In this document: positions 1-61,573 of the stretch, piece by piece
Position numbering within the stretch: position 1 is the first letter of the stretch
Layout of the letters: the number at the start of each line of letters is the position of its first letter
Notes under the pieces: model-generated
What the model saw: the letters and a program-made list of their open reading frames with translations, nothing else
Database searches by the model: none
Told to the model about the DNA's origin: nothing
Made by a program: the position numbers and the translations under genes
Source: Candidatus Methylomirabilota bacterium
Lineage (GTDB): Bacteria; Methylomirabilota; Methylomirabilia; Rokubacteriales; CSP1-6
Assembly: GCA_035649755.1 (NCBI GenBank)
Contig: DASRIY010000377.1
Coordinates: 1 to 61,573, forward strand
Length of the DNA: 61,573 bases
Direction: 5' to 3'

Positions 1-212
1 AGCGACGACTCGAGCAGTGCGCGCGCGCCCCAGGTGCCGGCCATGAGGGTCGCGCCGACGACGAGACCAACGCGCGCGATCCGCCAGACGAACAGGCCGA
101 TCTGCTTGCGCGTGCCCGGCCGCACGTCCGGGCGGCGGAAGCGCCGATCGGCCGGCGCCGCGACGCCTGATGCCGCCGGCGGCAAACCGCGACGCGCGGA
201 GGCGCGGCTCAT
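1..212 (-). CDS. Cell-division protein FtsQ/DivIB-like, N-terminal fragment (gene runs off the window)
   Basis: ATG at 212 overlaps the murC stop (ATGA at 209-212). Translation is MSRASARRGLPPAASG...RKQIGLFVWRIARVGLVVGATLMAG: a basic cytoplasmic tail followed by one TM helix, typical of the FtsQ N-terminus, in the expected dcw position. Not listed in the ORF track because it is truncated. Confidence 0.4.
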   Translation of the reverse strand, partial: MSRASARRGLPPAASGVAAPADRRFRRPDVRPGTRKQIGLFVWRIARVGLVVGATLMAGTWGARALLESS

Positions 213-1591
213 TTCCGCACCTCCTCGGCGCCGAGCGCCCGAAGAATCCGCTCGGGCAACGTGCCGATCGAGCCCGCGCCCAGCGTGACGACCACGTCGC
301 CCGGCCGCGAGAGCCGCCCAATGGCGGAAGCGGCCTGGTCGAAGTCGGCGACGACGTGCAGGCTCTTCACGTCGCGCCGCAACGCCGCGGCGAGCGTGTC
401 GAGAGTAACGCCGGGAATCGGCGGCTCCCCGGCGGCGTAGATGTCGAGCAGCACGACCTCGTCGGCGAGCGCCAGCGCCGGGCCGAACTCGTCGAGCAGG
501 TCACGCGTGCGGCTGAACCGGTGCGGTTGAAACACGGCGACGATCCGCGAGGGCCGGCCGTCGCGCGCCGCGTTGAGCACGGCGGCGATCTCGGTCGGAT
601 GGTGGCCGTAGTCGTCGACCACCGTCACGCCGCCGGCGCTCCCGAGAACCTGGAACCGGCGCTGGACGCCCGAGAACCCGGCCAGAGCCTTCTGGATGGC
701 GGCGAACGGAATTTCGAGGTCGAGCCCCACGCCCACCACCGCCAGCGCGTTGAGCACGTTGTGGCGACCGGGAATCCGGAGCGTCAGCTCGCCCAGCAGG
801 CTCAGACGGTGGAAGACCTCGAAGCGGCTCGTCATGCCCGTCAGGCGCACGCGCCGCGCCACGAGATCGGCGCCCGACTCGAGCCCGTACGTGACGATGC
901 GCTTCTCGATACGCGGGATCAGCCGCTGGATGTTCGGCTCGTCCAGGCAGAGCACGGCCGACCCGTAGAAGGGCACCCGGTTCACGAACGCAACGAACGC
1001 GTCGCGGATGGCGTCGAGGTTTCCGTAGTGATCGAGGTGCTCGGCGTCGATCGTCGTCACCACCGCGATGGTCGGCGCCAGCTTCAGGAACGAGCCGTCC
1101 GACTCGTCGGCCTCGGCGACCAGGAACTCGCCCTGGCCGAGCCGGGCGTTCGAGCCGAGGCTCGTCACCCGCCCGCCCACGACGATCGTCGGGTCGTAAC
1201 GACCCTCGGCGAGCACGGCGCCGACCATCGAGGTCGTCGTCGTCTTGCCGTGAGTGCCGGCGATCGCGATGCCGTACTTGAGCCGCATCAGCTCGGCCAG
1301 CATCTCGGCGCGCGGAATCGCCGGGATCTGCTGCTGGCGGGCGGCCTGGACCTCGACGTTCTCGCGCGAGACGGCCGACGAGTAGACCACGACGTGGGCG
1401 CCCTCGACGTTCGTCGCCGCGTGACCGATGAAGACCTTTGCGCCGAGCTCGGCCAGCCGCTCGACGGCGTCGTTCCGCTTCTGGTCGGAGCCGGTCACGC
1501 GATAGCCGAGGTTCAGGAGGATCTCGGCGATCCCGGACATGCCGCTGCCGCCGATCCCGACGAAGTGGATCTGCTGGTAGCGCTTAAACAT
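209..1591 (-). CDS. murC: UDP-N-acetylmuramate--L-alanine ligase
   Basis: N-terminus MFKRYQQIHFVGIGGSGMSGIAEILLNLGY and the Mur-ligase P-loop GTHGKTTTTSM; dcw cluster context. Confidence 0.95.
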   Translation of the reverse strand: MFKRYQQIHFVGIGGSGMSGIAEILLNLGYRVTGSDQKRNDAVERLAELGAKVFIGHAATNVEGAHVVVYSSAVSRENVEVQAARQQQIPAIPRAEMLAELMRLKYGIAIAGTHGKTTTTSMVGAVLAEGRYDPTIVVGGRVTSLGSNARLGQGEFLVAEADESDGSFLKLAPTIAVVTTIDAEHLDHYGNLDAIRDAFVAFVNRVPFYGSAVLCLDEPNIQRLIPRIEKRIVTYGLESGADLVARRVRLTGMTSRFEVFHRLSLLGELTLRIPGRHNVLNALAVVGVGLDLEIPFAAIQKALAGFSGVQRRFQVLGSAGGVTVVDDYGHHPTEIAAVLNAARDGRPSRIVAVFQPHRFSRTRDLLDEFGPALALADEVVLLDIYAAGEPPIPGVTLDTLAAALRRDVKSLHVVADFDQAASAIGRLSRPGDVVVTLGAGSIGTLPERILRALGAEEVRK

Positions 1592-2681
1592 GGGCGTGCT
1601 GGGAGATGTTCAGGAGCACTCCCGTCGAGAGCATCGTGACCAGCAAGGCCGAGCCGCCGAACGACAGGAAGGGCAAGGGCAGCCCCTTCGTCGGCAGGAG
1701 GCCCGTCACCACACCGAGGTTCATCACGACCTGGGTCGCGATCAGCACGGTGATCCCGAGCGCCAGGTAGCCGCCGAAGGCATCGGGCGCCCTGAGCCCG
1801 ATCCGGAGCCCGCGCCAGATCAGCACGACGAATAGCGCGATGATGGCCATGGCGCCCACGAAGCCCAGCTCCTCGCCGAAGATGGCGAAGATGAAGTCGG
1901 TGTGCGACTCCGGCAGGTAGAAGAGCTTCTGGCGCGAGGCGCCGATGCCCTGGCCGAAGAGCCCGCCGTTGCCGAGCGCCAGCCACGACTGGATGATCTG
2001 GAAGCCGCTGCCACGCGGGTCCGACCAGGGGTCGATGAACGCCACGATGCGCCGCAGCCGATAGGGCGCGGCCCAGATGGCAATCACGAGGGGCGGCAGC
2101 GCCGCGGCCAGGATGAAGCCCAGGTGGCGCGCGCGGCCGCCAGCCAGGAACAGGAGCGCGAACGTCAGCGTGATCAGCGTCAGGCAGTTGCCGAGGTCCG
2201 GCTGCGCGAGGACCAGCGCGGCCAGCAGGCCGGCGATTGCGAGCGGCGGCAAAAGGCCGCGGCGCAGGTCCGCGATCTCCTCGCCCTTCTTCGCGAGGAA
2301 GGCGGCCAGATAGAGCACGAGCGCGAGCTTCGCGAGCTCGGCGGGCTGGAACGACACGGGGCCCAGCCGGATCCAGCGGCGCGTGCCGTTGATCGCCTGG
2401 CCGAGCGGCGAGACCAGCACGAGCACCAGCAGGACGCCTGCGAAGATCAAGAGCGGGACCACGAACCCTTCCAGCCGGCGATAGTCGAGCCGGATCGCCA
2501 TCCACATGCAGCCGGCGCCCAGCAGCGCCCAGAAGACCTGCTTCTTGAGGAAGAAGTAGGGATCGTGAAAGCGATCGGTCGCGACGATCGCGCTGGCGGA
2601 GTAGACCATCACCACCCCCGCCGAGAGGAGCACGATCGCGACGCCGAACAGCCACACATCGGGCGCGAGCTTTCTGGGCAT
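1584..2681 (-). CDS. ftsW: Lipid II flippase / peptidoglycan glycosyltransferase of the SEDS family (FtsW)
   Basis: Polytopic membrane protein with SEDS signatures (FQPAELAKL, LPESHTDFIFA, PTKGLPLPFLSFGGSA). Its last 8 nt overlap the murC start. Confidence 0.9.
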   Translation of the reverse strand: MPRKLAPDVWLFGVAIVLLSAGVVMVYSASAIVATDRFHDPYFFLKKQVFWALLGAGCMWMAIRLDYRRLEGFVVPLLIFAGVLLVLVLVSPLGQAINGTRRWIRLGPVSFQPAELAKLALVLYLAAFLAKKGEEIADLRRGLLPPLAIAGLLAALVLAQPDLGNCLTLITLTFALLFLAGGRARHLGFILAAALPPLVIAIWAAPYRLRRIVAFIDPWSDPRGSGFQIIQSWLALGNGGLFGQGIGASRQKLFYLPESHTDFIFAIFGEELGFVGAMAIIALFVVLIWRGLRIGLRAPDAFGGYLALGITVLIATQVVMNLGVVTGLLPTKGLPLPFLSFGGSALLVTMLSTGVLLNISQHAHV

Positions 2682-4088
2682 TTAGTCGAGGCGCTCCACG
2701 AGTTTCTTGAAGACTTCCCCGCGGTGCTCGAAGTTGTCGAACATGTCGAAGGAGGCGCACGCCGGCGACAGCAGCACGACGTCGCCCGGCAGGGCGAGCG
2801 CGCGCGCCCGGTCGACGGCCTCCTGGAGCGTCCGGCACTGCGTCGCCGGAATCGTCGCGGCGGCGAGCGCGGCGCCGATCTTCGGCGCGTCCTCGCCGAT
2901 GAGGAGCGCGTGGGCCACGCGCCCGCGCGCGGCGTCGGCCAGGGGCTTCCATGCCTGGCCCTTGCCCTTGCCGCCCGCGATGAGCACGATCCGCTCCGAG
3001 AAGCTCTCGAGCGCCCGCAAGGTCGACGCCACGTTGGTGCCCTTCGAGTCGTTGTAGTACGGCACGCCCTTGACCTCGCGGACCCACTCGATCCGGTGCG
3101 CGACGCCCCGGAAGCGCGCGATGGCCGCGCGGATGGTCGCCGGCGCGAGGCCGGTCCAGAGCGCGCACGCCGTCGCGGCCAGGACGTTCTCGACGTTGTG
3201 CTGGCCGCGCAGGAAGATCTCCGACAGGGGACAGATCTCCTCCACGTGGCCGTTGAGCCGCGCGACGATCCAGCCCCCGCGCACGAAGACGCCGTGAGAC
3301 AGCTCGCGCTGCCGGCTGAACCACACGACCGGCGCCTGTGCCCGCGGGCCGAGGGCGCGAGTGGCCTCGTCGTCGGCGTTCAGCACGGCGCAGTCGGATG
3401 GCCCCTGGTTCGCAAAGATGCGGGCCTTCGCGTCGACGTAGGCGGCGAACGTTCCGTGCCGGTCGAGATGATCGGGCGTGATGTTGAGCACCACGGCGAC
3501 GCGCGGCTGGAAGGTCTCGGCGGCCTCGAGCTGGAAGCTCGACACCTCGCAGACGACGAGCCCGTCCGCCGGGAACGACAAGGCGTTCACGCAGAGCGGC
3601 GTCCCGATGTTGCCGGCGACCAGCACCGGTCGCGGCTGCTGCGCCAGCACGGCGCCGATCAGCGCGGTGGTGGTCGTCTTGCCGTTGGTCCCGGTGATCG
3701 CGGTCGTGTCCGCCTCCATCGCCCGCCAGCCGAGCTCGAGCTCGCCGATGATCGGCACCCGGCGCGCGCGAGCCGGCGCGAGCTGGGCGCCGTCGAGCGG
3801 CACACCCGGGCTCACCACGACCAGGTCGGCGCCGGCGAAGGCCGAGGCCACATCGTCGCCGCCGCCGATCAGACGCACACCCAGGTCGGCGAGGCCGGTC
3901 GCCTCGCGGCCGAGCCCGGCGACGGGCTTGGCGTCGAGCCCGGTGACGTCGGCGCCCGCGGTGCGCAAGAGCCGCGCCGCCGCGACCCCGCTCTTGGCGA
4001 GCCCGACCACGGTGACGCGCCGGCCGGCGAGCGAATTCAGATAGGCCTGGCCCCGGGTCACCGTCTCCACCTCCTCGAGCGAGCTCAT
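2682..4088 (-). CDS. murD: UDP-N-acetylmuramoylalanine--D-glutamate ligase
   Basis: Rossmann-like N-terminus VTVVGLAKSGVAAARLL and Mur-ligase P-loop GTNGKTTTTALIG; its stop directly abuts the ftsW ATG. Confidence 0.95.
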   Translation of the reverse strand: MSSLEEVETVTRGQAYLNSLAGRRVTVVGLAKSGVAAARLLRTAGADVTGLDAKPVAGLGREATGLADLGVRLIGGGDDVASAFAGADLVVVSPGVPLDGAQLAPARARRVPIIGELELGWRAMEADTTAITGTNGKTTTTALIGAVLAQQPRPVLVAGNIGTPLCVNALSFPADGLVVCEVSSFQLEAAETFQPRVAVVLNITPDHLDRHGTFAAYVDAKARIFANQGPSDCAVLNADDEATRALGPRAQAPVVWFSRQRELSHGVFVRGGWIVARLNGHVEEICPLSEIFLRGQHNVENVLAATACALWTGLAPATIRAAIARFRGVAHRIEWVREVKGVPYYNDSKGTNVASTLRALESFSERIVLIAGGKGKGQAWKPLADAARGRVAHALLIGEDAPKIGAALAAATIPATQCRTLQEAVDRARALALPGDVVLLSPACASFDMFDNFEHRGEVFKKLVERLD

Positions 4089-4095
4089 GCGCGCC

Positions 4096-5175
4096 TCATC
4101 GGAGCTTGAGGGTCGTGAGCGCCAGAAGGGCGAGGGCGAACGACACGATCCAGAAGCGGACGACGATCTTCGGCTCGGACCAGCCCGAGAGCTCGTAGTG
4201 ATGGTGTAACGGCGCCATCCTGAACACCCGGCGCCCGGTGAGCTTGAAGCTCGCGACCTGGATGATCACCGAGAGGGCCTCGACCACGTAGAGACCGCCG
4301 ATCAGCGGCAGCAGCAACTCGGCCTTCGTGAGCACCGCCAGCGTGCCGATCGCCCCGCCGAGGGCCAGCGAGCCCGCGTCGCCCATGAAGATCTCGGCCG
4401 GATGGCAGTTGAACCATAGAAACCCGATCGCCGCGCCGATCAGCGCCCCGCAGAAAACCGTCAGCTCGCCCGCGCCCCGCACGTTGAGGATCTTGAGATA
4501 GTCGGCGGCGCGGAAGTTGCCCGTGAGGTACGCGATCACCCCGAACGCGGCGCCCGCCATGATGACCGGACCGATCGCCAGCCCGTCGAGCCCGTCGGTC
4601 AGGTTCACCGCGTTCGAGGCCCCGACGATGACCAGCAGCGCGAACGGAATCCAGAGCCAGCCCAGGTTGAAGAGCCAGCCCTTGAAGAAGGGGATCGCCA
4701 GTACCGGGAGCCAGGCGCTGGGCGGCTGCCAGTAGACGAGCTGGAGCACGGCGAGGGCCACCACCACCTGCGCCCCGAACTTCACGCGGCTCGGAAGCCC
4801 CTTGCGGGTGCGCAGCTTGGTCATGTCGTCCCAGACGCCGATGAGCCCGAAGCCGGCGGTCGCCAGGATCACCACCCACACGTAGCGGTTCGAGAGATTC
4901 GCCCAGAGGAGCGTCGTGGCGAGGATGGCCATCAGGATGACGATCCCGCCCATCGTGGGCGTGCCCTTCTTGGTGCGATGCCGCTCGGGCGTGTCCTCGC
5001 GGATCGTCTCGCCGCCGTGTTGGGCCACCCGCAGGCGCCGGATCAGCCAGGGGCCGACCAGCAGCGAGATGATGAACGCCGAGATCAGCGCCATGAAGGA
5101 CCGGAACGTCAGGTAGCGAAAGACGTTGAAGATGATGTGGTCCTTCGCCAGCGGGACGAGGAGGTAATAGAGCAT
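4096..5175 (-). CDS. mraY: Phospho-N-acetylmuramoyl-pentapeptide transferase
   Basis: MLYYLLVPL... N-terminus, NAVNLTDGLDGLA motif and 10-TM profile typical of MraY. Confidence 0.95.
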   Translation of the reverse strand: MLYYLLVPLAKDHIIFNVFRYLTFRSFMALISAFIISLLVGPWLIRRLRVAQHGGETIREDTPERHRTKKGTPTMGGIVILMAILATTLLWANLSNRYVWVVILATAGFGLIGVWDDMTKLRTRKGLPSRVKFGAQVVVALAVLQLVYWQPPSAWLPVLAIPFFKGWLFNLGWLWIPFALLVIVGASNAVNLTDGLDGLAIGPVIMAGAAFGVIAYLTGNFRAADYLKILNVRGAGELTVFCGALIGAAIGFLWFNCHPAEIFMGDAGSLALGGAIGTLAVLTKAELLLPLIGGLYVVEALSVIIQVASFKLTGRRVFRMAPLHHHYELSGWSEPKIVVRFWIVSFALALLALTTLKLR

Positions 5176-5184
5176 CCGCCTCCC

Positions 5185-6576
5185 TCATCGGGCCAGGCGC
5201 GCCACCAGCGCGTCCACGACCCGCTCCATGCGCATGCCCCGCGAGCCCTTCACCAGCACGACGTCTCCGGGGGCCAATCCCTTGAGCAGGTGGGCTACGG
5301 TGTCCTCGAACGTGGTGGAATGGTGGGACGCCGTCATGCCCGCGGCGCGGGCGGCGTCGACCGCCAGCCGGGCCAGCCGCCCCACGCCGACGAACTCGTC
5401 GGCGCCGGCCGCCACCACCGCCCGGCCCATCTCCTGGTGCGCCCCCTCGGCGATCCCGCCGAGCTCCAACATATCTCCCAGGACTACCACGAGACGGCCC
5501 GACCGTGCTGCGGCCCGCCTGGCCGCCGCCGTCTCGAGCGCGGACCGGACCGACACGGGGTTGGCGTTGTACGTGTCGTCGAGAACCCGCACGCCGCCGG
5601 CGTCCCGCCAGATGCAGCGCCCCGCGACCGGCCGCGCCTCGGCGAGACCGCGGGCGATCTCGTCGAGCGACCACCCCAGGACCACGCCCACGCTCGCGGC
5701 AGCGAGGCCGTTCGTCACATTGTGACGCCCGGCGAAGGCCAGCTTCACCGGTACGCGCGTGCCGCCGCTCTCGATCGTGAAGGCGAGCGAGTCGCCGTCC
5801 TCCACGATGTCGCCGATCGCGCGCACGTCGGCGCCGGCCGCGCGGCCGTACGTGATGACGGGCGCCCGGCTGTCGCGCGCCATGCCCACCACGCGCGGAT
5901 CGTCGGCGTTGAGCACCGCGCGGCCGTCCGGCGCGAGGGCGCGCACCAGCGACGCCTTCTCGGCGCGCACGCCGTCGAGCGAGCCGAGGAACTCGGTGTG
6001 CGCGTGCGCGACCGTCGTGACGACTGCGATGGTGGGCCGCGCGAGCGCGGCCAGCGAGGCGATCTCGCCCGGATGCGAGCTGCCGAGCTCGAGAACGATC
6101 GCCTGGTGTTCGGGCGTGAGACGCAGGAGCGTCAGCGGAAGCCCCCACTGGTTATTGAAGCTGCCGCCGGGCTTCAGCACGTTCCAGCGCACGCCCAGCA
6201 CGCCTGCGATGAGCTCTTTGGTCGTGGTCTTACCATTGGAGCCGGTCACCGCGACGACCGGAATGGAGAACCGCGCGCGGTGGAACGCCGCCAGCATGCC
6301 GAGGGCCCGCGTGGTGTCCTCGACGAGGACGAGCGGTACGTTGGCCGGCACGTCGTCGTGGAGCGTGTCCACCACCAGGCACGCGGCGCCGCGCGACGCG
6401 GCCTCGGCGAGGAACGCGTGGCCGTCGAGCCGGTTACCGCGGATAGCGAAGAAGGCCTCGCCGACGCCGAGCGAGCGAGAGTCGACCGACACCCCGCTGA
6501 TGGGAACGCCGAGGTCGCCGGCGACCAGGGCGCCCTGGCTCGCGCGAACGATGTCCTGCACGGTGAATGGCGGCAC
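5185..6576 (-). CDS. murF: UDP-MurNAc-tripeptide--D-Ala-D-Ala ligase
   Basis: GSNGKTTTKELI P-loop and MurF-like N-terminus FTVQDIVRASQGAL. Start placed at GTG 6576, which has AGGAG 5 nt upstream. The longer track ORF (to 6960) is Arg-rich junk overlapping murE. Confidence 0.9.
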   Translation of the reverse strand: MPPFTVQDIVRASQGALVAGDLGVPISGVSVDSRSLGVGEAFFAIRGNRLDGHAFLAEAASRGAACLVVDTLHDDVPANVPLVLVEDTTRALGMLAAFHRARFSIPVVAVTGSNGKTTTKELIAGVLGVRWNVLKPGGSFNNQWGLPLTLLRLTPEHQAIVLELGSSHPGEIASLAALARPTIAVVTTVAHAHTEFLGSLDGVRAEKASLVRALAPDGRAVLNADDPRVVGMARDSRAPVITYGRAAGADVRAIGDIVEDGDSLAFTIESGGTRVPVKLAFAGRHNVTNGLAAASVGVVLGWSLDEIARGLAEARPVAGRCIWRDAGGVRVLDDTYNANPVSVRSALETAAARRAAARSGRLVVVLGDMLELGGIAEGAHQEMGRAVVAAGADEFVGVGRLARLAVDAARAAGMTASHHSTTFEDTVAHLLKGLAPGDVVLVKGSRGMRMERVVDALVARLAR

Positions 6577-6584
6577 GTGCGCTC

Positions 6585-8081
6585 CTAGCTCCTGGCCCTC
6601 GACAAGATCTCTCGCGCGACCTCGCGGTCGTCGAACGGCAGCACCTCGGCGCCGACGATCTGATAGGTCTCGTGACCCTTCCCGGCGATGACGACCGTGT
6701 CGCCGGCCTCGGCCCACCCGAGCGCCCCGCGGATCGCCGCGCCCCGGTCGGCCTCGGCCACGTAGCGGCTCGCCGCCGCGCCGGTCCGGCGGATGCCGGC
6801 CACCACCTCGTCGATGATCGCCTCCGGGCGCTCGGAGCGCGGATTGTCGGAGGTCACCCACACGCGGTCGCCGAGCCGCGCGGCGATCTCGCCCATGATC
6901 GGCCGCTTGGTCCGGTCGCGATCGCCGCCGCAGCCGAAGACGACGCCGAGCCGGCCGCACGTGAGCTTGCGCGCGGTCGTCAGGACTCGCTCGAGGGCAT
7001 CGGGCGTGTGCGCGTAGTCGACGACCACCAGGAACGGCTGGCCGGTCCGCACCTGCTCGAAGCGGCCCGGCACCGTGCCGACCGCCGCGAGAGCCTCGGC
7101 GATGGCGGGCGGCTCGAGTCCCAGCGCGAGCCCGGTCGCCACGGCCCCGAGCAGGTTCATCACGTTGTGCTCACCGATGAGCGGCGACGTGAGCCCCACG
7201 CGCCCGCGCGGCGTCTCGACCGTCATCCGGATCCCGTCGATCGACGAGACGTGCTCGACGGCCCGCACCCGCGCCGCCGGCCCGAGGCCGAAGGGCAGGA
7301 CGGCCACGTCGAGCCCTTGCGCCATGGTCGCGCCGGCTGGATCGTCGGCGTTCACGACCGCTGTGCGAACGGGCTTGGGCGATTCGGCCAGGAGCTCGAA
7401 CAGCCGGCGCTTGGCGAGCCGGTAGTTCTCGAGCGTGCGGTGAAAGTCGAGGTGATCCTGCGTGAGGTTCGTGAACACCGCCACGTCGAACGCGAGGCCG
7501 TCGGCGCGGGCCAGCGAGAGCGCGTGCGACGAGACTTCCATGGCGACCCCGCGCACGCCGCCGTCGCGCATCTGCGCGAGCATCGACTGGAGATCCAGGG
7601 CCTCGGGCGTCGTCTGGCTGGCCGGCCGCGTCTCGTTGCCGAGCACGTACTGGATGGTGCCGATCACGCCGGTGGCGAGGCCTCGCGCGCGCAGCAGGGC
7701 CTCGACCAGATAGGACGTCGTCGTCTTGCCGTTGGTGCCGGTGATGCCGACGAGCGTGAGCTGGCGTGAGGGGTGGGCGTAGAACGCGCCCGCGAGCCGC
7801 GCGAGCGACACGCGGACCGACGGCACCAGCACCTGGGCCACCGACAGCCCGGCGACCGGCTCGCCCTCTGTCACGACGACCGTCGCGCCCCGCCGCACCG
7901 CTTCAGGGATGAAGCGCCGCCCATCCTGCTTGAATCCGGGGACCGCGACGAAACAGCCGCCCGGCTCGACACGGCGCGAGTCGCCGGAGATGGACGAGAC
8001 GGATCGCGGCAGGTCGCCGAGAACTCGCTTCTCGGGAAGCGCCGCGAGCAATTCGCTCATGGCCGTGCCCTGCCCTGCCAT
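6585..8081 (-). CDS. murE: UDP-MurNAc-L-Ala-D-Glu--2,6-diaminopimelate ligase
   Basis: GTNGKTTTSYLV P-loop and a DNPRSE motif near the C-terminus (meso-DAP-type MurE signature). Start is ambiguous: ATG 8081 (GAGGTG upstream, 1 nt after the ftsI stop) or ATG 8060. Confidence 0.9.
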   Translation of the reverse strand: MAGQGTAMSELLAALPEKRVLGDLPRSVSSISGDSRRVEPGGCFVAVPGFKQDGRRFIPEAVRRGATVVVTEGEPVAGLSVAQVLVPSVRVSLARLAGAFYAHPSRQLTLVGITGTNGKTTTSYLVEALLRARGLATGVIGTIQYVLGNETRPASQTTPEALDLQSMLAQMRDGGVRGVAMEVSSHALSLARADGLAFDVAVFTNLTQDHLDFHRTLENYRLAKRRLFELLAESPKPVRTAVVNADDPAGATMAQGLDVAVLPFGLGPAARVRAVEHVSSIDGIRMTVETPRGRVGLTSPLIGEHNVMNLLGAVATGLALGLEPPAIAEALAAVGTVPGRFEQVRTGQPFLVVVDYAHTPDALERVLTTARKLTCGRLGVVFGCGGDRDRTKRPIMGEIAARLGDRVWVTSDNPRSERPEAIIDEVVAGIRRTGAAASRYVAEADRGAAIRGALGWAEAGDTVVIAGKGHETYQIVGAEVLPFDDREVAREILSRARS

Positions 8082-8082
8082 C

Positions 8083-10122
8083 TCACCGCTCACCTCGATT
8101 ACACGATGCCTCGGCGCGGGCGCTCTCGCCATGCCGATCGGCGCGTCGGGCCTCGCACGGCGAGCCGGCCCCGGCCAGCGGCGCCAAAGTCAGGTGGGCG
8201 ACGGCGCCCGGCTCGACGGGCTCCCCGGCCGCCGGACTCTGCCGGACGATGCGTCCCTGCCCCGCCAGCCGGACCTCGACCCCGAGAGGCTCGAGGGCTC
8301 CGAGCGCCTGGCGCAACGTCTTGCCGTTGAGGTCCGGCATGCGCTTCGTGCCGTCGGCATCCGCCGGCTCCGCCGCCGTGCTCACCAGCCTCACGCGGGC
8401 GGCGACCATCTCGGGACCGGTCACGAACTGCAAGGGCTGGGCGTCGCGCGGCGCCACCTCGAGATAGCGCAGGATCTCGCGCCCGATCGCATTGAAGACG
8501 GGCGCGGCCGCCTCGCTGCCCCATTTTTCGTTCTTGGGCTCGTCGAGCATGACGAGCATGGTGAAGCGGGGATCATCGGCCGGCGCGAAGCCCACGAACG
8601 ACAGCACGCCCGGCGCGCGCGAGTAGCGTCCGGTCGCCGGATCGAGCTTCTGCGCCGTGCCGGTCTTGCCTCCCACCGCGTATCCAGGGATCGCCGCGAA
8701 GTGCCCGGTGCCCGACTCCACGACCCGCACCAACAGGCCCGTGAGAGTCCGCGCGGTCTCCGGCGAGATGACCTGGCGCACGGCCCGGGGCTCGAACCGG
8801 CGCGCCTCGCGCCCATCCGGGGCGATCGTGGAGCGCACCAGACGGGGCTGCATCAGCGTGCCGTCGTTGGCGATGGCGCCGAAGGCCGCGACGAGCTGGA
8901 GCGCCGTGACCGAGATCTCCTGGCCGATCGACATCGTCGGCAGCGACAGGAGCGACCAGCGCTGCGGATCGCGCAGCAACCCGCGGCTCTCGCCGGCCAG
9001 CCCCACGCCGGTCGTCGTCCCGAAGCCGAAGGCCTTCATGTAGCGGTGATAGCGCTCGCGGCCGAGCGAGAGCCCCACCTTGATCGAGCCGACGTTCGAC
9101 GAGTTCTGGAGCACCTCGGCGAACGTGAGCCAGCCGTACTTTTTCCAGTCGTGGATCGTCGCGCCGGCGAGGGTGATCGCGCCGTTCTCGCCGTAGATAC
9201 GGTCGTCGGGCTTGACGACGCCTTCCTCGAGCGCCGCGGCCGCCATGATCGCCTTGAAGGTCGAGCCGGGCTCGAAGGGATCGGTCACGGCGCGGTTACG
9301 CCAGTAGTCGGAGGACGGCACGTCGAGGAACGTGTTCGGGTTGAACGTCGGGCGGATCGCCATCGCGAGGATGTCGCCCGTGCGCGGCTCGAGCACGACT
9401 GCCATCGCGGCCTTGGCGTGGGTCCGCCGGTAGGCGGCGTCGATCTCGCGCTCGGCGATGTACTGGATCGCGCTGTCGATCGTCAGCGCCACGCCGTGCC
9501 CGGGCTTGGGCACCTGGAGCAAGTGCGGGGCGGCCACCTCGCGGCCGAGCGCGTCCCGTCCGGCGATCGCCTTGCCGGGCACCCCGGCCAGCTCCGTGTT
9601 GAACGCCCGCTCGACGCCTTCGAGACCACCCTCGGCGCCCTCGAAGCCGACGACGTGCGCGGCCAGCTCGCGGTTCGGATAGAGCCGGAGGGACTCCGGC
9701 AGGAAGCCGAGCCCGGGCTCGCGAAGGGCCCTCACCTGGTCCGCCATCGTGGGCGGGAGCTTGCGGCGCAGCCACACGAAGGGCCGGGCGCTCGTCAAGG
9801 CGGCGTGCACCTCCCGCTCGGGCTGGCCGAGGATGGGCGCCAGGCGGGCGGCGACGCGCACCGGATCGCCGACGCTCCTGGGCTGGACGAACAGCGACTC
9901 GGTCGCGGTCGAGGTGGCGAGCGGGGCGCCGCGGCGATCGAGGATGGGTCCGCGCAGGGCCGGAAGCACGACCGTGCGGGAGTACTGGCGCTCGGCGAGC
10001 GCCGTCAGCTCTCCGTGCTTCACGATCATCAGCCAGCCAAGCCGAGCCGTGAGGCCGCCGAACGCGAGGGCGAGGACCGCCGCCAGCAGCAGCACCCGCG
10101 TGCGGACGGCCGCGTCCCTCAC
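8083..10122 (-). CDS. ftsI: Division-specific class B penicillin-binding protein (FtsI/PBP3-like) with a C-terminal PASTA domain
   Basis: TM anchor (VLLLAAVLALAFGGL), dimerisation domain, transpeptidase motifs STFK, SSN and KTGT, then a PASTA-like tail (MPDLNGKTLRQALGALEPLGVEVRLAGQGRIVRQSP). GTG start at 10122 overlaps the ftsL stop (GTGA). Confidence 0.9.
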   Translation of the reverse strand: MRDAAVRTRVLLLAAVLALAFGGLTARLGWLMIVKHGELTALAERQYSRTVVLPALRGPILDRRGAPLATSTATESLFVQPRSVGDPVRVAARLAPILGQPEREVHAALTSARPFVWLRRKLPPTMADQVRALREPGLGFLPESLRLYPNRELAAHVVGFEGAEGGLEGVERAFNTELAGVPGKAIAGRDALGREVAAPHLLQVPKPGHGVALTIDSAIQYIAEREIDAAYRRTHAKAAMAVVLEPRTGDILAMAIRPTFNPNTFLDVPSSDYWRNRAVTDPFEPGSTFKAIMAAAALEEGVVKPDDRIYGENGAITLAGATIHDWKKYGWLTFAEVLQNSSNVGSIKVGLSLGRERYHRYMKAFGFGTTTGVGLAGESRGLLRDPQRWSLLSLPTMSIGQEISVTALQLVAAFGAIANDGTLMQPRLVRSTIAPDGREARRFEPRAVRQVISPETARTLTGLLVRVVESGTGHFAAIPGYAVGGKTGTAQKLDPATGRYSRAPGVLSFVGFAPADDPRFTMLVMLDEPKNEKWGSEAAAPVFNAIGREILRYLEVAPRDAQPLQFVTGPEMVAARVRLVSTAAEPADADGTKRMPDLNGKTLRQALGALEPLGVEVRLAGQGRIVRQSPAAGEPVEPGAVAHLTLAPLAGAGSPCEARRADRHGESARAEASCNRGER

Positions 10123-10505
10123 TGGGCGGGCGGCCTCGTCACCGGCAGCGAGGCAGCGCGACGGCCGGCCGCGGCCAGGCCCGTCCCGCCGGCCACGTAC
10201 TCCTTCGCCAGGCGGATCTGATCGCGCGCGGCCACCACCAGGCCGATCTGACGCGCCTTGGCCTCGATGCGACTGGGCGACCGGAGCGTGGCCACTTCGA
10301 TCTCGAGCTGGCGGATCCGGTCCTGCGCGCGCGCGCGCTCGCTCCGGAGCGCGTCGAGCCGATACGCCAGATGAACCTGCTCGAGGCGCACGCCGACGAC
10401 GGTGAGGGCGGCGGCCGCCAGCAGCGCCGCGGTGGCCAGGGCCACCACCAGAGAGCGGCGCACACGCCGGTCGGGTTCGCGATGAAGCCGCTGGTCCTTC
10501 TTCAT
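10119..10505 (-). CDS. ftsL: Cell-division protein FtsL-like
   Basis: 128 aa: short basic N-terminus, one TM helix, then a coiled coil (LRSERARAQDRIRQLEIEVATLRSPSRIE). Sits between rsmH and ftsI; ATGA overlap with the rsmH stop. Confidence 0.7.
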   Translation of the reverse strand: MKKDQRLHREPDRRVRRSLVVALATAALLAAAALTVVGVRLEQVHLAYRLDALRSERARAQDRIRQLEIEVATLRSPSRIEAKARQIGLVVAARDQIRLAKEYVAGGTGLAAAGRRAASLPVTRPPAQ

Positions 10506-11467
10506 GAGAGGCGCTCCAGCACGCGCAGCTTCGCGCTCCTGGCGCGAGGGTTGTCTCGCACCTCGTCGTCCGCGGGCTGTCGGGGCGACGGCTCAAGCTC
10601 GGCGAATCCCGCCGGCTCAAGAGCTCGGAACGTTTGCTTCACGATGCGATCTTCGCCCGAATGAAACGCGATGACTCCCAACCGACCACCGGCCGCCAGG
10701 AGCTGGGGCGCCTGAGCCAGGGCCTGGCGGAGAGCCCCGGGCTCGTCGTTGACCGCCATCCGGATGGCCTGGAACGTCTTCGTGGCGACGTGCAGGCGCC
10801 GCGGCCAGGCCGCGCGAGGCACCGCGGCGCGCACCGCCGCGACGAGGTCGCCCGTCCGCTGGAGCGGACGCCGGCGAACGATCACCCGCGCGATCCGGCG
10901 CGCGTGGGGCTCCTCGCCGTATTCGAAGATGAGCCGCGCCAGCTCGGTCTCGGGGAGCCGGTTCAGCAGGACGGCAGCCGGCTCGCCGACCGAGGGGTCC
11001 AGGCGCATGTCGAGGGGCTCATCACCCTGGAACGAGAAGCCCCGGCCGGACTCCTCGAGCTGCCAGGACGACACGCCGAGGTCCAGGAGAATCGAGCGGG
11101 CGCTGTCGATGCCCTCGGCCGCGGCGGCCTCTCGAAGGTCGCGGAAGCTCGAGTGCCCCAGGCGCACCCGATCGCCGAACGGCGCCAAGCGGGCGCGGGC
11201 CCGCGCGAGGGCCTCGCGGTCGACGTCCAGGCCGAGCAGGCGTACCGAGGGCGCGCTGAGGCTCAGGATCGCCTCCGCATGACCGCCCATTCCCACTGTC
11301 CCATCGATCACCCATCCCTCGCCGCGCGGCCGCAGAAGAAACGCGACCTCGTCGACGAGCACCGGAACGTGAACCGTTACACTCCCAGGCTCGACAGCCC
11401 CTCGAACAGCGACGGGAGCTTCTCCTGCCCCGTCCGCTCGTACTCCTCGAACCGGGCGCGGTCCCAC
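10502..11467 (-). CDS. rsmH: 16S rRNA (cytosine1402-N4)-methyltransferase
   Basis: HVPVLVDEV...IDGTVGMGGHAEAIL...DLGVSSWQLE...SGEDRIVK motifs. 5' end uncertain: the nearest upstream in-frame canonical start before the conserved HVPVL is GTG 11467, which overlaps mraZ by 91 nt. GTG 11362 would remove the conserved His. Confidence 0.85.
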   Translation of the reverse strand: MGPRPVRGVRADGAGEAPVAVRGAVEPGSVTVHVPVLVDEVAFLLRPRGEGWVIDGTVGMGGHAEAILSLSAPSVRLLGLDVDREALARARARLAPFGDRVRLGHSSFRDLREAAAAEGIDSARSILLDLGVSSWQLEESGRGFSFQGDEPLDMRLDPSVGEPAAVLLNRLPETELARLIFEYGEEPHARRIARVIVRRRPLQRTGDLVAAVRAAVPRAAWPRRLHVATKTFQAIRMAVNDEPGALRQALAQAPQLLAAGGRLGVIAFHSGEDRIVKQTFRALEPAGFAELEPSPRQPADDEVRDNPRARSAKLRVLERLS

Positions 11468-11820
11468 ACCTCGAATCGCGCCAGCCCGCCGCCCACGAGC
11501 GTGACTTCCTTCCTGGCAAGCCCGGCCTGCTCTCGCGTATCCGGAGGGATCAGGATCCGCCCCGCGGCGTCCAGCGCGACGTCCTTCGCCCGCGAGATGT
11601 AGAGCCGGCTCAGCGCCTGCACGTCGGCGCGGAAGACCGACTGCTCGCGCACCCTCGCCTCGATGCGCTGCCACTCCTCGAGCGGGTGGACCTCGAGGCA
11701 GTGCTCGTTGGGGACGACGACCAGGGCGCCGTCGAACTGGGCGAGGGCGTCCCGGAACTTGGCCGGCACGCTCAGGCGCCCCTTCGGGTCGATCGTGTGC
11801 TGATAGCGCCCCCTAAACAT
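11377..11820 (-). CDS. mraZ: Transcriptional regulator MraZ
   Basis: MFRGRYQHTIDPKGRLSVPAKFR N-terminus; 147 aa with two SpoVT/AbrB-like repeats; first gene of the dcw cluster. Confidence 0.95.
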   Translation of the reverse strand: MFRGRYQHTIDPKGRLSVPAKFRDALAQFDGALVVVPNEHCLEVHPLEEWQRIEARVREQSVFRADVQALSRLYISRAKDVALDAAGRILIPPDTREQAGLARKEVTLVGGGLARFEVWDRARFEEYERTGQEKLPSLFEGLSSLGV

Positions 11821-11844
11821 GGGCTCGCTCGACGAGAGCCATCC

Positions 11845-11869
11845 TCCACTTCATCCCACTTTGCCCCAC
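11845..11869 (-). promoter_or_regulatory. Putative MraZ operator: three direct GTGGG/GTGGA boxes with 10-bp periodicity
   Basis: The minus strand reads GTGGG-gcaaa-GTGGG-atgaa-GTGGA (boxes at 11865-69, 11855-59, 11845-49). It lies immediately downstream of the predicted -10 and 25-50 nt upstream of the mraZ ATG. This matches the published TGGGN-N5 direct-repeat MraZ site. Confidence 0.6.
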
Positions 11870-11879
11870 TTGAGAGATG

Positions 11880-11909
11880 ACATTAGCGTTATCCGGAATA
11901 GCGTGTCAA
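11880..11909 (-). promoter_or_regulatory. Sigma70-like promoter of the dcw operon (Pmra)
   Basis: Minus strand: TTGACA (11909-11904), 18-nt spacer, TAATGT (11885-11880). Located in the only low-GC stretch upstream of mraZ. Confidence 0.45.
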
Positions 11910-11968
11910 GGGTAAAACTGACGATTTTTCAGGGAGATTAGCCCCAGGGGGCCAGCGGGCGACGGGTG

Positions 11969-11992
11969 GTGGGATCTATCCCACTTTGCCCC
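11969..11992 (-). promoter_or_regulatory. Second GTGGG-box element (palindrome plus a duplicated 15-mer)
   Basis: GTGGGAT-ct-ATCCCAC perfect inverted repeat (11969-11984). The 15-mer atcccactttgcccc (11978-11992) is an exact copy of 11853-11867 inside the proximal operator. Confidence 0.4.
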
Positions 11993-12048
11993 CCCGGATG
12001 GTGGATTCCGGGGGTAGCAGAGGGCGACGACGGGGTTGTCTAGCGGAT

Positions 12049-12076
12049 CCCGCCCGGGCGGGCGGGACTCCCCGCC
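12049..12076 (-). terminator. GC-rich palindromes downstream of the pilin-like gene (possible intrinsic terminator, no U-tract)
   Basis: cccgcccgggcggg is a perfect 14-bp palindrome (12049-12062), followed by ggcggg-actc-cccgcc. Lies between the 12158 stop and the mraZ promoter. Confidence 0.25.
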
Positions 12077-12157
12077 GCTGGCCGTCGAGCCTCGCAAGTC
12101 GGCGCCGAGCTGATACCACTCATAGGTATCAAAATGACGATCGACGAGCGCTGGCGA

Positions 12158-12682
12158 TCAGCGATTGCGCAGACGCACACGCGTCGAGAAGACCGTCACC
12201 GGCGCCCGCGGCACGTCGAAGACACTCTCGGTCACAAGCGTGATGACGACACTGCGAACCTCGTGCGGTGTCGTGACGGGCCGGTCGAGCGCGTCGAGAT
12301 ACTCGAGCGCGAAGCTTCGCACGCCGTCGATGATCGGCTGGGCGCCGCCGCCCGCGTCGCGGCGCAGCGTCTTGCCGGCGAGATGCCACGTGATGGTCTC
12401 GCCGGCGCCGGTGACGACACCGTCTCCGTCGAGATCCGAGTGCAGAACGACGCGCGTCGGCTCGGCGAGGGAGATCGCCGCGAACGTCGCGGGGTGCCGG
12501 CCGAGCCCGGCGGCTCTGATCTCGCCGGCGAGACGCTCGAGCGCGACGCGCCCACTCTGCTGCGACTCGGCGCGCGAGGCGCCGATCGTGTAGCCCTGGA
12601 GCCCTTCCTGGAGCACGGTGAGCACGGCGGCCGAGACGACACCGAAGACCGCCGCGGCGACGAGCAGATCGGCGAGATGCAT
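12158..12682 (-). CDS. Minor pilin / pseudopilin-like protein (PilW/GspJ-like) with a degenerate N-terminus
   Basis: N-terminal hydrophobic segment MHLADLLVAAAVFGVVSAAVL resembles the (G)FTLxELLVA prepilin helix but has no leader peptide. The body (RVALERLAGEIRAAG ... LHSDLDGDG ... ITWHLAGKTLRR ... GVRSFALEYLD) looks like PilW/GspJ. Confidence 0.45.
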   Translation of the reverse strand: MHLADLLVAAAVFGVVSAAVLTVLQEGLQGYTIGASRAESQQSGRVALERLAGEIRAAGLGRHPATFAAISLAEPTRVVLHSDLDGDGVVTGAGETITWHLAGKTLRRDAGGGAQPIIDGVRSFALEYLDALDRPVTTPHEVRSVVITLVTESVFDVPRAPVTVFSTRVRLRNR

Positions 12683-12757
12683 GCGAGCAGCGTCGCGGGC
12701 GATCGCACGCGCGTCAATGTCCAGCGTGCGATACGCCGCCGCGCGCGGCTCGCCCGG

Positions 12758-12994
12758 CTACGGCAGGCGCACCACCGTCCAGCCGCGAACCTCGATCTCG
12801 CTGTCTTCCGCCGGACGGCCGCGACGACCGAAGCGCCGGCGCTCCATCGCCGGCGGCGCCTCGTGCCGGCGGCGGCGCTTCACGACGCGCCGGTCGAGGA
12901 TCACCTCGACGTTGCGCTCTTGTCCCAGCAGCACGCGCAGCGAGTCGTAGAGCTCTCGACGCCCTTGCGACACGATGAACAGGAGCCGCTCCAC
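12758..12994 (-). CDS. Small Arg-rich protein, copy 1 of a 4-member family (hIVSR...VEVIxDRR...ERR...GW)
   Basis: GTG 12994 is preceded by GGGAGG with a 4-nt spacer and lies 12 nt after the amidase stop. Sequence VERLLFIVSQGRRELYDSLRVLLGQERNVEVILDRRVVKRRRRHEAPPAMERRRFGRRGRPAEDSEIEVRGWTVVRLP aligns with the ORFs at 25895, 47348 and 56942. Confidence 0.6.
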   Translation of the reverse strand: MERLLFIVSQGRRELYDSLRVLLGQERNVEVILDRRVVKRRRRHEAPPAMERRRFGRRGRPAEDSEIEVRGWTVVRLP

Positions 12995-13005
12995 GGTTCC
13001 TCCCG

Positions 13006-14418
13006 TCAGTCCAGCGTCGGACGATGTTGGGCCCACGGCCGGGCGCGCTCGAAGGCCGCGGAGGCCCTGAGCACTGTGACGTCATCGAAGCGACGGCCGA
13101 CGATCTGCAAACCGATCGGCAGTCCGTCCTTCGTGAAGCCGCACGGCACCGACGCGGCCGGCTGGCCCGTCATGTTGAACGGGTATGTGAACGGAATCCA
13201 GGCGTATGGCTCGACCAGCTTGCCGGCGATCTCCGTCGGGTTATCGAGCCCCACCGGAAACGGCGGGCACGCGATCGTCGGCGTCAGCAGCAGATCGTAC
13301 GTCTCGAAGAGTGTCTTCGGGTGCGACCACCACGCGAGCCGATCGAACCACGCCTGCACGTACTTCGTCGGCGGGTTCTTGAGCGTCTGCTCGATCAGCC
13401 GGTAGAGCCCGGGCTCGATGTCGCCGCGGCGGTCGAGGTACGGCGCCATGCGCGTCGCGATGCCGCCGCAGAAGAGCTCGCCCCACGCCTCGCGCGGCGA
13501 GGGCCAGCGGGGCGACACCTCCTCGAGGCGGCAGCCGAGCTCACGGAAGGCGCGCGACGCCTTCGCGCACGCCGCGCGCACCTCCGGGTCCACTGCGTCG
13601 GCGAACCCGAGATCGTCGGCGTACGCGACGCGCAGCCCTTTGAGGCTCCCGCGCAGCGCCTTCACGTAATCCACGGGCGGGCCGGGCAGCGAGTACTGAT
13701 CGCGCTCGTCGGGGCCGGCGCACACCGTCATCATCAGCGCGGCATCCGCCACCGTTCGGGTGAGCGGGCCAATGTGCGAGAGGCTCCACGCGCCGCTCGT
13801 CGGGTACGTCGGGATGCGCCCGTAGGACGGCTTGTGGCCGAAGATCCCGGTGCACGAGGCCGGGATGCGGATCGAGCCGCCGCCGTCGGTGCCGATGTGG
13901 AGCGGCCCCAGGCCCGCCGCCGCGGCCGCCGACGCGCCGCCGCTGGAGCCGCCCGGCGTGCGCTCGAGGTTCCAGGGATTGCGCGTGATCCCGAAGACCA
14001 GGTTGTGAGTCGCGCCGATCCAGCCGAAGGTCGGTGTGTTGGTCTTGCCGAGCATGATGGCGCCGGCCGCCTTCATGCGCTCGACCATCGGCGCGTCCTC
14101 GGTGGGAACGTTGTCGCGGTAGAACGGCGTGCCGAAGGTCGTCCGCACGCCGCGGGTGATGACGAGGTCCTTCACCGAGAACGGAACACCGTGGAGCGGC
14201 CCGAGCCGCGCGCTGCGCCGCGTGAGCGCGCGCTCGGCGGCCTTCGCCTCGCGCCGCGCTTGCTCGTTGGTCAGCGTCACGAAGGCGTTCAGCTTTGGAT
14301 TGACGTCCTCGATGCGCGCCAGCACCGCGCCGATCACGTCCACCGGCGAGACCTTCTTCTTCCGGATCAGCCCGGCCAGCTCGGTCGCGGACAGCCAGGC
14401 GAGTCGCGTGTCAGGCAT
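13006..14418 (-). CDS. Amidase (amidase-signature family, GatA-like)
   Basis: [15 protein letters not shown] signature and conserved Ser-cisSer-Lys region; 470 aa. Confidence 0.9.
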
Positions 14419-14471
14419 CGGCCATCCTCCGGGGCCTACGGATTCTCATCGGCGGCGGCGCTCGGCGTGGC

Positions 14472-15368
14472 TCAGGTTCCCCGAAGCCGCGGATCGAGCG
14501 TGTCGCGCAGCGCGTCGCCCAGGAGGTTCGAGGCGAAGACCGCGAGGCTGATGGCGACGCCGGGGAAGAGCACGAGGTGCGGCGCCTTCTGGGCGTACTC
14601 GGCGGCCGAGACCGACAGCATGCGGCCCCACGACGGGTACGGCTCGGGCACGCCGAGCCCGAGGTACGACAGGGTCGCCTCGACCAGGATCGCACTGCCG
14701 AGCTGGGCTGTGCACAGCACGATGAACGGCCCGATCGTGTTCGGCAGGATGTGGCGGAACGCGATGCGCAGGTGGCTGATGCCGAGCGAGCGCGCCGCCT
14801 CCACGTACTGCATCTCGCGGATCGACAGGACGCTGGAGCGGATCACCCGGGCCGCCCGCGGAATGATCGGGATCGAGATGGCGATGACGACGTTGTGGAG
14901 CGCCGGGCCCAGCGCGGCCGACATGACGAGCGCCAGCACCAGGAGCGGCAGCCCCTGCAGAATGTCCAGGATCCGCTGGGTCACCAGATCGGTCTTGCCG
15001 CCGACGTAGCCGGACAGCAGACCGATGATGCCGCCGAGCACGGAGCCCAGGAGCGTCGAGGCGACGCCGACCACCAGCGACACACGCGCGCCGTGAACGA
15101 TCCGCGAGTAGATGTCGCGCCCGAGATGATCGGTGCCGAGCCAGTGCTCGACGCTCGGCGCGCCGAGCGTGTAGGCCGCGTCGGTCGCGATCGGATCGTG
15201 GGTCTGTAAGACGTCCGCGAAGACCGCCGTCAGCAGCATCACGAGCATCAGGGCGCCGCCGGCGGCGCCGAGCGGCTTCTTCCTGACGAAGCGCCAGATC
15301 GCCGTGCCGGCGCCGCCGCGCGCGCGGGGGCGCGCCGGGATGGCGATCTCGGCCGGCCTAACGGCCAT
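14472..15368 (-). CDS. ABC transporter permease (DppC/OppC-like)
   Basis: Six-TM BPD_transp_1 profile with N-terminal OppC-type extension; EAA-like loop SIREMQYVEAARSLGIS. Confidence 0.9.
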   Translation of the reverse strand: MAVRPAEIAIPARPRARGGAGTAIWRFVRKKPLGAAGGALMLVMLLTAVFADVLQTHDPIATDAAYTLGAPSVEHWLGTDHLGRDIYSRIVHGARVSLVVGVASTLLGSVLGGIIGLLSGYVGGKTDLVTQRILDILQGLPLLVLALVMSAALGPALHNVVIAISIPIIPRAARVIRSSVLSIREMQYVEAARSLGISHLRIAFRHILPNTIGPFIVLCTAQLGSAILVEATLSYLGLGVPEPYPSWGRMLSVSAAEYAQKAPHLVLFPGVAISLAVFASNLLGDALRDTLDPRLRGT

Positions 15369-16311
15369 AGCGCACCCGGGGATCGAGAACCCCGTACAGC
15401 ATGTCCACCGCCAGGTTGGACAGGATCACGACGATGGCGATGAACATGACGAGGTTCTGGACGACCGGATAGTCGCGCCAGAGGATCGCCTGGACCAGGA
15501 AGCGGGCGACGCCGGGCAGGTTGAAGACGGTCTCGGTGACGACCAGCCCCCCGATCAGGAACGCGAACTCGATGCCGATGACGGTGACCACCGGGAGCAT
15601 CGCGTTCTTGAGCGCGTGACGCCAGATGACGATGCGGCCGCGCTGGCCCTTGGCCCACGCGGTGCGGATGTAGTCCTCGCGCATCACCTCCAGGAGCGAC
15701 GAGCGCGTGATGCGCATGATCAAGGCCGACGAGCGGTAGCCGACGGCAAGCGCCGGCAGCAAGAACTGCACGGCGTGGAGCTTGAAGTTCTCGCCCACCG
15801 GCACGTACGTGAGCGGCGGGATCCACGCGAACCACGTGACCAGCCCGAGGATGATCACCATGCCGAGCCAGAACGACGGCATCGCGAGCCCGGCGAGGCT
15901 GAACACGCGCAGGAGGTAGTCGAGCGCCGTGTCCTGGCGGACCGCGCTGACCACGCCGGTCGGCACGCCGATGACCACCGCGAACAGGATCGAGAGCGCC
16001 GCCAGCTCCAGTGTCACCGGCACCAGCGGCCGGATGATCTCCCAGGCCGGCTGGTCGTACCGGTAGGACTTGCCGAGATCGCCGGTGACGATCTGATGGA
16101 GCCAGTCCAGGTACTGCACCCAGTAGGGCCGGTCGATGCCGAGCTCCTTCATGATCGCCTGCTTCTCGGACGGGCTCACGTACCCCGCAGTCGAGAACAG
16201 GATGTCGACGATGTCGCCCGGCGCCAGGCGCAGGAGCGTGAAGATCACCACCGACATGCCGAGGAGCGTGAGGAGGGCGATGACGAGGCGCTGGACGACG
16301 TAGGTCTTCAC
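15358..16311 (-). CDS. ABC transporter permease (DppB/OppB-like)
   Basis: MKTYVVQRLVIALLTLLGMSVVIF N-terminus and REDYIRTAWAKG EAA loop typical of DppB/OppB. Confidence 0.9.
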   Translation of the reverse strand: MKTYVVQRLVIALLTLLGMSVVIFTLLRLAPGDIVDILFSTAGYVSPSEKQAIMKELGIDRPYWVQYLDWLHQIVTGDLGKSYRYDQPAWEIIRPLVPVTLELAALSILFAVVIGVPTGVVSAVRQDTALDYLLRVFSLAGLAMPSFWLGMVIILGLVTWFAWIPPLTYVPVGENFKLHAVQFLLPALAVGYRSSALIMRITRSSLLEVMREDYIRTAWAKGQRGRIVIWRHALKNAMLPVVTVIGIEFAFLIGGLVVTETVFNLPGVARFLVQAILWRDYPVVQNLVMFIAIVVILSNLAVDMLYGVLDPRVRYGR

Positions 16312-16333
16312 GCGCTCGTCACCGGGCCCGAAG

Positions 16334-17956
16334 CTACTTGTCCGTCCACACTTCCTGCATCCGGCCGAAGTTGTAGATGGACTGGTGCGGAATCATGTTC
16401 TTCACGTGCGGCCACACGGTGAAGTAGTCGATCTTCCAGTCCAGGATCGGCCGCGCCGCGTCCGCCTCGAGCTTCCGCTGGATCGCGACGTTGAGGGCCA
16501 GCCGCTTCTTGGGATCGAGCTCCTGCGACTGGGCGTCGAACATCTTCATGATTTCTTCGTTGCAGTACTGGCTGTAGTTGCGCGGCGAGCCGCAGGCGTA
16601 GTTCTCGTAGTAGTTCGCATCGGGGTCGTCCGGGCCGATCCCGGTCAGGTTGGCCCCGATCTGGTAGTCGCCGCGGGTGGCCATGGCGTGCCACTGCGCG
16701 GTCTCGATCTGCTTGAGGGTGGTGTCGATGCCGATCTGCTTGAGCTCGTTGATGACGAACGAGGCCATGTCGACGTAGACCGGGATGGCGCGGGTCACGA
16801 TCTCGACCTTCAGGGGCTTCTCGACGGCGAAGCCTGCCTCGGCCATGAGCTTGCGCGCGAGGGCTTTCTCGTCGGCCGGCTTGGCGCCATAGCCCGGCAG
16901 CCCGGCCAGGTCCTTCTCGGCAACGCCCCAGAAGCCCCACGGCTTGGGCGGCAGCGCCGCGCCGACCACCGCACCGCCCTGGTGAACGGCCGCGATCAGT
17001 GCCCGCCGGTCGATCGCGTGGCTCACTGCGAGCCGCACCTTGAGGTTGTCGAAGGGCGGCTTCTTGACGTTCATGATGATGTTGTCGCTCACGTTCTGGC
17101 TGTAGGGCGTGATCACGAGCTGCGGCACCGCCTTCTTGAGCTGCTCGGCGGCCGTCTTGGTGGTCTCGCCCGGGAACGACACGTCGAGCTTGCCGGCCTG
17201 AAGGGCCGCCTGGCGCGTGCCGCGCTCGACGATGACGAAGTACTTGAGACCGTCGAGGTACGGGCGGCCTTTGACGAAGTAGTCCGGGTTCTTCACGTAC
17301 TCCACGAACTCGCCCTTGCGCCACTCCTTCACCTTGAAGGGTCCGGTGCCGACGCACGTCGTCCGGTAGTTGGCCGGCGGGACGTGGGCCGCGTAGACCG
17401 GCGTGTAGCCGGAAGCCAGCATGAGCAGCAGCGAGGGCTGCGGCTTCTTAAGCCGGAAGACCGCGGTGAAGGCGTCGGGCGTCTCCACCGCTTCGATGTT
17501 CGCGTACCAGTCCTTGCGCGGGTTGATGCGGAGCTTCGCCGGGGCGTCCGGCGCCTCGCGCAGCATGTCGAACGTGAACTTCACGTCCTTGGATGTGAAC
17601 GGCTGGCCGTCGTGCCACTTGACGTTCTTGCGCAGGAAGAAGACGAGATTCCGGTAATTGTCCTGCCACGACCACTTCTCGGCCAGCTCGCCGATGACTG
17701 TGTCAACGCTCTCGGTTTTCTTCAGCGGGTCGAACAGCACGAGGTTGTTCAGGCACGGCATGGCCGGCCACACGGTCGAGATCGTGGACGTTTCGTGGAT
17801 GGAGAAGCCCTGCGAGAGGTCTTCTCGCAGCATCATGTTGAGGACGCCACCCGATTTCGGCGCCGGAGTAGTCTGACTCGAGACCGGCGCGATCAGCGCG
17901 ACGGTGACGACAGCGGAAACGAGTGCCAGGCACAGCAAGAAGCGAGAACGCGACAT
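16334..17956 (-). CDS. ABC transporter substrate-binding protein, family 5 (peptide/nickel type)
   Basis: Signal peptide MSRSRFLLCLALVSAVVTVALIAPVSS and SBP_bac_5-like body. Start ATG 17956 has GGGAGG 5 nt upstream. Confidence 0.9.
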   Translation of the reverse strand: MSRSRFLLCLALVSAVVTVALIAPVSSQTTPAPKSGGVLNMMLREDLSQGFSIHETSTISTVWPAMPCLNNLVLFDPLKKTESVDTVIGELAEKWSWQDNYRNLVFFLRKNVKWHDGQPFTSKDVKFTFDMLREAPDAPAKLRINPRKDWYANIEAVETPDAFTAVFRLKKPQPSLLLMLASGYTPVYAAHVPPANYRTTCVGTGPFKVKEWRKGEFVEYVKNPDYFVKGRPYLDGLKYFVIVERGTRQAALQAGKLDVSFPGETTKTAAEQLKKAVPQLVITPYSQNVSDNIIMNVKKPPFDNLKVRLAVSHAIDRRALIAAVHQGGAVVGAALPPKPWGFWGVAEKDLAGLPGYGAKPADEKALARKLMAEAGFAVEKPLKVEIVTRAIPVYVDMASFVINELKQIGIDTTLKQIETAQWHAMATRGDYQIGANLTGIGPDDPDANYYENYACGSPRNYSQYCNEEIMKMFDAQSQELDPKKRLALNVAIQRKLEADAARPILDWKIDYFTVWPHVKNMIPHQSIYNFGRMQEVWTDK

Positions 17957-18034
17957 GGACACCTCCCGAACGATATGTGCGAAAGAAAGTTTACGTGAAA
18001 ACGCGAGAAGGGACAAACACGCCCGGTTCCGCCG

Positions 18035-19303
18035 TCAGACGAGTCCCACCGCGAGTCGGATCGCGTGGAGAAGTCCGCCGGCCAGCCCGCCTACGACCGT
18101 GCCGTTCACCCGGATGTACTGCAGATCGTCGCCGGCGTGCTCCTCGATGAGCCGCACCGCGCCGTCGGGCCCGAGCGCCCGCACGCCGTTCTCGATGAAC
18201 CCGGCGATCCGCTCGTGGTAGCGCTCGACCGCTTCCAGCACGCGTGCCTTCGCCCAGCGGTCGAGATCGCCCCGGAGCTGATCGTCGGCAGCCAGGGCGC
18301 GCCGGGCGCGGTCAAGACGCTCCACAATCCAGTCGCGCACCTCCGAGCGCGGCCGCTCGATGTCCGTGAGCACCGTCCGGTGGAGCGCAGCCGCCGCGTC
18401 CTCCAGCACGCCAGTCGCCATCGGCGTGGCCAGGAGATCGCGTTTGGCCGCCTCGACACGCTCGGCCAGTCGCTTGTCGCCGCGAAGCCGCGCCGGCAGC
18501 TCGCTGATCGCGTCGGTGAGCCGCTGGCGCACCGGATGATCGGGCTCCCCGACGATCTGCCGAAGCCCGGCCTGGAGCGCGGTCAGGAAGCGCTCGCGGT
18601 CGATCAATCCGAGCAGGCGCGCCACGCCGATCCAGAGGCGCGGGGCGAGACTCATCCCCTCGCGATAGCGCGCGAGGAGCTCGTCGACGACGTCCCCGGC
18701 GGTCGCACGAAACGCGGGCCGGTCGAGCGCCTCCGCGAGCGAGCCCGCCGCGGCCGTCACGAGCCGCCGATCCCACTCGTTGCGGTGCACGAGCTCCAGC
18801 ATTCCGGCCAGGAGCGGCGCGAGCGGGCGGTCGATCAGGAGATCGCGCAGTCGCGTGATCAGATCGCTCGCGACCTTGGGTGACAGCTCGCTCGCCAGCC
18901 AGCGGGCCAGCTCCCGGGTGGCCATCTCGAGGTCGCGCGACGAGATCGACGTGGCCGCGCGCGCGATCAGCGCCGCGATGTCGATCCGCGCGATCTCCTG
19001 CGCGACGTACTCCTTGGTGAGCACGCGGCTGCCGACCATCGTGCCGACCCGCGCCGCCATCAGCTCCCAGTTGGCGGGGATGAGCGCGGTGTGCGGGATC
19101 GGCAGGCCGAGCGGGCGCCGGAAGATCGCGGTCACCGCGAACCAGTCGGCGAGCCCGCCGACCACCCCGGCCTCGGCGATCGCCAGGATCCATCCGCCCC
19201 ACCAGGTGGCGCGAAATGGAATCATCGCGACGGTCAGCGCGGCGGCCGCGAGCAGCACGCCCAGCGCGAGTCGTCGCGGCTGTCGGCGGCCGGCGTGCGT
19301 CAT
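18035..19303 (-). CDS. DUF445 family membrane-associated protein
   Basis: GGLADWFAVTAIFRRPLGLPIPHTALIP motif and C-terminal RVNGTVVGGLAGGLLH, both characteristic of DUF445 (YjiN-like). Confidence 0.7.
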   Translation of the reverse strand: MTHAGRRQPRRLALGVLLAAAALTVAMIPFRATWWGGWILAIAEAGVVGGLADWFAVTAIFRRPLGLPIPHTALIPANWELMAARVGTMVGSRVLTKEYVAQEIARIDIAALIARAATSISSRDLEMATRELARWLASELSPKVASDLITRLRDLLIDRPLAPLLAGMLELVHRNEWDRRLVTAAAGSLAEALDRPAFRATAGDVVDELLARYREGMSLAPRLWIGVARLLGLIDRERFLTALQAGLRQIVGEPDHPVRQRLTDAISELPARLRGDKRLAERVEAAKRDLLATPMATGVLEDAAAALHRTVLTDIERPRSEVRDWIVERLDRARRALAADDQLRGDLDRWAKARVLEAVERYHERIAGFIENGVRALGPDGAVRLIEEHAGDDLQYIRVNGTVVGGLAGGLLHAIRLAVGLV

Positions 19304-19312
19304 CCGGCGGCC

Positions 19313-21031
19313 CTATCGCGCACCGGCCCGCCGGCGCGCCGGCAGGAGGATCTGGCTGCGCTTGACGTCCCAGACACCGCGCGGCGAGAGACGTGCGACC
19401 GGGAGGAAATCGGCCGCCAGGAAGAAGAGCGTGTAGAGCGGCTCGTGGTGCGGATAGCCGCGCTCGACCAGCAGGCGGCGCAGCTCGTCCTCGCGGGCGG
19501 CGACGTCCTCGAGAGAGCCGGCGGTCATGATGCCGCCGATCGGCAGCGGCAATTCCCACACGACGCGCTCGCCGTCGACCAGGACGATTCCGCCGTGCAG
19601 GTCGAGAAGGCGGTTGACCGCCCGCGCCATCGCCTCGGGACGGCGACCGAGCGCCAGGATGTTGAAGTCGGTGCTGATGGTGGACGCGAAGCCGTCGAGC
19701 CGCTCGGCGAAGCGCGCGACGACGCCGGGCGCGACCCACCGTCCGCGCCGGTCGATCAGGGCGGCGTGGAGATCGCCGGGCGTCAGCGCGCGCTCCTCGA
19801 GCCGGGTGATCACCGCGCTCGACAGGCTGATGACGGGATAGCGCGGGCGCGCGGGAAGCTCGAAGTCGACGGGACGCACCCGCCAGCCCGCGGTCAGCCG
19901 CGCGGCGGGCGACGTGAAGATGCGCCGCCAGGGCGGCTCGGGCACGCGCCCCGAGAGCCGGCCGCCGGCCGCGATCACCTTGCCGCGCGCGATCACGCTG
20001 AGCGGCCGCGGCGCGGAGAGATCTTCGAGCAGGCAGATGTCGGCGTAGCGGCCGGGCGCCACGCCGCCGAGGTCGGCGTCGAGCCCGTAGTAGGTCGCCG
20101 GGTTCAGCGTGGCCATGCGATAGGCGTCGACCGGCGGCACGCCACGCTCGAGCGCCACGCGAATCAGATGGTCGACGAACCCGTGGGTCCGGACGAAGGC
20201 GGGCATCGAGCCGTCGCAGGTCAGCATCAAGCGCGAGGCCAGCGCGGGCGCCGTCTTGAGCGCGTCGAGCAGCCCCGAGAGATCCGGACGCAGGGACGAC
20301 TCGCGCAACATCACCGCGATGCCCTGGCGCGCGCGGTCCAGCACCTCCGGCGCGGTGATCGGCTCGTGATCCGAGGTGAAGCCGGCGGCGGCGATCGCGG
20401 CGATCTTGTCGGCCGAGGCGCCGGCCGTGTGGCCTTCGACCCGCTTGCCGCGCGCGAGGGCGAGGCGTCGCAGGAGCTCGGGATCGCCGCGCCAGGCGTC
20501 GGGCCAGCGCGTCACCTCACCGATCGCGAGCGCCCGCGGATGCGCCAGCGCGCGCGCGAGGGTCCGCGGCTCGAAACGCCGCCACTCTCCGGGCGCGCGG
20601 CTCTGGGCGTGCGGGCGCAGCATCCAGTAGAACCGGAGCGGCGACGCGAGCAACGCGTCGGCCGTCGCCCGGAACGCGGCGAGGCCGCCGAGCTCCCAGA
20701 ACTGCAGCGTGTCGGCGACGACCGTCGTGGTGCCGAGCGGCAGGATGAACCGCGCCAGCGCCGCCGGTGTGCAGAGCGTCGCCGGATGCACGTGCGGGTC
20801 GATGTAGCCGGGCACCAGCACCTGCCCCGCCGCGTCGATGACGCGCGTGCGCGGCCCCACCATGTCGTCGCGCGGGCCCACGTAGGCGATCCGCTCGCCC
20901 TTGATGGCGACGGCGGCCGGGTAGATCTCCCCGGTGTAGACGTTGAGCAGCGATGCGCCGCGCACGTAGAGGTCGGCCGGGGAGGCGCCGCGAGCGACAT
21001 CGGTGAGGCGCCGGCGCTCAGCGATGGTCAC
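19313..21031 (-). CDS. ade: Adenine deaminase-like amidohydrolase
   Basis: 572 aa; metal-binding LVPGYIDPHVHP motif; overall length and layout of adenine deaminase. Confidence 0.7.
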   Translation of the reverse strand: MTIAERRRLTDVARGASPADLYVRGASLLNVYTGEIYPAAVAIKGERIAYVGPRDDMVGPRTRVIDAAGQVLVPGYIDPHVHPATLCTPAALARFILPLGTTTVVADTLQFWELGGLAAFRATADALLASPLRFYWMLRPHAQSRAPGEWRRFEPRTLARALAHPRALAIGEVTRWPDAWRGDPELLRRLALARGKRVEGHTAGASADKIAAIAAAGFTSDHEPITAPEVLDRARQGIAVMLRESSLRPDLSGLLDALKTAPALASRLMLTCDGSMPAFVRTHGFVDHLIRVALERGVPPVDAYRMATLNPATYYGLDADLGGVAPGRYADICLLEDLSAPRPLSVIARGKVIAAGGRLSGRVPEPPWRRIFTSPAARLTAGWRVRPVDFELPARPRYPVISLSSAVITRLEERALTPGDLHAALIDRRGRWVAPGVVARFAERLDGFASTISTDFNILALGRRPEAMARAVNRLLDLHGGIVLVDGERVVWELPLPIGGIMTAGSLEDVAAREDELRRLLVERGYPHHEPLYTLFFLAADFLPVARLSPRGVWDVKRSQILLPARRRAGAR

Positions 21032-21067
21032 AACTGAAGATTACCCCACGCGTGTGAAAATGGCTCG

Positions 21068-21490
21068 ATGAGCCGCGCCATCAGCATCACCAGCACCGTG
21101 CGTGTGCCCGATTCGGCGATCCAGGTTCGGGCCGTGCGCGCCTCCGGCCCGGGCGGGCAGAACGTGAACAAGGTCGCGACCAAGGTCGACCTGCGCGTCG
21201 ATCTCGACGCCGTCGAGGGTCTGTCGGCGGCCGCGCGGGCGCGGCTCCTGGCGCTCTGTCGTCACCGGCTCGACGCCGACGGCCGCCTGATGGTCTCGAG
21301 CCAGGTGACGCGCAATCAGGCGCGCAATCTCGAGGACGCGCGCGAGCGCGTGCGGGCGCTCGTCACGGCGGCCTTGCGCGAGCCCAGGACGCGCACGCCG
21401 TCCGCGCCTTCAGCGGGCGCGCGGGAACGGAGAATCGAGGCGAAGAAGCGCCGCGCCGCGCTCAAGCGCGACCGCCGGACGCTCGACTAG
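21068..21490 (+). CDS. arfB: Alternative ribosome-rescue factor ArfB (peptidyl-tRNA hydrolase, GGQ domain)
   Basis: SGPGGQNVNKVATKVDLR GGQ motif plus a basic C-terminal tail (KKRRAALKRDRR); 140 aa. Confidence 0.9.
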   Translation: MSRAISITSTVRVPDSAIQVRAVRASGPGGQNVNKVATKVDLRVDLDAVEGLSAAARARLLALCRHRLDADGRLMVSSQVTRNQARNLEDARERVRALVTAALREPRTRTPSAPSAGARERRIEAKKRRAALKRDRRTLD

Positions 21491-21502
21491 CGTTGGCGCG
21501 GC

Positions 21503-21766
21503 CTAGCGCTTCGGAGCGCGGCTGGCGCGGTAGGCGGCGGCGCCGGCGCGGACGCCGACCCTGAAGCTGCGGCTCAGGAGCGTCGCCTGGGCCACCGCCT
21601 CGCGCACCCGCGGCTCGGCGCGGCGCATCGCGCGCTCGAGCTGGACGCGCGTGCGCCGCTCGAGCCGCTTCATGCGACGGCGCGCTTGCCCCTGAGCCCG
21701 GTTGGCCTGGGCCTTCAAGGTCTTCAGATGCTTCTGGATCGCGGCCAGCTGCTGCTCGATCGTCAT
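21503..21766 (-). CDS. Hypothetical basic coiled-coil protein
   Basis: 87-aa ORF directly downstream of the oxidoreductase on the same strand, with heptad-like basic sequence. No recognisable family. Confidence 0.3.
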   Translation of the reverse strand: MTIEQQLAAIQKHLKTLKAQANRAQGQARRRMKRLERRTRVQLERAMRRAEPRVREAVAQATLLSRSFRVGVRAGAAAYRASRAPKR

Positions 21767-21798
21767 CGCGGCCCCCTTCCCGTCACGCGATTGCGGGC

Positions 21799-24700
21799 TC
21801 AGAAGCCGAGCGCGCGCACCTCGTCGCGGAAGCGCTGCACGTTCTCGAGCTTGATGTCCTCGTAGCCGCGGATGACGTCCGGCAAGCTCGCCAGCTTCAC
21901 GGCGCGCTCGTAGCTTTCGGGCGACAGACCGACGAGCGCCTTGTCCACGAGGCCGCGATACTCACCGGGAAGCTGCCGCTCCACGCGCCGGACCGCGGCG
22001 AATCCGAACGGGTCGATCCAGGTCCCGCGCAGCGTCTTCATGGCCGCGAGCGTGCGGAAGCACCGCTCGAACCACGTGCCGAGCTTGATCTTCCGCTTGA
22101 GGCCGAGGGCTCGGAAGATGGGCGGGTGCAGGTTGTACTGGAGGGTGACGCCGCCGGGGAACTCGGCCTCGAGCGCCCGCGCGATGTCCGTCTTGAGATG
22201 CAGGCGGGCCACCTCGTACTCGTCCTTGAACGCCATCAGCTTGAAGAGATAGCGCGCGACCGCCTCCGACAGGCGCGTTTCGCCGGGCACCGCCGCCGCC
22301 TCCGCCTCGCGCACGCGCCGGACGAAGCCGACGTACTCACTGGCGTACGCGGCGCTCTGATAGGCGATCAGCTCGGGCACGCGAATCTCCAGGAGCCGCC
22401 TGAGCTCTTCCGTGGCGTCCACGCGATCGACCAGCGCGCGCGCCTCCTTCGACAGCTCCGGCGTGCTCGCCACGGCGCCGAGACGCTGCCGGGTGACCGT
22501 CTGGACCCAGGCCGGGTCGGCGACGAGGAGCCGGCCCGCGCGGAACGCGTGCGTGTTCATTTGCACCGAGACGCCGTTGAGCTTGATCGCGTCCTCGATC
22601 GCGTCGGCGCTCACCGGGATGGCGCCGGCCTGCCAGGCGGCGCCCAGCACGATCATGTTGGCCGCCATGTGGTCGTCGAAGAGCGTCTCGGCCAATCCCA
22701 GCGCGTCGAGATAGACGTTCTCGTCTTTCCGGGTCACGCGGTCGATCGACGTGATGAGCCCGTTCGCCTCGGGAAACTCGACGGTCGTCGACGTCACCAT
22801 GGCGCCGGTCGGCACCTGGCTGGTCGAGACGACCGCGATCGTCCGGTCCGGGCGCGCGTGGTCGAGATTCTGCGGCGTGGTGGCGACGAGCACGTCGAAT
22901 CCGATGTAGCAGTCGGCCGAGCCTGCCGAGACCTTGTTGGAGGACTCGGTGGCGTGCTCGAAGATCTTCAGGTGCGAGACGACCGGTCCGCCCTTCTGGC
23001 TGAGACCGGTCTGATCGAGGCCGCGGACGTGCTTGCCGTCGAGGAGCGCCGCGGTGCCCAGGATCTGGTTCACCGTGACCACGCCGGTGCCGCCGATGCC
23101 CATCATGAAGATGTTGGCGTCCTCGGGCACGTTGAACGGGGGCGCCGGCAACGTCTGGTCGACGATGAAGACGCGGCGCTCCTTCTTCTTGGTCATTCGT
23201 GGCACGACCGTCAGGAACGACGGGCAGTCGCCTTTCAGGCACGAGTAGTCCTTGTTGCACGATGACTGATGGATCTGGGTCTTGCGCCCGAACTCCGTCT
23301 CGACCGGGTGCACCGACAGGCAATTGCTCTTCACGCCGCAGTCGCCGCAGCCCTCGCAGACGGCCTCGTTGATGACCACGCGCATCGCGGGATCGGGCAG
23401 CTTGCCGCGCTTGCGCAGCCGCCGCTTCTCCGCGGCGCACCGCTGGTCGTAGACGAGCGCCGTGACACCCGGGATGTCGCGGAGCACCCGCTGCGCCTCG
23501 TCGAGCCGGTCGCGATGCCACACCTCGACGCCGGGCGCCCACATGGTCGACTTCGGGTACTTGTCGGGCTCGTCGGTCATCACGATGATGCGCTTGACGC
23601 CCTCGGCCGCGATCGACCGCGTCAGCTCGGGCACCGGCATGGCGCCGGCGGCGTCCTGCCCGCCCGTCATGGCGACCGCCGAGTTGTAGAGGATCTTGTA
23701 GGTGATGTTGGCGCTCGACGCGACGGCCTGCCGGATGGCCAGCGAGCCCGAGTGGAAGAACGTGCCGTCACCCAGGTTCTGGAAGAGGTGCTTGGTCTCG
23801 GTGAACGGCGCCATGCCCACCCACTGCGCGCCCTCGCCGCCCATGTGGGTGAGACCCATCGTCTTCCTGTCCATCAGCAGCGCCATCCCGTGGCAGCCGA
23901 TTCCGGCGCTGGCCATGGAGCCCTCAGGCAGCACGGTCGAGCGGTTGTGCGGACAGCCCGAGCAGAAGTACGGCTGGCGCGACAAGGTCAGCGGCGCGGG
24001 CCGCTGGCGCAGCGCCTCCAGGAGCGCCACGCGCGCCGTGATCGAGTCGAGGTGCACGCGGCGCTCGAGACGCGCGGCCACGATGTGGGCGATCCGGTCG
24101 GCGTCGAGCTCGCTGTCGGCCGGCACGAGCGGACGGCCGTTCTCGTCGGACTTGCCGACGACGCGCGGGCGCTCGGCCTGGTTATAGAGGATGTCGCGGA
24201 TGAACATCTCGCAGAACGCGCGCTTCTCCTCGACGACCAGGATCTCCTCGAGACCGCGGGCGAACTCACGAACGGTGCCCGGCTCCATCGGGAACAGCAT
24301 CTCGAGCTTGAGCAAGCGGATGCCGTACTGGCGGAGCGCCGCGTTGTCGAGACCGAGCTCGGTGAGCGCCTCGCGCAGGTCGTAGTACGTCTTGCCGGGT
24401 GCGACGATGCCGAGCCAGGCGTCGGGCGTGGGAATCGTGATGCGGTTGAGCCGGTTGGCGGCCGCGAACATCTTCGCGGCCTCGAGCCGGCCGTAGTGGA
24501 TCTCGCGCTCGGCTTCAAGACCCCAGGGCGGCATCAGCATCGGCGTCTGTCGCGCCTGCCAGGGTCGGCCCTCGTAGACGAAGCCCGGATCGGCGATCAC
24601 GATGCGATCGGGCGCCACCTCGGCAATGGCGATCTCGTCGGCGACATTCGTCACGATCTTGAAGCCCACCCAGAGCCCCGAATAGCGCGACAGCTCGAAG

Positions 24701-25260
24701 CCGAGTCGGCCGAGGTCGAGGATTTCCTGCGTGTTGCCCGGAAAGAGCACGGGGAACAGCGCGTCGTAGAATGCCACCTCTGAGTGCGACGGGATCGTGG
24801 ACGACTTCGAGAGCGGGTCGTCGCCGCCGAGCGCCAGCACGCCTCCGTGACGGCCGACGCCGGCGAAATTGGCGTGCTTGAAGATGTCGCCAGTCCGGTC
24901 CACGCCGGGGCCCTTGCCGTACCACATGCCGAGAACGCCGTCGTATTTCGGCTGCGGGAACAGGTTGGCGAGCTGGCTGCCGTAGACCGCCGTCGCGCCG
25001 AGATCTTCGTTCACCCCCGAGAGGAACACGACGTTGTGCTCACGCAGCAGGCCGGGATTGCGCTCGAGCGTCAGGTCGAGGCCGCCGAGCGGCGAGCCGC
25101 GATAGCCGGAGATGAGCGTGGCGGTGTTGAGCCCGCGGCGCTTGTCGGCCCGGTGCTGATCGAGAGGCAAGCGCACCAGCGCCTGAACGCCCGAAAGGAG
25201 GATCTGTCCTTCTTCCTGGCGATACTTGGCGTCCAGGGTGAATTCGCGCGGCGTCGCCAT
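21799..25260 (-). CDS. Indolepyruvate:ferredoxin oxidoreductase family protein (fused alpha/beta)
   Basis: 1153 aa; TPP-binding region (GDGTFFHSG), 4Fe-4S motif CEGCGDCGVKSNC, and the N-terminal EFTLDAKYRQEEGQILLSGVQALVR typical of fused IOR. Confidence 0.9.
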   Translation of the reverse strand: MATPREFTLDAKYRQEEGQILLSGVQALVRLPLDQHRADKRRGLNTATLISGYRGSPLGGLDLTLERNPGLLREHNVVFLSGVNEDLGATAVYGSQLANLFPQPKYDGVLGMWYGKGPGVDRTGDIFKHANFAGVGRHGGVLALGGDDPLSKSSTIPSHSEVAFYDALFPVLFPGNTQEILDLGRLGFELSRYSGLWVGFKIVTNVADEIAIAEVAPDRIVIADPGFVYEGRPWQARQTPMLMPPWGLEAEREIHYGRLEAAKMFAAANRLNRITIPTPDAWLGIVAPGKTYYDLREALTELGLDNAALRQYGIRLLKLEMLFPMEPGTVREFARGLEEILVVEEKRAFCEMFIRDILYNQAERPRVVGKSDENGRPLVPADSELDADRIAHIVAARLERRVHLDSITARVALLEALRQRPAPLTLSRQPYFCSGCPHNRSTVLPEGSMASAGIGCHGMALLMDRKTMGLTHMGGEGAQWVGMAPFTETKHLFQNLGDGTFFHSGSLAIRQAVASSANITYKILYNSAVAMTGGQDAAGAMPVPELTRSIAAEGVKRIIVMTDEPDKYPKSTMWAPGVEVWHRDRLDEAQRVLRDIPGVTALVYDQRCAAEKRRLRKRGKLPDPAMRVVINEAVCEGCGDCGVKSNCLSVHPVETEFGRKTQIHQSSCNKDYSCLKGDCPSFLTVVPRMTKKKERRVFIVDQTLPAPPFNVPEDANIFMMGIGGTGVVTVNQILGTAALLDGKHVRGLDQTGLSQKGGPVVSHLKIFEHATESSNKVSAGSADCYIGFDVLVATTPQNLDHARPDRTIAVVSTSQVPTGAMVTSTTVEFPEANGLITSIDRVTRKDENVYLDALGLAETLFDDHMAANMIVLGAAWQAGAIPVSADAIEDAIKLNGVSVQMNTHAFRAGRLLVADPAWVQTVTRQRLGAVASTPELSKEARALVDRVDATEELRRLLEIRVPELIAYQSAAYASEYVGFVRRVREAEAAAVPGETRLSEAVARYLFKLMAFKDEYEVARLHLKTDIARALEAEFPGGVTLQYNLHPPIFRALGLKRKIKLGTWFERCFRTLAAMKTLRGTWIDPFGFAAVRRVERQLPGEYRGLVDKALVGLSPESYERAVKLASLPDVIRGYEDIKLENVQRFRDEVRALGF

Positions 25261-25302
25261 GCGGTCTCCTCTCGAGAGTGAACGCTCGAAGGCGCTGGAC
25301 GT

Positions 25303-25331
25303 ATGATACGGGCGCCCCCGGTGGGGCGCAA
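25303..25331 (-). promoter_or_regulatory. Candidate sigma70-like promoter for the oxidoreductase gene
   Basis: Minus strand: TTGCGC (25331-25326), 17-nt spacer, TATCAT (25308-25303). GGAGA SD lies upstream of ATG 25260. Overlaps a GCGCCCC-cggt-GGGGCGC hairpin just after the nuclease stop. Confidence 0.3.
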
Positions 25332-25332
25332 A

Positions 25333-25815
25333 TCAGGGCGTCGGACTCGACGCCGCCCAGAGGCCGCGGCCGGCGGCGCGCGCCTCGCGCTGCAGCTTCA
25401 CGAAGAGAGCCTGGTGCCGGACGTTCGGCGGCACGGTCATGACCTGCGCATAGCCGAGGCGCACGAGCTCGGCGTTCACCATCAGATCGCCGACCCAGAC
25501 GTACGCCAGAAGCCGCCCGTACTGGTCCCGCGCTCGCACGTCCAGCTCGAGCCGCACGTGTCGGCCGCCCACGAGGCGCCGGTTCAGCGCGGTCGCCTCG
25601 CGACCTCCCGGCTCTTCACCCCAGAACGGGTGATGGATCTCGGGCGCATCGATGCCGATGTAGCGAACCTTCTCGACACGCGCGCCGCACTGAACGTGAA
25701 TGGTGTCGCCGTCGACCACGTGTGTGGCGGCGCAGTGGTCCGTCTGCGCCGGCGCCGCCGACGCCAGGACGAGCAAGAGAAGGAGGAGCGGGAGCCACCA
25801 GCGGCGAGGCACCAC
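25333..25815 (-). CDS. Secreted thermonuclease (staphylococcal nuclease/SNase family)
   Basis: Signal peptide WWLPLLLLLLVLASAAPA; VVDGDTIHV...VRYIGIDAPE...GREA motifs of SNase. Confidence 0.85.
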   Translation of the reverse strand: MVPRRWWLPLLLLLLVLASAAPAQTDHCAATHVVDGDTIHVQCGARVEKVRYIGIDAPEIHHPFWGEEPGGREATALNRRLVGGRHVRLELDVRARDQYGRLLAYVWVGDLMVNAELVRLGYAQVMTVPPNVRHQALFVKLQREARAAGRGLWAASSPTP

Positions 25816-25894
25816 GCCGTCACGGTGTCACTCCGGGCGGACGGGTGTCAACAATTGGGTACAGCAGAACGTGCGGAGAGCGCTGGAGTGCGAG

Positions 25895-26155
25895 CTACTC
25901 GACGCGGAACATCGCGTAGCCGAGCGACCGGAGCTGCGTGTCGACGAAGGGCTGATGACGCCGCTCGGCGCCACGCCGCTCGACCTCGCTCTGACCGTTC
26001 GCTACGCGGCGATCACGACCCGATCGGCGATCCAGGAACACCTCGACATTTTCCTCGGCCGCGAACTGCCGCTCCAGGTATTCGCACAGGCTTGCCTGGT
26101 CGCGCGCGACGATGAAATAGTGCCGAGTGATGACCGCCACACGACTATATTCCAC
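25895..26155 (-). CDS. Small Arg-rich protein, copy 2 of the family
   Basis: ...HYFIVARDQASLCEYLERQFAAEENVEVFLDRRSGRDRRVANGQSEVERRGAERR...LRSLGYAMFRVE. Lies 15 nt downstream of the NYN gene stop. Start uncertain (GTG 26155 or GTG 26140). Confidence 0.55.
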   Translation of the reverse strand: MEYSRVAVITRHYFIVARDQASLCEYLERQFAAEENVEVFLDRRSGRDRRVANGQSEVERRGAERRHQPFVDTQLRSLGYAMFRVE

Positions 26156-26170
26156 GATCCCCCGCGCAGG

Positions 26171-26755
26171 TCAAGGTCGGCGGAGCCGTCCGAGCGCTCG
26201 TTTTTCCCGCCTGGCTTTCTTGGAAAGCCGGCGGGGGTTCCCCCGCTTCTCCCGGGGGTTTTCCGGAAGGTCAAGATCCCGGTCCTTGGTCCAAATCTCA
26301 GCCGGATCGGACGGGTTGTCCGCGGGGCCAGAGCCACGCCGCTCCTTGCTCAGGCCACCCTCGGACCAAACCGGCCTCGAGGACCCCGCTACAACATCCA
26401 GAAACTGCTCAGCGGTGAGAGCCGCCGCCCCGGCTCGGCGGGCGGCGTCCTGGATCCGGCGGTCGGAGCTGACGACGACCGCCCCGCTCTGCCACTGGCG
26501 CGCCAGGCGAATGAGCTCGTCGTCGGCCGTGTGGGGCGGGCGGGAGAAGATCGTCCGGATCCGCCCATGCGACGGGCCGCCGCCGGCCACCCGCGCCCCG
26601 TCGAAGACCACCGTGAACTCGTCGCGCGGGTCGCGGTGAGCGCGCGCCAGCAGGTGAAGGAGCGCCCGCCGTCCGGCCTCGAGGCTTTCGGCCTCGCGGG
26701 CCCGAAGATCCGGCTCGCGCCGGATGACGTTGTAGCCGTCGATGAGCCAGCGCAC
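26171..26755 (-). CDS. NYN-domain RNase-like protein (YacP/Rae1 family) with a basic C-terminal tail
   Basis: MRWLIDGYNVI...FTVVFDG...VVSSDRRIQDAARRAGA pattern of the YacP NYN domain; the tail is rich in K/R (KRGNPRRLSKKARREKR). Confidence 0.8.
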   Translation of the reverse strand: MRWLIDGYNVIRREPDLRAREAESLEAGRRALLHLLARAHRDPRDEFTVVFDGARVAGGGPSHGRIRTIFSRPPHTADDELIRLARQWQSGAVVVSSDRRIQDAARRAGAAALTAEQFLDVVAGSSRPVWSEGGLSKERRGSGPADNPSDPAEIWTKDRDLDLPENPREKRGNPRRLSKKARREKRALGRLRRP

Positions 26756-26796
26756 GGCCTCAGTATCCCCCGCCCCACCGGCCGGAAAGGCGATTC

Positions 26797-27975
26797 GTGG
26801 ACGAACCGGCGCTGACCCTCATCGGGGGCCAGCCGCTCACGGCGGACGTCGCGCGGCGGCTCCCCCAGGGTGTGGTGGTCAGGTTGATGGTCGACCAGCC
26901 GGCCGTCCGGCCCGTCGACGTCGGCGACGTCGTCGAGGTCCTCCCCGGCGACGGCGCCCGCCGCGGCGACACCGTGCTCTTCGCCCACGACGGCCGGTGC
27001 GAGCTCGCACGCCTCATCCGGCGCGCCGGCTCCAGCGTCGACATCGCGGTGGGCCCCGAGGGGCGGCGCATCTCGCTTTCGGCCGGCGCCGTGCTCGGCG
27101 TCGCGAGCGCGCTCGAGCAGGGCGATCTGCTCTTCGATCTCTCGCGCGGGCGCTGGCGCGCGGCCGGCCGGATGGCGGCGGCCTTCCCGGCCGGGATGGG
27201 CCCGCTGCTGGGATTTATGGCGCGGCTCGAGCGACTGCGCCGGCCGTTCTTTCCTCCGCTCTTCATGGGCGGCGAGCAGCAGATTCTAGATCGGCTGACG
27301 GAGGCCTACGACGTGGAGGCGGAGATCATCGGCCGTGAGACCGCGCTCCTGCCGGAGGAGCAAGCCCTGCTTGAGCGTTACCTGAGGCGCGGCAGCCGAC
27401 TCCTCGATGTGGGCTGCGGCGCGGGCCGCGAGGCGGTGGGGTTCACGCGGGCCGGGCTCTCCGTAGTGGGGATCGACGTGGCGCCGGCCATGATCGACCG
27501 GGCCCGCGAGCGGGCGCAAGCCGCGGGGCTCGCGATCGAATTCGTGGTCGGTGAGCCCCTGACCTGGCCGGCGCCCGGCGCGCCGTTCGACGCGATCTAC
27601 TTCAGTCCCGGGATCTATTCGCACATCCCCGGTCGTGCCCGACGCGTGCGAACGCTGGCTCGGCTGCGCGGCCTTCTGGCCCGCGGCGGGCTGATCGTCC
27701 TCGGGCCGATCCTGTCGCCGCCGCTCCCGCGCCTCTCGCGCACCCGGCTGGTCGATGCGCTGCGCCGCGTCGGCCGGGCCGTCGGCGTCCGGCGGCTCGC
27801 CGAGCCGGGCGACCATTACTATCGCGGCCACGCGCTCGAGCGCACACCTGTGTCGTATCGCTACGTCCACCGTTTCCGTGACGGCGCTGAAGCCGAGGCC
27901 GAGCTGGCCGACGCGGGCCTGCGGGTGACCGATCGCCTCGACGAGACCTGCTGGATCGCGCGCCCGGCTATCTGA
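26797..27975 (+). CDS. Two-domain protein: N-terminal S24/LexA-like beta-barrel-like region plus class I SAM-dependent methyltransferase
   Basis: GTG 26797 with GGAAAGG upstream. The C-terminal half has motif I LLDVGCGAGREA and post-I VVGIDVAP. The N-terminal ~110 aa (GDVVEV...GDTVLFAHDGRCELARLIRRAG) resembles the peptidase encoded at 32301-32756 but lacks the GxSM motif. Confidence 0.7.
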   Translation: MDEPALTLIGGQPLTADVARRLPQGVVVRLMVDQPAVRPVDVGDVVEVLPGDGARRGDTVLFAHDGRCELARLIRRAGSSVDIAVGPEGRRISLSAGAVLGVASALEQGDLLFDLSRGRWRAAGRMAAAFPAGMGPLLGFMARLERLRRPFFPPLFMGGEQQILDRLTEAYDVEAEIIGRETALLPEEQALLERYLRRGSRLLDVGCGAGREAVGFTRAGLSVVGIDVAPAMIDRARERAQAAGLAIEFVVGEPLTWPAPGAPFDAIYFSPGIYSHIPGRARRVRTLARLRGLLARGGLIVLGPILSPPLPRLSRTRLVDALRRVGRAVGVRRLAEPGDHYYRGHALERTPVSYRYVHRFRDGAEAEAELADAGLRVTDRLDETCWIARPAI

Positions 27976-29110
27976 GCTGTCGCACCATTCGCCAGCAGAC
28001 GCGGACCGGATGCAATGCGCGATAGACGGGAACCTGCCACGGCGCATCGATCGAATAGTGAAGCCTGAGCCAGGTGGCCGACGGAAAGAAGGTCCACGCA
28101 AGCACGCGCAGCACGTCGACGCCGCGGTCCATCAGGAGCGTCTGCGCCGGATAGATGCGCGCCTCGCTGAGCGAGGCGCCGAGGCTCGGCGGCCATGACG
28201 AGTCGATGCAGGCAACGACGGCCGCCCGGCGCAGCCGGCCCAGCGTGATGCGGTCGGCGAGGCCGGCTGGCAGCGGGGTTCCGAACGAGGCGCTGACGAC
28301 GCCGAGCGTCCAGTCGAGGAGAGCGCCGATGCGCCAGCGCCGGGCTTCATCCACGATGCGGCTCCAGTCGAGCTCGCGAGCGTGCCCGCGAATCAGCGCG
28401 TCGATGTCCGCATACCAGAGGACACGGGCGAAGTCGGAGCCGAGCGTGAGGTGCAAGACCAGGTGCAGCAGCGTGTCCTCGGGGCAGAGCGCCAGGCTGC
28501 GCCCCTCGGCCAGAGCGAGCGGGCGCGCCCGGCTCCAGAGCCCCTCGTGGTCGACGCGCACGACGCCGTCGAAGCGGAGATAGCGCGCGATGTCCCAGTG
28601 AAGATCGAGGAGAACTCCGTCGCGGACCAGCTCGGCGAAGCACCGCGATTCCCCGAGGCGCTCGGCCTCAGGCCCAGGCGTCCGATAGCCGAGCCGGGCG
28701 AGCACCGCGATCGCGCGAAGTCGATCAGCGGGTCGCACCAGCAGGTCGATGTCGGCCATCGGCCGCAATCCCGGCTCGGGATAGACGGTGTGCGCGAGCA
28801 CGATGCCCTTGAGGGTGATGGTCTCGATCCCGGCCTCACGCAAGGCACTCGTGGCCTCACCCCAGCGCGCGGCGAGCGCGGCGCCGCGCGCCCAGAGGCT
28901 TTGCGCGCCGGCCGTCAGTCGTCGCTGCGCTTGGGATGGCAGATGGCGAAGCAGATCGAGCCGGCGGAGGTTCCAGTGAACGAGAGGGACAACGCCCTCG
29001 CCATGAGCGCGGTCGACGAGGAGGCTCCAGTCGACGGGACCGGCGGCGATCTCGGCAAGCCGGCGATCGGCGCTCGTGTCGGGCGCGGCCCGAGCGCCCA
29101 GGAGGAGCAC
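27968..29110 (-). CDS. Nucleotidyltransferase family protein (NTP_transf_5 / PF14907-like)
   Basis: Typical layout: ...IAAGPVDWSLLVDRAHGEGVVPLVHWNL...TLKGIVLAHTVYPEPGLRPMADIDLLVRP...LDLHWDI. Start set at GTG 29110 (AGGAGG 5 nt upstream). The track ORF extending to 29431 overlaps the precursor and the rSAM 3' end. Confidence 0.7.
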   Translation of the reverse strand: MLLLGARAAPDTSADRRLAEIAAGPVDWSLLVDRAHGEGVVPLVHWNLRRLDLLRHLPSQAQRRLTAGAQSLWARGAALAARWGEATSALREAGIETITLKGIVLAHTVYPEPGLRPMADIDLLVRPADRLRAIAVLARLGYRTPGPEAERLGESRCFAELVRDGVLLDLHWDIARYLRFDGVVRVDHEGLWSRARPLALAEGRSLALCPEDTLLHLVLHLTLGSDFARVLWYADIDALIRGHARELDWSRIVDEARRWRIGALLDWTLGVVSASFGTPLPAGLADRITLGRLRRAAVVACIDSSWPPSLGASLSEARIYPAQTLLMDRGVDVLRVLAWTFFPSATWLRLHYSIDAPWQVPVYRALHPVRVCWRMVRQLR

Positions 29111-29148
29111 GCAGGCCTCCTGATCGGGCGCCAGCGGCGTCGACGGGT

Positions 29149-29310
29149 CTAGGAGGTCGAGCTGGTTCGCGACCCTTTCCCCATCGAGGTACGCTGGGCG
29201 GCGCTGCAGGTGCCGGTGGTCGCGCGGCAGCAGGTGGTCGTGTCGGCCCCGAAGATGCTGCTGGGCTCCAGCGTCGGTTTCTCGTACGGGCGCTTCTCCT
29301 GGGTGGCCAC
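29149..29310 (-). CDS. Putative RiPP precursor peptide (53 aa)
   Basis: GTG 29310 lies 6 nt after an AAGGAG that sits in the last codons of the rSAM gene. GC3-rich codons throughout. Peptide: M/V-ATQEKRPYEKPTLEPSSIFGADTTTCCRATTGTCSAAQRTSMGKGSRTSSTS. It appears in the track only as the tail of a 387-aa spurious ORF (29149..30312). Confidence 0.6.
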   Translation of the reverse strand: MATQEKRPYEKPTLEPSSIFGADTTTCCRATTGTCSAAQRTSMGKGSRTSSTS

Positions 29311-29312
29311 CC

Positions 29313-30446
29313 TCAACTCCTTTCGGCGGTGCGAATCTGGTAGAGGCGTCGATTGGCGCCGGCGACGGTCCTCGCCCGCTCGTGGCAGCGCTTCCAGTCG
29401 CCGTCGGCGCGGTCGAGCAGGTTGTCGCCATGACAGCGGTTGCAGAAGCCGACCAGCTCGCACGACGCGCATTCCGGCAGATCGGCGTAGCGCTGGACCG
29501 AGAGCAAATCGCGAATCGCGGGCGGCGGCGAGGTCCAGAGCTCGCGGAACGGTGTCTGGCGGACGTTGCCGATCGGCACCCGGAACGCGATGCACGGGTA
29601 GACGTTGCCGTACGGGTCGATGCAGCAGCCGTTGGTCGCCGGGCCGCAGGTCCCGCGCTGGAGGGCGACGTCCTCGGGCCGGCCTTCCTGCGGATCGAGC
29701 TGCTCGCTCCATCGGGAATCGCGCATGTACTGGAACAGCTCGTCGGCGTCGAGCTGGTACTCCTGGGGTACGTGGCCGTCGCGGGGCACGGTACCGTCGA
29801 TTCGCGGGCTCACCTCGCAGCTGTAGGTGTGGGTGAAGACGCCGAGGTCCTTGCCCAGCCGGTCGAGCGCGGCGAGCCCGGCGAGGTTCGGCTTCATCAC
29901 GACCGTCTTGAGGTAGACCCGCACGCCGTGGCGCTGCAGGCGCTCGATCGCCGCCATGAGACGCCGGAAGGATCCCGGCACCCGCGTGATCGCGTCGTGC
30001 ACCTCCGGGTCCGCCGAGAAGATCGAGAGCTCCACCGTCAACGGCTCGAGCGCGGCCAGGCGCTCCACCTTCGCCTCGGTGAGGCCGATGCCGTTGGTGA
30101 AGACGCGGTAGGCAAAGCCGCGGCGACGCGCGTGCTCGGCGATGTCGAAGAAATCGGGCCGCACCATGACCTCGCCGCCCGACAGCGTCAGGTAGAGCCC
30201 GCCCATGTCGGCCAGCTCGTCGAGCACATGACGGATCTCGTCGAGCGTCAGCTCGCGGCGGCGCACCTCCCGCTCGCGCCCGTGCTCGACGACGCAGTAG
30301 CAGTGCACGCACTGCTCGTTGCAGCGATAGGTCAGCTCGAGGTGGACGTTGAGCGGCGTGCGGTTGCGGTCCGCCTTGGCGCTGATGAGCGCCAGGAGCG
30401 ACTGGTCGCCGAGGCCGGCGTTCTGGGCGCAGCCTTCGAAGATCAT
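29313..30446 (-). CDS. Radical SAM enzyme with C-terminal SPASM domain (peptide maturase type)
   Basis: CNEQCVHC (CX3CX2C) near the N-terminus. SPASM cysteines: CGPATNGCCIDPYGNVYPC ... CASCELVGFCNRC. ATG 30446 overlaps the PqqD stop (ATGA). Confidence 0.9.
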   Translation of the reverse strand: MIFEGCAQNAGLGDQSLLALISAKADRNRTPLNVHLELTYRCNEQCVHCYCVVEHGREREVRRRELTLDEIRHVLDELADMGGLYLTLSGGEVMVRPDFFDIAEHARRRGFAYRVFTNGIGLTEAKVERLAALEPLTVELSIFSADPEVHDAITRVPGSFRRLMAAIERLQRHGVRVYLKTVVMKPNLAGLAALDRLGKDLGVFTHTYSCEVSPRIDGTVPRDGHVPQEYQLDADELFQYMRDSRWSEQLDPQEGRPEDVALQRGTCGPATNGCCIDPYGNVYPCIAFRVPIGNVRQTPFRELWTSPPPAIRDLLSVQRYADLPECASCELVGFCNRCHGDNLLDRADGDWKRCHERARTVAGANRRLYQIRTAERS

Positions 30447-30754
30447 CGGCTCTCTCCCTTGCGCCGGCGCTCGACGGAGACCAGCTTCGCGTCGGCGAGC
30501 CGCTCGATGAACTCCACCGTATCGGCGCGGATGGTCGCCTCGGGCGCCGCGAACTCGCCCGCCACCACGCCCACGATGTCGTCTACGCTGCGCGCGCCGT
30601 CGCACAGCTCCCAGATCCGCGCGCCGACGCTGTTGAGAGGATAGAGCAATCCGCTCTTGACGTCCACGACGAGCGCCTCCGTGTCGAGCGTCCGCCACGG
30701 CATCGACCGGCGACGCGGAAACGCCTCAGCCCAGTCCATCTCAGTCCAGTCCAT
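30443..30754 (-). CDS. PqqD-family protein (RiPP recognition element)
   Basis: ~100 aa with ...VVDVKSGLLYPLNSVGARIWELCDGARSVDDIVGVVAGEFAAPEATIRADTVEFIERLADAKLV, the classic PqqD/RRE pattern. Alternative ATG at 30739. Confidence 0.8.
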   Translation of the reverse strand: MDWTEMDWAEAFPRRRSMPWRTLDTEALVVDVKSGLLYPLNSVGARIWELCDGARSVDDIVGVVAGEFAAPEATIRADTVEFIERLADAKLVSVERRRKGESR

Positions 30755-31613
30755 CGAGGTACTCCCAGAGCTCGGCGCGCGGGGCGAAGGCCAGCTCGTA
30801 CGCCGGCGTCCGCTCGGCCAGCGCCGCGAGCGCGCCCAGGAGCTCTGCGGCGACGCGCGGGTCGCGCTTGGGCAGCATGACCTCCGGGAAGGCGCGGGCG
30901 ACCGTCTCGGCCGGCGAGAGACGCCGATGCGAGAAGCGCTCGGCCTTGCGGAGAAAGCAGAGACCTCCCAGCGGCGCGCGCCGGTTGGCGCGGGCCATCC
31001 CGGGTCCGCCCGAGCCGTAGAACGGCGTGGCGTGCGCACTGTAGGCGCGCGGCCCCGGCCGCAGCGCGATCGTCTCGTCGTTGAGGACCGGGCGAATGCC
31101 GGCCAGCTGCGCGATGGTGGTTTTGCCGCTCCCGGACGGTCCCGAGAACACCCAGGCGCGCCCGCGCACCACAACGGCCGAGGCGTGGAGCAGGACTCCG
31201 CCGGCCCGCGCGAGGAGGAACCCGCACAGCATGCGAAACAGGTCGGGGTTGAGCGCCGGGCCCGGGCCCACCCTGAAGCGCACGCGGCGGCCGGCCAGGT
31301 CGCCGGTGGCGCGCGAGGGATGGCTGGCGAGCGAGAAGTGGCCGTTACACCACGTCGCGAGCGGACGGGCCACGCGTCCCCGGCGGTAGCGCTCGGTTGC
31401 GGCCACCGCGACGGTGACCGTCGGCACCCGCCGCGAGACGAACGGCGCGAAGCGCTCGGCGACCCACGCCCGATCGGGCGCGGCGAGGCCCGTCACGCGA
31501 AAGACGAATCCGGCGACCTCGATGCAAGGCGCGCCCTCAGCCAACGACCGTAATCCATAGGCGCGGCTCGGCCGGCGGGGCCCCAGCCCCGCGACGGCCT
31601 GCAGCGCGCACAT
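30741..31613 (-). CDS. HPr kinase/phosphorylase-related kinase (HprK C-terminal-like, P-loop present)
   Basis: LLHASAVVVRGRAWVFSGPSGSGKTTIA...LNDETIAL is HprK-like. Alternative TTG start at 31544 would give an 8-nt overlap with the upstream gene instead of 77 nt. Confidence 0.7.
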   Translation of the reverse strand: MCALQAVAGLGPRRPSRAYGLRSLAEGAPCIEVAGFVFRVTGLAAPDRAWVAERFAPFVSRRVPTVTVAVAATERYRRGRVARPLATWCNGHFSLASHPSRATGDLAGRRVRFRVGPGPALNPDLFRMLCGFLLARAGGVLLHASAVVVRGRAWVFSGPSGSGKTTIAQLAGIRPVLNDETIALRPGPRAYSAHATPFYGSGGPGMARANRRAPLGGLCFLRKAERFSHRRLSPAETVARAFPEVMLPKRDPRVAAELLGALAALAERTPAYELAFAPRAELWEYLDGLD

Positions 31614-32316
31614 CCGCAGCTCTAGCCGCTCGCCGTGCTGAGCGCCGCGGCCGGCCTGCGGGCGCCGAGACGATCAGGCTTGCCAGCTCCAGGGTGCGTA
31701 CGACCGCTTCGCGGCGGCGGTCGGCCTGCCACACGGCCGGAAGCATGGTGGCGAGGGCACGCGCGCCCCCGGCCGCCGTCTTGAACGAGACGTCGCCGGA
31801 AGCGATCAGGGCGCTGCGAGCCCGGCCCCGAGCGGGCAACGGCGTAGCGGGATCGACGAACGGCGTGAGACGCATGGTCGTCCCGTCTGATCGCGGCGTG
31901 GCCGCGACGTAACCCGCTGGAGCGCGAAGCAACAGCGTGTCGCGCTCCAGAAGCCACAGCGCCGAGAGCGTGCGCATCATGTTGGCCACGCCGAAGCCGC
32001 CGGCAATCCGCACCGCCGCACGGCCGCGACGCACGTCGACCGTCGCGCGGTAGTAGCCGGTCGTCACCAGGAGGCTCCGGCCGTGTCGGCGCACGCGCGG
32101 GGTATCGTCGACGGTCTCCTCGTCCGCCGGCGCGCCGGCGCGACGCCGGAAATTGTCGTCGTAGGTGATCGAGACCGTCACGTCAGGACGCCGAGTGGTC
32201 AGGAATTCGGGGCGATCTCGGGCCCAGAACCCGGGCTTGGGATTACGGGACACGAGGCGGAACGCGATGCCTGCGATGTCGACGGTGTCGGCGTAGGAGC
32301 TCAGGCGCGCCGCCAT
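31537..32316 (-). CDS. HprK-related paralogue lacking a Walker A motif (pseudokinase-like)
   Basis: Its N-terminus MAARLSSYADTVDIAGIAFRLVS parallels EGAPCIEVAGFVFRVTG of the downstream kinase. The equivalent of the P-loop region reads LLLRAPAGYVAATPRSDG. ATG 32316 overlaps the peptidase gene by 16 nt. Confidence 0.5.
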   Translation of the reverse strand: MAARLSSYADTVDIAGIAFRLVSRNPKPGFWARDRPEFLTTRRPDVTVSITYDDNFRRRAGAPADEETVDDTPRVRRHGRSLLVTTGYYRATVDVRRGRAAVRIAGGFGVANMMRTLSALWLLERDTLLLRAPAGYVAATPRSDGTTMRLTPFVDPATPLPARGRARSALIASGDVSFKTAAGGARALATMLPAVWQADRRREAVVRTLELASLIVSAPAGRPRRSARRAARAADVRAAGRRGAGAPPAEPRLWITVVG

Positions 32317-32756
32317 GCGCGCCGGCGTGCCGATGCCAGCGCCGCGCCCCCGAGCGAAAGCGCCGCCTTGACGGCGGCCTGGGCGCGACGCGCCGGTCCC
32401 GTCAGGTCGACCACCGCGCCATCGCGCTCGAGGGCCGTCACGACCCCGAGGACCTGAGCGGGCCGCACGTGCTCCGGCCCCGCGCCGCGGTGATCGGCTC
32501 GGGTCATCAGGAGGGCGCCCCGGCGGCCGATCATGCGATGACAGACGACAGTCCCCTCGCACTCGTACGCGAGCAGGTCGCCGAAGCGGACGCGAGCGGC
32601 AGGGGCCACGAGGATCCGCGAGCCGCTCGCCAGCAGCGGCCGCATGCTCCTGCCGCGCACCGGAAGCCAGGTCGGCTCGCCGGAGTCGATCCGCTCGCGG
32701 ACGACCTCGGTGACCAGCGGGCGCCACACGGCAGAGACGAGCGCCATCAGCGTCAT
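32301..32756 (-). CDS. S26/S24-family serine peptidase-like protein (Sec11/SipW-like Ser-His signature)
   Basis: 151 aa; VRGRSMRPLL (GxSMxP nucleophile motif) and VVCHRMIGRRG (resembles the IVHRV motif of ER/archaeal-type signal peptidases). First gene of the operon. Confidence 0.55.
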   Translation of the reverse strand: MTLMALVSAVWRPLVTEVVRERIDSGEPTWLPVRGRSMRPLLASGSRILVAPAARVRFGDLLAYECEGTVVCHRMIGRRGALLMTRADHRGAGPEHVRPAQVLGVVTALERDGAVVDLTGPARRAQAAVKAALSLGGAALASARRRAWRRA

Positions 32757-32783
32757 CCTACTATCTATAGCTACGCATCCGCT
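32757..32783. promoter_or_regulatory. 27-bp AT-rich divergent intergenic region with a palindromic -10-like core
   Basis: CCTACTATCTATAGCTACGCATCCGCT. On the minus strand TATAGA lies 7 nt upstream of the peptidase ATG (leaderless geometry). On the plus strand TATAGC lies 12 nt upstream of the GGT ATG. Confidence 0.35.
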
Positions 32784-34412
32784 ATGATCGCCCGCATGAC
32801 TGTCCCCACCCGCTGGGCGGAGTGCCGGGCCAGCGGCGGACTCGTCGCCGCGCCGCACGCGCTGGCCGCCGAGGCCGGCGCGGCGATCCTCAGGCGCGGC
32901 GGCAATGCTGTCGATGCCGCGATCGCCGCCGGTGCCACGATCGCGGTCGTCTACCCGCACATGAACGGCGTGGGCGGCGACAGCTTCTGGCTGATCTACG
33001 ACGGCCCGAACCGGGCCCTCCGCGGGCTGAACGCGGCGGGCCGCGCGGCGGCGACGGTCGACCTGGAGACCTATCGGGCGCGCTTCGGCACCGCCATCCC
33101 GCCGCGCGGCGGCGCGGCCGCGCTGACCGTCCCCGGCGTCGTCTCCGGCTGGTGGGAAGCTCATGCCCTGAGCCGCGACACCCTGGGCTCGCGGATCGGC
33201 TGGAGCGCGCTTCTCGAGGACGCGATCACCCGCGCCCGTGACGGCTTTCCACCCTCGCCCGGGCAGCGCCGCGAGACAGCCGACGCCGACGATCTCTTCG
33301 GCGCCACCGCGCCGGCCGATCTGCGCCCGGCGCTCTGGCGCATCTTCGATCCCGCGCTGCTGGCGCGCGAGCGTTTCGTGCAGGCCGACCTCGGCGCGAC
33401 GCTCGAGGAAATCGCGCGGGGCGGCGTCGAGTCGTTCTACCGCGGCGCGCTCGGCAGGCGAATCGCGGTGGCCGCCGCCGCCGCCGGCAGCCCGCTGACT
33501 TTCGAGGATCTGGCCGCGCACCGGGCGGAATGGGTGGAGCCCTTGCGCGTTCGCTACCGGAACGGGGAGGCGGCGAGCCTGCCCCCGCCGACGCAGGGCT
33601 TCGCCGCCCTGGCGATCCTGTCACTGCTCGAGGGCTTCGACATCGGCGCGCTTCCCGAGGCTGACTACGTTCATCTGGTGGTCGAGGCGACGAAGGTTGC
33701 CTTCGAGGACCGCGACCGCTATCTGACCGACCCGACGTTCGAGCGGGTCCCGGTCGAGCATTGCCTGGACCCGGCTCATCTGGCCGAGGGCCGCCGCCGC
33801 ATCTCTCGGCGCGCGGCGCAGCAAGCGCGCGGCGCGGCGCTCGAGGGCGACACGATCGCCATCGTGGCGGCGGACGCGGCCGGCAACGCGGTGTCGGTCA
33901 TCCAGAGCCTCTACTGGGAATTCGGTTCCGGCGTGATCGCCGGCGACACCGGGATCCTCCTGCAGAATCGCGGCGCGTTCTTCTCGCTCGATCCGGCGCA
34001 TCCCAACCGGCTGGCACCGCGCAAGCAGACCGCGCACACGCTGATCCCGTCGATGTACCTGGTGAACGGCTGCCCGCATCTGGTTTACGGCACGATGGGC
34101 GGCGAGGGTCAGCCGCAGACGCAGGCGACGCTGGTCACGCGCAGCCTCGACCGCGGGCTCGGGCCACAGGCGGCCGTCGAGGCGCCGCGCTGGCTCTACG
34201 GGCGCACCTGGGGCGATGAGACGCGGGCGCTCAGGCTCGAGTCGCGCTTCGACAGCGACGTGCGCGAGTCGCTCCGCGCGCGCGGCCACGACGTCGAGAT
34301 CGTCGAGGACTGGAGCGATCTCATGGGCCACGCCCAGCTCATCCGCATCGATCCGGACGGCCTCCGCGGCGGCTCCGACCCGCGGGCCGACGGAGCCGCG
34401 CTCGGCTCTTGA
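32784..34412 (+). CDS. ggt: Gamma-glutamyltransferase family protein
   Basis: GGNAVDAAIAAGATIAVVYPHMNGVGGDSFWLIYD N-terminal motif; Thr nucleophile region GDTIAIVAADAAGNAVSVIQS; GTMGGEGQPQ. Confidence 0.9.
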   Translation: MIARMTVPTRWAECRASGGLVAAPHALAAEAGAAILRRGGNAVDAAIAAGATIAVVYPHMNGVGGDSFWLIYDGPNRALRGLNAAGRAAATVDLETYRARFGTAIPPRGGAAALTVPGVVSGWWEAHALSRDTLGSRIGWSALLEDAITRARDGFPPSPGQRRETADADDLFGATAPADLRPALWRIFDPALLARERFVQADLGATLEEIARGGVESFYRGALGRRIAVAAAAAGSPLTFEDLAAHRAEWVEPLRVRYRNGEAASLPPPTQGFAALAILSLLEGFDIGALPEADYVHLVVEATKVAFEDRDRYLTDPTFERVPVEHCLDPAHLAEGRRRISRRAAQQARGAALEGDTIAIVAADAAGNAVSVIQSLYWEFGSGVIAGDTGILLQNRGAFFSLDPAHPNRLAPRKQTAHTLIPSMYLVNGCPHLVYGTMGGEGQPQTQATLVTRSLDRGLGPQAAVEAPRWLYGRTWGDETRALRLESRFDSDVRESLRARGHDVEIVEDWSDLMGHAQLIRIDPDGLRGGSDPRADGAALGS

Positions 34413-34428
34413 CGCCGGGCGCCCCGCG

Positions 34429-34935
34429 ATGACCGGCGAAAGGTTCTCCGCGCGTTCCGTGCGCTTTCCAGCCGCCTACGGTGCGCCGGGAGGACCGGAG
34501 AGCCTCCTTCCGTGGAGCCACGTCGAGGAGCGCATGCGGCGGGCGTCGAACTACTGGCTCGTGACCGTCGGCCCGAACGCGCGACCGCACGCGCGTCCTG
34601 TCGACGGCGTCTGGGTCGACGGCGCACTCTGCTTCGGCGGCTCACCGGAGACGCGCTGGGTCCGCAACGTGATGGCGAACCCGTCGATCTCCGTGCACCT
34701 GTCGAGCGAGACCGAGGCGATCATCCTCGAGGGCACGGCCGAATTCGTCGGCGACCCGGCACACCCGCTCGCCGCACCGGCCATGGCGGCCTCCAGGGCG
34801 AAATATCCTCAGTACTATTCCGGCCCCGACGCTTCGTTTCGCCCGTTCTGGGCGCTCCGCCCCGCGACGGCGTTCGCGTGGACCCTGGAAGGCTTCCCGC
34901 GAGGCGCCACGCGCTGGCGCTTCCCCGGGCGCTAG
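34429..34935 (+). CDS. Pyridoxamine 5'-phosphate oxidase-like FMN-binding protein
   Basis: 168 aa; NYWLVTVGPNARPHARPVDGVWVDGALCFGG and SVHLSSETEAIILEGTAEFV fit the split-barrel PNPOx-like fold. Confidence 0.6.
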   Translation: MTGERFSARSVRFPAAYGAPGGPESLLPWSHVEERMRRASNYWLVTVGPNARPHARPVDGVWVDGALCFGGSPETRWVRNVMANPSISVHLSSETEAIILEGTAEFVGDPAHPLAAPAMAASRAKYPQYYSGPDASFRPFWALRPATAFAWTLEGFPRGATRWRFPGR

Positions 34936-36155
34936 CTCAGGGGGATCTCGCGCTCGAAGACCGTGAAGGGCGAGCGGCGCGCCGCGTCGAGCGCTTTCTT
35001 GATGTCGGCCTCGCCCCGGCCGGCCCCTTGCTGCAGCAGGGTCTCGAAGAATCCGACGTAGAACGCCTCGGGCTCGACGACGACGGCCAGGCGCGCGCGC
35101 ATCCCCGGGCCCGGCACTTTCACGCGGAACGTGAGGACCGCACTCCGTCCTGGATGGAGACGCGTGTCGAAGATCTCACGCGAGAGATCCAGGGCCACCT
35201 GGCGCCCGACAATTTTTTCTTGCCGGCTTCCTTCGATCGCCAGCCCGGTCTCGTCCACCAGCTCGCCGCGCAAGACGACGCGCGGCGTGACGTACGTCGG
35301 AAACGCGTGACCGATCCGCGTGCTGGTGACTCGCAGCGTGACGACCGCGATCTCGCCGGGGCGGTAGCGGGCCGCCCCCGGCTTCGCGGTGATCGTGAGT
35401 CCCGAGCGCACCATGTCGGCGTCGTGTATGCCGCGCCACCGGTGCCGCCGCTCCGGCATGTGGCAGTCCTGGCACTGCACGCCCTCGCGGGCGAAGCGGC
35501 TCCCCCGCCACTCGTTGTACGTGTTCTCGAGGAGCTTGCCGTTCAGGGCGAAGCCGTCGGCTGCGAACTGATGACAACCGGCGCAGAACTCGGCCTTCAT
35601 GAACGCCGGCGTGCGCGTGACGCCGTTGTGAGGCAGGGTCTCCCGCGGGGCGGCGCTCGCGAGCGACCCGTCGCGGCGCGGCGGGCCGAAGCGCTGGTGG
35701 CCGCGCACGTGGCAGGCGGCGCACGGCACGCCCTTGCCGCGAAGCGCCGCGTCGTAATCGGGGTTGGGGCGCGTTTCCCCGTCCCTCACGATGAGCGGCG
35801 CCTGCTCGGCGAGCGGGCCGTGACACACGAGACATCCGATCGCCGATTGCGGGTCGCTCTGGAGCATCTCGACCAGCTGACCCTCGATGCCCGGGCCGGT
35901 CGCCGCCGCGTGGGTGCTCTCGCGCCAGTCGGCGTATTGCGCCGGATGGCAGCTCCCGCACGCCTCCGGGTTCAGCGAGGCCTCGAGCGGTGAGTAGCGC
36001 GCGGGCGGCGGGCCCTGCGGCGCCAGCGGCAGACGCCAGTGGCTCCGGAGAAAGTCCTGGATGCCGTCGGCGCCGAGAGCGGCGCCGCCGACCAGTGCCG
36101 CCGCAGCCGCCGCCGCGCACGCGGCGCGAAGTCGCGTTCGCATCGACCGGAGCAT
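34932..36155 (-). CDS. Periplasmic pentaheme c-type cytochrome
   Basis: Signal peptide; five CXXCH motifs (CGSCH, CLVCH, CAACH, CAGCH, CQDCH) in the first ~250 aa; heme-free C-terminal ~150 aa. Confidence 0.8.
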   Translation of the reverse strand: MLRSMRTRLRAACAAAAAAALVGGAALGADGIQDFLRSHWRLPLAPQGPPPARYSPLEASLNPEACGSCHPAQYADWRESTHAAATGPGIEGQLVEMLQSDPQSAIGCLVCHGPLAEQAPLIVRDGETRPNPDYDAALRGKGVPCAACHVRGHQRFGPPRRDGSLASAAPRETLPHNGVTRTPAFMKAEFCAGCHQFAADGFALNGKLLENTYNEWRGSRFAREGVQCQDCHMPERRHRWRGIHDADMVRSGLTITAKPGAARYRPGEIAVVTLRVTSTRIGHAFPTYVTPRVVLRGELVDETGLAIEGSRQEKIVGRQVALDLSREIFDTRLHPGRSAVLTFRVKVPGPGMRARLAVVVEPEAFYVGFFETLLQQGAGRGEADIKKALDAARRSPFTVFEREIPLS

Positions 36156-36218
36156 GATAGCGTGCGGACTGCGGTACAGTATGGGCGGAAGTCAATCTGA
36201 CCGCTTCCGGAGAGGTTC

Positions 36219-38771
36219 GTGGATCCGTATCGCCTGCCCCGGCTTGCGCGACCGACTCGCTACGACCTGCGACTCGAACCCGACCTCGCGACGCTCAGCT
36301 TCGCGGGCGAGGAAACCGTGACCCTCGAGATCACCGAGCCGACCGCGGAGATCGTCATGAACGCGATCGAGCTCAAGATCGACGAGGCGACCATCACGAG
36401 CGAGCGGGGCGACGCGCACCGCGGCGTCGCGACGCTCGACGAGGCGGCCGAGCGCTGCCGCGTCGTCTTCCCGTCGCCCTTGGCGCCGGGCACGTGGCGA
36501 TTGCGCCTGGCCTTCAGAGGAATCCTGAACGACAAGCTCCGGGGCTTCTACCGGTCGAGCTACAAGGACTCGAGCGGCGAGATGCGGCTCATGGCCGCCA
36601 CGCAGTTCGAGGCGACCGACGCCCGCCGCGCGTTTCCGTGCTGGGATGAGCCGGAGTTCAAGGCCGTCTTCGCGGTGACGCTCGTGATCGACCCGAAGCT
36701 CACCGCCGTCTCGAACACCGCCATCAGGGGCGAGCGGGTCGCGGGCGGACGCAAGACTGTCACCTTCGCCGACTCGATGAAGATGTCGACGTACCTGGTG
36801 GCCTTCATCGTGGGCGAGCTGGAAGCGACCGAGGCGATCCCGGTGGGGCCGGCGGCAGTGCGCGTCTGGTGCGTGCCGGGCAAGCGGAGGCTCGCCGCCT
36901 TCGGTCACGAGATCGGGGTCGCCTCGCTCCGCTTCTTCGAGGGCTACTACGGCCTGCCGTACCCGGGCGACAAGCTCGATCTCCTGGCGATCCCGGACTT
37001 CGCCGCTGGGGCGATGGAGAACCTCGGCGCGATCACCTTCCGCGAGACCGCGCTCCTGGTCGACGAGCGCGCCGCCTCGCATGCCGAGCTCGAGCGCGTC
37101 GCCGACGTCGTCGCCCACGAGAACGCTCACATGTGGTTCGGCGACCTCGTCACGATGACCTGGTGGAACGGCATCTGGCTCAACGAGGCGTTCGCCACGT
37201 TCATGGAGATCCTCGCGGTCGACGCCTGGAAGCCCGAGTGGCAGCGCTGGACGACGTTCGGCGTCTCGCGCGCGGCGGCCCTCTCGGTCGACGGGCTCCA
37301 TTCGACACGCCCGATCGAGTTCCACGTCGAGGCGCCGCGCGATGCCGACGCGATGTTCGACGTGCTGACCTATGAGAAGGGCGCGTCGGTGCTGCGCATG
37401 CTCGAGCAATACCTGGGCGCCTCCGTCTTCCGCGACGGCGTCCGCGAGTACCTCCGCCGTCACGCGTACGCCAACGCCGATACCGGCGATCTCTGGGCGG
37501 CGCTCGGACGCGCGGCGCGCCAGCCGATTCCCGAGGTGATGGACGGCTGGATCTTCCGGCCGGGCTATCCGCTGGTGAGCGCCCGGCTCGACGGCCACCA
37601 GCTCGTCCTGACCCAGCAGCGCTTCACGTATCTGCCGGAGCCCTTGCCCGGATCGACGCCGACACCGCGGGACCAGGCCTGGCAGGTTCCCGTCCAGGTG
37701 CGGGTCACCGCCGGCGGACGCTCCTCGGTCGAGCGCCGCATGCTCGGCGCCTCCGAGAGCCGGTTCGACCTGCCGGAGCGGGCGGGCGCCGTGCTCGTCA
37801 ACGAAGGCGGCCACGGTTTCTATCGCGTGCGCTACAGCGGCGATCTGCTCGAGCGTCTCCTCGGCAGCTTGCCCGATCTCGCCCCCATCGAGCGGTTCAA
37901 TCTGGTGAACGACGCGTGGGCGGTGACCGTCGCGGGGCTCATGGGGCTCGGCGACTATCTCGAGCTGACCACCCGCTTCCGCGGTGAGCGCGATCGGAAC
38001 GTGTGGTCGATCCTGCTCGCCTCGTTCGGGACGCTCAACCGCCTCATCGATCCCGCGCACCGGCCGCGGCTGGCCGCGCTGGTCCGCGACCGCGTGGCGC
38101 CCGTCTTCGGCGAGCTGGGCTGGACGCCGCGGTCCGGCGAGGACGAGCTGACCCGCCAGCTCCGGGGCGATCTCGTTCGCGTCATGGGCGTGCTCGGCGA
38201 CGATCGCGCGGTGCAGGCCAAGGCGGCCGAGCTGTACCGGTCGGCGGCCGACCTCGATCCAAACATTCTGCCGGCCGTCATCGGCGTGCTCGCCCACGCG
38301 GGCGACGGCGCCCGCTACGACGAGTTCCTGGCGAAGTTCCGCTCGGCGTCGACGCCGCAAGAAGAGCAGCGCTATCTCTACGCTCTCACCGCCTTTCAGC
38401 GGCCCGCGCTTCTGTCGCAAACGCTCGCGCGGACGATCAACGGCGAGTTCCGCACCCAGGACGCGCCGTTCGTGGCGCGCTCGCTCTTGATGTCGGTCTA
38501 CGGGCGCGAGGCCGCCTGGGAATTCGTCAAGACTAACTGGGAGACGATGGAGCGACAGTATCCGAAGGCGGGGCTCCGGCGGCTGGCCGAAGGCGTGACC
38601 GGCCTCGTCACGCCCGAGCTCGAGCGCGACGTGCACGCTTTCTTCCAGGCGCGGCGGCCGCAGTTCGGGGGCAAGACGCTCGAGCAATACCTGGAGCAGC
38701 TGCGCATCGCGGTGCGGCTGCGCGAGCGCGAAGCCGGGGGGCTCGGAACCTACCTCGCGCGGTTCGCCTGA
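36219..38771 (+). CDS. pepN: Aminopeptidase N (M1 family)
   Basis: GAMEN exopeptidase motif (AAGAMENLGAITF) and HENAHMWFG...WLNEAF zinc site; 850 aa. Confidence 0.95.
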   Translation: MDPYRLPRLARPTRYDLRLEPDLATLSFAGEETVTLEITEPTAEIVMNAIELKIDEATITSERGDAHRGVATLDEAAERCRVVFPSPLAPGTWRLRLAFRGILNDKLRGFYRSSYKDSSGEMRLMAATQFEATDARRAFPCWDEPEFKAVFAVTLVIDPKLTAVSNTAIRGERVAGGRKTVTFADSMKMSTYLVAFIVGELEATEAIPVGPAAVRVWCVPGKRRLAAFGHEIGVASLRFFEGYYGLPYPGDKLDLLAIPDFAAGAMENLGAITFRETALLVDERAASHAELERVADVVAHENAHMWFGDLVTMTWWNGIWLNEAFATFMEILAVDAWKPEWQRWTTFGVSRAAALSVDGLHSTRPIEFHVEAPRDADAMFDVLTYEKGASVLRMLEQYLGASVFRDGVREYLRRHAYANADTGDLWAALGRAARQPIPEVMDGWIFRPGYPLVSARLDGHQLVLTQQRFTYLPEPLPGSTPTPRDQAWQVPVQVRVTAGGRSSVERRMLGASESRFDLPERAGAVLVNEGGHGFYRVRYSGDLLERLLGSLPDLAPIERFNLVNDAWAVTVAGLMGLGDYLELTTRFRGERDRNVWSILLASFGTLNRLIDPAHRPRLAALVRDRVAPVFGELGWTPRSGEDELTRQLRGDLVRVMGVLGDDRAVQAKAAELYRSAADLDPNILPAVIGVLAHAGDGARYDEFLAKFRSASTPQEEQRYLYALTAFQRPALLSQTLARTINGEFRTQDAPFVARSLLMSVYGREAAWEFVKTNWETMERQYPKAGLRRLAEGVTGLVTPELERDVHAFFQARRPQFGGKTLEQYLEQLRIAVRLREREAGGLGTYLARFA

Positions 38772-38779
38772 GGAGCGGG

Positions 38780-39168
38780 ATGCGATCGATCATCAGGGCG
38801 ACGACGGTGGTGGCGCTGGCCGGCCTGGCCGGCGGCACGGCGACGGCGTGGGGCCAGCACGGCCACAGCGGAAGCCACGAAGAGGGGCATCGGGCCGCGC
38901 AGGCGTGCGCGACCGAGTTCGAGCAGGTCGTAGGCGCCGGCCGGGGGTTCGGCATGGCGTTCGCAGCCGATCAGAACGGCTACCCGGGCCCGATGCACGT
39001 GCTGGAGCTGAAGGACCGCCTCAAGCTCAGCGCCGAGCAGGAAGGGAAGATGCAGCCGCGCGGCGCGACGTACGGCTGGTCCATCTGCTCACGCACCTCA
39101 AGGCTCGCGATCTCCTGACCGAGGAGCAGCGCCGGATCTACCACGAGGCGCGCTGGAGCGGCCGCTAG
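38780..39168 (+). pseudogene. Spy/CpxP-like (LTxxQ) periplasmic protein, reading frame broken around 39050-39070
   Basis: Frame A (from 38780) gives the signal peptide and HVLELKDRLKLSAEQEGKM, then runs into nonsense. The frame of ORF 38848 gives VRLVHLLTHLKARDLLTEEQRRIYHEARW and ends at 39168. Both halves carry LxxxEQ motifs of the family. Confidence 0.5.
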
Positions 39169-39175
39169 TCGACGG

Positions 39176-39565
39176 CTACAGCCGAAGATCGACGATCAGT
39201 CGTCCTGCCATCACGCCCAGGACGCACACGGTCAGACACAAGGCCGTCGTCGCCAGGACGTTGATCCACGCCTGACTCCACGCGCCGGTCTGCATCAGGC
39301 GGACGGTCTCGTAGCTGAACGAGGAGTACGTCGTGAGGCCGCCCATGATGCCGACCGTCAGGAACAGCCGCGTCGATTCCGGGATGAGCTGGGACGTGGT
39401 GGCGACTTCCTGGATGAGTCCGATCAGGAATGAGCCGACGACGTTGACGATGAAGGTCCCGTAGGGAAAGTCGGCGCCGAGCCATCGCAACGCGAGTCCC
39501 CCGACCAGGTAACGAAGGCCCGAGCCGATCGCGCCGCCCAGACACACCAGCATGAGCCGCCCCAC
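39176..39565 (-). CDS. crcB: Fluoride ion channel CrcB/FluC
   Basis: 129 aa, 4 TM; LGGAIGSGLRY and GGLTTYSSF motifs. Confidence 0.9.
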   Translation of the reverse strand: MGRLMLVCLGGAIGSGLRYLVGGLALRWLGADFPYGTFIVNVVGSFLIGLIQEVATTSQLIPESTRLFLTVGIMGGLTTYSSFSYETVRLMQTGAWSQAWINVLATTALCLTVCVLGVMAGRLIVDLRL

Positions 39566-39583
39566 CCGGTCTGCGCCCCCGCC

Positions 39584-40234
39584 TCAGGTGATGTCGATCG
39601 GCTCGTCGACGAATACCGTGTACGTGCGCGGCCGCCCGCGCTCGGCGTCGGCCGGATTCACGTACATGATCGACGTCCGGCCGCGGATCTCGCGCGGGAG
39701 AATCGCCACGCGGATGAAGCTCGTGTCCTCGGCCTTCGACGCGACGGCCAGAACGGGCTCGCGCCCGCTCTCGAACCACGCGCCGCCTGGCGTGACGCGC
39801 CGAGCGGGCGCGTCGCCCACGGTCACCTCGAGCGCGCCGGCGATGAGACAGCGGATGCCGCCACCCCGGTGGCGGTGCGGGAGCGCCACCCCGCCCAGCG
39901 CGAAGTCGACCCGGTCGGCGCGTATCAGGTATTCCGCGCGCGGGTCGAGGTCGATCGGATGCTCGAGGAGCACCTTCGCGTCGCCGCCCGCCGGCGCCGT
40001 GCCCCGGATCAGCTCGTAGCGCAGCAGGGCCGCGCCGGCGTCCCCCGCGGCCACTTCGCATGCGCCTGCGCCGTGCCAGGCCTGCCCCTCGACAACTCGC
40101 GCGTCGCCCGCGCCGCTCGCCACCGAGATGGCGCTGCGTCGCGCGTAGAGGACGCGGTTGAGCGCGGGAAGCCGCAGGCGACCGGCCGCGGGCAGTCGGT
40201 CCTCGCACAGGCGCAGTGTGTAGTCTCCGGACAT
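39584..40234 (-). CDS. Cupin-domain protein
   Basis: 216 aa with a beta-rich double-barrel-like pattern; ALPHRHRGGGIRCLIAGALEV resembles a cupin motif. Lies 18 nt upstream of crcB on the same strand. Confidence 0.45.
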   Translation of the reverse strand: MSGDYTLRLCEDRLPAAGRLRLPALNRVLYARRSAISVASGAGDARVVEGQAWHGAGACEVAAGDAGAALLRYELIRGTAPAGGDAKVLLEHPIDLDPRAEYLIRADRVDFALGGVALPHRHRGGGIRCLIAGALEVTVGDAPARRVTPGGAWFESGREPVLAVASKAEDTSFIRVAILPREIRGRTSIMYVNPADAERGRPRTYTVFVDEPIDIT

Positions 40235-40284
40235 GGCCGGGCGTCATTGTACGCCGCGCGGGCTCCGTGATACGTTGCGGAACG

Positions 40285-42246
40285 ATGAGAGCCGTCGCAG
40301 TCGGGCTCCTGGTTGCGAGCATGTGGCTCGCCGCCCCTCGCAGCATCGCCGCGTATTCGATCCAGGAATCGATCCTCCGCGTCAAACCTGCGGCCGTACT
40401 GATCACCACCGAGGTGCGCGCGGACGTGACGCTCAACTGCGGGCGCGGGCCGGTCGCCGTGACCCCGCCGCCGTTCGTCGAGACGGGCACGGGCTGGTTC
40501 GTGGACGGACGCGGGTTCATCATCACCAACGCGCACGTGGTCGATCCGGCGTACCGGCTGCCGGCCTGGGTCACGCACGAGCTCAAGAAGAAGGCGATCG
40601 ACGAGGCGTGCGTGGTTCCGGTGCTGACCGCCCGCGGCATCATGCGCGGGCAGCGGCCGGACCTCGAGGAGGAGATCCGCCGGGCCGCCAGTACGCAGGC
40701 GCTCGCCACCGCCAAGGTCGAGGCCCAGCCCCAGATCACCGCCATGCTGTCCAACGGCACGAAGCTCCGGGCGGACGTGAAGAAGTTCAGCCCGCTGCTC
40801 CTGCTCGACAACGCCGGCAAGCCCCTGCCCGATTCCGGCCGCGACCTGGCGCTCCTGCGCGTGGCCGACGGCGTCTATCCCGCCATCGGCCTGTCGCGGC
40901 GCGATCCCCAGATCGGCGATCCGGTGCACATCCTGGGTTTCCCGGGCGTCGTGCTCTCGCACGAGCTCCTCAACCAGAGCTCCACGCTTGACGCCTCGGC
41001 CACGAACGGCACCGTGTCCGGCATCAAGTTCGACGCGATCGGGCAAGAGCTCGTGCAGACCGACGCGTCGGCCTCGCACGGCAACAGCGGCGGACCGGGT
41101 GTCAACAACGACGCCGAGCTCGTGGGCGTGATGGTGGCGGTGACGCTCTCGCCGTCGGGCGGCTCGATCGTGCAGGGGTTCAACTTCCTGATCCCGGCCA
41201 AGGACGTCGCCAAGTTCCTGGACGGCACGGAGGTTACGAAGCCCGGCGACAGCAAGTTCAATCCGGTGTGGGCGGCCGGCATCGAGCTCTTCCTCGGCGG
41301 CCGCTACAAGGCGGCCGTCGCCAAGCTCGAAGACGCGAACAAGCTGGTGCCGAACCTGGTCGACGTCAAGCGCACCCTCGACGAGGCCAACCGGATGGTG
41401 AAGAATCCGCCGCCCCGGCCCTTCCCGTGGGCGTGGGCGACCCTCGGCGTGACCGTGCTGAGCGGCGGCGCCTACGGCGGCATGTGGGGCAAGCGCTGGT
41501 GGAAGAACCGCTTCCGGGTCACGCCGACGCAGGTGATCACGTTCATCGAGCGGGGGCTCAACCCGGCGCTGCTCGACGTGCGCACGAAGGCCGAGTTCGA
41601 GACGAGCCCCTTGAAGCTGCCGGGCTCGATGCGCTACGAGCCCGAGACGGCCGAGCAGACGCCGCTCAACCTCGAGCCCGCGCAGCTCATCGTCGCCTAT
41701 TGCACGAGCCCGGAGGAGCAGCAGAGCGCCCGGATCGTGCATCTCCTTCGTCAGCGCGGCTTCAAGAACGTGCGCATCCTCAAGGGCGGTCTCGGCGGCT
41801 GGACCAACGCGCGCCTGCCGGTCGAGGCGAAGTCGGCCCTGCCGTCGGTCGGGCTCGAGCTCTACAAGAACCTCTCGCTCGGCGACATCGAGCGGCGGCG
41901 CTTCAAGCCGGGCGACTACATCTTCAAGGAAGGCGACGACCCGCGCGACGAGGCGTTCGTCATCCATTCGGGCACGGTCGAGATTCGCCGGAACCTCAAC
42001 GGCGCCGAGCGGGTGGTGAACCGGATCGGCGAGGGCGAGCCGCTCGGGGAGATGGCGCTCTTTCGCGGGGTCGCGCGGCGCTCGGCAGCGGCGGTGGCGG
42101 CCGACGACGTCGAGCTGCTCGTCATCAAGGAGGAGCGGCTCGAGTGGCTCGTCCTGAACCGACCGCGGCTCGCGCTCGAGCTGCTCAAGCGCCTGTCGAA
42201 CCTCGTCGTCGCGACCGATCAGGAGCGGGCGCAGCCGGTCAGATGA
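40285..42246 (+). CDS. Multidomain protein: periplasmic trypsin-like serine protease, TM helix, rhodanese domain, cyclic-nucleotide-binding domain
   Basis: Signal peptide; GTGWFVDGRGFIITNAHVV (His), DLALLRV (Asp), ASHGNSGGPG (Ser); TM WAWATLGVTVLSGGAYGGMWG; rhodanese LIVAYCTSPEE...LKGGLGGW; cNMP-binding FKPGDYIFKEGD...GEMALFRGVARRSAAAVA. Confidence 0.8.
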   Translation: MRAVAVGLLVASMWLAAPRSIAAYSIQESILRVKPAAVLITTEVRADVTLNCGRGPVAVTPPPFVETGTGWFVDGRGFIITNAHVVDPAYRLPAWVTHELKKKAIDEACVVPVLTARGIMRGQRPDLEEEIRRAASTQALATAKVEAQPQITAMLSNGTKLRADVKKFSPLLLLDNAGKPLPDSGRDLALLRVADGVYPAIGLSRRDPQIGDPVHILGFPGVVLSHELLNQSSTLDASATNGTVSGIKFDAIGQELVQTDASASHGNSGGPGVNNDAELVGVMVAVTLSPSGGSIVQGFNFLIPAKDVAKFLDGTEVTKPGDSKFNPVWAAGIELFLGGRYKAAVAKLEDANKLVPNLVDVKRTLDEANRMVKNPPPRPFPWAWATLGVTVLSGGAYGGMWGKRWWKNRFRVTPTQVITFIERGLNPALLDVRTKAEFETSPLKLPGSMRYEPETAEQTPLNLEPAQLIVAYCTSPEEQQSARIVHLLRQRGFKNVRILKGGLGGWTNARLPVEAKSALPSVGLELYKNLSLGDIERRRFKPGDYIFKEGDDPRDEAFVIHSGTVEIRRNLNGAERVVNRIGEGEPLGEMALFRGVARRSAAAVAADDVELLVIKEERLEWLVLNRPRLALELLKRLSNLVVATDQERAQPVR

Positions 42247-43462
42247 CGCCGCGCTCGGCGAGCCGTGCCAGCGCCTCGCGCGAGAGTCCCAGCCGTCCGC
42301 CGTAGATCTCCTCGTTGTGCTCTCCGGGCCGCGCCGGCCCGGCGGCGTCGATCCGCCCGGGCGTCAGCGTGAGCCGCGGGACCACGCCCGGCATCGCGAG
42401 CCGGCCGAGCAGCGGGAGCGCGACCGAGACGATGTTCTCGCGGGCTCGCACGTGGGCGTCCTCGAAGAGATCGCGCACGCTCGCCACCAGCGAGGACGGC
42501 ACCTCGGCCGCCTCGAGCGCCGCGAGCGCGTCGGACGCGTCGCGCGCCGCCACCCAGCCGGCGACCAGCTCGTCCACCAGCGCGCGGTGCGCCAGGCGCG
42601 CCGGCGTCGTCGTCATGCGCGGATCGCCCGCGAGGTCGGTCCGCTCCATCGCCTGCAGAAGCCGCGCGAACATCCGGTCGTTCGTGCACGCGATAGCGAT
42701 CCAGCGGCCGTCGCGCGTGAGGAAGTGGTTGTGGGGCACCGCGCTCTCCGTGCCCGATCCGATCCGCTCGCGCACGTGGCCGGTACCGCCGTACACCGCG
42801 ATGGCGTCGTCGAGCACGCGCAGGACCGGCTCGTAAAGGGCCAGATCGACGACCTGGCCCTCGCCGGAGCGCTCGGCGTGGCGAAGCGCGACGAGGGCGC
42901 CGACCGCGCCGAAGACGCCGGCCAGATAGTCGGGCACCGTCGGCGTTCCCGGCGACACCGGCGGGCGATCCGGGTAGCCTGAGAGGTACGCGAGGCCGCC
43001 CACCGCGGCGGCGATGCGTCCAAAGCCGGGACGCTCCCGGCTCGGCCCGGTCTGACCGAACGCCGAGATCCTGACCATGACGAGCGAGCGGCGAATCGCC
43101 GAGAGCGCTTCCCATCCGAGGTTCCAGCGCTCGAGCGTTCCGGGCCTGAAGTTCTCGGTCAGCACGTGCGACTCGGAGACGAGGCGGCGGATGAGCGCCT
43201 GGCCTTCCGGGTCTCGCAGGTTGCAGGTGATCGACTTCTTGTTGCGCGACTCGACGAACCACCAGTAGGAGCCGCCCGCATCCGGGCCGGCGGCGCGGCC
43301 CAGGCGCCGCAGATCGTCGCCGACGCGCGGCTGCTCCACCTTGATCACCTCGGCGCCGAACTCGCCGAGCAGCGTCGCGCAGACCGGCGCCGCCAGATAG
43401 GTGGCGAGGTCGAGGACGCGAACGGAGTCGAGGGCGCGGCGGGGCTCGGGCACGGCGATCAT
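42239..43462 (-). CDS. CoA-transferase family III (CaiB/BaiF-like)
   Basis: VRVLDLATYLAAPVCATLLGEFGAEVIKVEQP N-terminal signature; start ATG 43462. Confidence 0.9.
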   Translation of the reverse strand: MIAVPEPRRALDSVRVLDLATYLAAPVCATLLGEFGAEVIKVEQPRVGDDLRRLGRAAGPDAGGSYWWFVESRNKKSITCNLRDPEGQALIRRLVSESHVLTENFRPGTLERWNLGWEALSAIRRSLVMVRISAFGQTGPSRERPGFGRIAAAVGGLAYLSGYPDRPPVSPGTPTVPDYLAGVFGAVGALVALRHAERSGEGQVVDLALYEPVLRVLDDAIAVYGGTGHVRERIGSGTESAVPHNHFLTRDGRWIAIACTNDRMFARLLQAMERTDLAGDPRMTTTPARLAHRALVDELVAGWVAARDASDALAALEAAEVPSSLVASVRDLFEDAHVRARENIVSVALPLLGRLAMPGVVPRLTLTPGRIDAAGPARPGEHNEEIYGGRLGLSREALARLAERGVI

Positions 43463-43505
43463 CTTACCCGCCCGTGCTACGATTCGGCGGCCCGAGAGGC
43501 AACCG

Positions 43506-44480
43506 ATGAAGGCGATGCTGGCGCGCGCGTGGGGTGAGCCGTCGACGCTGGAATACGCCGAGGCGCCCACGCCCCGGCCGAATGCCGGCGAGGTGATCAT
43601 CGAGGTCCGGGCGATCGGCTGCAACTTCCCCGACATTCTCATCGTCCAGGGGAAGTACCAGCATCGCCCCGAGTTCCCGTTCAGCCCGGGCTGCGAGGTG
43701 GCCGGCATCGTCTGCGGCGTCGGCTCCGGCGTGACCCAGGTCGGCCTCGGCGAGCGCGTCTTCGCGACGATGGCCTGGGGCGGCTACGCCGAGGTGGTCG
43801 CGGTCGACCAGCGCCACGTCTACGCCCTGCCCGACTTCATGACCTTCGAGGAGGGTGCGGTGTTCGCGCTCGCATACCAGACGGCCTGGTGCAGCCTCGT
43901 CCACCGCGCGGCGCTCCGGCGGGGCGAGACGCTCCTGGTACACGCCGCGGCGGGTGGAACCGGACTCGCCGCGATCCAGCTCGGCCGCGCGCTGGGCGCC
44001 CGGATCATCGCCACCGCGGGATCGTCGGCGAAGCTCGAGGTCGCGCGCGCCAACGGCGCCGACGTCTGCATCGACTACCGGAGCGAGGCGTGGGTGGAGC
44101 GGGTCCGGCGCGAGACGCGCGGGGCGGGCGCCGATGTCGTGTTCGATCCGGTCGGCGGTGATGTCTTCGACGGCTCGACCTCGTGCATCGCCTTCGAGGG
44201 GCGACTGCTGGTGATCGGCTTTGCCGGCGGTCGCATCGCCGAGGCCGCCACCAATCGCGTGCTCCTGAAGAACTTCAGCGTTCTCGGCGTGCACTGGGGA
44301 CTCTATCGGCAGCGCGACGCGGCGATGGTGCGGCGCTGGATGGTCGAGCTCCTGAAGCTTGCCGAGACGCGCCAGGTGAAGCCGGTCATCTGGCGATCCT
44401 TCCGGCTCGCGCAGGCGGCGGACGCCCTGACCTCGATCGCCGCGCGCGAGAGCTACGGCAAGGTCGTGCTCGTCCCGTGA
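43506..44480 (+). CDS. NADPH:quinone oxidoreductase (MDR/zinc-type ADH superfamily)
   Basis: MKAMLARAWGEP...VIIEVRAIGCNFPDILIVQGKYQ and HAAAGGTGLAAIQLGRALGA nucleotide-binding motif. Confidence 0.9.
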   Translation: MKAMLARAWGEPSTLEYAEAPTPRPNAGEVIIEVRAIGCNFPDILIVQGKYQHRPEFPFSPGCEVAGIVCGVGSGVTQVGLGERVFATMAWGGYAEVVAVDQRHVYALPDFMTFEEGAVFALAYQTAWCSLVHRAALRRGETLLVHAAAGGTGLAAIQLGRALGARIIATAGSSAKLEVARANGADVCIDYRSEAWVERVRRETRGAGADVVFDPVGGDVFDGSTSCIAFEGRLLVIGFAGGRIAEAATNRVLLKNFSVLGVHWGLYRQRDAAMVRRWMVELLKLAETRQVKPVIWRSFRLAQAADALTSIAARESYGKVVLVP

Positions 44481-44908
44481 TCAAGCTGCTCGTCAAGCGC
44501 CTCGACCCGTCGATGCCGTTGCCCGCGTACGCGCGCCCAGGCGACGCCGGACTCGATCTCCACGCCGCGCACGACATCACGCTCGAGCCCGGCGCGCGCG
44601 CCCTCGTGGGCACCGGCCTCGCGGTCGCGATTCCCTTCGGATTCGCGGGGCTCGTGCTGCCACGCTCCGGCCTCGCCCGGGCGCAGGGCGTGACGGTGTT
44701 GAACGCCCCGGGCCTGGTCGACGCCGGCTATCGAGGCGAGCTGAAGGTTCTGCTGGTGAACCACGGCGGCGAGCCGGTCACGCTGCGCCGCGGCGAGCGC
44801 GTGGCCCAGCTGGTCATCCAGCGCGTCGAGAGCGCCGAGCTGATCGAGGTCGCGGAGCTGCCGCCGAGCGAGCGCGGCGAGGGCGGGTTCGGCTCGACGG
44901 GCGCCTGA
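44477..44908 (+). CDS. dut: dUTP diphosphatase
   Basis: PAYARPGDAGLDL, PRSGLA, GLVDAGYRGE and RGEGGFGSTG motifs. GTG 44477 overlaps the upstream stop (GTGA). Confidence 0.95.
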   Translation: MIKLLVKRLDPSMPLPAYARPGDAGLDLHAAHDITLEPGARALVGTGLAVAIPFGFAGLVLPRSGLARAQGVTVLNAPGLVDAGYRGELKVLLVNHGGEPVTLRRGERVAQLVIQRVESAELIEVAELPPSERGEGGFGSTGA

Positions 44909-44920
44909 TCGCGCCGCCGC

Positions 44921-45121
44921 TCAGTACCCGCCGCCCGAGGACGTCTCGCAGCGCGTTCCGCGCCACGTTCCGCCCGAGCGCTCGCAATCCTTCTGGGCAG
45001 TCGCCCCCGAGCCCGGCGCCGAGGCCACGGATTCCGCGCACCCGGCGACGCTCGCCATCAAGAGCAGGGATCCGATGATCGTTCGCAGCGTGGTTGCATC
45101 GCGCCTCACTTCAATTCTCAT
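44921..45121 (-). CDS. Small lipoprotein (66 aa)
   Basis: Lipobox LLLMASVAGC; its ATG overlaps the stop of the CHASE2 cyclase gene (ATGA at 45118-45121). Confidence 0.4.
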   Translation of the reverse strand: MRIEVRRDATTLRTIIGSLLLMASVAGCAESVASAPGSGATAQKDCERSGGTWRGTRCETSSGGGY

Positions 45122-47256
45122 GGTTCTCGCCCTCCCGACCGCGCCACGTAGTCGGCGACGGCTGCTGCCGACTCGGCGTCCAGCGTCGCGAACTGGACCC
45201 CGGCCGCGTCGCCCCGCCTTGAAACAATCGTGGCGTCCGCCAGGATCCGGCGCGGCAGGTCACCGCCCTCGACGCGAACCTGGACCTTGGTCCCGGTCTC
45301 CCAGTCCGGGGGCACGCCGGTCAGCCCCAGTCCGCCCTCGCTGATGTCCACGGCGCGCGCGCGACAGACGCGCCCGTCGCCCGCGGTGAGCGTCGCGGCC
45401 GCGGCGAGCGCCGCCCGCTGATGCTTGCGCACGCTGGCCGGCACGACGCCGTAGATCTTCACCGGCTGCGTCTTGCCCTTGACCGTGACGTCGCCGAGCT
45501 CGCGCGTGGGGAACCTTCCCTTCACCAGCTCGTAGGTGTACTCGCTGATGATGATCGGTGCGCCGTAGTCCTTCGTGGCCGACTCGAGCCGCGAGCCGAG
45601 ATTCACGTGGTCGCCGAGCGCGGTGTACTCGAAGCGCTGGCGGGAGCCGAGAGTGCCCACCAGCATCTCGCCGGTGTTGATGCCCACGCCGATACGAATG
45701 TGGGCGCCGAGACGCGCCTGCCACTTCGCAGAGACCACGAGCGCCCGCTCCTGGAACTCGAGGCCGGTGCGGATCGCGTTCAGCGCGTGCTCGGGATCGT
45801 CGAAGGGCGCGTTGTAGAGCGCCATGATGCCGTCGCCCATGTACTTGTCGACCGAGCCCCGGTGCTTGAACACGATCTGCGTCATCTCGGTCAGGTACTC
45901 GCCGAGCAGCTCCTCGACCTGCTCTGGCTGCAGACGCTCTGAGATCGACGTGAAGCCGCGGATGTCGGAGAAGAGCACCGTGGCCACGCGGCGGCGCGGG
46001 CCGAGTCTCTCGACGTCCCGAGTCCGCACCAGCGCGCGGAGCACGTCGGGCGAGAAGAACGGCGAGAGCCGCCGCTTGTAGAGCTGGGCTGACACGAAGT
46101 TCTCGACGACGGTCGCGCCGTAGCCCAGGAGCAGCCCGACCGTGCACCCGACCCCGCGCAGCCAGAAGTCGCCGTACCGGAAGCCGACGTAGGCGGCCAG
46201 GCCGCTCACGACCAGGACGGCGAGCGTGATCACCAGCGCGCGGAATGCCTGCAGGCGCACCACCAGGAGCGATCCGACCAGCGCGAAGACGATGGCGAGC
46301 GCGGTCGACACCGCCCTCGGTACGGCTCGAATCGAGTCACCCCTGATGAACGTCTCGAGCGCGTTGGCGTGGATCTCGACGCCCGGCATGGTGCCGGCGC
46401 CAGCGAACGCCGTCGGGAAGACGTCGTGCTGGACTTCGCTCGTCGCGCCGATCAGCACGATCTTGCCGCGGAACAGCCCCTTGATCTCCTTGAAGTCGTC
46501 CGTCACCACGCGGTAGTACGGCACCCACTGAAACGTCCGGGGCCTGCCGCGGAAGTTGATGAGGACATCCCGCGCGTCGGGAAGCGGCTTCACCGGCAGG
46601 CCGGCCTTCTGCGCCTGCTGGTGCAGCCGCGCGTCGAGGGTGAGCCACCATTCGTAACCCTTCTGGGGGTCGGGCACCGCGATCCGAACGGGGACGCGCC
46701 GGACGTGGCCATCCGGATCGGGAATCAGGTTGATCGGGGCAACGGCCGCGGCGCCTTTTCTGAGAACTGGTAGGGGCAGATTCGACACCTCGCGCTCGAC
46801 GCCGGTCACCCTGCCACCCTGAGCGATCAGCGGCTGATCGTCCTGCGCGCCGGCGGCCACGAGCACGACGTTGCCGGCGCGCGCGATCGCGGCGCCGAGG
46901 GCCTCGTCGTCCTTGGGCCCGAACATCGAGGGGCTATCGAAGATGACGTCGACCCCGATGGCGATCGGCCCGTCGGCGCTGATCCGGTCGATGAGCTCGC
47001 CGTGCAAAGCGCGCGGGAATGGCCACGGGAGGTTGAGCTCCTGGAAGGTCGACTCGTCGATGCTGACGATGACGATGGGCGCGGTCGGCGGGCGGGCACC
47101 GCGCAGCTCGAAGAGCTGGTCGAGCCACAGATGCTCCCACCGCTCGAAGGAGCCGGTGAGCGCCAGCGCCGCGACACAGAGGGCCGCGCCGATACCGCAG
47201 AGGAGCCGGCGAGTGTGGCCCAGCAGTCGGGCCCCGATGCGCCCCATCTCCGCCAC
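45118..47256 (-). CDS. CHASE2 sensor, class III adenylate/guanylate cyclase, C-terminal PilZ domain
   Basis: CHASE2 region (LWLDQLFELRG...IVIVSIDESTF...GVDVIFDSPS) followed by 3 TM helices; cyclase core ATVLFSDIRGFTSISE...GDGIMALYNAP...GINTGEMLVGTLGS; PilZ motifs RKHQR and DISEGG. Confidence 0.85.
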   Translation of the reverse strand: MAEMGRIGARLLGHTRRLLCGIGAALCVAALALTGSFERWEHLWLDQLFELRGARPPTAPIVIVSIDESTFQELNLPWPFPRALHGELIDRISADGPIAIGVDVIFDSPSMFGPKDDEALGAAIARAGNVVLVAAGAQDDQPLIAQGGRVTGVEREVSNLPLPVLRKGAAAVAPINLIPDPDGHVRRVPVRIAVPDPQKGYEWWLTLDARLHQQAQKAGLPVKPLPDARDVLINFRGRPRTFQWVPYYRVVTDDFKEIKGLFRGKIVLIGATSEVQHDVFPTAFAGAGTMPGVEIHANALETFIRGDSIRAVPRAVSTALAIVFALVGSLLVVRLQAFRALVITLAVLVVSGLAAYVGFRYGDFWLRGVGCTVGLLLGYGATVVENFVSAQLYKRRLSPFFSPDVLRALVRTRDVERLGPRRRVATVLFSDIRGFTSISERLQPEQVEELLGEYLTEMTQIVFKHRGSVDKYMGDGIMALYNAPFDDPEHALNAIRTGLEFQERALVVSAKWQARLGAHIRIGVGINTGEMLVGTLGSRQRFEYTALGDHVNLGSRLESATKDYGAPIIISEYTYELVKGRFPTRELGDVTVKGKTQPVKIYGVVPASVRKHQRAALAAAATLTAGDGRVCRARAVDISEGGLGLTGVPPDWETGTKVQVRVEGGDLPRRILADATIVSRRGDAAGVQFATLDAESAAAVADYVARSGGREP

Positions 47257-47305
47257 TGTATGCTAGGCCCGTCGCCCTAGCTAATGCGATTCGCACCGTG
47301 CGCGC

Positions 47306-47334
47306 TTGACGCTCGCAGCGGGCGACGATAGGAT
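47306..47334 (+). promoter_or_regulatory. Candidate sigma70-like promoter for the small Arg-rich gene
   Basis: TTGACG (47306-47311), 17-nt spacer, TAGGAT (47329-47334). The ATG at 47348 is only 13 nt downstream and has no SD, so the transcript would be nearly leaderless. Confidence 0.4.
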
Positions 47335-47347
47335 TTTTGTACGCCCC

Positions 47348-47641
47348 ATGGCCCAGCTGGTCTTCATCGTCTCTCGCCACCGTCCCAGGCTTCGCGACTA
47401 CCTCCAGCGCGAGTTCGCCGGCAACGCCGAGGTCACCGTGATCGTCGACCGCCGGCTCGGCGAGCGGCGGCTCGACAGGGGGTCACGCAGTCCGGATCGG
47501 CGAAGCGCCAGCCGCCGTCAGGAGCAGACCGACGAGCGGCTGCGCTCGATGGGCTGGGCGATCGTGTGGCGGGACGACGCCACTACGGTCTGCGTCCCGA
47601 GCGAGGCGGCGGCGATGGCGCCGGGAGCCGGTCCCGACTAG
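47348..47641 (+). CDS. Small Arg-rich protein, copy 3 of the family
   Basis: MAQLVFIVSRHRPRLRDYLQREFAGNAEVTVIVDRRLGERRLDRGSRSPDRRSASRRQEQTDERLRSMGWAIVWRD... Confidence 0.6.
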   Translation: MAQLVFIVSRHRPRLRDYLQREFAGNAEVTVIVDRRLGERRLDRGSRSPDRRSASRRQEQTDERLRSMGWAIVWRDDATTVCVPSEAAAMAPGAGPD

Positions 47642-47645
47642 GCGC

Positions 47646-48269
47646 TCAGTGCGTGCGGTAGCCCACGAGCCCCGCCGAAAGCGTACGGCGATCGACTCGT
47701 GAGAGGTTCCGGATCATCGCGGCGGTGAGAAGCCGGGTGTGCGAAACGCCCACCAGGTGCTCTGGGATCCACCACAGGTCGTCCTCGGAGATCATCCAGC
47801 CCGGGTGCCTCCGGTCGAAGCGCCCGAGATCGACGGGCTCGGAATAGGCGCGCAGGGTCCGTTCGCCGCGCAGGTTCATGTAGCCTTCGAAGTAGCTCAT
47901 CACCAGCTCGCGCACCGTGCGGTACACGGGCTCGCGAAACCGGAGACCCGAGAAGTTCGACTTCGCGATCGCGCCCCAGTGCCCCCGCAGCCGGTAGACG
48001 GCGATCACGTGATCGGTGTCCTGCACGGCCTCCAGGTCGAGGAGCAGCGGCGGAAATCCGAGGGCGCGCAGCACCGCCGCCGCGAAGACGGCCCCCTCGA
48101 GACAGTGCGCGGTGCCCTCGCGCAGCACGCGTCGCGGGGACCACGCGGTCGTGGCGACGTGATACGGCATCGCCTCGAGCGCCTTCTGGATCCCGACCGG
48201 AGACCGGAGGGCACGAAGGGCGCGCCACTCCCGCGGGGTGAAGCCGAAGCGGCAAGTCGCCGCCGTCAC
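47646..48269 (-). CDS. Hypothetical protein with a transglutaminase/papain-like Cys-His pattern
   Basis: GTAHCLEGAVFAAAVLRALG (Cys on a helix N-terminus) followed by DTDHVIAVY. ATGA overlap with the upstream binding-protein gene. Assignment is tentative. Confidence 0.35.
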   Translation of the reverse strand: MTAATCRFGFTPREWRALRALRSPVGIQKALEAMPYHVATTAWSPRRVLREGTAHCLEGAVFAAAVLRALGFPPLLLDLEAVQDTDHVIAVYRLRGHWGAIAKSNFSGLRFREPVYRTVRELVMSYFEGYMNLRGERTLRAYSEPVDLGRFDRRHPGWMISEDDLWWIPEHLVGVSHTRLLTAAMIRNLSRVDRRTLSAGLVGYRTH

Positions 48270-49105
48270 TGCGGGCGGCCGACGTCTTCCTCTTTCGTGC
48301 CGGCGACCGGCACGAACAGGGGCTGGCCGTACTTGTCGACGCCGAACGTCTTGATGACTCGCTGGATGTCGGCCGACACCATGAAGTCGGCGAACGCCTT
48401 CCCGCCCGCCGTGTTCACCTTGGGGCCGTTGGCCGGATTGACCTCCATCACCGAGTAGAGGTTGAGGAGCGGCCGGTCGCCCTCGAGCAGGATCGGCAGT
48501 CGCACCCGCTTCTGGAACGCCAGGTAGGTGCCGCGGTCGGTCAGCGTATACGCCTTGCGGTCGTCGGCGATCCCGAGAGTCGCGCCCATCCCCTGCCCAG
48601 ACTCGATGTACCAGCCGGTCTGCGGCTCGACGCCGGCGAGCTTCCAGAGCTCCTTTTCCAGGTTGTGGGTGCCGGAGTTGTCGCCGCGGGAGACGAAGCG
48701 GGAGCCGGTCGACGCGATGGCCTTCATCGCGTCCGCCGCCTTCGTCATGCGCTTGATCCTCGCCGGGTCCTCGGCGGGCCCGATGATGACGAAGTCGTTG
48801 TACATGACGAGGCGCCGGTTGAGCATCTTGCCGTCCGCGATGTATTTCTTCTCGAGCGCGGGCGCATGGGCCAGGACGACGTCGGCTTCGCCCCGTCCGG
48901 CCAGCGCCAGGGCCTGGCCGGTGCCGATGGCGATCGTCTTGACGCTATAGCCGGTCTGGCGCTCGAACAGCGGCACCAGCACGTCGAGCAGGCCCGAGTC
49001 CTGGGTACTCGTCGTGGTCGACAGGATTACCGGCGGCCGCTGCGCCGCGGCGGACAGCGGCAGGATCGCGAGCAGGAGCGCGATCAGCAGCGCGTGACGT
49101 CGCAT
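48266..49105 (-). CDS. Periplasmic oxyanion-binding protein, TupA/PBP_like_2 family (tungstate/phosphate-type)
   Basis: Signal peptide; ILSTTTSTQDSGLLDVLVPLFERQTGYSVKTIAIGTGQALALAGRGEADVVLAHAP closely follows the TupA N-terminal lobe pattern. Confidence 0.75.
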   Translation of the reverse strand: MRRHALLIALLLAILPLSAAAQRPPVILSTTTSTQDSGLLDVLVPLFERQTGYSVKTIAIGTGQALALAGRGEADVVLAHAPALEKKYIADGKMLNRRLVMYNDFVIIGPAEDPARIKRMTKAADAMKAIASTGSRFVSRGDNSGTHNLEKELWKLAGVEPQTGWYIESGQGMGATLGIADDRKAYTLTDRGTYLAFQKRVRLPILLEGDRPLLNLYSVMEVNPANGPKVNTAGGKAFADFMVSADIQRVIKTFGVDKYGQPLFVPVAGTKEEDVGRPQ

Positions 49106-49133
49106 TACAACTGTGTCCTTTCGGCCGCGGGCC

Positions 49134-50720
49134 TCAGTACGACCAGGAGACCATCATCGTGTAGACGTTGCGAGTGTACTGGAACACCGCGAGGTTCGAC
49201 AGGTTGATCGTCGACTGGTACTCGAACGCGAGCGTGAAGCTCCAGGGCAGCGGCAGCTCGGCCCGCACGATGTTGACGAACTCCTGGTCCATCCGCCGAA
49301 CGGTGCCCGGCGCGGTCGTGGGCAGGATGCTGTTCGGGTTCTGGTAGTTGCGCAGATGGACGTCGAGGTCGTATCGGAGCCGGATCGCGTACCACGGCAG
49401 CGTGTACTGTCCGCCGGCGATGAACCGGTTACCCACGTACTCCCAATCGCTTCCAATGGTGTCGTCCCAGTCGAGCTGGTAGCCCACCTTCACGTAGTGC
49501 CGGTCCTCCGAGAATCGAAAGACCTGCGTCCCGCCGATCATCCAGTTGCTGCCGTCCCGGTTCTCCGCGGGCAGCGTGTTGACGTCGATGAACTGGTTGA
49601 ACTTCTTGTACTGATACCGGGCGAAGATCTGCGTCAGGTACCGATCGCTCGGAACGAGGCTGGCGTAGGCGCTCCCGGTGTGCCGCTGGATGAACCACCG
49701 CTGGTCGAGCCACAACACGTCGAACGTGTACTGCCCGCCGAGCAGAAGCGGCATGTTGTCGATCGCGGTGCGGTACGAGGCGCCGAGGCTCCCGAGCTGA
49801 CTCATGATGTTGAACTGCGGCAGGTCGTTGTTATACGTGCCGAAGAACGAATAGCCGATCGTCGCTTCCCACTGATCCGTCCGGAGCCACGCGTAGTCCC
49901 CCCGCAGCCCGGCCAGCTCGCCGGTCGACGTGTGCTTCACGTGCCGGAGCGCCTCGGTCAGGGGCTCGCTCGGGTTGGCGTCGGGGATGACCGGGACGTT
50001 GTCGTCGTAGAAAAAGCCCAGCTTGAGCTCGGCGGACAGCCGCCGCTGGCCCTGGCGCGCCGACACCATGGAGTCGCGGAGCCGCTCGGCCGGTCCGGTG
50101 AACGCCGAGGCCGGCGCCGCCCGGATCGCCTGGTCGATCTCGGCGGTCGCCTGCCCGGGCAGGCCGAGGGCGCCGAGGGCGAGCCCGGAGTAAAACTTCG
50201 TCAACTGCTGGAGGTCGGCGCTGCTGGTGCGGCCGGCGTTGAACGCGTCGAGCGCGCCGCGATAGTCCTTCTTGCGATAGCGCAGGTAGCCCACGTAGTA
50301 GCCGATGCCGTCGAGCGTCGGCTGGGCCTTGAACGCTTCCTCGAGCAAGGGCTGCGCCTTGTCGTACTGCTGCTGCGCGAAGTACGCGAGCCCGAGCTGG
50401 AAGGCGATCGACGGATCGTTCTTCGAGCGCATTCGCGCCTTCTCGAGGAACGGCGCGGCTTCTGCGGCCTGGTTCTTGGCCATGAGCACGACGCCCATAT
50501 AGTAGTTAGCCTCGACGTGGTCCGGTTCCGTCTGGATCGCCTTCTCGAGGTTGGCCAGCGCCTCGTCGTACCGGTTTTCCGAAAACTCGAGCACCGCCTG
50601 CGCGACGTAGACGTCGGCCTCGGTGGTCTGCGCGGCCGCGCGCTCACCGAGAACGAGCGGCGCCGTCAGCGCGACGACGAGGAGGAGGAGACGCGCCTGG
50701 CGCCGAGAGAACCGGGACAT
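49134..50720 (-). CDS. Outer-membrane protein: N-terminal TPR repeats plus C-terminal beta-barrel
   Basis: Signal peptide; ~200 aa of TPR-like repeats (YDEALANLEKAIQTEPDHVEANYYMGVV...); then alternating-hydrophobic beta strands ending in the aromatic C-terminus ...YTMMVSWSY. Confidence 0.7.
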   Translation of the reverse strand: MSRFSRRQARLLLLVVALTAPLVLGERAAAQTTEADVYVAQAVLEFSENRYDEALANLEKAIQTEPDHVEANYYMGVVLMAKNQAAEAAPFLEKARMRSKNDPSIAFQLGLAYFAQQQYDKAQPLLEEAFKAQPTLDGIGYYVGYLRYRKKDYRGALDAFNAGRTSSADLQQLTKFYSGLALGALGLPGQATAEIDQAIRAAPASAFTGPAERLRDSMVSARQGQRRLSAELKLGFFYDDNVPVIPDANPSEPLTEALRHVKHTSTGELAGLRGDYAWLRTDQWEATIGYSFFGTYNNDLPQFNIMSQLGSLGASYRTAIDNMPLLLGGQYTFDVLWLDQRWFIQRHTGSAYASLVPSDRYLTQIFARYQYKKFNQFIDVNTLPAENRDGSNWMIGGTQVFRFSEDRHYVKVGYQLDWDDTIGSDWEYVGNRFIAGGQYTLPWYAIRLRYDLDVHLRNYQNPNSILPTTAPGTVRRMDQEFVNIVRAELPLPWSFTLAFEYQSTINLSNLAVFQYTRNVYTMMVSWSY

Positions 50721-50792
50721 TCCGGAATGTCGCCCGAGTCGCAGGTACGTAGGGCCTCCTCTTGACAGTCAATCACAATGACGCGATGATCC

Positions 50793-51875
50793 GTGTCTAC
50801 TCTCTTGCGTGCGAGGCGTCCTCTGATGGGTGGATGGCAACGATCGAGTCTGGTGGGGCTCGTTCTCGCCATGTACCTGTTGCCCGCGCCAGCATTCGCG
50901 CAAACCACGAAGGCCGGTGTGGTCACAACGCTCGAAGGGAACGTCACGGCCGTGCGTGCCGTGATGCCGCAGCCCGTTCTCCTCAAGTTCCGGGACGACG
51001 TGTTCCTGCAGGATCGCGTCGTCACCGGCGACCAGTCGTTCGCCCGGCTCCTGCTCGGCGGCAAGGCTGTCATCAGCATTCGCGAGCGTTCAGCGGTTAC
51101 CATCACCGAGGTGCCCGGGCGCTCCACCGTCGAGATCGAATCCGGCAAGATCGCTCTGAGCGTCGCGCGCGACCGTATGGTCCCGGGCGAAGTCATCGAC
51201 ATCAAGACGCCGAACGCGGTTGCGGGCGTCCGCGGTACGGTTGTGGTCGCCCAGGTGACGTATCGCCAGGGTCCCGGCGGCGTTCGGGAACCCATCAGCG
51301 ACCTCTGGGTCATGCGGGGCCTCGTCGAGGCCACCCACATCAACCCCGCGGGCGTGCCGCTGAGTCCTGCGGTGTCGCTGGCCGCACAGGAGTCGTTCAG
51401 GGCCGATCCGACAACGGCGACAAAGGGCTCGTTCACGCTGGAGCAGATCGGCACGATCGTTGAGGGGCTCCAGCCTCACCGGTACGGGGATCCCGGCACG
51501 GCCAGTCAGGGCCCTGCCCGCCTCGAAGCGGTCAATGGTGCGATGTCGCTACTCACCAGCTTGACCGGTCGGCAATTGGTCACTGGAGTTCCGAAGGACA
51601 TCACGACCCCGGCCGACACGACGCCCAAGCAGTCCGTTACCGAGGTGATGGATAGCACGTCATCGCCGACCGCGCTGCGCACCACCTCATTCCAGCCGAC
51701 GTCCAGCATCGTCACGCCCCAAAGCGTGGTCGTGCCTGCCAGCGTCGTGCCTCCCAGCGTCGTGCCTCCCAGCGTCGTGCCTCCCAGCGGTCCGCCCGAT
51801 GTCTCGCGCGATTGCGATGTCCGACGGCCACCCGGCTCGCGCGACTATGGCCTTCGGGATCGAGGCCGACGATGA
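50793..51875 (+). CDS. FecR-domain protein with a Pro/Val/Ser repeat tail
   Basis: Signal peptide; FecR-like core (GVVTTLEGNVTAVRA...FRDDVFLQDRVVTGDQSFARLLLGGKAVISIRERSAV...GVRGTVVV); C-terminal VVPASVVPPSVVPPSVVPPS. Confidence 0.7.
   Translation: MSTLLRARRPLMGGWQRSSLVGLVLAMYLLPAPAFAQTTKAGVVTTLEGNVTAVRAVMPQPVLLKFRDDVFLQDRVVTGDQSFARLLLGGKAVISIRERSAVTITEVPGRSTVEIESGKIALSVARDRMVPGEVIDIKTPNAVAGVRGTVVVAQVTYRQGPGGVREPISDLWVMRGLVEATHINPAGVPLSPAVSLAAQESFRADPTTATKGSFTLEQIGTIVEGLQPHRYGDPGTASQGPARLEAVNGAMSLLTSLTGRQLVTGVPKDITTPADTTPKQSVTEVMDSTSSPTALRTTSFQPTSSIVTPQSVVVPASVVPPSVVPPSVVPPSGPPDVSRDCDVRRPPGSRDYGLRDRGRR
51729..51788 (+). repeat. Four tandem 15-bp repeats (gtcgtgcctSccagc) inside the FecR-like gene
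   Basis: Units at 51729-43, 51744-58, 51759-73 and 51774-88. Units 2-4 are identical and unit 1 differs by one base. They encode (VVP[AP]S)x4. Confidence 0.9.
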
Positions 51876-51976
51876 GCCCAGCCACCACCTAGAGTCCCTT
51901 CGCATAGAGCCCATTCGCAATCGCTCCCACCGACCAGGCATCGAGAGGTCGCTCGAAGCCCTTCGAGGAGGAATAC

Positions 51977-53275
51977 ATGAGCGGGACTGCGCCATCACAT
52001 AGCCGACGCGCCTTCATCACGACGGGCGGCCGCGCGCTCGCCGGCATCGCGGGCATCCTCGCGGCCGGCCGCGCGCCGGCCAGCTGGGCCGCGCGCGAGC
52101 TGAGCCTCTTGACCGCCGTGAACTACGCGCCGGCCTCGGACGTGAAGCTCGACGAGCTGGGCAAGCGGTTCACGAAGGCCTCCGGCGTCACCGTGCGGAT
52201 CGATCACATCCAGAGCGTGCAGATGCCGGCCAAGCTCTCCGCCGAGATCATGAGCAAGTCGGGCCACGACATCATGAGCCTCGAGATGCACTATCCGTGG
52301 CTCTTCCAGCCCGGACTGGTGGACGTCTCCGACATCTGCAACGACCTGGCGAAGAAGCACGGCGACTGGTACACGTTCGCCAAGGAGCACGCGCTGGTCA
52401 AGGGGCAGTGGCTCGGCGTGCCGTTCATGTACACCTCGTTCCCGGGCAGCCATCGCATCGATCTGTTCGAGAAGGTCAACGAGCGCGAGCCCGACACGTG
52501 GGAAGACCTGCTCCGCGCCGGACGCAAGCTGAAGAAGCTCGGCCACCCGGTGGGCTTCGCCATCAGCCAGACCACCGACTCGGTGTCGACGCTCTACTCG
52601 ATCCTCTGGTGCTACGGCGCCAAGGACGTGGCCGAGGACGGCAAGACCATCTCCATCAACTCAAAGCAGACCGAGGCCGCCATCGACTACGTGCTGGCGC
52701 TCTACAACGACGCGATGGATCCGGCGATCCTCTCGTGGGACAACGCCGGCAACAACCAGTGGCTGAACTCGGGCAAGGGCTCGTGGATCCACAACCCGAT
52801 CAGCCACTACGTCGTCGCCAAGCAGGAGAAGCTCCCCGTCGCCGAGCTCACGGGCTTTCACGCCTCGCCCGCGGGACCGGCCGGGCGCCACACCGTCGGC
52901 GTGCCGCGCAGCCTCGGCATCTGGAAGTTCAGCAAGAACATCGACGTCGCCCGCGACTTCCTGAAGTGGTTCTTCGAGCCCGCGCAGTACCACGAGTGGA
53001 TCGTGTCGGGCGACAGCTACAACCATCCCACCTGGAAGGACATGGAAAACCACCCGGTGTGGGACCTGGACAAGAAGTACAAGCCCCTCAAGGGCATGGC
53101 GCGCTACTCGCATCTGTACGGCTGGCCCGCGCCGCCCGACGAGAAGATCCAGCTCATCACCAACAGCTACATCATTCCCAACATGTTCGCGCGCGTGGTC
53201 ACGGGCGCCTCGAAGCCCAAGGAGGCGATGCTCTGGGCCGAGACGGAGATCAAGCGGGCCTTCGAACGCGGCTAG
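51977..53275 (+). CDS. ABC-type substrate-binding protein (family 1) with Tat signal
   Basis: SRRAFITTGGRALAGIAGILAAGRAPASWA twin-arginine leader; SBP_bac_1-like body. Confidence 0.8.
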   Translation: MSGTAPSHSRRAFITTGGRALAGIAGILAAGRAPASWAARELSLLTAVNYAPASDVKLDELGKRFTKASGVTVRIDHIQSVQMPAKLSAEIMSKSGHDIMSLEMHYPWLFQPGLVDVSDICNDLAKKHGDWYTFAKEHALVKGQWLGVPFMYTSFPGSHRIDLFEKVNEREPDTWEDLLRAGRKLKKLGHPVGFAISQTTDSVSTLYSILWCYGAKDVAEDGKTISINSKQTEAAIDYVLALYNDAMDPAILSWDNAGNNQWLNSGKGSWIHNPISHYVVAKQEKLPVAELTGFHASPAGPAGRHTVGVPRSLGIWKFSKNIDVARDFLKWFFEPAQYHEWIVSGDSYNHPTWKDMENHPVWDLDKKYKPLKGMARYSHLYGWPAPPDEKIQLITNSYIIPNMFARVVTGASKPKEAMLWAETEIKRAFERG

Positions 53276-53298
53276 TGCCTGGACACACGGTGGGCGAC

Positions 53299-54438
53299 AT
53301 GCCGATCTCGCGATCGGCTGTCGCCCCCGCTCTCACCCGCCGCGATGCGCTGCGGGGCCTCGGTGGGCTCGGGCTCTTCGCGCTGACCGGCGGGGCCGGA
53401 ACCCTGCTGAGCGCCTGCGCCTCGGGGCAGTCCAGCGCGGAGGTGCTCGCCGACCCTGAAAGTGCGGCGCTGGTCGACAGCACCATTGCCGTCGACATGC
53501 ACTCTCATGCCGCCGGCGCCAGCGGGCGTCCCAAGCCCACCTACGATCTGGCGGAGCGTATTCGTACCGGGCGCATGACGGCCGTGTGCCTGGAGCACTC
53601 GGCCGACGGTCCGGTGATCAAGCGCGAGCCCGACAACCGCATCCGCACCGTCCGTCAGGCGGAGCCCGGCGAGCTCTGGCGCCACACCCAGCGCCGGCTC
53701 GCGTGGTTCGACGACCTGGTCCGGGACCAGGGATTGCGCCGTGTGCTGCGCCCGGGAGACCTCGAAGCGGCGCACCGGGACAGGGCGCCGGCGATCGTGC
53801 AGGCCATCGAGGGCTGCCAGTTCATGGAAGGCAAGCTGGAGCGCATCGCCGAGGTGTACCGGCGCGGCGTGCGGCACCTGCAGCTGGTGCATTTCTTCCG
53901 GAGCGATCTGGGCGACAACCAGACCGAGCCGGCGGACCAGGGCGGCCTCACGCCGTTCGGCCGCGACACCATCGTCGAATGCAACCGGGTGGGTGTCGTG
54001 ATCGACGTGGCGCATGCCACCATGAAGTTCGTCGAGGCGGCGGCGAAGGTCAGCAAGACGCCGCTGATCCTGTCCCACACCAGCGTGGCCCAGGGGCAGC
54101 CCGCCCAATTCTCGCGGCGCATCTCGCCCGAGCATGCCAAGCTGGTGGCGAGCACGGGCGGCGTCGTGGGCGTGTGGGCCAGCCCCACGCTGCAGAGGTC
54201 GCTCACCGACTATGTCGACGCCGTCGCCCGCGCCGTCGATGCGGCGGGCGCGGAGCACGTGGGATTCGGCACCGACAACTCCGGCTTCGGCGCCACGCCG
54301 GCCGTATGGGATGACTACCGGGACTACCCGTTGATCGTGCGCCTGATGCTCAAGCGCGGCTTCTCGCCCGACGAGATCCGCGAGATAGCGGGCGGCAACT
54401 ATCTGCGCGTATTCAACCTGTCGGTCAGGATGGCCTAG
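53299..54438 (+). CDS. Membrane dipeptidase family (peptidase M19) with Tat/lipoprotein-like leader
   Basis: TRRDALRGLGGLGLFALTGGAGTLLSAC leader; VDMHSH, RHLQLVHFFRSDLGD, VIDVAHA, ILSHTS and GFGTD metal-site motifs of M19. Confidence 0.85.
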   Translation: MPISRSAVAPALTRRDALRGLGGLGLFALTGGAGTLLSACASGQSSAEVLADPESAALVDSTIAVDMHSHAAGASGRPKPTYDLAERIRTGRMTAVCLEHSADGPVIKREPDNRIRTVRQAEPGELWRHTQRRLAWFDDLVRDQGLRRVLRPGDLEAAHRDRAPAIVQAIEGCQFMEGKLERIAEVYRRGVRHLQLVHFFRSDLGDNQTEPADQGGLTPFGRDTIVECNRVGVVIDVAHATMKFVEAAAKVSKTPLILSHTSVAQGQPAQFSRRISPEHAKLVASTGGVVGVWASPTLQRSLTDYVDAVARAVDAAGAEHVGFGTDNSGFGATPAVWDDYRDYPLIVRLMLKRGFSPDEIREIAGGNYLRVFNLSVRMA

Positions 54439-54440
54439 TC

Positions 54441-54704
54441 ATGCGGCCCTGGCTCTGGCTCCTCGTCCCGCTGATCGCGGCCTGCGGGGTCACGGTCAAG
54501 GACAAGGGCAGCGACGTCAACGTCAGCGGCGTCATGCTGCTCTACACCGACTGGATCCCGCCGGCCGACGCCAAGTGGGAGAAGGATTCGCTCGAGTGCG
54601 ACTACCAGGCGCGCGACGCCGTGCCCAGCCTCATCCGCATGCCCGGGCGGCGGCAGCTGATCGCCGAGCGGTGCCTCATGGAAAGAGGCTACGTCAGGCG
54701 CTGA
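54441..54704 (+). CDS. Small lipoprotein (87 aa)
   Basis: Lipobox LVPLIAAC; starts 3 nt after the dipeptidase stop. Confidence 0.45.
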   Translation: MRPWLWLLVPLIAACGVTVKDKGSDVNVSGVMLLYTDWIPPADAKWEKDSLECDYQARDAVPSLIRMPGRRQLIAERCLMERGYVRR

Positions 54705-54726
54705 TCGTCCCTTCCCGGAGCGGGGG

Positions 54727-55368
54727 TCATCTCAGGCTGAAGTTCAGGAGCTCGCGCGACGCGCGTCCGCCCGTTTTCAGCGGATACTCGTCCTTCACCA
54801 TGTGATGCACGAACGGCGCGTACCAGAGCGTGAGCACCCAGGCATTGGTCAGTGCATTGGTGCAGACGACGCGAATGGTCGCGAACGTGCCGGCGGGCAC
54901 GGTGACAGTGTCGCGCCCTTCGGCCGCACATCGTCGCTCGACGCTCTCGGTCTCCTGCTCGATCGGCCGTTTCTCGACATACTTCATGCTCCAGGATTGG
55001 CCGACCCGCAGCGGGAAGGCGACGACTCGCCAGGCGGACGGCGAGATCTCGCGTGCGATCTTGCCGTCCAGGGCTTCCCGGGTGAAGCCGAGATTGTCCA
55101 CGCGATAGAAGATTTCACGGGGGCCCGCCGTCACGACGTAATGCGGCAGGCCCGAAAGATTCTCCACGCGCTCGACACGCCACGCGAACGTCCCGCTTCC
55201 CGACGAGCCGTTGTAGCGATACGCCCACACGTCCCCGAGCTTCCATACGGGCTGGGCGACAGGCTCGGTGAAATCCCCGATCGGAGCGGCCTGCTTCCCT
55301 ACGCAGCCGGCCAGGAGGAGAAGAACAAGGGCACCACCAAGAGCGTGACTCGGTGATCGCCTGACCAT
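54727..55368 (-). CDS. Hypothetical lipoprotein
   Basis: Lipobox LLLLAGC, beta-rich body, no recognisable family. Confidence 0.5.
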   Translation of the reverse strand: MVRRSPSHALGGALVLLLLAGCVGKQAAPIGDFTEPVAQPVWKLGDVWAYRYNGSSGSGTFAWRVERVENLSGLPHYVVTAGPREIFYRVDNLGFTREALDGKIAREISPSAWRVVAFPLRVGQSWSMKYVEKRPIEQETESVERRCAAEGRDTVTVPAGTFATIRVVCTNALTNAWVLTLWYAPFVHHMVKDEYPLKTGGRASRELLNFSLR

Positions 55369-55431
55369 GCGATTGAGCCACGGGCTCGACCGTCGTCGAG
55401 CCCGCGTAGCCCCGCCTCTACCCAGCTTCGG

Positions 55432-56700
55432 CTAGCCGATCGACGCGTACACCCCGCGTTCGAGCTGTCCGTACAGCTTCAGCACCCGCGGGTCGGCGAA
55501 CGGAAGGATCTGCGTCATGATCAGTCCCGTCACGCGCTTGACGGGATCGATCCAGTAATACGTGTTGTACAGCCCGCCCCAGCTCACCGCGCCCGCGCTG
55601 CGGCCGTTCGGACCGGGTTGCAGATTCAGCATGTAGCCGAGGCCCCAGCGCAGCTGCTGGCCCGGGAACAGGTCAACGTCGTACGAGAGGTTCTTCATCT
55701 CGGACTTCAACACCCCACACGGAATGTTTCCGGTGTGGTTCTGGTACATCAGAGCGACGGTCTCGGGCTTCAGGATGCGCGCGCCGTTGACGCTACCGCC
55801 CCTCAACAGCATCTGCACGAACGTGAGATAGTCGCGGGCCGTCGAGTAGAGCGGACCGCCGGCGGAGAAGAACTCGGCCTTGACCGGCACGGCCTCGAGC
55901 GGCTGGAGCGCCAGCGAGTCGTCGGGCTGGCGCGTGTGCAGCCGCGCCTGACGCGCGCGCTGCTCCGACGACATCACGTACCCACTGTCCTTCATCCCAA
56001 GCGGACCGAAGATCTTGTCCCGGAAGTAGTCCTCGAGCGGCTGGCCGCTGGCGCGCTCGATCAGGAGGCCCGTCCACTCGATGTTGATGCCGTACAGCCA
56101 CCGATCGCCCGGATCGAAGGCAAGCGGCGTACGGAGCGCGGCCACCTTGCCGGTCGCTCGGTGCGGCATCTGCATGATCTTGGCGTAACGCCCGGTGTTC
56201 GCGTCCCAGGTGTCGTACGTGAAGCCGGCCGTGTGCGTGAGGAGGTGCTTCAGCGTGATCGGCCGCTTCGCCGCACGCAGCTTCGGCTGGCCGGAGGCAT
56301 CGAACCCTTCCAGTACCTGGGGCGCGCTCAGGGCGGCATCGATGTTCGGCACCGGATCGTCGAGCTTCAGCTTGCCCTGCTCGACGAGCTGCATCGCGGC
56401 CACGGTGGCGATCGCCTTCGTCATTGACGCGATGCGGAACACGGTGTCGGGCGTCATCGAGGCGGCACCGGCCTCGAGCGCGCGCGGGCCGATCGCGCCT
56501 TCGTACAGCACACCCTTCTCGGTCGCCGCCATTGCGACGACGCCCGGAACCTCCTTTGCGTCGACCGCCTGCTTTAGAATAGGATCGATGCGGGACTTCG
56601 CCGAGTTCTCCTGCGCGTGCAGACGTCCCACGCGGAACGACGCGGCGGCACCGACGGCCAAGGCCCCCTTTAACACGTCGCGACGGCTGGTCTGCCTCAT
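55432..56700 (-). CDS. Serine hydrolase, beta-lactamase/esterase (class C-like) family, Tat signal
   Basis: MRQTSRRDVLKGALAVGAAASF Tat leader; FRIASMTKAI (SxxK). Start ATG 56700. Confidence 0.85.
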   Translation of the reverse strand: MRQTSRRDVLKGALAVGAAASFRVGRLHAQENSAKSRIDPILKQAVDAKEVPGVVAMAATEKGVLYEGAIGPRALEAGAASMTPDTVFRIASMTKAIATVAAMQLVEQGKLKLDDPVPNIDAALSAPQVLEGFDASGQPKLRAAKRPITLKHLLTHTAGFTYDTWDANTGRYAKIMQMPHRATGKVAALRTPLAFDPGDRWLYGINIEWTGLLIERASGQPLEDYFRDKIFGPLGMKDSGYVMSSEQRARQARLHTRQPDDSLALQPLEAVPVKAEFFSAGGPLYSTARDYLTFVQMLLRGGSVNGARILKPETVALMYQNHTGNIPCGVLKSEMKNLSYDVDLFPGQQLRWGLGYMLNLQPGPNGRSAGAVSWGGLYNTYYWIDPVKRVTGLIMTQILPFADPRVLKLYGQLERGVYASIG

Positions 56701-56941
56701 GGGTTCGCCCTCCGGGTGCGGTTGGACCGCGTGAAAGGTCTGGTCGTCGATGCTAAGCGATCCGGGATTCGAAGGAAAGTGCGCTTGGGGGGTGTACAAA
56801 CTACAATCCGGGGAGTAAGTTCTACTCGGCTCCCCGTGCGGCGGCCCGGTCTAGTCGGGATACGTCGCCGCGCCGCGGTCCTGCGCGGCGGGCCTCGTAA
56901 TCAGGGGTTGGCATTCGCGTTGCTGCAGAAGGAGCACCGTC

Positions 56942-58312
56942 GTGGCTGATCAAACCAGGCGCCTCTGCATCGTCTCTCGCGATCGACTCGACGGCCGGGA
57001 TTTCCTCGCGGCCGTCCAGGCATCGGTGCAGCCGGAAGACTACCTGGAAGTCATCGTCGACCGGCGTCGCGGCGAGCCATCGAGCCAGTGGCATGGCGCC
57101 AACGATCGGCGCAAGCGGCCTCACGTGGATCTCGCGCTGCTAGAAAGCGGCGTCGCGATCGTTCCAGCGGCGACTCCGGCAGACGAGAGACGACGCGAGC
57201 CTGCTTCCCGCGGGCCTTCTCCCAGAGACCGGACCAGCGGCCAACGCTTCGAGGACCGCCTGGTCGACGGAGAGATTTCACAGGAGGACTGGTCCGCGTC
57301 GCCAGCGCGCGACCCATTCTCGCAGCGGGCTCCATCGCGGTTCGCGTCGCGAGTCGTGACGGCGCCCGATGACTACCGGCCGGAGCCCTATGAGAGCAGT
57401 CTTGACGATGACACGGAGCGGCTCAAAGCGATCCGAGGCTTCAGCCAGCGCTTGAGGCAGGAGAAGCACCCCTCTCGGTCGCGGCTACCGTGGATCATCG
57501 CCGTGCTGGCGATCGCCGTCGCCCTGGTCGCCGCGCTGATCGCGCTGTCCCCGCTGGGAAATTCGCTCAAGCAGGCCTTCAAGCAAAGCCTCGCGGCTCG
57601 CCGCTCGTCGGAGACGTCTCGCACCGCATCCGAGGCATCTCGCACCGCTTCGGAAACACCACGCGCTTCGTCGGAGACGCCGCGCGCTTCGTCGTCTCGT
57701 GTCCCGTCGGCAACACCTCGCGCCACTGAGCCCGCCGCCGGTGGCGAGCCCTCGCCCGTGCCGTCGCGTGACACGAACGCCACGTCTCCACGAGACAACC
57801 GCGAACTGCCCGCCGCCAATAGCGCTCCGGCCGCCGGCCGCAGAGCTGGGTCGAGTGTGAACGAGCCCAGCGCCGAGAGCGCCCCGGCGGCGCCGCAGAC
57901 CTCGGATGGAACGACGTCTGGTCGCCGACCGAGACCGAGTGTGAGCGAGCCCGCACCGAGACGTGCGGCTCTGCCACCGGCGCCGGAGCCCGTGGTGCCG
58001 CCGTCGGAGTCCACGGGGAGGTTGATGACGTCGCCACGATTCCCCGACTTGCCTCGCGTCGATGTGAGCCGGGAGCCCGGCGGGATCTATTCGGCGAGAA
58101 TCGTCGACCCCGCAGGTCGGCCCCTGACCGACGCCGACGTCCTGCTGCTCGCGCGCATGTCGGACGGCACGGTCGAGAACGTCATGATGCAGTTCTCGCC
58201 GGATCGCGGGATCTATCGCGGTGCGCTGCCAGCAACCCGTTCGTCGATCGTCTATCTCAGGCTTCGCGTGATCACCGGCAACAAGCGCATCGAAATTCCG
58301 GTGGAACCATAG
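56942..58312 (+). CDS. Membrane-anchored protein: N-terminal copy 4 of the small Arg-rich domain, disordered linker, TM helix, Ser/Thr/Pro/Arg repeats, C-terminal beta-sandwich-like domain
   Basis: GTG start. RRLCIVSRDRLDGRDFLAAVQASVQPEDYLEVIVDRRRGE...NDRRKRPHVDLALLESGVAIV aligns with the three small ORFs. TM helix PWIIAVLAIAVALVAALIAL. The C-terminal ~90 aa (GIYSARIVDPAGRPLTDADVLLLARMSDGTVENV...YRGALP...LRLRV) is reminiscent of YtkA/FixH-type Ig-like domains. Confidence 0.6.
   Translation: MADQTRRLCIVSRDRLDGRDFLAAVQASVQPEDYLEVIVDRRRGEPSSQWHGANDRRKRPHVDLALLESGVAIVPAATPADERRREPASRGPSPRDRTSGQRFEDRLVDGEISQEDWSASPARDPFSQRAPSRFASRVVTAPDDYRPEPYESSLDDDTERLKAIRGFSQRLRQEKHPSRSRLPWIIAVLAIAVALVAALIALSPLGNSLKQAFKQSLAARRSSETSRTASEASRTASETPRASSETPRASSSRVPSATPRATEPAAGGEPSPVPSRDTNATSPRDNRELPAANSAPAAGRRAGSSVNEPSAESAPAAPQTSDGTTSGRRPRPSVSEPAPRRAALPPAPEPVVPPSESTGRLMTSPRFPDLPRVDVSREPGGIYSARIVDPAGRPLTDADVLLLARMSDGTVENVMMQFSPDRGIYRGALPATRSSIVYLRLRVITGNKRIEIPVEP
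57605..57724 (+). repeat. Degenerate 18-21-bp tandem repeats encoding S-E-[TA]-[SP]-R-[TA]-A units
   Basis: SSETSRTA / SEASRTA / SETPRA / SSETPRA / SSSRVPSATPRA read directly from the sequence. Confidence 0.6.
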
Positions 58313-58351
58313 CGGCCGAATCCCCGGCCGGTCGTTCGTCGTCCAATCAAT

Positions 58352-59116
58352 ATGGACTCCCCAGAGAGTCTCTCGATCCTGCAGCAATATAGCCTGCTGA
58401 TCTTGCCCGCCCTCGTTGTGGCGGAGCAGTTCGGGATCCCCCTGCCCGCGGTGCCGGCCCTGCTAGGCGTCGGGGCACTCGCAGCGAGCGGCCAGGTCAG
58501 CATTCCGATGGTGCTGGGTGTGATCGCGGCGGCGGCATTCACCGTAGACCTGACCTGGTACGAGCTGGGCCGCCGCCGTGGCGCTGCGGTACTCGCCAAG
58601 ATCTGCCAGATGTCACTGCGGCCGGACTCAAGCGTCGGCAGGACGGAGCGTATTTTCGCAAGGTACGGCGCCGGGTTCATTCTCGTCGCCAAGTTCGTCC
58701 CGGGGCTCAGCACCATCGTGCCACCACTCGCGGGCATCGCCGGGATCGGTCGGGCCCGGTTCGCCATCTACGAGGTCGGCGGCGTGCTGCTCTGGGCCGG
58801 CACCTGGGTGGGGCTCGGCTACTACCTCAGCGATGCGGTCTCCTCGATCGCCCTTGCCGCCACCAGGCTCGGTCGTCTGATGGCTGTCATAATCGTCGCG
58901 GCAATCGCCGCCTACGTTATCGTCCGATACGTGCGCCGGCGTGTTCGCCTGCGCGCATTCCGGCCGGTGCCGTCCGTAGCCGAGCGTCTGGAGGGAACGC
59001 CGTACGCCGTCCCCGCTAGTGGGCCGGATGCGATCGGACGCGATGGCGACCAGGAGGGGCACGGCGAATCCCGAGGAGACACGCGGGTCACCGCAGTCGC
59101 TCGACGCGCCGCCTGA
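58352..59116 (+). CDS. DedA family membrane protein
   Basis: VVAEQFGIPLPAVPALLGVGALA...YELGRRRG...RYGAGFILVAKFVPGLSTIVPPLAGI, the SNARE-associated/DedA pattern. Confidence 0.85.
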   Translation: MDSPESLSILQQYSLLILPALVVAEQFGIPLPAVPALLGVGALAASGQVSIPMVLGVIAAAAFTVDLTWYELGRRRGAAVLAKICQMSLRPDSSVGRTERIFARYGAGFILVAKFVPGLSTIVPPLAGIAGIGRARFAIYEVGGVLLWAGTWVGLGYYLSDAVSSIALAATRLGRLMAVIIVAAIAAYVIVRYVRRRVRLRAFRPVPSVAERLEGTPYAVPASGPDAIGRDGDQEGHGESRGDTRVTAVARRAA

Positions 59117-59159
59117 GCGATCAGGCCACGCCCGCCAACACAATCCGGCATCACTCCGG

Positions 59160-59733
59160 TTACCGCGGGAAGCCGCCAGCCTCCATGACGCGCGTCGCCT
59201 GAACGAAGTGGTTCTGCTCGTGCACGACGATGATGCGGCAGGCGTCCAACAGCCTGTACGTGATGATGCGCGCCACCGGCGACGTGATCGTGATCGCCTC
59301 GAGATCAAGTCCACGGCTCGCTTCCATGAGGCGCAGCAGTCGTTCCTGCTGCGCGAGAAAGGTCGTCATGACGGCGGGATCGATGTGGCTGCTCGAAGGG
59401 TAGAAGGCCGGCCGTGCCTTCACCTTGCGTCCCGAGTCGGGGCGGAGTGCGTCGATGATCAGCCCGCCAAAAACGCCGGGTAGCAATGGCACCCGCTCCC
59501 AGAGTCGACGGCGCCGGCCGGCCTGCCAGAATTTCCTCGAAGATAGGCTCGAACGGTCGATTCGAGACGATCAGGTGGTCGAAGCACTGCCCGATGCTCC
59601 ACTCGTTCTCACCCGGCTTCCAGTTCACCTGCTTGCCGGAAAGCCGGCCGAATACCCGCTTCGTCTCCGCGGCAACGAGGGAAGCTTCCGCCAGGATGGT
59701 CGCGAGGTCACTGTCCCGGAGGTCGTAGTTCAT
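59160..59733 (-). pseudogene. DinB-family protein split by a frameshift near 59490-59520
   Basis: The N-terminal part (ORF 59305..59733: ...NWKPGENEWSIGQCFDHLIVSNRPFEPIFEEILAG) and the C-terminal part (ORF 59160..59492: PLLPGVFGGLIIDALRP...IIVVHEQNHFVQATRVME) are consecutive pieces of one DinB_2-like protein in different frames. The junction is in a ggccggccggcgccg run. Confidence 0.55.
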
Positions 59734-59783
59734 ACTCTTGGTTAGATGTCCGAATGATCGCGCAGGACTCGGAGGGACCAGTC

Positions 59784-60158
59784 ATGCCTACCGTCAACGT
59801 CCGCTACATGGTCGACGACGTCGACGCAGCCGTGGCCTTCTATACGGCTCAGCTCGGCTTCAAGCTCATTTCCAAGACGCTTCCGGCCTTCGCCGACGTC
59901 GCCCTTGGCGACTTGCGGCTGCTGCTGAGCGGGCCGGCCAGCTCGGCCGGGCGACCGATGCCCGACGGGCGCCGGCCTGCCCCGGGCGGCTGGAACCGCA
60001 TTCACCTCATCGTCGAAGACCTCCCGTCCCAGGTGGAGCAACTCCGCAACGCTGGGGTACGTTTCCGTAGCGACATCATCACGGGACCGGGCGGGGCACA
60101 GATCGTGCTCGACGACCCGTCCGGCAATCCGATCGAGTTGTTCCAGCCTCGGAAGTAG
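59784..60158 (+). CDS. VOC family protein (glyoxalase/bleomycin-resistance fold)
   Basis: VRYMVDDVDAAVAFYTAQLGF...IHLIVEDL...GPGGAQIVLDDPSGNPIELFQP. Confidence 0.8.
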   Translation: MPTVNVRYMVDDVDAAVAFYTAQLGFKLISKTLPAFADVALGDLRLLLSGPASSAGRPMPDGRRPAPGGWNRIHLIVEDLPSQVEQLRNAGVRFRSDIITGPGGAQIVLDDPSGNPIELFQPRK

Positions 60159-60326
60159 AGCGCCCGGCCACTGCGCGCCCGCCGAGGCCGCGGTAGGAAA
60201 AGACTGGCTCAGCGGGGTAGCGAGCGCGGCGACCAGCGCACGCCCTTCTCGCCGCATCGATCCGGTGAAGCGCTGCCACTGTCAAGAAATTCGCACCAGT
60301 CCGCTCAGTCGCAGTAGATTAACGGG

Positions 60327-61151
60327 GTGGCGTGTATTCTTAGTCTGTCTACGCCCCACGTTTTGATCCAGGTCACCGACCGTCGTCTCACCTGGCCCGA
60401 CGGACAGGTGTTCAACGACTACACCAACAAGGTGACCATCTTCAATGGGCGCATGGCGGTCTCCTACGCCGGATTGTCCAAAGTCCTTGGGCAGAAGACC
60501 GACGAGTGGCTCGCTCAGACATTAGCCAATCCGACGATCCGAACCCTGGCGGATGCGGTGTATACGCTCAAGGATCGGGCGACCGCCGCGTTCCGCGACT
60601 GGGCGCGGCCGGCCGAAGAAAAGGCGCGTCACCATCTCATGTTCGGCGCCATCGCCTGGGCGCGTCCGCCGGGCCGAAAAAGTTCGCGGGTATTCTTCTG
60701 CTTCGTATCGAACTGCCATGACGAACACGGAGTACTGCAGGCTGACGCGCGTGCTGACTTTCGCGTGCACCACAGAATCCTCGAGCCGGGGGATTTTCAC
60801 GGTTTTTCCAATATTGGAGCAGCGCTCTCGATTGAAGAACGTCACCGCCTCAAAGAGAGGACGCGCAGGGCGACGACGCTCGATGACCTCACCGCCGGTC
60901 TCGTAGAGGCGGTTCGAGAAGTGGCAGCGCGAGACGGTACCGTGAGCAAGAACGTTCTGGCGGTGACAATCCCACGGGCCGTGGTAGAGCGAGAATGGCG
61001 CGACGTGATGCTGCTGGCCGGCCCTCCTCTGACACTCGACGCGCTAGGTTCCGTATACTTCCCGGAGAACTCGCAGGCCCCGATTCAGTACCGCCCACAC
61101 TTTGTCTATGCTGGAAGCGGGGTATCTGGCGCCCAGGCGGGGCCGCTGTGA
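60327..61151 (+). CDS. Hypothetical protein, lower GC than its surroundings, with a possible Ntn-hydrolase/proteasome-beta-like N-terminal pattern
   Basis: GTG start. MACILSLSTPHVLIQVTDRRLT...NKVTIFNGRMAVSYAGLS... My hand count of its first 100 nt gives 57 G+C, versus 73 in the first 100 nt of the window. Confidence 0.45.
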   Translation: MACILSLSTPHVLIQVTDRRLTWPDGQVFNDYTNKVTIFNGRMAVSYAGLSKVLGQKTDEWLAQTLANPTIRTLADAVYTLKDRATAAFRDWARPAEEKARHHLMFGAIAWARPPGRKSSRVFFCFVSNCHDEHGVLQADARADFRVHHRILEPGDFHGFSNIGAALSIEERHRLKERTRRATTLDDLTAGLVEAVREVAARDGTVSKNVLAVTIPRAVVEREWRDVMLLAGPPLTLDALGSVYFPENSQAPIQYRPHFVYAGSGVSGAQAGPL

Positions 61152-61202
61152 CGCGACCCGAATCGAAAGCGAGCAGTGAGGCCCCTGGACGCGAGCCAGC
61201 CG

Positions 61203-61573
61203 CTACTCCGCCAGCCACACCGTGTCGAGCTGATTGTTGAGGTAGTGGCTGGGCGTTATTGTCCAGCCACGCACGCTGGATCTGTGCGGCACGATACGGT
61301 GCCATTGGAGTGTGGAGATGTAGTGTGCCTGCTCGTCGAGGAGACGCCGTTCGAAGGCGCGAATGTATCGTCGGCGTTGCGCCGGATCAACCGTCCGACT
61401 CTGGCGCACATAGAGGTCGTCTAACACGGGATCGGTGTACCCGCCGTAGTTGGCGTCGCTTCGGCCGCGCGATTGGAACTTGTAGAGGTCCAGGTCGGGG
61501 TCGACCACGTAGCCGCACTGAAAGTCGGTGCTGAGCTCGAAGTTCCCGGTACGCAGGTCCTTGAAGTACTGGC
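61203..61573 (-). CDS. ABC substrate-binding protein family 5, C-terminal part (gene continues beyond the window)
   Basis: The frame is open from 61571 with no stop: QYFKDLRTGNFELSTDFQCGYVVDPDLDLYKF...DPVLDDLYVRQSRTVDPAQRRRYIRAFERRLLDEQAHYI, the typical SBP_bac_5 C-terminus. Confidence 0.75.
   Translation of the reverse strand, partial: QYFKDLRTGNFELSTDFQCGYVVDPDLDLYKFQSRGRSDANYGGYTDPVLDDLYVRQSRTVDPAQRRRYIRAFERRLLDEQAHYISTLQWHRIVPHRSSVRGWTITPSHYLNNQLDTVWLAE

Follow-up and report, generated by a model that had tools for sequence, protein, structure and literature searches.

Do the four small arginine-rich open reading frames (ORFs) that recur within 61,573 nucleotides of a Candidatus Methylomirabilota genome belong to a genuine protein family and, if so, what could such a family do? 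Methylomirabilota (Rokubacteria, NC10) are abundant in soil and groundwater, almost all are uncultured, and their genomes are large; to our knowledge, their signalling is essentially unknown. A first-pass annotation of this stretch of DNA (the 'window', taken at its full length) had described a recurrent, uncharacterised small Arg-rich family without a named domain, and had suggested a nucleic-acid-binding or regulatory module. Our main finding is that the four copies, designated c1 to c4, are members of an unnamed domain family that is expanded in, and almost confined to, Methylomirabilota. A regulatory function is plausible. The copies are the following:

12758..12994, minus strand: c1, a family member of 78 aa with a GTG start (HZN52564.1, VFD81_18125)
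25895..26140, minus strand: c2, a canonical member of 81 aa with a GTG start (HZN52575.1, VFD81_18180)
47348..47641, plus strand: c3, a family member of 97 aa with a 21-aa C-terminal tail (HZN52597.1, VFD81_18290)
56942..58312, plus strand: c4, 456 aa, with a degenerate family domain at its N-terminus (residues ~4-77, 56951-57172)

A single domain of about 76 aa is common to these ORFs, which are 31-34% identical in pairwise comparisons and share invariant IV, L, V.DRR, RR, D and G positions. Among the 825 segments of a six-frame translation of the window, an HMM made from the four copies matched c1 to c4 only (E-values 1e-28 to 1e-40; next match 0.04). Leave-one-out HMMs recovered each copy (c1, 4.9e-11; c2, 2.5e-18; c3, 8.4e-16; c4, 6.4e-5) over a noise level of 0.02 or more, and the similarity is far beyond chance for DNA of 69.7% GC. 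The shared pattern reported initially is thus borne out in all four ORFs, with some corrections of detail. The regular expression that described it was approximate, as c1 reads L..SL rather than L..[YF]L, c3 reads AEVTVIV and c4 is degenerate; the c2 ORF stands, but its start had been placed at 26155, whereas the GTG at 26140 is the start supported by orthologues and by the NCBI record; and the Arg share of the linker, estimated at 25-30%, is 21-43% across the loops (28 residues) of c1 to c4.

In DNA of such GC content Arg-rich non-coding frames are numerous, and the pattern could in principle be a compositional artefact made of spurious ORFs. The first-pass annotation had named two observations that would point that way, a pattern absent outside this genome and ORFs lacking a coding signal. 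In fact the pattern is recovered massively elsewhere, in thousands of homologues that keep the hydrophobic core positions, and between orthologues dN/dS is 0.15-0.24 when the proposed frame is used, whereas shifted frames yield pN/pS values of 1.3-3.8; the family ORFs are under purifying selection. Moreover, AF2 models the scaffold confidently (pLDDT ~90), and the genes were predicted independently by NCBI and JGI, both with the product name 'hypothetical protein'. Given the dN/dS values, the homologues and the leave-one-out recovery of every copy, we regard the artefact reading as already refuted, with a negligible chance of being right.

The family comprises 2,381 clusters at 50% identity (E-value of 1e-3 or less) and accounts for 2,520 matches in a 90%-identity collection. 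All named matches are from Methylomirabilota, Rokubacteria or NC10, except one MAG labelled Binatia, and they are annotated as 'hypothetical protein' throughout. As the initial description had it, no named domain applies: Pfam-A 2025 gave no match for c1 to c4, nor for 131 members at E-values up to 10, and NCBIfam 20.0 gave no family match. A profile search of PDB sequences yielded a chance β-α-β match to SEFIR at best (E-value 1.3), and Foldseek searches of the PDB with two models returned KaiB as best match (E-values 0.19-0.53, rmsd ~10 Å). None of the 47 pattern matches in viral contigs was confirmed as family, and literature searches combining Rokubacteria or Methylomirabilis with arginine-rich, c-di-GMP or diguanylate cyclase returned nothing relevant. 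A family of 2,400 or more sequence clusters that occurs several times per genome and still lacks any annotation is a sizeable blind spot.

The guess that the ends of the domain are α/β agrees with the AF2 models, which consist of a small scaffold of three strands and two helices (β1-α1-β2, then α2-β3) interrupted between β2 and α2 by an Arg loop of ~27 residues, predicted to be disordered in two paralogues. Conservation concentrates in this loop, where DRR-x-G-ERR, 8 variable residues and ERR-xx-DRR-x-RP are nearly invariant. Arg is conserved at 93-100% in all four RR pairs, and the residue preceding them is, from the first pair to the fourth, D in 98%, E/D in 69% (plus Q in 12%), E/D in 93% and D/E in 89%; the Gly before the second unit is conserved in 70%. 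The pattern [DE]RR-x6-16-[DE]RRxx[DE] is present in 114 of 149 representatives, and the variable stretch is exactly 8 residues long in 88 of 109. The same pattern had one non-family match among 433 background genes of the same genomes, as called by a crude GC3-based caller that overlooked c2 and c4.

Within the window, the loop of c2, which belongs to the most conserved subfamily, reads DRR-SGRDRR-x8-ERRGAERR-HQP. That of c3 (DRR-LGERR-x8-DRRSASRR) lacks the acidic residue of RRxxD, and that of c4 (DRRRGEPSS...NDRRKRP) retains two of the four RR pairs. The c1 loop is divergent (DRR-VVKRRRR-x7-ERRRFGRRGRP), keeping RRxxxR and missing the acidic residue of RRxxD; its AF2 pLDDT falls below 50 at residues 42-51 and 53-55.

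12815..12895, minus strand: codons of the c1 Arg-rich loop (residues 34-60), predicted by AF2 to be disordered

What could bind such a loop? In Caulobacter, a peptide of CleD that is unstructured when free binds a c-di-GMP dimer through DRR-x11-[R/K]RxxD with a Kd of 19-177 nM, and binding needs all of D154, R155, R156, R168, R169 and D172 (PMC7382256). The family loop, with its ERR-x8-ERRxxD, is likewise a short linear motif, disordered when free according to AF2, in which tandem [D/E][R/K]R units occur and the second is followed by xx[D/E]. As in Cle proteins, the motif is attached to a small α/β signalling domain with many paralogues per genome. In the c2 model, a short helix predicted at residues 54-58, directly after R52-R53, appears to echo the RxxD helical turn of CleD. 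We tentatively favour, as a serious possibility, the reading that the family consists of putative small c-di-GMP-binding adaptor modules.

According to this c-di-GMP reading, the loop would bind a guanine-nucleotide second messenger, most likely c-di-GMP, as a linear site, and would act like the Arg-rich region of CleD, unfolded when free and taking up its fold around an intercalated dimer of c-di-GMP. The Hoogsteen edges of the guanines would be read by the Arg side chains, which would also stack on these bases, and the preceding Asp or Glu would read the Watson-Crick edges. Ligand binding may then alter the contacts of the variable scaffold surface with partner proteins, the scaffold being probably a homo- or hetero-dimer. 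The many paralogues could link one signal to many different operons, with degenerate copies (c4 and the ILPPGA partners) as candidate non-binding partners or membrane-tethered variants. If the loop does bind c-di-GMP, the family would constitute a new class of receptors with a new scaffold, the second natural 'linear' c-di-GMP motif after that of the alphaproteobacterial Cle proteins, and a natural counterpart of engineered c-di-GMP-sequestering peptides.

Several differences from the Cle system count against the c-di-GMP reading. The link to CleD is a resemblance of short motifs and not homology, since HMMER places CleD DRRRFNSADykGPRRRKA on family positions 39-54 by inserting 2 residues and scores the alignment at 3 bits. 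The dominant spacing of units is 11 in the family (16 from the first DRR) and 13 in CleD. Cle proteins have as their consensus a tandem [YF]xGP[DE][RK]R flanked by a conserved Arg and then a conserved Asp (PMC5677366), and in the CleD peptide Y163A and G165A reduce affinity 25-fold and 43-fold, respectively (PMC7382256); both the stacking Tyr and the Gly-Pro are missing from the family. The loss of the RRxxD acidic residue in c1 and c3, and of two RR pairs in c4, also speaks against it. Other differences concern architecture and range: the loop is internal, whereas the CleD motif is a C-terminal tail; two extra RR pairs flank the family motif, making four in total; and Cle proteins are mostly alphaproteobacterial, whereas the family belongs to Methylomirabilota. 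The family scaffold also differs from that of Cle proteins in being neither a receiver domain nor a remnant of one: hhalign of the family against a 5-sequence REC alignment gave a probability of 1.4%, and Response_reg had no match in 131 members.

Bipartite Arg/Asp motifs that read guanines are also found elsewhere. The C-terminal domain of BldD reads those of oligomeric c-di-GMP through RXD-X8-RXXD. The inhibitory site of GGDEF proteins, RxxD, has been compared with the CleD motif (PMC7382256). The family would share with both a motif whose parts lie ~8 residues apart, but folds and contexts differ, and the order of acid and Arg is D-R-R instead of R-x-D. A further parallel is with the stand-alone PilZ adaptors of c-di-GMP (PF07238), which are small, multi-copy, dispersed proteins carrying RRxxxR in a flexible loop, and occur, as family domains do, alone or fused to REC; ERRxxDRR satisfies RRxxxR, with Arg at 93-99% at those positions. 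In contrast to PilZ, the family has no [D/N]xSxxG motif and is predicted by AF2 to be α/β rather than a six-stranded β-barrel, and a PilZ HMM matched none of 131 members even at E-values up to 10.

Family genes repeatedly adjoin PilZ genes. To detect PilZ-domain genes, an HMM was derived from 6 bona fide PilZ sequences; it replaced a regular expression giving mostly false positives in non-coding frames. Of 57 family clusters (70% identity), 5 have a PilZ-domain gene no more than 1 kb from a family gene, and c3 is a sixth case, its divergent neighbour being a cyclase that carries a PilZ domain (45139-45435) with RKHQR and DISEGG motifs:

45118..47256, minus strand: CHASE2 / class III cyclase / PilZ protein, divergent from c3

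This synteny is preserved in three other contigs (L005-L007). At two loci (L017 and L051), the PilZ gene overlaps the start of the family gene by 13 nt, and in NC10 the two genes are 25 nt apart. PilZ genes number 11 per 271 kb near family genes and 3 per 394 kb at distances above 3 kb, in loci that are redundant and family-centred, which weakens this enrichment as an argument for c-di-GMP. At L042, an MshEN-T2SSE ATPase lies downstream of a family-REC fusion. The idea of a 'split PilZ', in which the family would supply RRxxxR in trans, was rejected because the NC10 neighbour carries both ERRRHPR and D-x-G-x-x-G of its own.

Other aspects of the neighbourhoods are less favourable to the c-di-GMP reading. 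A regular expression for the GGDEF motif had no match in ~0.9 Mb of family-centred Methylomirabilota DNA, and EAL matches around family genes were all short strings inside other proteins; as no GGDEF was seen, only the canonical PilZ and MshEN domains suggest that these organisms use c-di-GMP. About 90% of subfamilies have no c-di-GMP-related neighbour. A common operon partner was sought and discarded, as contexts are heterogeneous (amidase/dcw, NYN/SNase, cyclase-PilZ, a surE-pcm-nlpD-sigma cluster, sugar metabolism) and only PilZ and other family members recur.

The architectures themselves fit a signalling adaptor: REC is fused C-terminally to the family domain in three representatives, canonical and degenerate copies are combined in tandem fusions and, often, in gene arrays, and c4 appears to be membrane-tethered, with a hydrophobic stretch (~183-207) as putative transmembrane segment. 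Beyond ~207 the protein continues with a linker rich in Ser/Thr/Pro and a C-terminal domain that has no Pfam match. The window has a sole match, with one mismatch at most, to a sigma-54-like promoter, and it lies 17 nt upstream of the c4 start:

56909..56924, plus strand: sigma-54-like promoter match TGGCATTCGCGTTGCT

A more elaborate version of the c-di-GMP reading, which we find somewhat doubtful, is that of phylum-specific, massively expanded minimal receptors or natural c-di-GMP 'sponges', in which duplication of a Cle/PilZ-like motif would have given the four [D/E]RR units that a new scaffold of 76 residues carries. Hetero-dimers of canonical with degenerate paralogues, from arrays and fusions, would capture c-di-GMP dimers or tetramers, and local second-messenger pools might be tied in this way to dozens of unrelated operons, among them those for cell division (dcw), nucleases, type IV pilus ATPases and cyclases.

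Arrays and fusions suggest hetero-oligomers, which would also fit a reading in which c-di-GMP is not the ligand at all. The loop could dock on an acidic surface of a conserved partner (such as a sigma factor, RNA polymerase, the ribosome or a PilZ/REC protein), or its ligand could be another polyanion or nucleotide, such as (p)ppGpp, a cyclic dinucleotide other than c-di-GMP, polyphosphate or the head group of a phospholipid. The layout of c4 is that of an anti-sigma factor (N-terminal cytoplasmic domain, putative membrane segment, extracytoplasmic domain), sigma-54-like promoters and REC, PilZ-REC and FecR neighbours embed the family in signalling circuits, and the lack of any GGDEF gene seen nearby is in line with such a protein connector or binder of other anions. 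We nonetheless consider it improbable: ~2,400 divergent clusters keep four [D/E]RR units almost invariant and the 8-residue spacer fixed, which argues for a single small ligand common to all instead of many partners, and PilZ is the sole recurrent partner family.

The setting of c2 brings up nucleic-acid binding, one of the functions that the first-pass annotation had suggested. The gene stands between those of an RNase-like and a nuclease-like protein, the latter with a hydrophobic leucine-rich N-terminus that is a putative signal peptide:

26171..26755, minus strand: NYN_YacP gene, directly upstream of c2 on the same strand
25333..25815, minus strand: staphylococcal-nuclease-like (SNase) gene, downstream of c2

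The SNase adjacency is retained at a more distant c2-like locus (L041). Arg-rich loops do bind RNA and DNA, which weighs against c-di-GMP as the ligand, and this one, at 21-43% Arg, resembles the RRxERR arginine-rich motifs of the lambda/P22 N type. In the motifs of lambda/P22 N and HIV Rev/Tat, RR or RRR clusters are interspersed with Glu and disordered when free; these are helical or hairpin peptides at protein termini, whereas the family loop is internal, and they have neither strictly conserved acid-RR units nor a fixed spacing. The loop could thus grip an RNA hairpin or a DNA groove while the α/β scaffold dimerises, the paralogues being RNA chaperones, antiterminators or transcription factors. 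Divergent gene pairs show conserved intergenic blocks, usual for autoregulated regulators, and both the REC fusions and a ToxR-like, membrane-tethered c4 would suit an output domain. We hold this nucleic-acid reading to be rather unlikely. Pfam and Foldseek revealed no helix-turn-helix, ribbon-helix-helix, KH, RRM or similar fold, most members are not beside genes of RNA or DNA metabolism, and the recurrent PilZ/MshEN neighbours are left unexplained. Moreover, a conserved acidic residue stands before every RR pair, an arrangement that is uncommon in binders of the phosphate backbone but typical where guanine bases are read (PMC7382256). Together with the resemblance to the CleD motif, the match to PilZ RRxxxR and the recurrent PilZ neighbours, these acidic residues make a nucleotide second-messenger receptor fit better than a generic phosphate-backbone binder. 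Even with RNA or DNA as the ligand, these proteins would form a new class of small regulators that marks a whole phylum.

An AT-hook reading of RGRP in the c1 loop was also rejected, because its Gly is not conserved across the family (RRxRP). The c1 ORF could extend to 13036, but the orthologues and the NCBI record begin at MERLL. Its surroundings are as follows:

13006..14418, minus strand: amidase gene (PF01425), directly upstream of c1
12999..13004, minus strand: c1 Shine-Dalgarno GGGAGG, within the 11-nt spacer C GGGAGG AACC
12158..12682, minus strand: 174-aa ORF without Pfam match and with a pilin-like hydrophobic N-terminus, downstream of c1

Essentially as described at first, c1 begins just past the amidase stop with its own GGGAGG, 11 nt separating the amidase TGA (13006-13008) from the GTG (12994). 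Of the translational linkage to an amidase/ABC operon that had been proposed, the adjacency to the amidase holds and is kept in orthologous contigs (L001-L003); stop and start do not overlap, and the ABC transporter is missing at the orthologous locus L001. The conserved unit is made up of the amidase, c1 and the pilin-like ORF, followed by mraZ and the dcw cluster, the pilin-like ORF lying between c1 and mraZ in the orthologous contigs as well.

The four ORFs that the first-pass annotation had grouped by a common pattern were all found at the places assigned to them, and their aligned cores are 31-34% identical:

12758-12994, minus strand, family copy c1
25895-26140, minus strand, family copy c2 (first drawn to 26155; orthologues and NCBI favour the GTG at 26140)
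47348-47641, plus strand, family copy c3
56942-58312, plus strand, ORF with family copy c4 at its N-terminus

Invariant in this alignment are the I-V of strand 1, one L of helix 1, the V-x-x-D-R-R that closes strand 2, and a later R-R, D and G. When a hidden Markov model (HMM) of the four copies was run on 825 six-frame window segments, only c1-c4 matched (E 1e-28 to 1e-40; next best 0.04). Because such a test on their own window is circular, leave-one-out HMMs were also run, and these recovered c1 at 4.9e-11, c2 at 2.5e-18, c3 at 8.4e-16 and c4 at 6.4e-5, with best noise at 0.02-0.08. NCBI has entries for the exact proteins of c1, c2 and c3 (HZN52564.1, HZN52575.1 and HZN52597.1), all three named 'hypothetical protein' of a Methylomirabilota MAG. 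Selection was assessed against orthologous contigs from metagenomes (L001-L003 for c1, L005-L007 for c3), with dN/dS of 0.15-0.24 at c1 and 0.18 at c3; in the two shifted frames of the same alignments pN/pS is 1.3-3.8. The ORFs thus carry the coding signal whose lack, as the annotation had cautioned, would point to a compositional artefact of GC-rich DNA, an explanation that we regard as extremely improbable.

The pattern also recurs well beyond its source genome. The four-copy profile matched 2,381 representatives of 50%-identity clusters at E ≤1e-3 (589 at ≤1e-10; median family length 93 aa), and a profile built from 40 diverse domains matched 2,520 clusters in a 90%-identity collection. Named matches all belong to Candidatus Rokubacteria, Rokuibacteriota, NC10 or Methylomirabilota. 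When one genome per GTDB species was scanned for the pattern, 26 loci were confirmed; their MAGs are again Rokubacteria/NC10/Methylomirabilota, apart from one 'Binatia' and some that bear no label but 'uncultured bacterium'. Viral contigs gave zero confirmed copies. The contig from the MAG labelled Candidatus Binatia (L031, DASPZZ010000359.1) bears a divergent pair typical of Rokubacteria, one canonical copy with the full loop motif and one degenerate copy, and reflects either mis-binning or lateral transfer beyond the phylum. No named domain had been recognised at first, and the searches agree: no family member carries a precomputed Pfam domain, 131 members scanned singly against Pfam gave no consistent match even at E up to 10, and searches of NCBIfam, of PDB sequences and, by Foldseek with two AF2 models, of the PDB were negative. 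As far as literature and database searches reach, the family is unannotated and undescribed.

Across 151 domains the consensus reads M-x-R-h-L-F-I-V-[AS]-R-D-x-P-D-L-Y-[ED]-Y-L-x-R-x-F-A-x-E-x-x-V-E-V-I-L-D-R-R-x-G-E-R-R, then a variable stretch, then E-R-R-x-x-D-R-R-x-R-P-x-V-D-x-x-L-R-x-L-G-[WFY]-A-[IV]-V. AF2 models of c1 and c2, built on alignments of 117-131 sequences, share one topology (b1 residues 3-8, a1 about 10-23, b2 29-33, a2 61-69, b3 72-77), in which a scaffold with pLDDT of about 90 carries a loop, residues 34-60, whose centre falls below 50. All four RR pairs are 93-100% conserved in the 151-domain alignment and the residue before each is mostly acidic (D 98%; E/D 69%, plus Q 12%; E/D 93%; D/E 89%); of the 109 representatives with all four pairs, 88 have a variable stretch of exactly 8 residues. 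The loop of c2 is canonical and that of c3 is without the last acid; c1 is atypical, the first half of its loop being divergent and basic and the last acid replaced by Gly, and c4 has lost two RR pairs. The acid-Arg motif is family-specific: only one of 433 other genes from the same genomes matches the expression [DE]RR...[DE]RRxx[DE]. This match, an ArfB-like protein of 140 aa with an RF-1 domain (window 21068-21490, plus strand), has the motif within its basic C-terminal tail.

What the loop binds can be approached by comparison with known sites. The family's ERRxxDRR fits RRxxxR, the PilZ 'c-di-GMP switch' motif. A closer parallel of elements is with the Caulobacter protein CleD, whose 19-36-residue peptide is unstructured when free, folds around an intercalated c-di-GMP dimer and binds c-di-GMP with a Kd of 19-177 nM (PMC7382256). 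Its linear motif is DRR-x11-[R/K]RxxD, and Ala substitution of D154, R155, R156, R168, R169 or D172 costs at least 8-fold in each case, up to total loss (PMC7382256); the consensus across the Cle family is a tandem [Y/F]xGP[D/E][R/K]R followed by a conserved Asp (PMC5677366). The loop studied here has the same elements, G-E-R-R-[R/Q]-x7-[E/D]-R-R-x-x-[D/E], but the spacing of the units differs, and the stacking Tyr and the Gly-Pro of CleD are missing. HMMER places the CleD peptide on exactly this part of the family profile, with a two-residue insertion in CleD; as the score is only 3 bits, we treat the likeness as motif resemblance and not as evidence of homology. The best-supported reading of the loop is a linear Arg-rich c-di-GMP site, which would be a variant of a known mechanism with a putative ligand; compared with known sites of this kind it would bring a new scaffold, another phylum, a duplicated motif and an unusual organisation in arrays and hetero-pairs. 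From motif resemblance and gene neighbourhoods, we propose tentatively, at somewhat less than an even chance, that the ligand is c-di-GMP or a related guanine nucleotide.

RNA or DNA would be another ligand for so basic a loop, and c2 is flanked on one side by an NYN_YacP gene and on the other by the gene of an apparently secreted SNase, a neighbour that is kept in a distant c2-like locus. Conserved acid-Arg units are, however, unexpected in a plain phosphate-backbone binder, and CleD and the GGDEF inhibitory site are established cases of guanine-base readers that use them (PMC7382256). We give a nucleic acid ligand a lower but real probability, and some other partner or ligand a slightly lower one again, with part of the probability left unassigned.

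Independent support for c-di-GMP comes from neighbouring genes. The family HMM was scanned over 122 fetched loci plus the window (123 sequences, 929 kb), and PilZ domains were detected with an HMM made from six genuine PilZ sequences. Of 57 family clusters (70% identity), 5 include a gene with a PilZ domain no more than 1 kb away; with the neighbour of c3 in the window there are six cases, each from a different subfamily. PilZ and family genes overlap by 13 nt at the family start codon in L017/L051. An NC10 contig has a free-standing PilZ domain starting 25 nt past the end of the family domain, with the genes about 4 nt apart, and L097 has a PilZ-REC protein as the neighbour. An MshEN-T2SSE ATPase, MshEN being another c-di-GMP-binding domain, follows a small family gene and a family-REC fusion in L042. 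Counted within 1 kb of family genes, PilZ domains number 11 in 271 kb, versus 3 in 394 kb at distances beyond 3 kb, about 5-fold in redundant data; about 90% of subfamilies are without a c-di-GMP-related neighbour. In the 123 sequences PilZ genes number at least 10 and MshEN genes one, and ORF segments of at least 150 aa contain no GG[DE]EF motif; with no GGDEF in about 0.9 Mb, we infer c-di-GMP signalling here only from the canonical PilZ and MshEN domains. The window PilZ protein has the canonical motifs RKHQR and DISEGG:

45118-47256, minus strand, unusual three-part protein: CHASE2 sensor, class III adenylate/guanylate cyclase and canonical PilZ

Its make-up implies a putative cross-talk of cNMP synthesis with c-di-GMP sensing.

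Most members are single domains of 75-100 aa. Others are tandem two- or three-domain proteins (P0121-P0125, P0124, P0128, P0134), fusions with a receiver domain C-terminal to the family domain (P0138, P0188, P0215; Pfam E 1e-12 to 5e-27) or proteins with coiled-coil tails. In the c4 type a hydrophobic stretch, a candidate single membrane-spanning segment, precedes a further domain, which would then lie outside the cytoplasm. Altogether the 123 sequences hold 184 family domains, with more than one in 46. Examples are tandem triplets, five copies within 4.6 kb and a conserved pair in which a canonical and a degenerate copy (LLDRRILPPGA...ERRDIYDEL) are transcribed divergently. Motif-bearing and motif-less copies are mixed in arrays and tandem fusions occur naturally, from which we infer that the scaffold may act as a homo- or hetero-dimer. 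In P0121-P0125 and P0165 the two family domains are separated by a short conserved module, LGLxxLRLPExGxLxxxWxxFL, and a close variant lies at the C-terminus of a PilZ protein in L017 (3234-3950, minus strand), which hints that PilZ and the family domain may be interchangeable partners of the module.

At the focal copy, c1, the start is as first proposed: the amidase TGA (13008-13006) is followed by an 11-nt spacer with GGGAGG (13004-12999) and by GTG at 12994. In orthologous contigs the conserved order is amidase, c1 (8-11 nt away), a Pfam-less ORF (about 45-95 nt further on), then mraZ, rsmH and the dcw cluster. Of the translational linkage originally proposed with an amidase/ABC operon, what these contigs support is adjacency to the amidase; the transporter genes, present in the window and L002, are absent from L001, so c1 is linked to the amidase and not to the transporter. 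Neither a sigma-70-like promoter nor an intrinsic terminator was detected around c1, and co-transcription with the amidase is plausible. The features beyond c1 are:

12158-12682, minus strand, conserved Pfam-less ORF of 175-200 aa between c1 and mraZ (also L002:8283-8885 and L001:8333-8860)
209-11674, minus strand, dcw cell-division/cell-wall cluster at the left end of the window

The N-terminus of the protein from the Pfam-less ORF is hydrophobic and resembles that of a pilin or pseudopilin (HLADLLVA.A.FG.VSA), with a GspJ/PilW-like flavour; no prepilin cleavage motif is recognisable in the protein. In the dcw cluster Pfam confirms only RsmH/MraW, and the gene order (mur, ftsW, mraY-type) is taken over from orthologous contigs; mraZ should lie at about 11.7-12.1 kb. 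In the 390-aa ORF at 10502-11674 the match to the RsmH model begins only at residue 101, so its true start is probably downstream.

The 300 nt that precede family genes are enriched for a sigma-54-type pattern (TGGCAC-N5-TTGCW, GG and GC fixed, at most two mismatches), at 0.99 per kb against 0.09 overall and 0.20 in non-called sequence, a count inflated by orthologous redundancy, with about four independent cases at one mismatch or fewer. Matches precede family genes in L013, L015, L022, L025, L026-L036 and L034, and in the window:

56909-56924, plus strand, 17 nt before c4, the only window match with at most one mismatch

Between divergent canonical and degenerate genes, L026:7740-8030 holds two conserved non-coding blocks, GTGGCAGGTCAtTTTTTCC and GAGCATTTGCgaTGCCATTC, with equivalent regions in L027, L028, L030, L031, L035 and L036. 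On the minus strand GAGCATTTGCgaTGCCATTC is a sigma-54-like element, and GTGGCAGGTCAtTTTTTCC may be a regulator binding site. In an orthologous contig, a RiPP-like cluster (L004:1481-6188) adjoins the c2 operon, with ScmC-like, PqqD and radical SAM/SPASM genes, a 53-aa ORF and NTP_transf_5; in the window an NTP_transf_5 gene is present at 27968-29431.

Follow-up and report, generated by a model that had tools for sequence, protein, structure and literature searches.

A putative RiPP cassette with a radical-SAM/SPASM enzyme and an ScmC-family kinase-like protein in a Methylomirabilota contig

Gene content and conservation of the locus

The window (the whole stretch of DNA analyzed, 61,573 nucleotides) holds a compact run of minus-strand genes that is met by a convergent gene on the plus strand:

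32301..32756, minus strand: S24/S26-like leader-peptidase candidate, 151 aa (alternative start 32747; Pfam Peptidase_S24)
31537..32316, minus strand: degenerate ScmC paralogue, 259 aa (hhalign and BLASTP against ScmC)
30741..31544, minus strand: ScmC-family P-loop kinase-like protein, 267 aa (PF27840; alternative ATG start 31613)
30443..30754, minus strand: discrete PqqD-type RiPP recognition element (RRE), 103 aa (Pfam PqqD)
29313..30446, minus strand: predicted radical-SAM (rSAM)/SPASM peptide maturase, 377 aa (Radical_SAM and SPASM)
29317..29322, minus strand: AAGGAG ribosome-binding site of the precursor gene (read from the sequence)
29149..29310, minus strand: predicted precursor peptide, 53 aa (GC3, gene calls, conserved counterparts)
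27968..29110, minus strand: PF14907 (NTP_transf_5) nucleotidyltransferase, 380 aa (Pfam; ADIDLLV DxD motif)
26797..27975, plus strand: convergent methyltransferase, 392 aa (Methyltransf_25/11/12 and PCMT matches)

An earlier note on this DNA had described seven co-directional minus-strand genes with little intergenic space. All seven open reading frames were found (7/7), with overlaps of 16 nt between the S24-like gene and that of the 259-aa paralogue, 8 nt between the paralogue and ScmC genes (given the ScmC start at 31544) and 14 nt between the ScmC and PqqD genes, and with an ATGA shared by the PqqD and rSAM genes. Its gene assignments also held, with refinements for the kinase-like protein and the peptidase, and the methyltransferase at 26797-27975 is to be added to its count of seven. 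Pfam returned Radical_SAM, SPASM, PqqD, NTP_transf_5 and Peptidase_S24; PF07475 (Hpr_kinase_C) was not matched by the ScmC protein at E 0.01 or better. On ENA contigs with an identical rSAM protein, independent gene callers predicted the same eight genes, including the 53-aa open reading frame. The seven-gene arrangement is far beyond chance: dozens of unrelated contigs carry these genes together with the peptide.

Conservation was counted over 83 loci, drawn from several phyla and anchored on the rSAM gene. ScmC accompanies the rSAM enzyme most constantly (74/83), followed by PqqD and the S24-like peptidase (63/83 each), and NTP_transf_5 lies less than 8 kb from the rSAM gene at about half of the loci (40/83). 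Many of the loci are accompanied by ABC exporters. The predicted cassette for an uncharacterized modified peptide is real and widely conserved, and it joins an rSAM enzyme to a leader motif, a chaperone, a kinase-like protein and a nucleotidyltransferase of the sort that usually belong to lasso peptides.

The predicted precursor peptide

The 53-codon open reading frame has a GC3 of 0.93 and starts with GTG 6 nt after an AAGGAG that lies, as had been noticed, within the final codons of the rSAM gene (29322-29317). Its proposed role as a Cys/Thr/Ser-rich precursor is borne out by gene calls on the identical metagenome contigs and by 56 close cluster representatives (63-94% identity), in which the leader is invariant and the core variable. 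The leader spans about residues 1-25 (29310-29236) and holds Y9-x-x-P12-x-L14; the core spans about residues 26-53 (29235-29152), is abundant in Ser, Thr and Cys, and contains C27, C28, C35 and the C-terminal S53. Among 31 close homologues the leader, with Y9, P12 and L14, is again invariant and the core varies, with the three cysteines and S53 conserved.

The precursor claim was open to the objection that no such peptide is conserved beside rSAM/PqqD/HprK homologues. Recognizable counterparts adjoin the homologous ScmC, PqqD and rSAM genes in 61 of the 83 loci, mostly in Acidobacteriota and also in Methylomirabilota/NC10, Omnitrophota, Chloroflexota and Planctomycetota; a local precursor was not detected at about a quarter of the loci. 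These peptides have in common a lasso-type YxxPx[LIVMF] leader and two or three conserved Cys, and they vary in the inter-Cys loop and in the tail. The stress that the earlier note had laid on the C-terminal Ser is strongly reinforced, as Ser53 does not vary within the close clade and Ser is the last residue in 56 of the 61 peptides. The spacing C-x9-C-x6-S is fixed in 43 unique acidobacterial precursors, and the acidobacterial cores contain few Ser or Thr, the terminal Ser alone being invariant among these. On this conservation, the 53-aa product is the precursor, and it co-occurs with the cassette enzymes.

The YxxPxL sequence at positions −17 to −12 is the element bound by the B1 RREs of lasso systems (PMC10368454). 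The precursor has this leader motif in the form Y(−17)xxP(−14)xL(−12), as defined in PMC10368454, together with a PqqD-type RRE in the cassette, and when the lasso spacing is applied the invariant T24 falls at position −2. A lasso core, however, has Asp or Glu at position 7-9 for the isopeptide ring, and neither residue occurs in the precursor after D23. A lasso peptide was rejected because the core has neither Asp nor Glu, and no Asn-synthetase-like cyclase was found among the scanned window genes or in the annotated relatives. In agreement with the earlier note, PF00733 was absent from 20 likely genes chosen from the window's open reading frames of at least 330 aa; it was also absent from the Pfam-annotated neighborhoods L001-L003 and L086-L088, which include five relatives. 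The reported lack of a transglutaminase-like B2 protease agrees with the precomputed Pfam annotation, which contains no PF13471 from about 10 kb upstream to about 5 kb downstream of the rSAM gene. A lasso cluster with its cyclase and B2 protease at another place in the genome would account for the leader motif, the B1-like RRE and the two accessories, kinase and nucleotidyltransferase, but this is barely credible in view of the absence of an Asn_synthase domain from the scanned window genes and annotated relatives, a core that offers no Asp or Glu for a macrolactam, and the rSAM enzyme as the constant partner.

Enzymes of the cassette

The rSAM protein matched Radical_SAM (E 1.1e-25) and SPASM (E 2.6e-9) in Pfam. 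It carries CNEQCVHC and seven SPASM cysteines (C267, C285, C326, C329, C335, C338 and C349), and the CX3CX2C and SPASM cysteines are invariant in 16 homologues. With the Pfam match of its neighbor to PqqD (E 4.3e-18), this confirms the earlier reading of a PqqD protein next to an rSAM enzyme with a full SPASM cysteine set. A second rSAM enzyme is absent from the window and from its relatives. The best partial NCBIfam match of the PqqD protein is the lasso PqqD chaperone (37 bits, below cut-off). For the rSAM enzyme, no NCBIfam equivalog or curated family cut-off was reached and all scores were far below, which leaves it outside the families with other established substrates that the earlier note had considered; MftC (125 bits, cut-off 265) and PqqE (101 bits, cut-off 381) are among the best partial matches. 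The structures nearest to it are SkfB (the nearest solved), PqqE, SuiB and anSME, which span C-C crosslinking and oxidizing enzymes besides thioether synthases.

The pairing of PqqD with a SPASM rSAM enzyme, as in the PQQ and mycofactocin pathways, the partial MftC and PqqE matches, and a core that is unusually well conserved over many Terriglobia genera with fixed spacing could mean that the peptide gives rise to a small cofactor or signaling molecule, in the manner of PQQ or mycofactocin, and not to a peptide natural product. We consider this quite improbable: every cofactor equivalog scored far below cut-off, the precursor contains neither a PqqA-like Glu-x3-Tyr nor an MftA-like C-terminal Gly-Val-Tyr, the inter-Cys loop and tail do vary, and exporters are found at many loci.

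The assignment of the 30741-31544 product as an HprK-like kinase stood in part. Its P-loop GPSGSGKT is present, but its family is ScmC: PF27840 is assigned to the identical protein in precomputed annotation and to nearly all of 110 homologues, except for a few truncated or fused ones. The HprK-related NCBIfam models TIGR04352 and TIGR04355 gave 17 and 15 bits against cut-offs of 200. An AF2 model (pLDDT 91) compared by Foldseek matched PEPCK at 1.5e-7 and HprK/P at 1.5e-4 to 1e-3; the predicted fold is PEPCK/HprK-like with PEPCK the better match, and "HprK-like" is valid at the superfamily level only. Residues H120, G135xSGxGKT and D156 are invariant in 29 homologues. The product of 31537-32316, described earlier as an HprK-like paralogue without a P-loop, matched no Pfam family and proved to be a degenerate ScmC copy by hhalign against the ScmC profile (95.5% probability, E 1.5e-8, residues 3-147) and by BLASTP against the neighboring ScmC (E 2e-4). 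It has lost the His as well as the P-loop, is confined to a Rokubacteria-like clade, and is probably a non-catalytic partner.

In lasso systems, HprK-type kinases phosphorylate the C-terminal Ser of linear precursors, after which an NTP-transferase puts hexoses on the phosphate (PMC6993621; PMC8498205), and the RRE stimulates the kinase (PMC10368454). BsfK, a characterized lasso kinase, targets Ser3 and not the C-terminus (PMC10368454). This last observation, the better match to PEPCK, the unmatched PF07475 and the place of MftC among the best partial scores of the rSAM enzyme would fit a different role for ScmC and its dead paralogue: as a scaffold that depends on ATP, as a chaperone, or as a kinase whose target is a small molecule or a residue other than the terminal Ser. 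Ser53 would then be recognized by the rSAM enzyme or the peptidase, or be the rSAM target, as with MftC on a C-terminal residue. ScmC also tracks the terminal Ser imperfectly: at locus L076 no ScmC is detectable and the peptide still ends in Ser, and at L055 a weak ScmC match accompanies a peptide ending in Pro. Against this, none of the catalytic His, P-loop and Asp varies, no partner of the rSAM enzyme is more constant than ScmC, the pairing of ScmC with the NTP-transferase mirrors PsmK/PsmN, which act on a C-terminal Ser, and the MftC score is less than half of its cut-off. We regard a role for ScmC other than as the Ser kinase as unlikely.

Phosphorylation followed by elimination is the established chemistry of class III-V lanthipeptides. 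Given the abundance of Ser, Thr and Cys in the window's core, ScmC might phosphorylate Ser/Thr for elimination, with Cys adding to the dehydro residues and the rSAM enzyme tailoring the product otherwise. Such a route is very improbable, as the loci share no conserved homologue of a lyase or cyclase, the acidobacterial cores are poor in Ser/Thr, and the rSAM gene is the anchor of the family.

The peptidase had been called S26-like. It is indeed signal-peptidase-like, but with an S24/S26B-like Ser/His pair in place of the classical Ser/Lys of S26A. It matched Peptidase_S24 (E 6.3e-6, 26.3 bits against a cut-off of 23.3) and bears a GxSMxP serine and an HR histidine, which are conserved together with a GD motif in homologues aligned from about 33 related loci. 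The same serine motif, the His replacing the Lys base and the GD motif are found in ER/archaeal-type signal peptidases (S26B: SipW, Sec11; TIGR02228). Unlike these, the protein is short (~150 aa), has no clear membrane anchor, and scored 26 bits with TIGR02228 (archaeal-type signal peptidase I) against a cut-off of 52. Its setting suggests a leader peptidase that acts in the cytoplasm.

The PF14907-like nucleotidyltransferase was assigned correctly, its product matching NTP_transf_5 with E 3.7e-49. The C-terminal part of the convergent gene product is a class I SAM methyltransferase, and its N-terminal ~130 aa share 30% identity with the S24-like protein (E 5e-6) but have Ala in place of both Ser and His; by sequence, this domain is predicted to be a copy of the S24-like domain that has lost its catalytic activity. 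We propose the methyltransferase as an eighth member of the system because its gene lies within the operon in the NC10 locus L086 and it has this domain in common with the peptidase. In the Planctomycetia locus L071 the gene adjoins ScmC.

Proposed pathway and related systems

We consider it probable that the locus is a RiPP biosynthetic cassette of a widespread, experimentally uncharacterized family that works as follows. The discrete PqqD protein would bind the YxxPxL leader and present the peptide to the rSAM/SPASM enzyme, which would abstract hydrogen and make intramolecular crosslinks through the conserved cysteines, most likely sacti/ranthi-type thioethers. ScmC, with its degenerate paralogue as a partner, would then act on the peptide while it is linear and still bears the leader, phosphorylating its C-terminal Ser in the manner of PadeK/PsmK, and the PF14907 nucleotidyltransferase would elaborate the Ser phosphate with a hexose or nucleotide, like PsmN. 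The methyltransferase, recruited via its dead peptidase-like domain, would methylate the peptide, and the Ser/His signal-peptidase-like enzyme would cut off the leader either directly ahead of the first Cys or one residue earlier. We infer crosslinking on Cys and then phosphorylation and decoration of the terminal Ser; counting against this pathway are an rSAM modification type that is not readable from sequence, the PEPCK likeness and unmatched PF07475 of ScmC along with the Ser3 target of BsfK, and the partial occurrence of NTP_transf_5, imperfect ScmC/Ser tracking and missing local precursors among the loci.

With the sactipeptide and ranthipeptide maturases (SkfB, AlbA, StsB, CteB and PapB) the system shares an rSAM enzyme with a SPASM/twitch domain, predicted RRE-dependent recognition and a Cys-containing core; such an enzyme, an RRE and such a core are all present here. 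In contrast to those maturases, in which the RRE is an N-terminal fusion, the RRE here is a separate protein, and the rSAM sequence scored far below their family cut-offs. The combination of a kinase-like protein, a nucleotidyltransferase and a signal-peptidase-like protein is not known for these classes.

The closest systems are the SynChlorMet cassette and the paeninodin-type lasso clusters. The former was reportedly described by Haft with the models TIGR04248 (ScmD), TIGR04249 (ScmC), TIGR04250 (ScmE) and TIGR04251 (ScmF). It has the same core of an ScmC-family protein, a PqqD-like protein and rSAM/SPASM enzymes, and both systems are defined by bioinformatics only. The earlier note could match the combination to no characterized RiPP class; the core itself has this bioinformatic precedent. 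On the present proteins the four models scored far below cut-off (ScmC, 24.9 bits against 125; ScmD, 28.4 against 100; ScmE, 79.7 against 400; ScmF, 62.3 against 400). SynChlorMet has two rSAM/SPASM enzymes whereas the present system has one, and the S24-like peptidase, NTP_transf_5, methyltransferase and identifiable precursor set the present system apart.

PsmN is, we take it, a member of PF14907. The paeninodin/pseudomycoidin-type clusters (PadeK/PsmK, PsmN, B1 RRE) differ from the present cassette in having an Asn-synthetase-like cyclase, a B2 protease and an acidic core residue; here cyclase and B2 protease are replaced by an rSAM/SPASM enzyme together with a Ser/His S24/S26-like peptidase, and the kinase-like protein is of the ScmC family and not PF07475. 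Both have a YxxPxL leader with a discrete PqqD-type RRE, a P-loop kinase-like protein of the HprK/PEPCK superfamily with a conserved metal-binding Asp, an uncharacterized nucleotidyltransferase and a precursor ending in Ser. Tailoring by O-methyltransferases also occurs in lasso systems.

Gene set and precursor peptide

Seven minus-strand ORFs were recovered exactly where the earlier note had placed them, including the 16-nt overlap between the genes for the peptidase and a 259-aa protein and the ATGA shared by the PqqD and radical SAM (rSAM) genes. The 259-aa protein and ScmC genes overlap by 8 nt if the latter starts at 31544, and ScmC and PqqD overlap by 14 nt. The cassette and the gene convergent with it are as follows:

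32301-32756 (-), S24-like peptidase
31537-32316 (-), 259-aa protein
30741-31544 (-), ScmC
30443-30754 (-), PqqD
29313-30446 (-), rSAM enzyme
29149-29310 (-), 53-aa precursor peptide
27968-29110 (-), NTP_transf_5 nucleotidyltransferase
26797-27975 (+), methyltransferase, 392 aa

Pfam searches bore out the families previously proposed for PqqD (PqqD, E 4.3e-18), the nucleotidyltransferase (NTP_transf_5, E 3.7e-49) and the rSAM enzyme (Radical_SAM, E 1.1e-25; SPASM, E 2.6e-9), in which the CNEQCVHC motif is present. No family in Pfam or NCBIfam matched the 259-aa protein or the 53-aa ORF. An identical rSAM protein is encoded on ENA and JGI metagenome contigs, and independent gene calls on the ENA contigs predict this gene set, 53-aa ORF included. 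Among named MAGs, Candidatus Rokubacteria and NC10 come closest, and the source is probably a soil bacterium of the Methylomirabilota ("Rokubacteria") type. A promoter and terminator scan of 26500-33500 returned nothing above shuffle expectation, and no second cassette or further precursor copy was found in the window.

The small ORF, earlier proposed as the precursor, has the attributes of a real gene. Its GTG start (29310) lies 6 nt after an AAGGAG (29322-29317), and in this window of ~70% G+C its GC3 of 0.93 is similar to that of the bona fide genes. These features, together with conservation across phyla, rule out a chance ORF. A database search with the peptide returned 56 cluster representatives, nearly all of 53 aa, at 63-94% identity. 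When 31 precursors were aligned, K6, R7, P8, Y9, K11, P12, L14, S17, S18, F20, G21, A22 and T24 were invariant, as were R29, K45 and the C-terminal S53; C27, C28 and C35 were almost invariant, and residues 30-52 were variable. A conserved leader combined with a variable core, as in this alignment, is the classic picture. In a Rokubacteria MAG (rSAM 68% identical) the gene directly 3' of rSAM encodes ...KRPYERPTLE...FGAE...CCKFTNATCS...SSAS-stop, and in an NC10 MAG (63% identical) the corresponding gene encodes ...KRPYERPRLE...CCRRTTGTCS...STTS-stop.

Precursors were sought across related loci with a leader-motif scan that used no C-terminus criterion, followed by an iterated HMM search seeded from its picks. 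The expectation that the small ORF would be conserved was borne out, with counterparts beside homologous genes in 61/83 loci, and 56/61 of these peptides end in Ser. Among acidobacterial precursors, of which KKPYQKPAFRHERVFETMALSCGKVQSTQGQCHFNRKNS is an example, 43 unique peptides fit the pattern KKPYxKPxFRxExVFETxAL-x-CGK-x7-C-x6-S; their leader is of low entropy and their loop and tail vary, but the C-x9-C-x6-S spacing is fixed. In Acidobacteriota the gene is found upstream of that for the peptidase, in Methylomirabilota after rSAM. Four precursor variants matched no family in NCBIfam. The acidobacterial locus L030 carries two copies (2022-2261 and 6191-6424) with identical cores. Precursor genes in the related loci L025 (2030-2467) and L027 (6058-6423), and P0286, look frameshifted or read through, with the leader intact and the Cys/Ser tail gone; either decay of the cassettes or errors of assembly may account for this.

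Enzymes of the cassette

The SPASM cysteine set of the rSAM enzyme consists of seven Cys (C267-x12-G-x4-C285, C326-x2-C-x5-C-x2-C338, C349), which, like the rSAM motif, are invariant in 16 homologues. The enzyme matched no family with an established substrate, and all NCBIfam equivalogs scored far below cut-off: AhbD (130 vs 500), MftC (125 vs 265), PqqE (101 vs 381), StsB (98 vs 625) and ScmE (80 vs 400). Roles in PQQ or mycofactocin biosynthesis were rejected on the PqqE and MftC scores, and an anaerobic sulfatase maturase (anSME) because no NCBIfam equivalog is approached; the acidobacterial homologues likewise approach none. By sequence the nearest solved structures are SkfB (6.8e-14) and PqqE (5.7e-12), and the nearest folds to the model (pLDDT 83) are SkfB, PqqE, SuiB, BlsE, MoaA and anSME. 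The absence of an equivalog and the SkfB/PqqE-type neighbors therefore indicate a peptide-maturase-like SPASM enzyme, the modeled fold of which does not discriminate its chemistry.

The putative kinase had been described as HprK-like. On the ENA contigs with the identical rSAM it is annotated as PF27840 (ScmC), and 29 homologues all retain H120, G135-x-S-G-x-G-K-T and D156. Against PDB sequences, a profile search picked up ATP-PEPCK (3.3e-6); the AF2 model (pLDDT 91) matches PEPCK (1.5e-7) and HprK/P (1.5e-4 to 1e-3), with a TM of about 0.5 against the HprK catalytic domain. The description therefore holds at the superfamily level, given both fold matches, but not at the family level, where the protein is ScmC and the PEPCK match is the stronger. 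The 259-aa protein is, as suggested, a P-loop-less paralogue: residues 3-147 align with the ScmC profile (95.5% probability, E 1.5e-8), and both the His and the P-loop are lost. Only the Rokubacteria-like clade was found to carry it.

PqqD scored best in NCBIfam with the lasso B1 chaperone model, below cut-off. The peptidase matches Pfam Peptidase_S24 (E 6.3e-6), and its GxSMxP, HR histidine and GD are kept in homologues aligned from ~33 related loci. These motifs and a best partial NCBIfam match, below cut-off, to archaeal-type signal peptidase I suggest a Ser/His protease resembling S26B. Searching PDB sequences with the nucleotidyltransferase gave no match.

The methyltransferase, a proposed eighth member of the system, is convergent with the cassette in the window. 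In the NC10 locus it is part of the operon (rSAM, peptide, methyltransferase, NTP_transf_5), and in a Planctomycetia locus it adjoins ScmC. Its N-terminal domain (26797-27330 (+), ~130 residues) is homologous to the cassette peptidase, with which it shares 30% identity in BLASTP (E 5e-6); there are also profile matches in three loci. Ala replaces both the catalytic Ser and the catalytic His, and the domain may be a dead peptidase reused to bind the precursor.

Related cassettes and comparison with lasso peptides

An rSAM-profile scan of genomes, one for each species, yielded 80 loci, mostly in Acidobacteriota/Terriglobia and the remainder in Omnitrophota, Anaerolineae/Dehalococcoidales, Planctomycetia, Deltaproteobacteria, Nitrospirota and Thermomonas. 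Across 83 non-redundant loci, profile searches detected ScmC in 74, PqqD in 63, the S24-like peptidase in 63, NTP_transf_5 within 8 kb in 40 and the methyltransferase in 3. The ScmC family, with 3,000 representatives (50%-identity clusters) at E <=1e-30 and 16,496 at <=1e-10, is concentrated in Acidobacteriota and Methylomirabilota. Comparing the presence of ScmC with a terminal Ser gave a mixed outcome, and too few of the 83 loci lacked ScmC for a firm comparison.

ABC exporter genes (ABC ATPase, ABC-2 permease) recur near the cassette in many acidobacterial loci; none were found near it in the window. A conserved secreted protein of about 613-615 aa that has no Pfam match recurs near the cassette in the acidobacterial locus L041 (9284-11125) and 28 others. 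Connected-component clustering of ORFs across loci fused overlapping high-GC ORFs and was informative only for these ABC transporter genes and the 613-aa protein. The distant relative L087, ordered rSAM, peptide, S24-like peptidase, ScmC, PqqD, has a gene for a 1008-aa Peptidase_C25 (gingipain-like) protein (11147-14173) directly after PqqD.

Several features recall lasso peptides. The leader follows the lasso YxxPxL rule, this element at -17 to -12 being recognized by lasso B1 RiPP recognition elements (RREs) (PMC10368454). With lasso spacing T24, an invariant residue, comes at -2 and T26 opens the predicted core; for the acidobacterial peptides the predicted junction is AL|[AST]C. Signal peptidases prefer small residues at -3/-1, which this predicted junction would also fit. 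The earlier note's statement that the window has no lasso cyclase was upheld for the 20 likely genes scanned among its ORFs of at least 330 aa, in none of which Asn_synthase occurs; these comprise dcw-cluster and assorted metabolic, transport and signaling genes. The domain was also absent from the annotated neighborhoods of relatives, and the core contains neither Asp nor Glu; a lasso cluster was rejected on these grounds. The paeninodin/pseudomycoidin lasso family is the nearest characterized biology, but its defining cyclase is absent here. SynChlorMet, the nearest defined system, combines ScmC and ScmD/PqqD with two rSAMs, whereas this locus has one and falls below all four SynChlorMet equivalog cut-offs.

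Proposed maturation and other genes of the window

The locus is an rSAM/RRE-dependent RiPP system with hybrid lasso-derived accessories and a candidate leader peptidase resembling signal peptidases, to which a precursor family is now assigned. Its genes co-occur, its precursors share the features described and its catalytic motifs are retained. By analogy, PqqD would bind the leader as an RRE, and the rSAM enzyme would crosslink the peptide through its conserved Cys. ScmC would then phosphorylate the terminal Ser, as PadeK and PsmK do on linear, leader-bearing precursors (PMC6993621; PMC8498205); the lasso kinase BsfK is stimulated by the RRE (PMC10368454). The nucleotidyltransferase could elaborate the Ser phosphate, to which PsmN adds one or two hexoses (PMC6993621). 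Methylation by the methyltransferase and leader removal by the Ser/His peptidase would complete the set.

We regard it as possible, if somewhat doubtful, that these cassettes form a distinct and very widespread soil RiPP class. Here the lasso toolkit of leader, RRE, kinase and nucleotidyltransferase would be kept, rSAM/SPASM would stand in for the cyclase and a Ser/His signal-peptidase-like protein for the B2 protease, and the product would be Cys-crosslinked with a phosphorylated, further glycosylated or nucleotidylated C-terminal Ser. Were this so, the strong core conservation across Acidobacteriota would suggest a signaling, metal-binding or envelope role, not a hypervariable antibiotic. 

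The cassette itself shows lasso recognition and tailoring modules redeployed around another core enzyme. It brings a candidate RiPP leader peptidase of a new type, as well as a methyltransferase whose substrate-binding domain appears to be a dead copy of that peptidase. Cataloguing of ScmC-type cassettes goes back to the definition of the SynChlorMet TIGRFAMs and, to our knowledge, neither substrate nor product is known; a literature search, outside which most subscription journals fell, found no paper describing the cassette. A precursor family is now attached to them, marked by its lasso-like leader, by Cys residues at fixed spacing and by a Ser at the end, so co-expression with mass spectrometry can address the product question directly. 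Acidobacteriota and Methylomirabilota are abundant in soil, difficult to culture and little explored for RiPPs.

A gamma-glutamyltranspeptidase (GGT) gene, 32784-34412 (+), is divergent from the cassette, the start codons being ~30 nt apart. GGT is also next to the cassette at L003 (Rokubacteria) and no more than 8 kb away in acidobacterial L061 and L078; the proximity could reflect a functional link or mere synteny. Elsewhere the window holds a dcw (cell-division/cell-wall) cluster, 209-10620 (-), and further genes:

209-1591, 2682-4088, 5185-6960 and 6585-8132 (-), Mur ligases (dcw cluster)
1584-2681 (-), FtsW/RodA (dcw cluster)
4096-5175 (-), MraY-type glycosyltransferase 4 (dcw cluster)
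8083-10620 (-), PBP transpeptidase with PASTA domain (dcw cluster)
21799-25260 (-), 1153-aa ORF that by eye resembles a fused indolepyruvate/2-oxoacid:ferredoxin oxidoreductase (putative)
40216-42246 (+), unusual fusion of trypsin-like peptidase, rhodanese and cyclic-nucleotide-binding domain
45118-47256 (-), single 712-aa protein with CHASE2 sensor, adenylate/guanylate cyclase and PilZ

Follow-up and report, generated by a model that had tools for sequence, protein, structure and literature searches.

A 53-codon ORF on the minus strand of the window (the whole 61,573-nucleotide stretch of DNA analysed here, from a Candidatus Methylomirabilota bacterium) is, judging from its sequence, a real and strongly conserved precursor-peptide gene, because an identical copy is called as a gene in an ENA assembly, its homologues form 56 clusters and its leader codons show an excess of synonymous differences. 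It belongs to a large, unnamed, soil-bacterial family of gene clusters that adds a radical SAM (rSAM) enzyme to the leader-handling genes known from linear polyphosphorylated peptides (LPP). We consider it likely that the precursor is the substrate of the minus-strand operon in which it lies, and that the pathway as a whole yields a ribosomally made, post-translationally modified peptide (RiPP). The operon (32756-27968) comprises seven genes including the precursor; the features referred to below are as follows.

32301..32756, minus strand: serine peptidase of signal-peptidase-I/S24-like type (151 aa; motifs GRSMRP, CHR and RAD); first gene of the operon
31537..32316, minus strand: kinase-like protein, 259 aa, restricted to the Rokubacteria clade; no P-loop
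30741..31544, minus strand: P-loop kinase, HprK/PEPCK fold, 267 aa, with H143, GPSGSGKT and D179
30443..30754, minus strand: discrete PqqD-type RiPP recognition protein (RRE), 103 aa; Pfam PqqD 4e-18
29313..30446, minus strand: radical SAM/SPASM enzyme (377 aa) containing CNEQCVHC and a complete, Cys-rich SPASM region
29317..29322, minus strand: Shine-Dalgarno sequence AAGGAG, 6 nt upstream of GTG 29310
29310..29149, minus strand: precursor peptide gene, 53 aa, GTG 29310 to TAG 29149
27968..29110, minus strand: NTP_transf_5 nucleotidyltransferase, 380 aa; Pfam PF14907 4e-49
26797..27975, plus strand: convergent methyltransferase fusion; Pfam Methyltransf_25 3e-17

Coding evidence for the precursor gene

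The minus-strand ORF 29310..29149 translates as V/MATQEKRPYEKPTLEPSSIFGADTTTCCRATTGTCSAAQRTSMGKGSRTSSTS*. Re-reading the locus confirmed the features that an earlier note, made from the letters alone, had given for this ORF: its length of 53 aa, its GTG placed 6 nt from AAGGAG and 2 nt after the rSAM stop (TGA at 29315-29313), and its G/C-rich third positions. The GC fractions at codon positions 1, 2 and 3 are 0.44, 0.70 and 0.93, and over 29300-29180 GC3 is highest in the precursor frame. The residues singled out at the time (Y9, P12, L14, T24, Cys 27, 28 and 35, and the terminal Ser) are all present, and the Gly at −8 is indeed missing. The description of the ORF as uncalled applies at most to the gene track of the window itself: in the ENA assembly (locus L081) a gene has been called for the identical peptide, between a 377-aa rSAM and a 380-aa NTP_transf_5 protein, and its homologues are annotated at NCBI and JGI under the label “hypothetical protein”. 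A six-frame translation of the window (113,589 residues) contains a single match to the pattern Y..P.[LFIV].{5}F.{6,8}C, and this search revealed no second precursor copy.

Long spurious ORFs are common in 70% GC DNA, and the frame of the nucleotidyltransferase is open up to 29431, so that the ORF could in principle have arisen by chance or represent a 5′ extension of the nucleotidyltransferase gene. The pattern of substitution argues against chance. Differences among seven close orthologues fall at codon positions 1, 2 and 3 in the numbers 117, 96 and 388, and within leader codons 6-26 the same seven differ by 134 synonymous against 18 non-synonymous codon pairs. Thousands of homologues and the independent gene call of the identical peptide point the same way. 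Close homologues form 56 clusters of 51-66 aa, almost all of 53 aa, at 65-94% identity, and in six close orthologous loci the start codon is an ATG that follows a conserved GAGGAG. An extension of the nucleotidyltransferase is ruled out by that gene's own ribosome-binding site and start (AGGAGG at 29121-29116 before GTG 29110, 38 nt after the peptide stop) and by its call as 380 aa in L081. We accordingly assign a negligible probability to the chance or extension reading; a genuine precursor peptide, as first proposed, is borne out by conservation, homologues and gene call together.

The precursor family and its conserved cassette

Clustered at 90% identity, the wider precursor family falls into at least 1,872 groups, and at 50% identity into at least 470; its hosts are mostly Acidobacteriota and Rokubacteria. 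Neither the precursor nor an acidobacterial homologue matched any family in NCBIfam or Pfam, and our literature searches found no account of this precursor family. Its consensus reads KKPYxKPxFRxExVF[E/V]TxALxCGK-x7-C-xxNRKxS. Within it the leader motif K-x-x-Y-x-x-P-x-[L/F]-x5-F is invariant, including its Tyr, Pro and Phe. The YxxPx[L/F] spacing noticed in the single peptide is thus a family-wide property: Tyr and Pro are kept in 150 of the 150 best representatives, among which the hydrophobic position is Phe, Val or Leu, and the Tyr-to-Phe spacing is 11 in all 64 loci with a precursor. The distance from Tyr to Cys is equally rigid (18 in 150/150 best representatives, and 18 to the first Cys in 61 of the 64 loci). 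A three-Cys core had been described from the window peptide; two of these residues, C27 and C35, are near-invariant in the family (two core Cys in 146/150 best representatives), and the third is not among the near-invariant positions. The terminal Ser, also pointed out before, is kept in 64/64 loci with a precursor and in 146/150 best representatives, and it closes a conserved tail ...N-R-K-x-S with Lys at −3 in 81% and Ser at −1 in 97% of the best 150. The “Thr at −2” fared otherwise: it is clade-specific, since position Y+15 is Ala in 99% of the best representatives, and the cluster has no lasso B2 peptidase to read a Thr.

We collected 80 related loci via the rSAM enzyme. A precursor, the conserved small ORF that the earlier note had asked to look for, was found in 63 of the 80, with kinase, PqqD gene and rSAM beside nearly all of them; the peptidase was found in 65 related loci and in the window. 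In nearly all cases the precursor travels with a signal-peptidase-I-like peptidase, an HprK/PEPCK-fold P-loop kinase, a PqqD-type protein and an rSAM/SPASM enzyme, and these five components make up the conserved cassette. The nucleotidyltransferase is less constant: it directly follows the peptide in L001-L006, L008 and L081, lies further downstream in L007, and adjoins the rSAM in L009, L012 and L014; most acidobacterial loci lack it. In L032 a glycosyltransferase lies downstream of the rSAM; it was considered as a cluster member and dropped, since no more than 8 loci have it. The operon genes and 17 further large ORFs examined in the window include no exporter.

Operon enzymes and predicted leader recognition and cleavage

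The signal-peptidase-I-like gene that opens the operon had been overlooked in the earlier reading and likely encodes the leader peptidase. The gene product matches an HMM of the peptidases in the related loci at 7e-22 and Pfam Peptidase_S24 at 6e-6, and BLASTP against a Bacillota LppS-family peptidase gives 5e-5 with the Ser, His and Asp aligned. Its end is overlapped by ATG 32316 of the gene for the 259-aa protein, which is kept in L001-L007 and has no Pfam or NCBIfam match; the N-terminus of this protein resembles that of the kinase (BLASTP 8e-5), and it is possibly a pseudokinase or scaffold. The kinase itself likely starts at TTG 31544, and the resulting length of 267 aa is that of most homologues; there is also an in-frame ATG upstream, at 31613, but residues 1-23 of the long form have pLDDT below 50. 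Homologues of 267 aa carry PF27840, and the best NCBIfam matches (ScmC, HprK_rel_A and HprK_rel_B) all score below cut-off. We assign the HprK/PEPCK fold because a structure search, rather than a sequence profile, revealed HPr kinase: Foldseek with the AlphaFold2 model (pLDDT 90) retrieved ATP-PEPCK at 9e-9 and HPr kinase/phosphatase at 2e-4 to 2e-3, and the kinase-family profile against PDB sequences returned P-loop and PEPCK matches, with HprK absent.

The nearest relatives of the PqqD protein are recognition proteins of lasso and LPP clusters (TbiB1 5e-8, PbaB1 1e-4, LppB 0.02; BLASTP 1e-10 against a Bacillota LppB-family protein). Its N41, D78 and F82 align with N33, D70 and F74 of LppB; LPP and lasso recognition proteins use the Asn and Asp for a YxxP leader, in LppB these two select the Tyr, and the Phe belongs to the cleft (PMC13381572). 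The lasso-type recognition suggested earlier from the leader is thus supported by the predicted partner as well. The rSAM gene follows with an ATG overlapping the PqqD stop (ATGA), and its product, also called as 377 aa in L081, is without an N-terminal recognition domain. It matches Pfam Radical_SAM at 1e-25 and SPASM at 3e-9, and its best PDB matches are SkfB (7e-14) and PqqE (6e-12). No NCBIfam model reaches its cut-off: the enzyme scores about equally against the AhbD, MftC, NirJ, PqqE and sactisynthase models and falls far short of every cut-off (for the window rSAM, StsB 98 bits versus 625 and AlbA 77 versus 850; for the L032 orthologue, SkfB 77 versus 300). At the other end of the cluster, the methyltransferase fusion, which adjoins it in L001-L007, carries an N-terminal domain resembling the peptidase beta-barrel (a weak match of 10 bits to the peptidase HMM). 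This domain has no SM motif and has Ala at the aligned catalytic His (caHRvv versus elARLI), and is probably inactive.

With its YxxPx[L/V/I/F] leader and a discrete PqqD-like RRE predicted in the same operon, the precursor has lasso features, and an HprK-like kinase beside an NTP_transf_5 gene also occurs in paeninodin-type lasso clusters (PMC8498205). Like the window cluster, the paeninodin and pseudomycoidin clusters combine a YxxPxL-type leader, a discrete B1/PqqD protein, an HprK homologue and a nucleotidyltransferase. A true lasso precursor is nevertheless ruled out by gene content and core sequence, and we give that reading virtually no credence. Neither the operon nor 17 further large ORFs in the window include an Asn-synthetase-like lasso cyclase or a transglutaminase-like B2 cysteine peptidase; the core has no Asp or Glu at positions 7-9 as macrolactam acceptor, and the family does not keep the −2 Thr. 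In place of the cyclase and B2 stand an rSAM/SPASM enzyme and a serine peptidase. The earlier conclusion that this is not a lasso peptide is therefore upheld, and the “unusual hybrid” of lasso leader and rSAM imagined at the time can be restated: LPP explains the leader, the kinase and the nucleotidyltransferase, and leaves the rSAM and the Cys-containing core unexplained.

LPP leaders follow the pattern YxxPxVLxHQxIxFET|xxS (PMC13381572). By homology with LPP F−3, E−2 and T−1, after which the leader is cut, we predict cleavage of the window precursor after F20-G21-A22, and not after T25, with boundaries taken from LPP (PMC13381572):

Leader, approximately residues 1-22: KRPYEKPTLEPSSIFGA
Predicted core: DTTTCCRATTGTCSAAQRTSMGKGSRTSSTS

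The window precursor reads FGA where LPP reads FET, and a literal FET is present in L012, L014 and many representatives. After D23 the window peptide contains no Asp or Glu. The precursor family and LPP have in common YxxPx[hydrophobic]..[E/H]Q..F[E/V]T, with FET two residues nearer the Tyr in the family described here. Direct profile comparison with three LPP precursors by hhalign was marginal (E = 0.05 over 14 columns), and the precursor profile retrieved only chance matches among PDB chains, the LppA leader of 9x8z not being among them.

Proposed pathway and comparison with known systems

We propose that the PqqD protein would bind the YxxPxL segment, as lasso B1 and LppB do, and present the peptide to the other enzymes. 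The rSAM/SPASM enzyme would act on the core, most likely linking the C27 and C35 thiols to peptide carbons as thioethers, and the kinase would phosphorylate the C-terminal Ser53, as lasso-associated HprK homologues do (PMC8498205). In the window's clade, the NTP_transf_5 enzyme and the methyltransferase may decorate the product further; in the pseudomycoidin lasso cluster, the nucleotidyltransferase adds a hexose to the Ser phosphate (PMC8498205). The signal-peptidase-like enzyme would remove the leader after F20-G21-A22, the equivalent of F-E-T in LPP. We infer both thioether formation and Ser phosphorylation. The C-terminal Ser is reached by elimination: the kinase target in LPP is core Ser3 and not the C-terminus (PMC13381572), and the equivalent core position 3 is Leu in the family and Thr in the window peptide. 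As for the conserved Cys pair, it could simply form a disulfide.

Such a disulfide, or a metal site, is part of another reading, in which the rSAM/SPASM enzyme acts on the C-terminal end, for instance by MftC-like oxidative decarboxylation or by crosslinking the N-R-K-x-S tail, and the kinase acts elsewhere. The MftC model is among the best NCBIfam matches of the enzyme (125-132 bits), MftB/MftC and PqqD/PqqE likewise pair an rSAM with a discrete PqqD protein, and the tail is highly conserved. The MftC score is, however, less than half of the cut-off of 265, and unrelated SPASM enzymes score equally. Among solved structures the closest relative is SkfB, which forms thioethers; conservation of the Cys residues equals that of the terminal Ser, and that Ser fits the known specificity of lasso HprK homologues. 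We regard C-terminal action as unlikely and retain a core crosslink with phosphorylation of Ser53 as the preferred reading.

On that reading the family may represent a new RiPP class, abundant in soil Acidobacteriota and Rokubacteria, in which leader, recognition protein and signal-peptidase-like peptidase of lasso/LPP type have been joined to an rSAM/SPASM enzyme and an HprK-fold kinase; its product would be a small Cys-crosslinked peptide with a (poly)phosphorylated C-terminal Ser, with nucleotidyltransferase decoration and methylation in the window's clade. We advance this tentatively, at somewhat less than an even chance. To our knowledge, the combination of a Cys crosslink, a (poly)phosphorylated C-terminal Ser and such decoration is unreported in natural products. 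Given the unusual conservation of the core scaffold, and with no exporter found in the window, the product might serve as an intracellular cofactor or signal instead of being secreted as an antibiotic. In any case, these loci open a large precursor family from two poorly cultured soil phyla. RRE-Finder reported ~300 “false positive” recognition proteins of lasso type adjacent to rSAM enzymes (PMC7470986), part of which the family may account for, and the five-gene cassette of the family is small and directly testable by heterologous expression.

Among other rSAM systems, PQQ and mycofactocin likewise pair a PqqD/MftB-type chaperone with a PqqE/MftC-type rSAM and a small conserved precursor; the PqqE and MftC models remain below cut-off for the window rSAM, and the kinase and peptidase have no counterpart there. 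Sactipeptides (SKF, subtilosin) and ranthipeptides (SCIFF, freyrasin) resemble it in having an rSAM with a full SPASM region and a Cys-containing core. Here, in contrast, recognition resides in a separate lasso-type PqqD protein instead of an N-terminal fusion, the core has only two conserved Cys, a kinase and a signal-peptidase-like leader peptidase are obligatory partners, and none of the sactisynthase or ranthipeptide NCBIfam models comes near its cut-off for the rSAM. The SynChlorMet (ScmC/D/E/F), GeoRSP and HprK-related kinase A/B cassettes share the association of an HprK-like kinase, a PqqD-family protein and an rSAM/SPASM enzyme. Haft's orphan-cassette models (TIGR04248-04251, TIGR04302-04303, TIGR04352, TIGR04355) are the top named matches for the kinase, and SynChlorMet and GeoRSP models are also among the matches of the PqqD protein and the rSAM. 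Their scores in the window and L032 orthologues stay far from cut-off (ScmC 25-50 bits versus 125; GeoRSP rSAM 71-115 versus 400), and the window family is separate from these cassettes and has no curated model. We know of no product for the SynChlorMet and GeoRSP cassettes, and the precursor provides a candidate substrate type for such related HprK-like/PqqD/rSAM orphan cassettes.

The closest known system is LPP of Bacillota (LppA, LppK, LppB, LppS, LppD, LppN), whose clusters encode an SpI-like leader peptidase, an RRE, an HprK kinase and an NTP transferase, and which, according to Popov et al. (Nat Commun 2026, PMC13381572), is confined to that phylum. The window cluster has a predicted SpI-like (SipW-type) serine leader peptidase (32301-32756), a discrete PqqD-type protein with the Asn and Asp used for the YxxP leader and the cleft Phe (N41, D78 and F82 for Asn33, Asp70 and Phe74), an HprK-like kinase and an NTP transferase (PF14907 4e-49), the latter optional in the family, and the leaders resemble those of LPP in architecture (K-x-Y-x-x-P-x-[V/I/F]-x-x-[H/E]-Q...F-E-T). 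It might thus be taken for an ordinary LPP member with a linear polyphosphorylated product and an rSAM as clade-specific accessory. We find this improbable, since an rSAM/SPASM enzyme is present in every related locus examined and none in LPP, where neither text nor supplements mention radical SAM or SPASM (PMC13381572), and since peptidase, kinase and PqqD protein stand beside the rSAM in nearly all of the 80 loci found through it, a constancy that the NTP transferase does not share. The cores of LPP are long, lack Cys and are rich in Gly/Asn/Pro, with a phosphorylated, conserved Ser3 that is lacking here; the precursor core, by contrast, is short and has two fixed Cys and an invariant Ser at its C-terminus; the FET offset already described and the lack of an MsbA-like exporter in the window are further differences. 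The hosts differ too, being Rokubacteria/Methylomirabilota and Acidobacteriota instead of Bacillota. The LPP leader-handling machinery, comprising the YxxP leader, its recognition protein and a signal-peptidase-like peptidase, is thus not confined to Bacillota, and in these soil bacteria it has become combined with radical SAM chemistry.

The precursor gene

The 53-aa open reading frame proposed as a precursor in the earlier note is a real gene, located as follows:

29310-29149, minus strand: precursor open reading frame, 53 aa, from GTG 29310 to TAG 29151-29149, translated as V/MATQEKRPYEKPTLEPSSIFGADTTTCCRATTGTCSAAQRTSMGKGSRTSSTS
29322-29317, minus strand: Shine-Dalgarno sequence AAGGAG, 6 nt 5′ of the precursor GTG

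Every feature that the note had given for it is present, among them the start codon, the AAGGAG sequence and a GTG that begins 2 nt past the stop (29315-29313) of the radical SAM/SPASM (rSAM) gene. GC content by codon position is 0.44/0.70/0.93, this frame having the highest third-position value of the frames across 29300-29180. The same 53-aa product is called as a gene in an independent ENA assembly (L081), flanked on one side by Radical_SAM/SPASM (377 aa) and on the other by NTP_transf_5 (380 aa). Close homologues in a large protein collection form 56 clusters (65-94% identity, almost all 53 aa), annotated as ‘hypothetical protein’ and originating from MAGs labelled Binatia or Rokuibacteriota. 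Residues K6, R7, P8, Y9, K11, P12, L14, S17, F20, G21, T24, R29, K45 and S53 are invariant in their alignment, while C27, C28 and C35 are conserved at ≥90%. Across seven orthologous loci, differences at codon positions 1/2/3 number 117/96/388; differing codon pairs are 134 synonymous versus 18 non-synonymous in leader codons 6-26, and 152 versus 110 in the core. In six close loci, an ATG start stands behind a conserved GAGGAG. The reading frame could also have been a 5′ extension of the nucleotidyltransferase (NTase) gene, which is excluded because the latter has its own GTG at 29110 behind AGGAGG. One precursor homologue, P0056, has a normal leader and tail around a scrambled, Cys-free middle (NHRAAARPLERAAQRSAR), a pattern suggestive of two frameshifts or of faulty assembly.

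The operon and its neighbours

The precursor gene belongs to a minus-strand operon in the order peptidase, 259-aa protein, kinase, PqqD (the discrete recognition protein), rSAM/SPASM, precursor and NTP_transf_5. Adjacent genes in it share a few bases or are separated by no more than a few, except for a 38-nt gap 5′ of NTP_transf_5.

32756-32301, minus strand: signal-peptidase-I/S24-like peptidase, 151 aa (HMM of related loci, E = 7e-22; Pfam S24, 6e-6)
32316-31537, minus strand: 259-aa protein, no Pfam or NCBIfam match
31544/31613-30741, minus strand: P-loop kinase (structure model and fold matches)
30754-30443, minus strand: PqqD (Pfam, 4e-18)
30446-29313, minus strand: rSAM/SPASM, directly 5′ of the precursor
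29110-27968, minus strand: NTP_transf_5 (PF14907, 4e-49)
26797-27975, plus strand, convergent: SAM methyltransferase with an N-terminal peptidase-barrel-like domain (weak domain similarity)
divergent, with its start ~30 nt upstream of the peptidase: gene resembling gamma-glutamyltransferase, so named on its sequence alone

The peptidase, overlooked in the earlier note, carries the motifs GRSMRP, CHR and RAD, the 3′ end of its gene runs into the start of the one that follows, and it is the probable leader peptidase. Its gene is buried in longer spurious GC-rich reading frames (32301..33521 and, on the opposite strand, 32169..34412) and is easily overlooked by eye. Conservation of the 259-aa protein is confined to the Rokubacteria-type loci L001-L007. 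Over its first ~55 residues it is similar to the adjoining kinase's N-terminal domain (BLASTP, 8e-5), but it has no P-loop; it may be a pseudokinase or a scaffold.

PEP carboxykinases and HPr kinase/phosphatases share one common P-loop fold. In a fold search, the kinase model (mean pLDDT of 90) retrieves ATP-dependent PEP carboxykinases at E ~1e-8, and HPr kinase/phosphatases at 2e-4 to 2e-3. Throughout the kinase family H143, G158-x-S-G-x-G-K-T166 and D179 do not vary, and a precomputed Pfam domain (PF27840.1) is present on nearly all homologues (P0325-P0424). None of the cluster proteins reaches the cut-off of an NCBIfam model. Below cut-off, the named models to which the kinase comes closest are ScmC (SynChlorMet) and those for HprK-related kinases A and B, and PqqD also has hits to PqqD models of the lasso, ScmD and GeoRSP types. 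The enzyme folds and families are established.

The N-terminal domain of the methyltransferase has no catalytic Ser motif (Ser-Met), and Ala occupies the position aligned with the catalytic His; it might be an inactive peptidase domain that now serves for docking to the leader or to the recognition protein. This fusion gene is co-directional in L007 and sits between the precursor and NTase genes. At the place 3′ of NTase where the window has the convergent methyltransferase, L081 instead has a co-directional reading frame of >641 aa (2617-4394, plus strand), indicating that the downstream edge of the cluster varies. Elsewhere in the window lie a 694-aa protein with trypsin-like peptidase, rhodanese and cyclic-nucleotide-binding domains (40162-42246, plus strand) and, near it, a CHASE2-adenylate/guanylate cyclase-PilZ protein (45118-47262, minus strand), two unusual signalling architectures with no relation to the precursor cluster.

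The wider family

Our survey covered 80 loci picked as encoding rSAM relatives; the precursor gene keeps an invariant set of partners. Eight close loci (Rokubacteria, Methylomirabilia and ‘Binatia’ MAGs) keep the reading frame directly 3′ of rSAM. Of ~70 distant loci (~36% rSAM identity), mostly Acidobacteriaceae or Sulfotelmatobacter, most have a homologous precursor ~1.7 kb upstream of rSAM, in the order precursor, peptidase, kinase, PqqD, rSAM. L012 and L014 represent a second Rokubacteria type, ordered kinase, PqqD, precursor, rSAM, NTase. In 8 loci (L019, L025, L032, L054, L071, L075, L077 and L078), a glycosyltransferase of the MJ1255/VC2487 family (Glyco_trans_1_3) is encoded 3′ of rSAM, directly after it in 7; where NTase is absent, it might do the tailoring instead.

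The terminal Ser and a Phe at Tyr+11 occur in 64/64 precursors (63 loci and the window), and the first core Cys falls at Tyr+18 in 61 of them. A two-clade profile retrieves at least 1,872 clusters at 90% identity (at least 470 at 50%), and none of the 1,872 bears a name or a Pfam domain. The system is widespread and previously unstudied. The importance attributed earlier to the Cys residues and the terminal Ser is borne out by the 150 best representatives, in which exactly two core Cys and a Ser end are each found in 146. Spacing from Tyr to Cys is 18 in all 150, from Cys1 to Cys2 10 in 107, and from the last Cys to the C-terminus 7 in 118, with the consensus KKPYxKPxFRxExVF[E/V]TxALxCGK-x7-C-xxNRKxS. 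Within this family the clade of the window forms a divergent branch that has CC for CG and a longer Ser/Thr-rich tail. P0319, a 154-aa representative, reads as a PqqD domain that continues in frame into a whole precursor (...RRPYEKPSFRYERAFETMALSCGKATAGQGQCQTNRKVS), either a natural fusion or a gene-calling read-through.

Proposed maturation and known systems

PqqD would bind Y9, P12 and L14 in the manner of lasso B1 and LppB proteins and hand the peptide to rSAM/SPASM, which itself lacks a recognition domain and would modify the core, most likely by making thioethers from the two conserved Cys. We favour this step because, besides the terminal Ser, no core side chains other than these Cys are invariant and because the best solved relative of the enzyme is SkfB. 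A less likely alternative, though the chief one, is that the enzyme carries out MftC-like chemistry at the C-terminus and that the two Cys form a disulfide. Below the NCBIfam cut-off, the AhbD, MftC, NirJ and PqqE matches of rSAM outrank its ScmE and GeoRSP matches. The kinase would phosphorylate Ser53, a site suggested by the absence of the Ser3 used in linear polyphosphorylated peptides (LPP) and by the terminal Ser being the only conserved hydroxyl. NTase and the methyltransferase may add clade-specific decorations. The peptidase is predicted to cut after F20-G21-A22, leaving DTTTCCRATTGTCSAAQRTSMGKGSRTSSTS, and not at the site assumed earlier from a Thr at −2, which is not a feature of the family.

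Bacillota LPP clusters encode LppS (SipW-like signal peptidase), LppB (discrete recognition protein), LppK (HprK kinase), LppN (NTP transferase) plus a pump resembling MsbA, and their precursors carry YxxPxVLxHQxIxFET|xxS (Popov et al., Nat Commun 2026; PMC13381572). Cleavage by LppS, after T-1, requires presentation of the leader by LppB, and the residues F-3, E-2 and T-1 are important for it; LppB D70 holds Y-16, N33 fixes the Pro kink, and LppK polyphosphorylates core Ser3 (PMC13381572). The window peptidase aligns with an LppS-family protein (BLASTP, 5e-5) including Ser/His/Asp, and PqqD with an LppB-family protein (1e-10), N41/D78/F82 matching N33/D70/F74, which, with the invariant Y-x-x-P motif, agrees with the lasso-type leader proposed earlier. 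Both precursors have K-x-Y-x-x-P-x-hydrophobic-x-x-[H/E]-Q...F-[E/V]-T in common, but FET is two residues nearer Tyr in the window's family, and profile-profile comparison is marginal (E = 0.05). LPP are described as Bacillota-restricted, and neither the paper nor its supplements mention radical SAM or SPASM (PMC13381572). In Supplementary Data 1 of that study, a network cluster (#3) left unanalysed there contains pairs of signal-peptidase-like and RRE genes whose hosts belong to Acidobacteriota, Chloroflexota, Myxococcota and candidate phyla (PMC13381572); these pairs may be further relatives. Some ~300 discrete ‘lasso’ recognition proteins adjoining rSAM enzymes were treated as false positives in RRE-Finder (PMC7470986).

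In lasso clusters, HprK homologues phosphorylate the C-terminal Ser of the precursor with little dependence on the remaining sequence, and a nucleotidyltransferase adds hexose to this phosphate (PMC8498205). In line with the earlier note, a lasso peptide is not what this gene encodes. A search of the operon genes and of 17 further large reading frames in the window revealed no lasso cyclase, no B2 peptidase and no ABC exporter. We class the cluster as a variant with kinship to LPP and phosphorylated lasso systems, set apart by rSAM/SPASM in every related locus examined and by its Cys-containing core.
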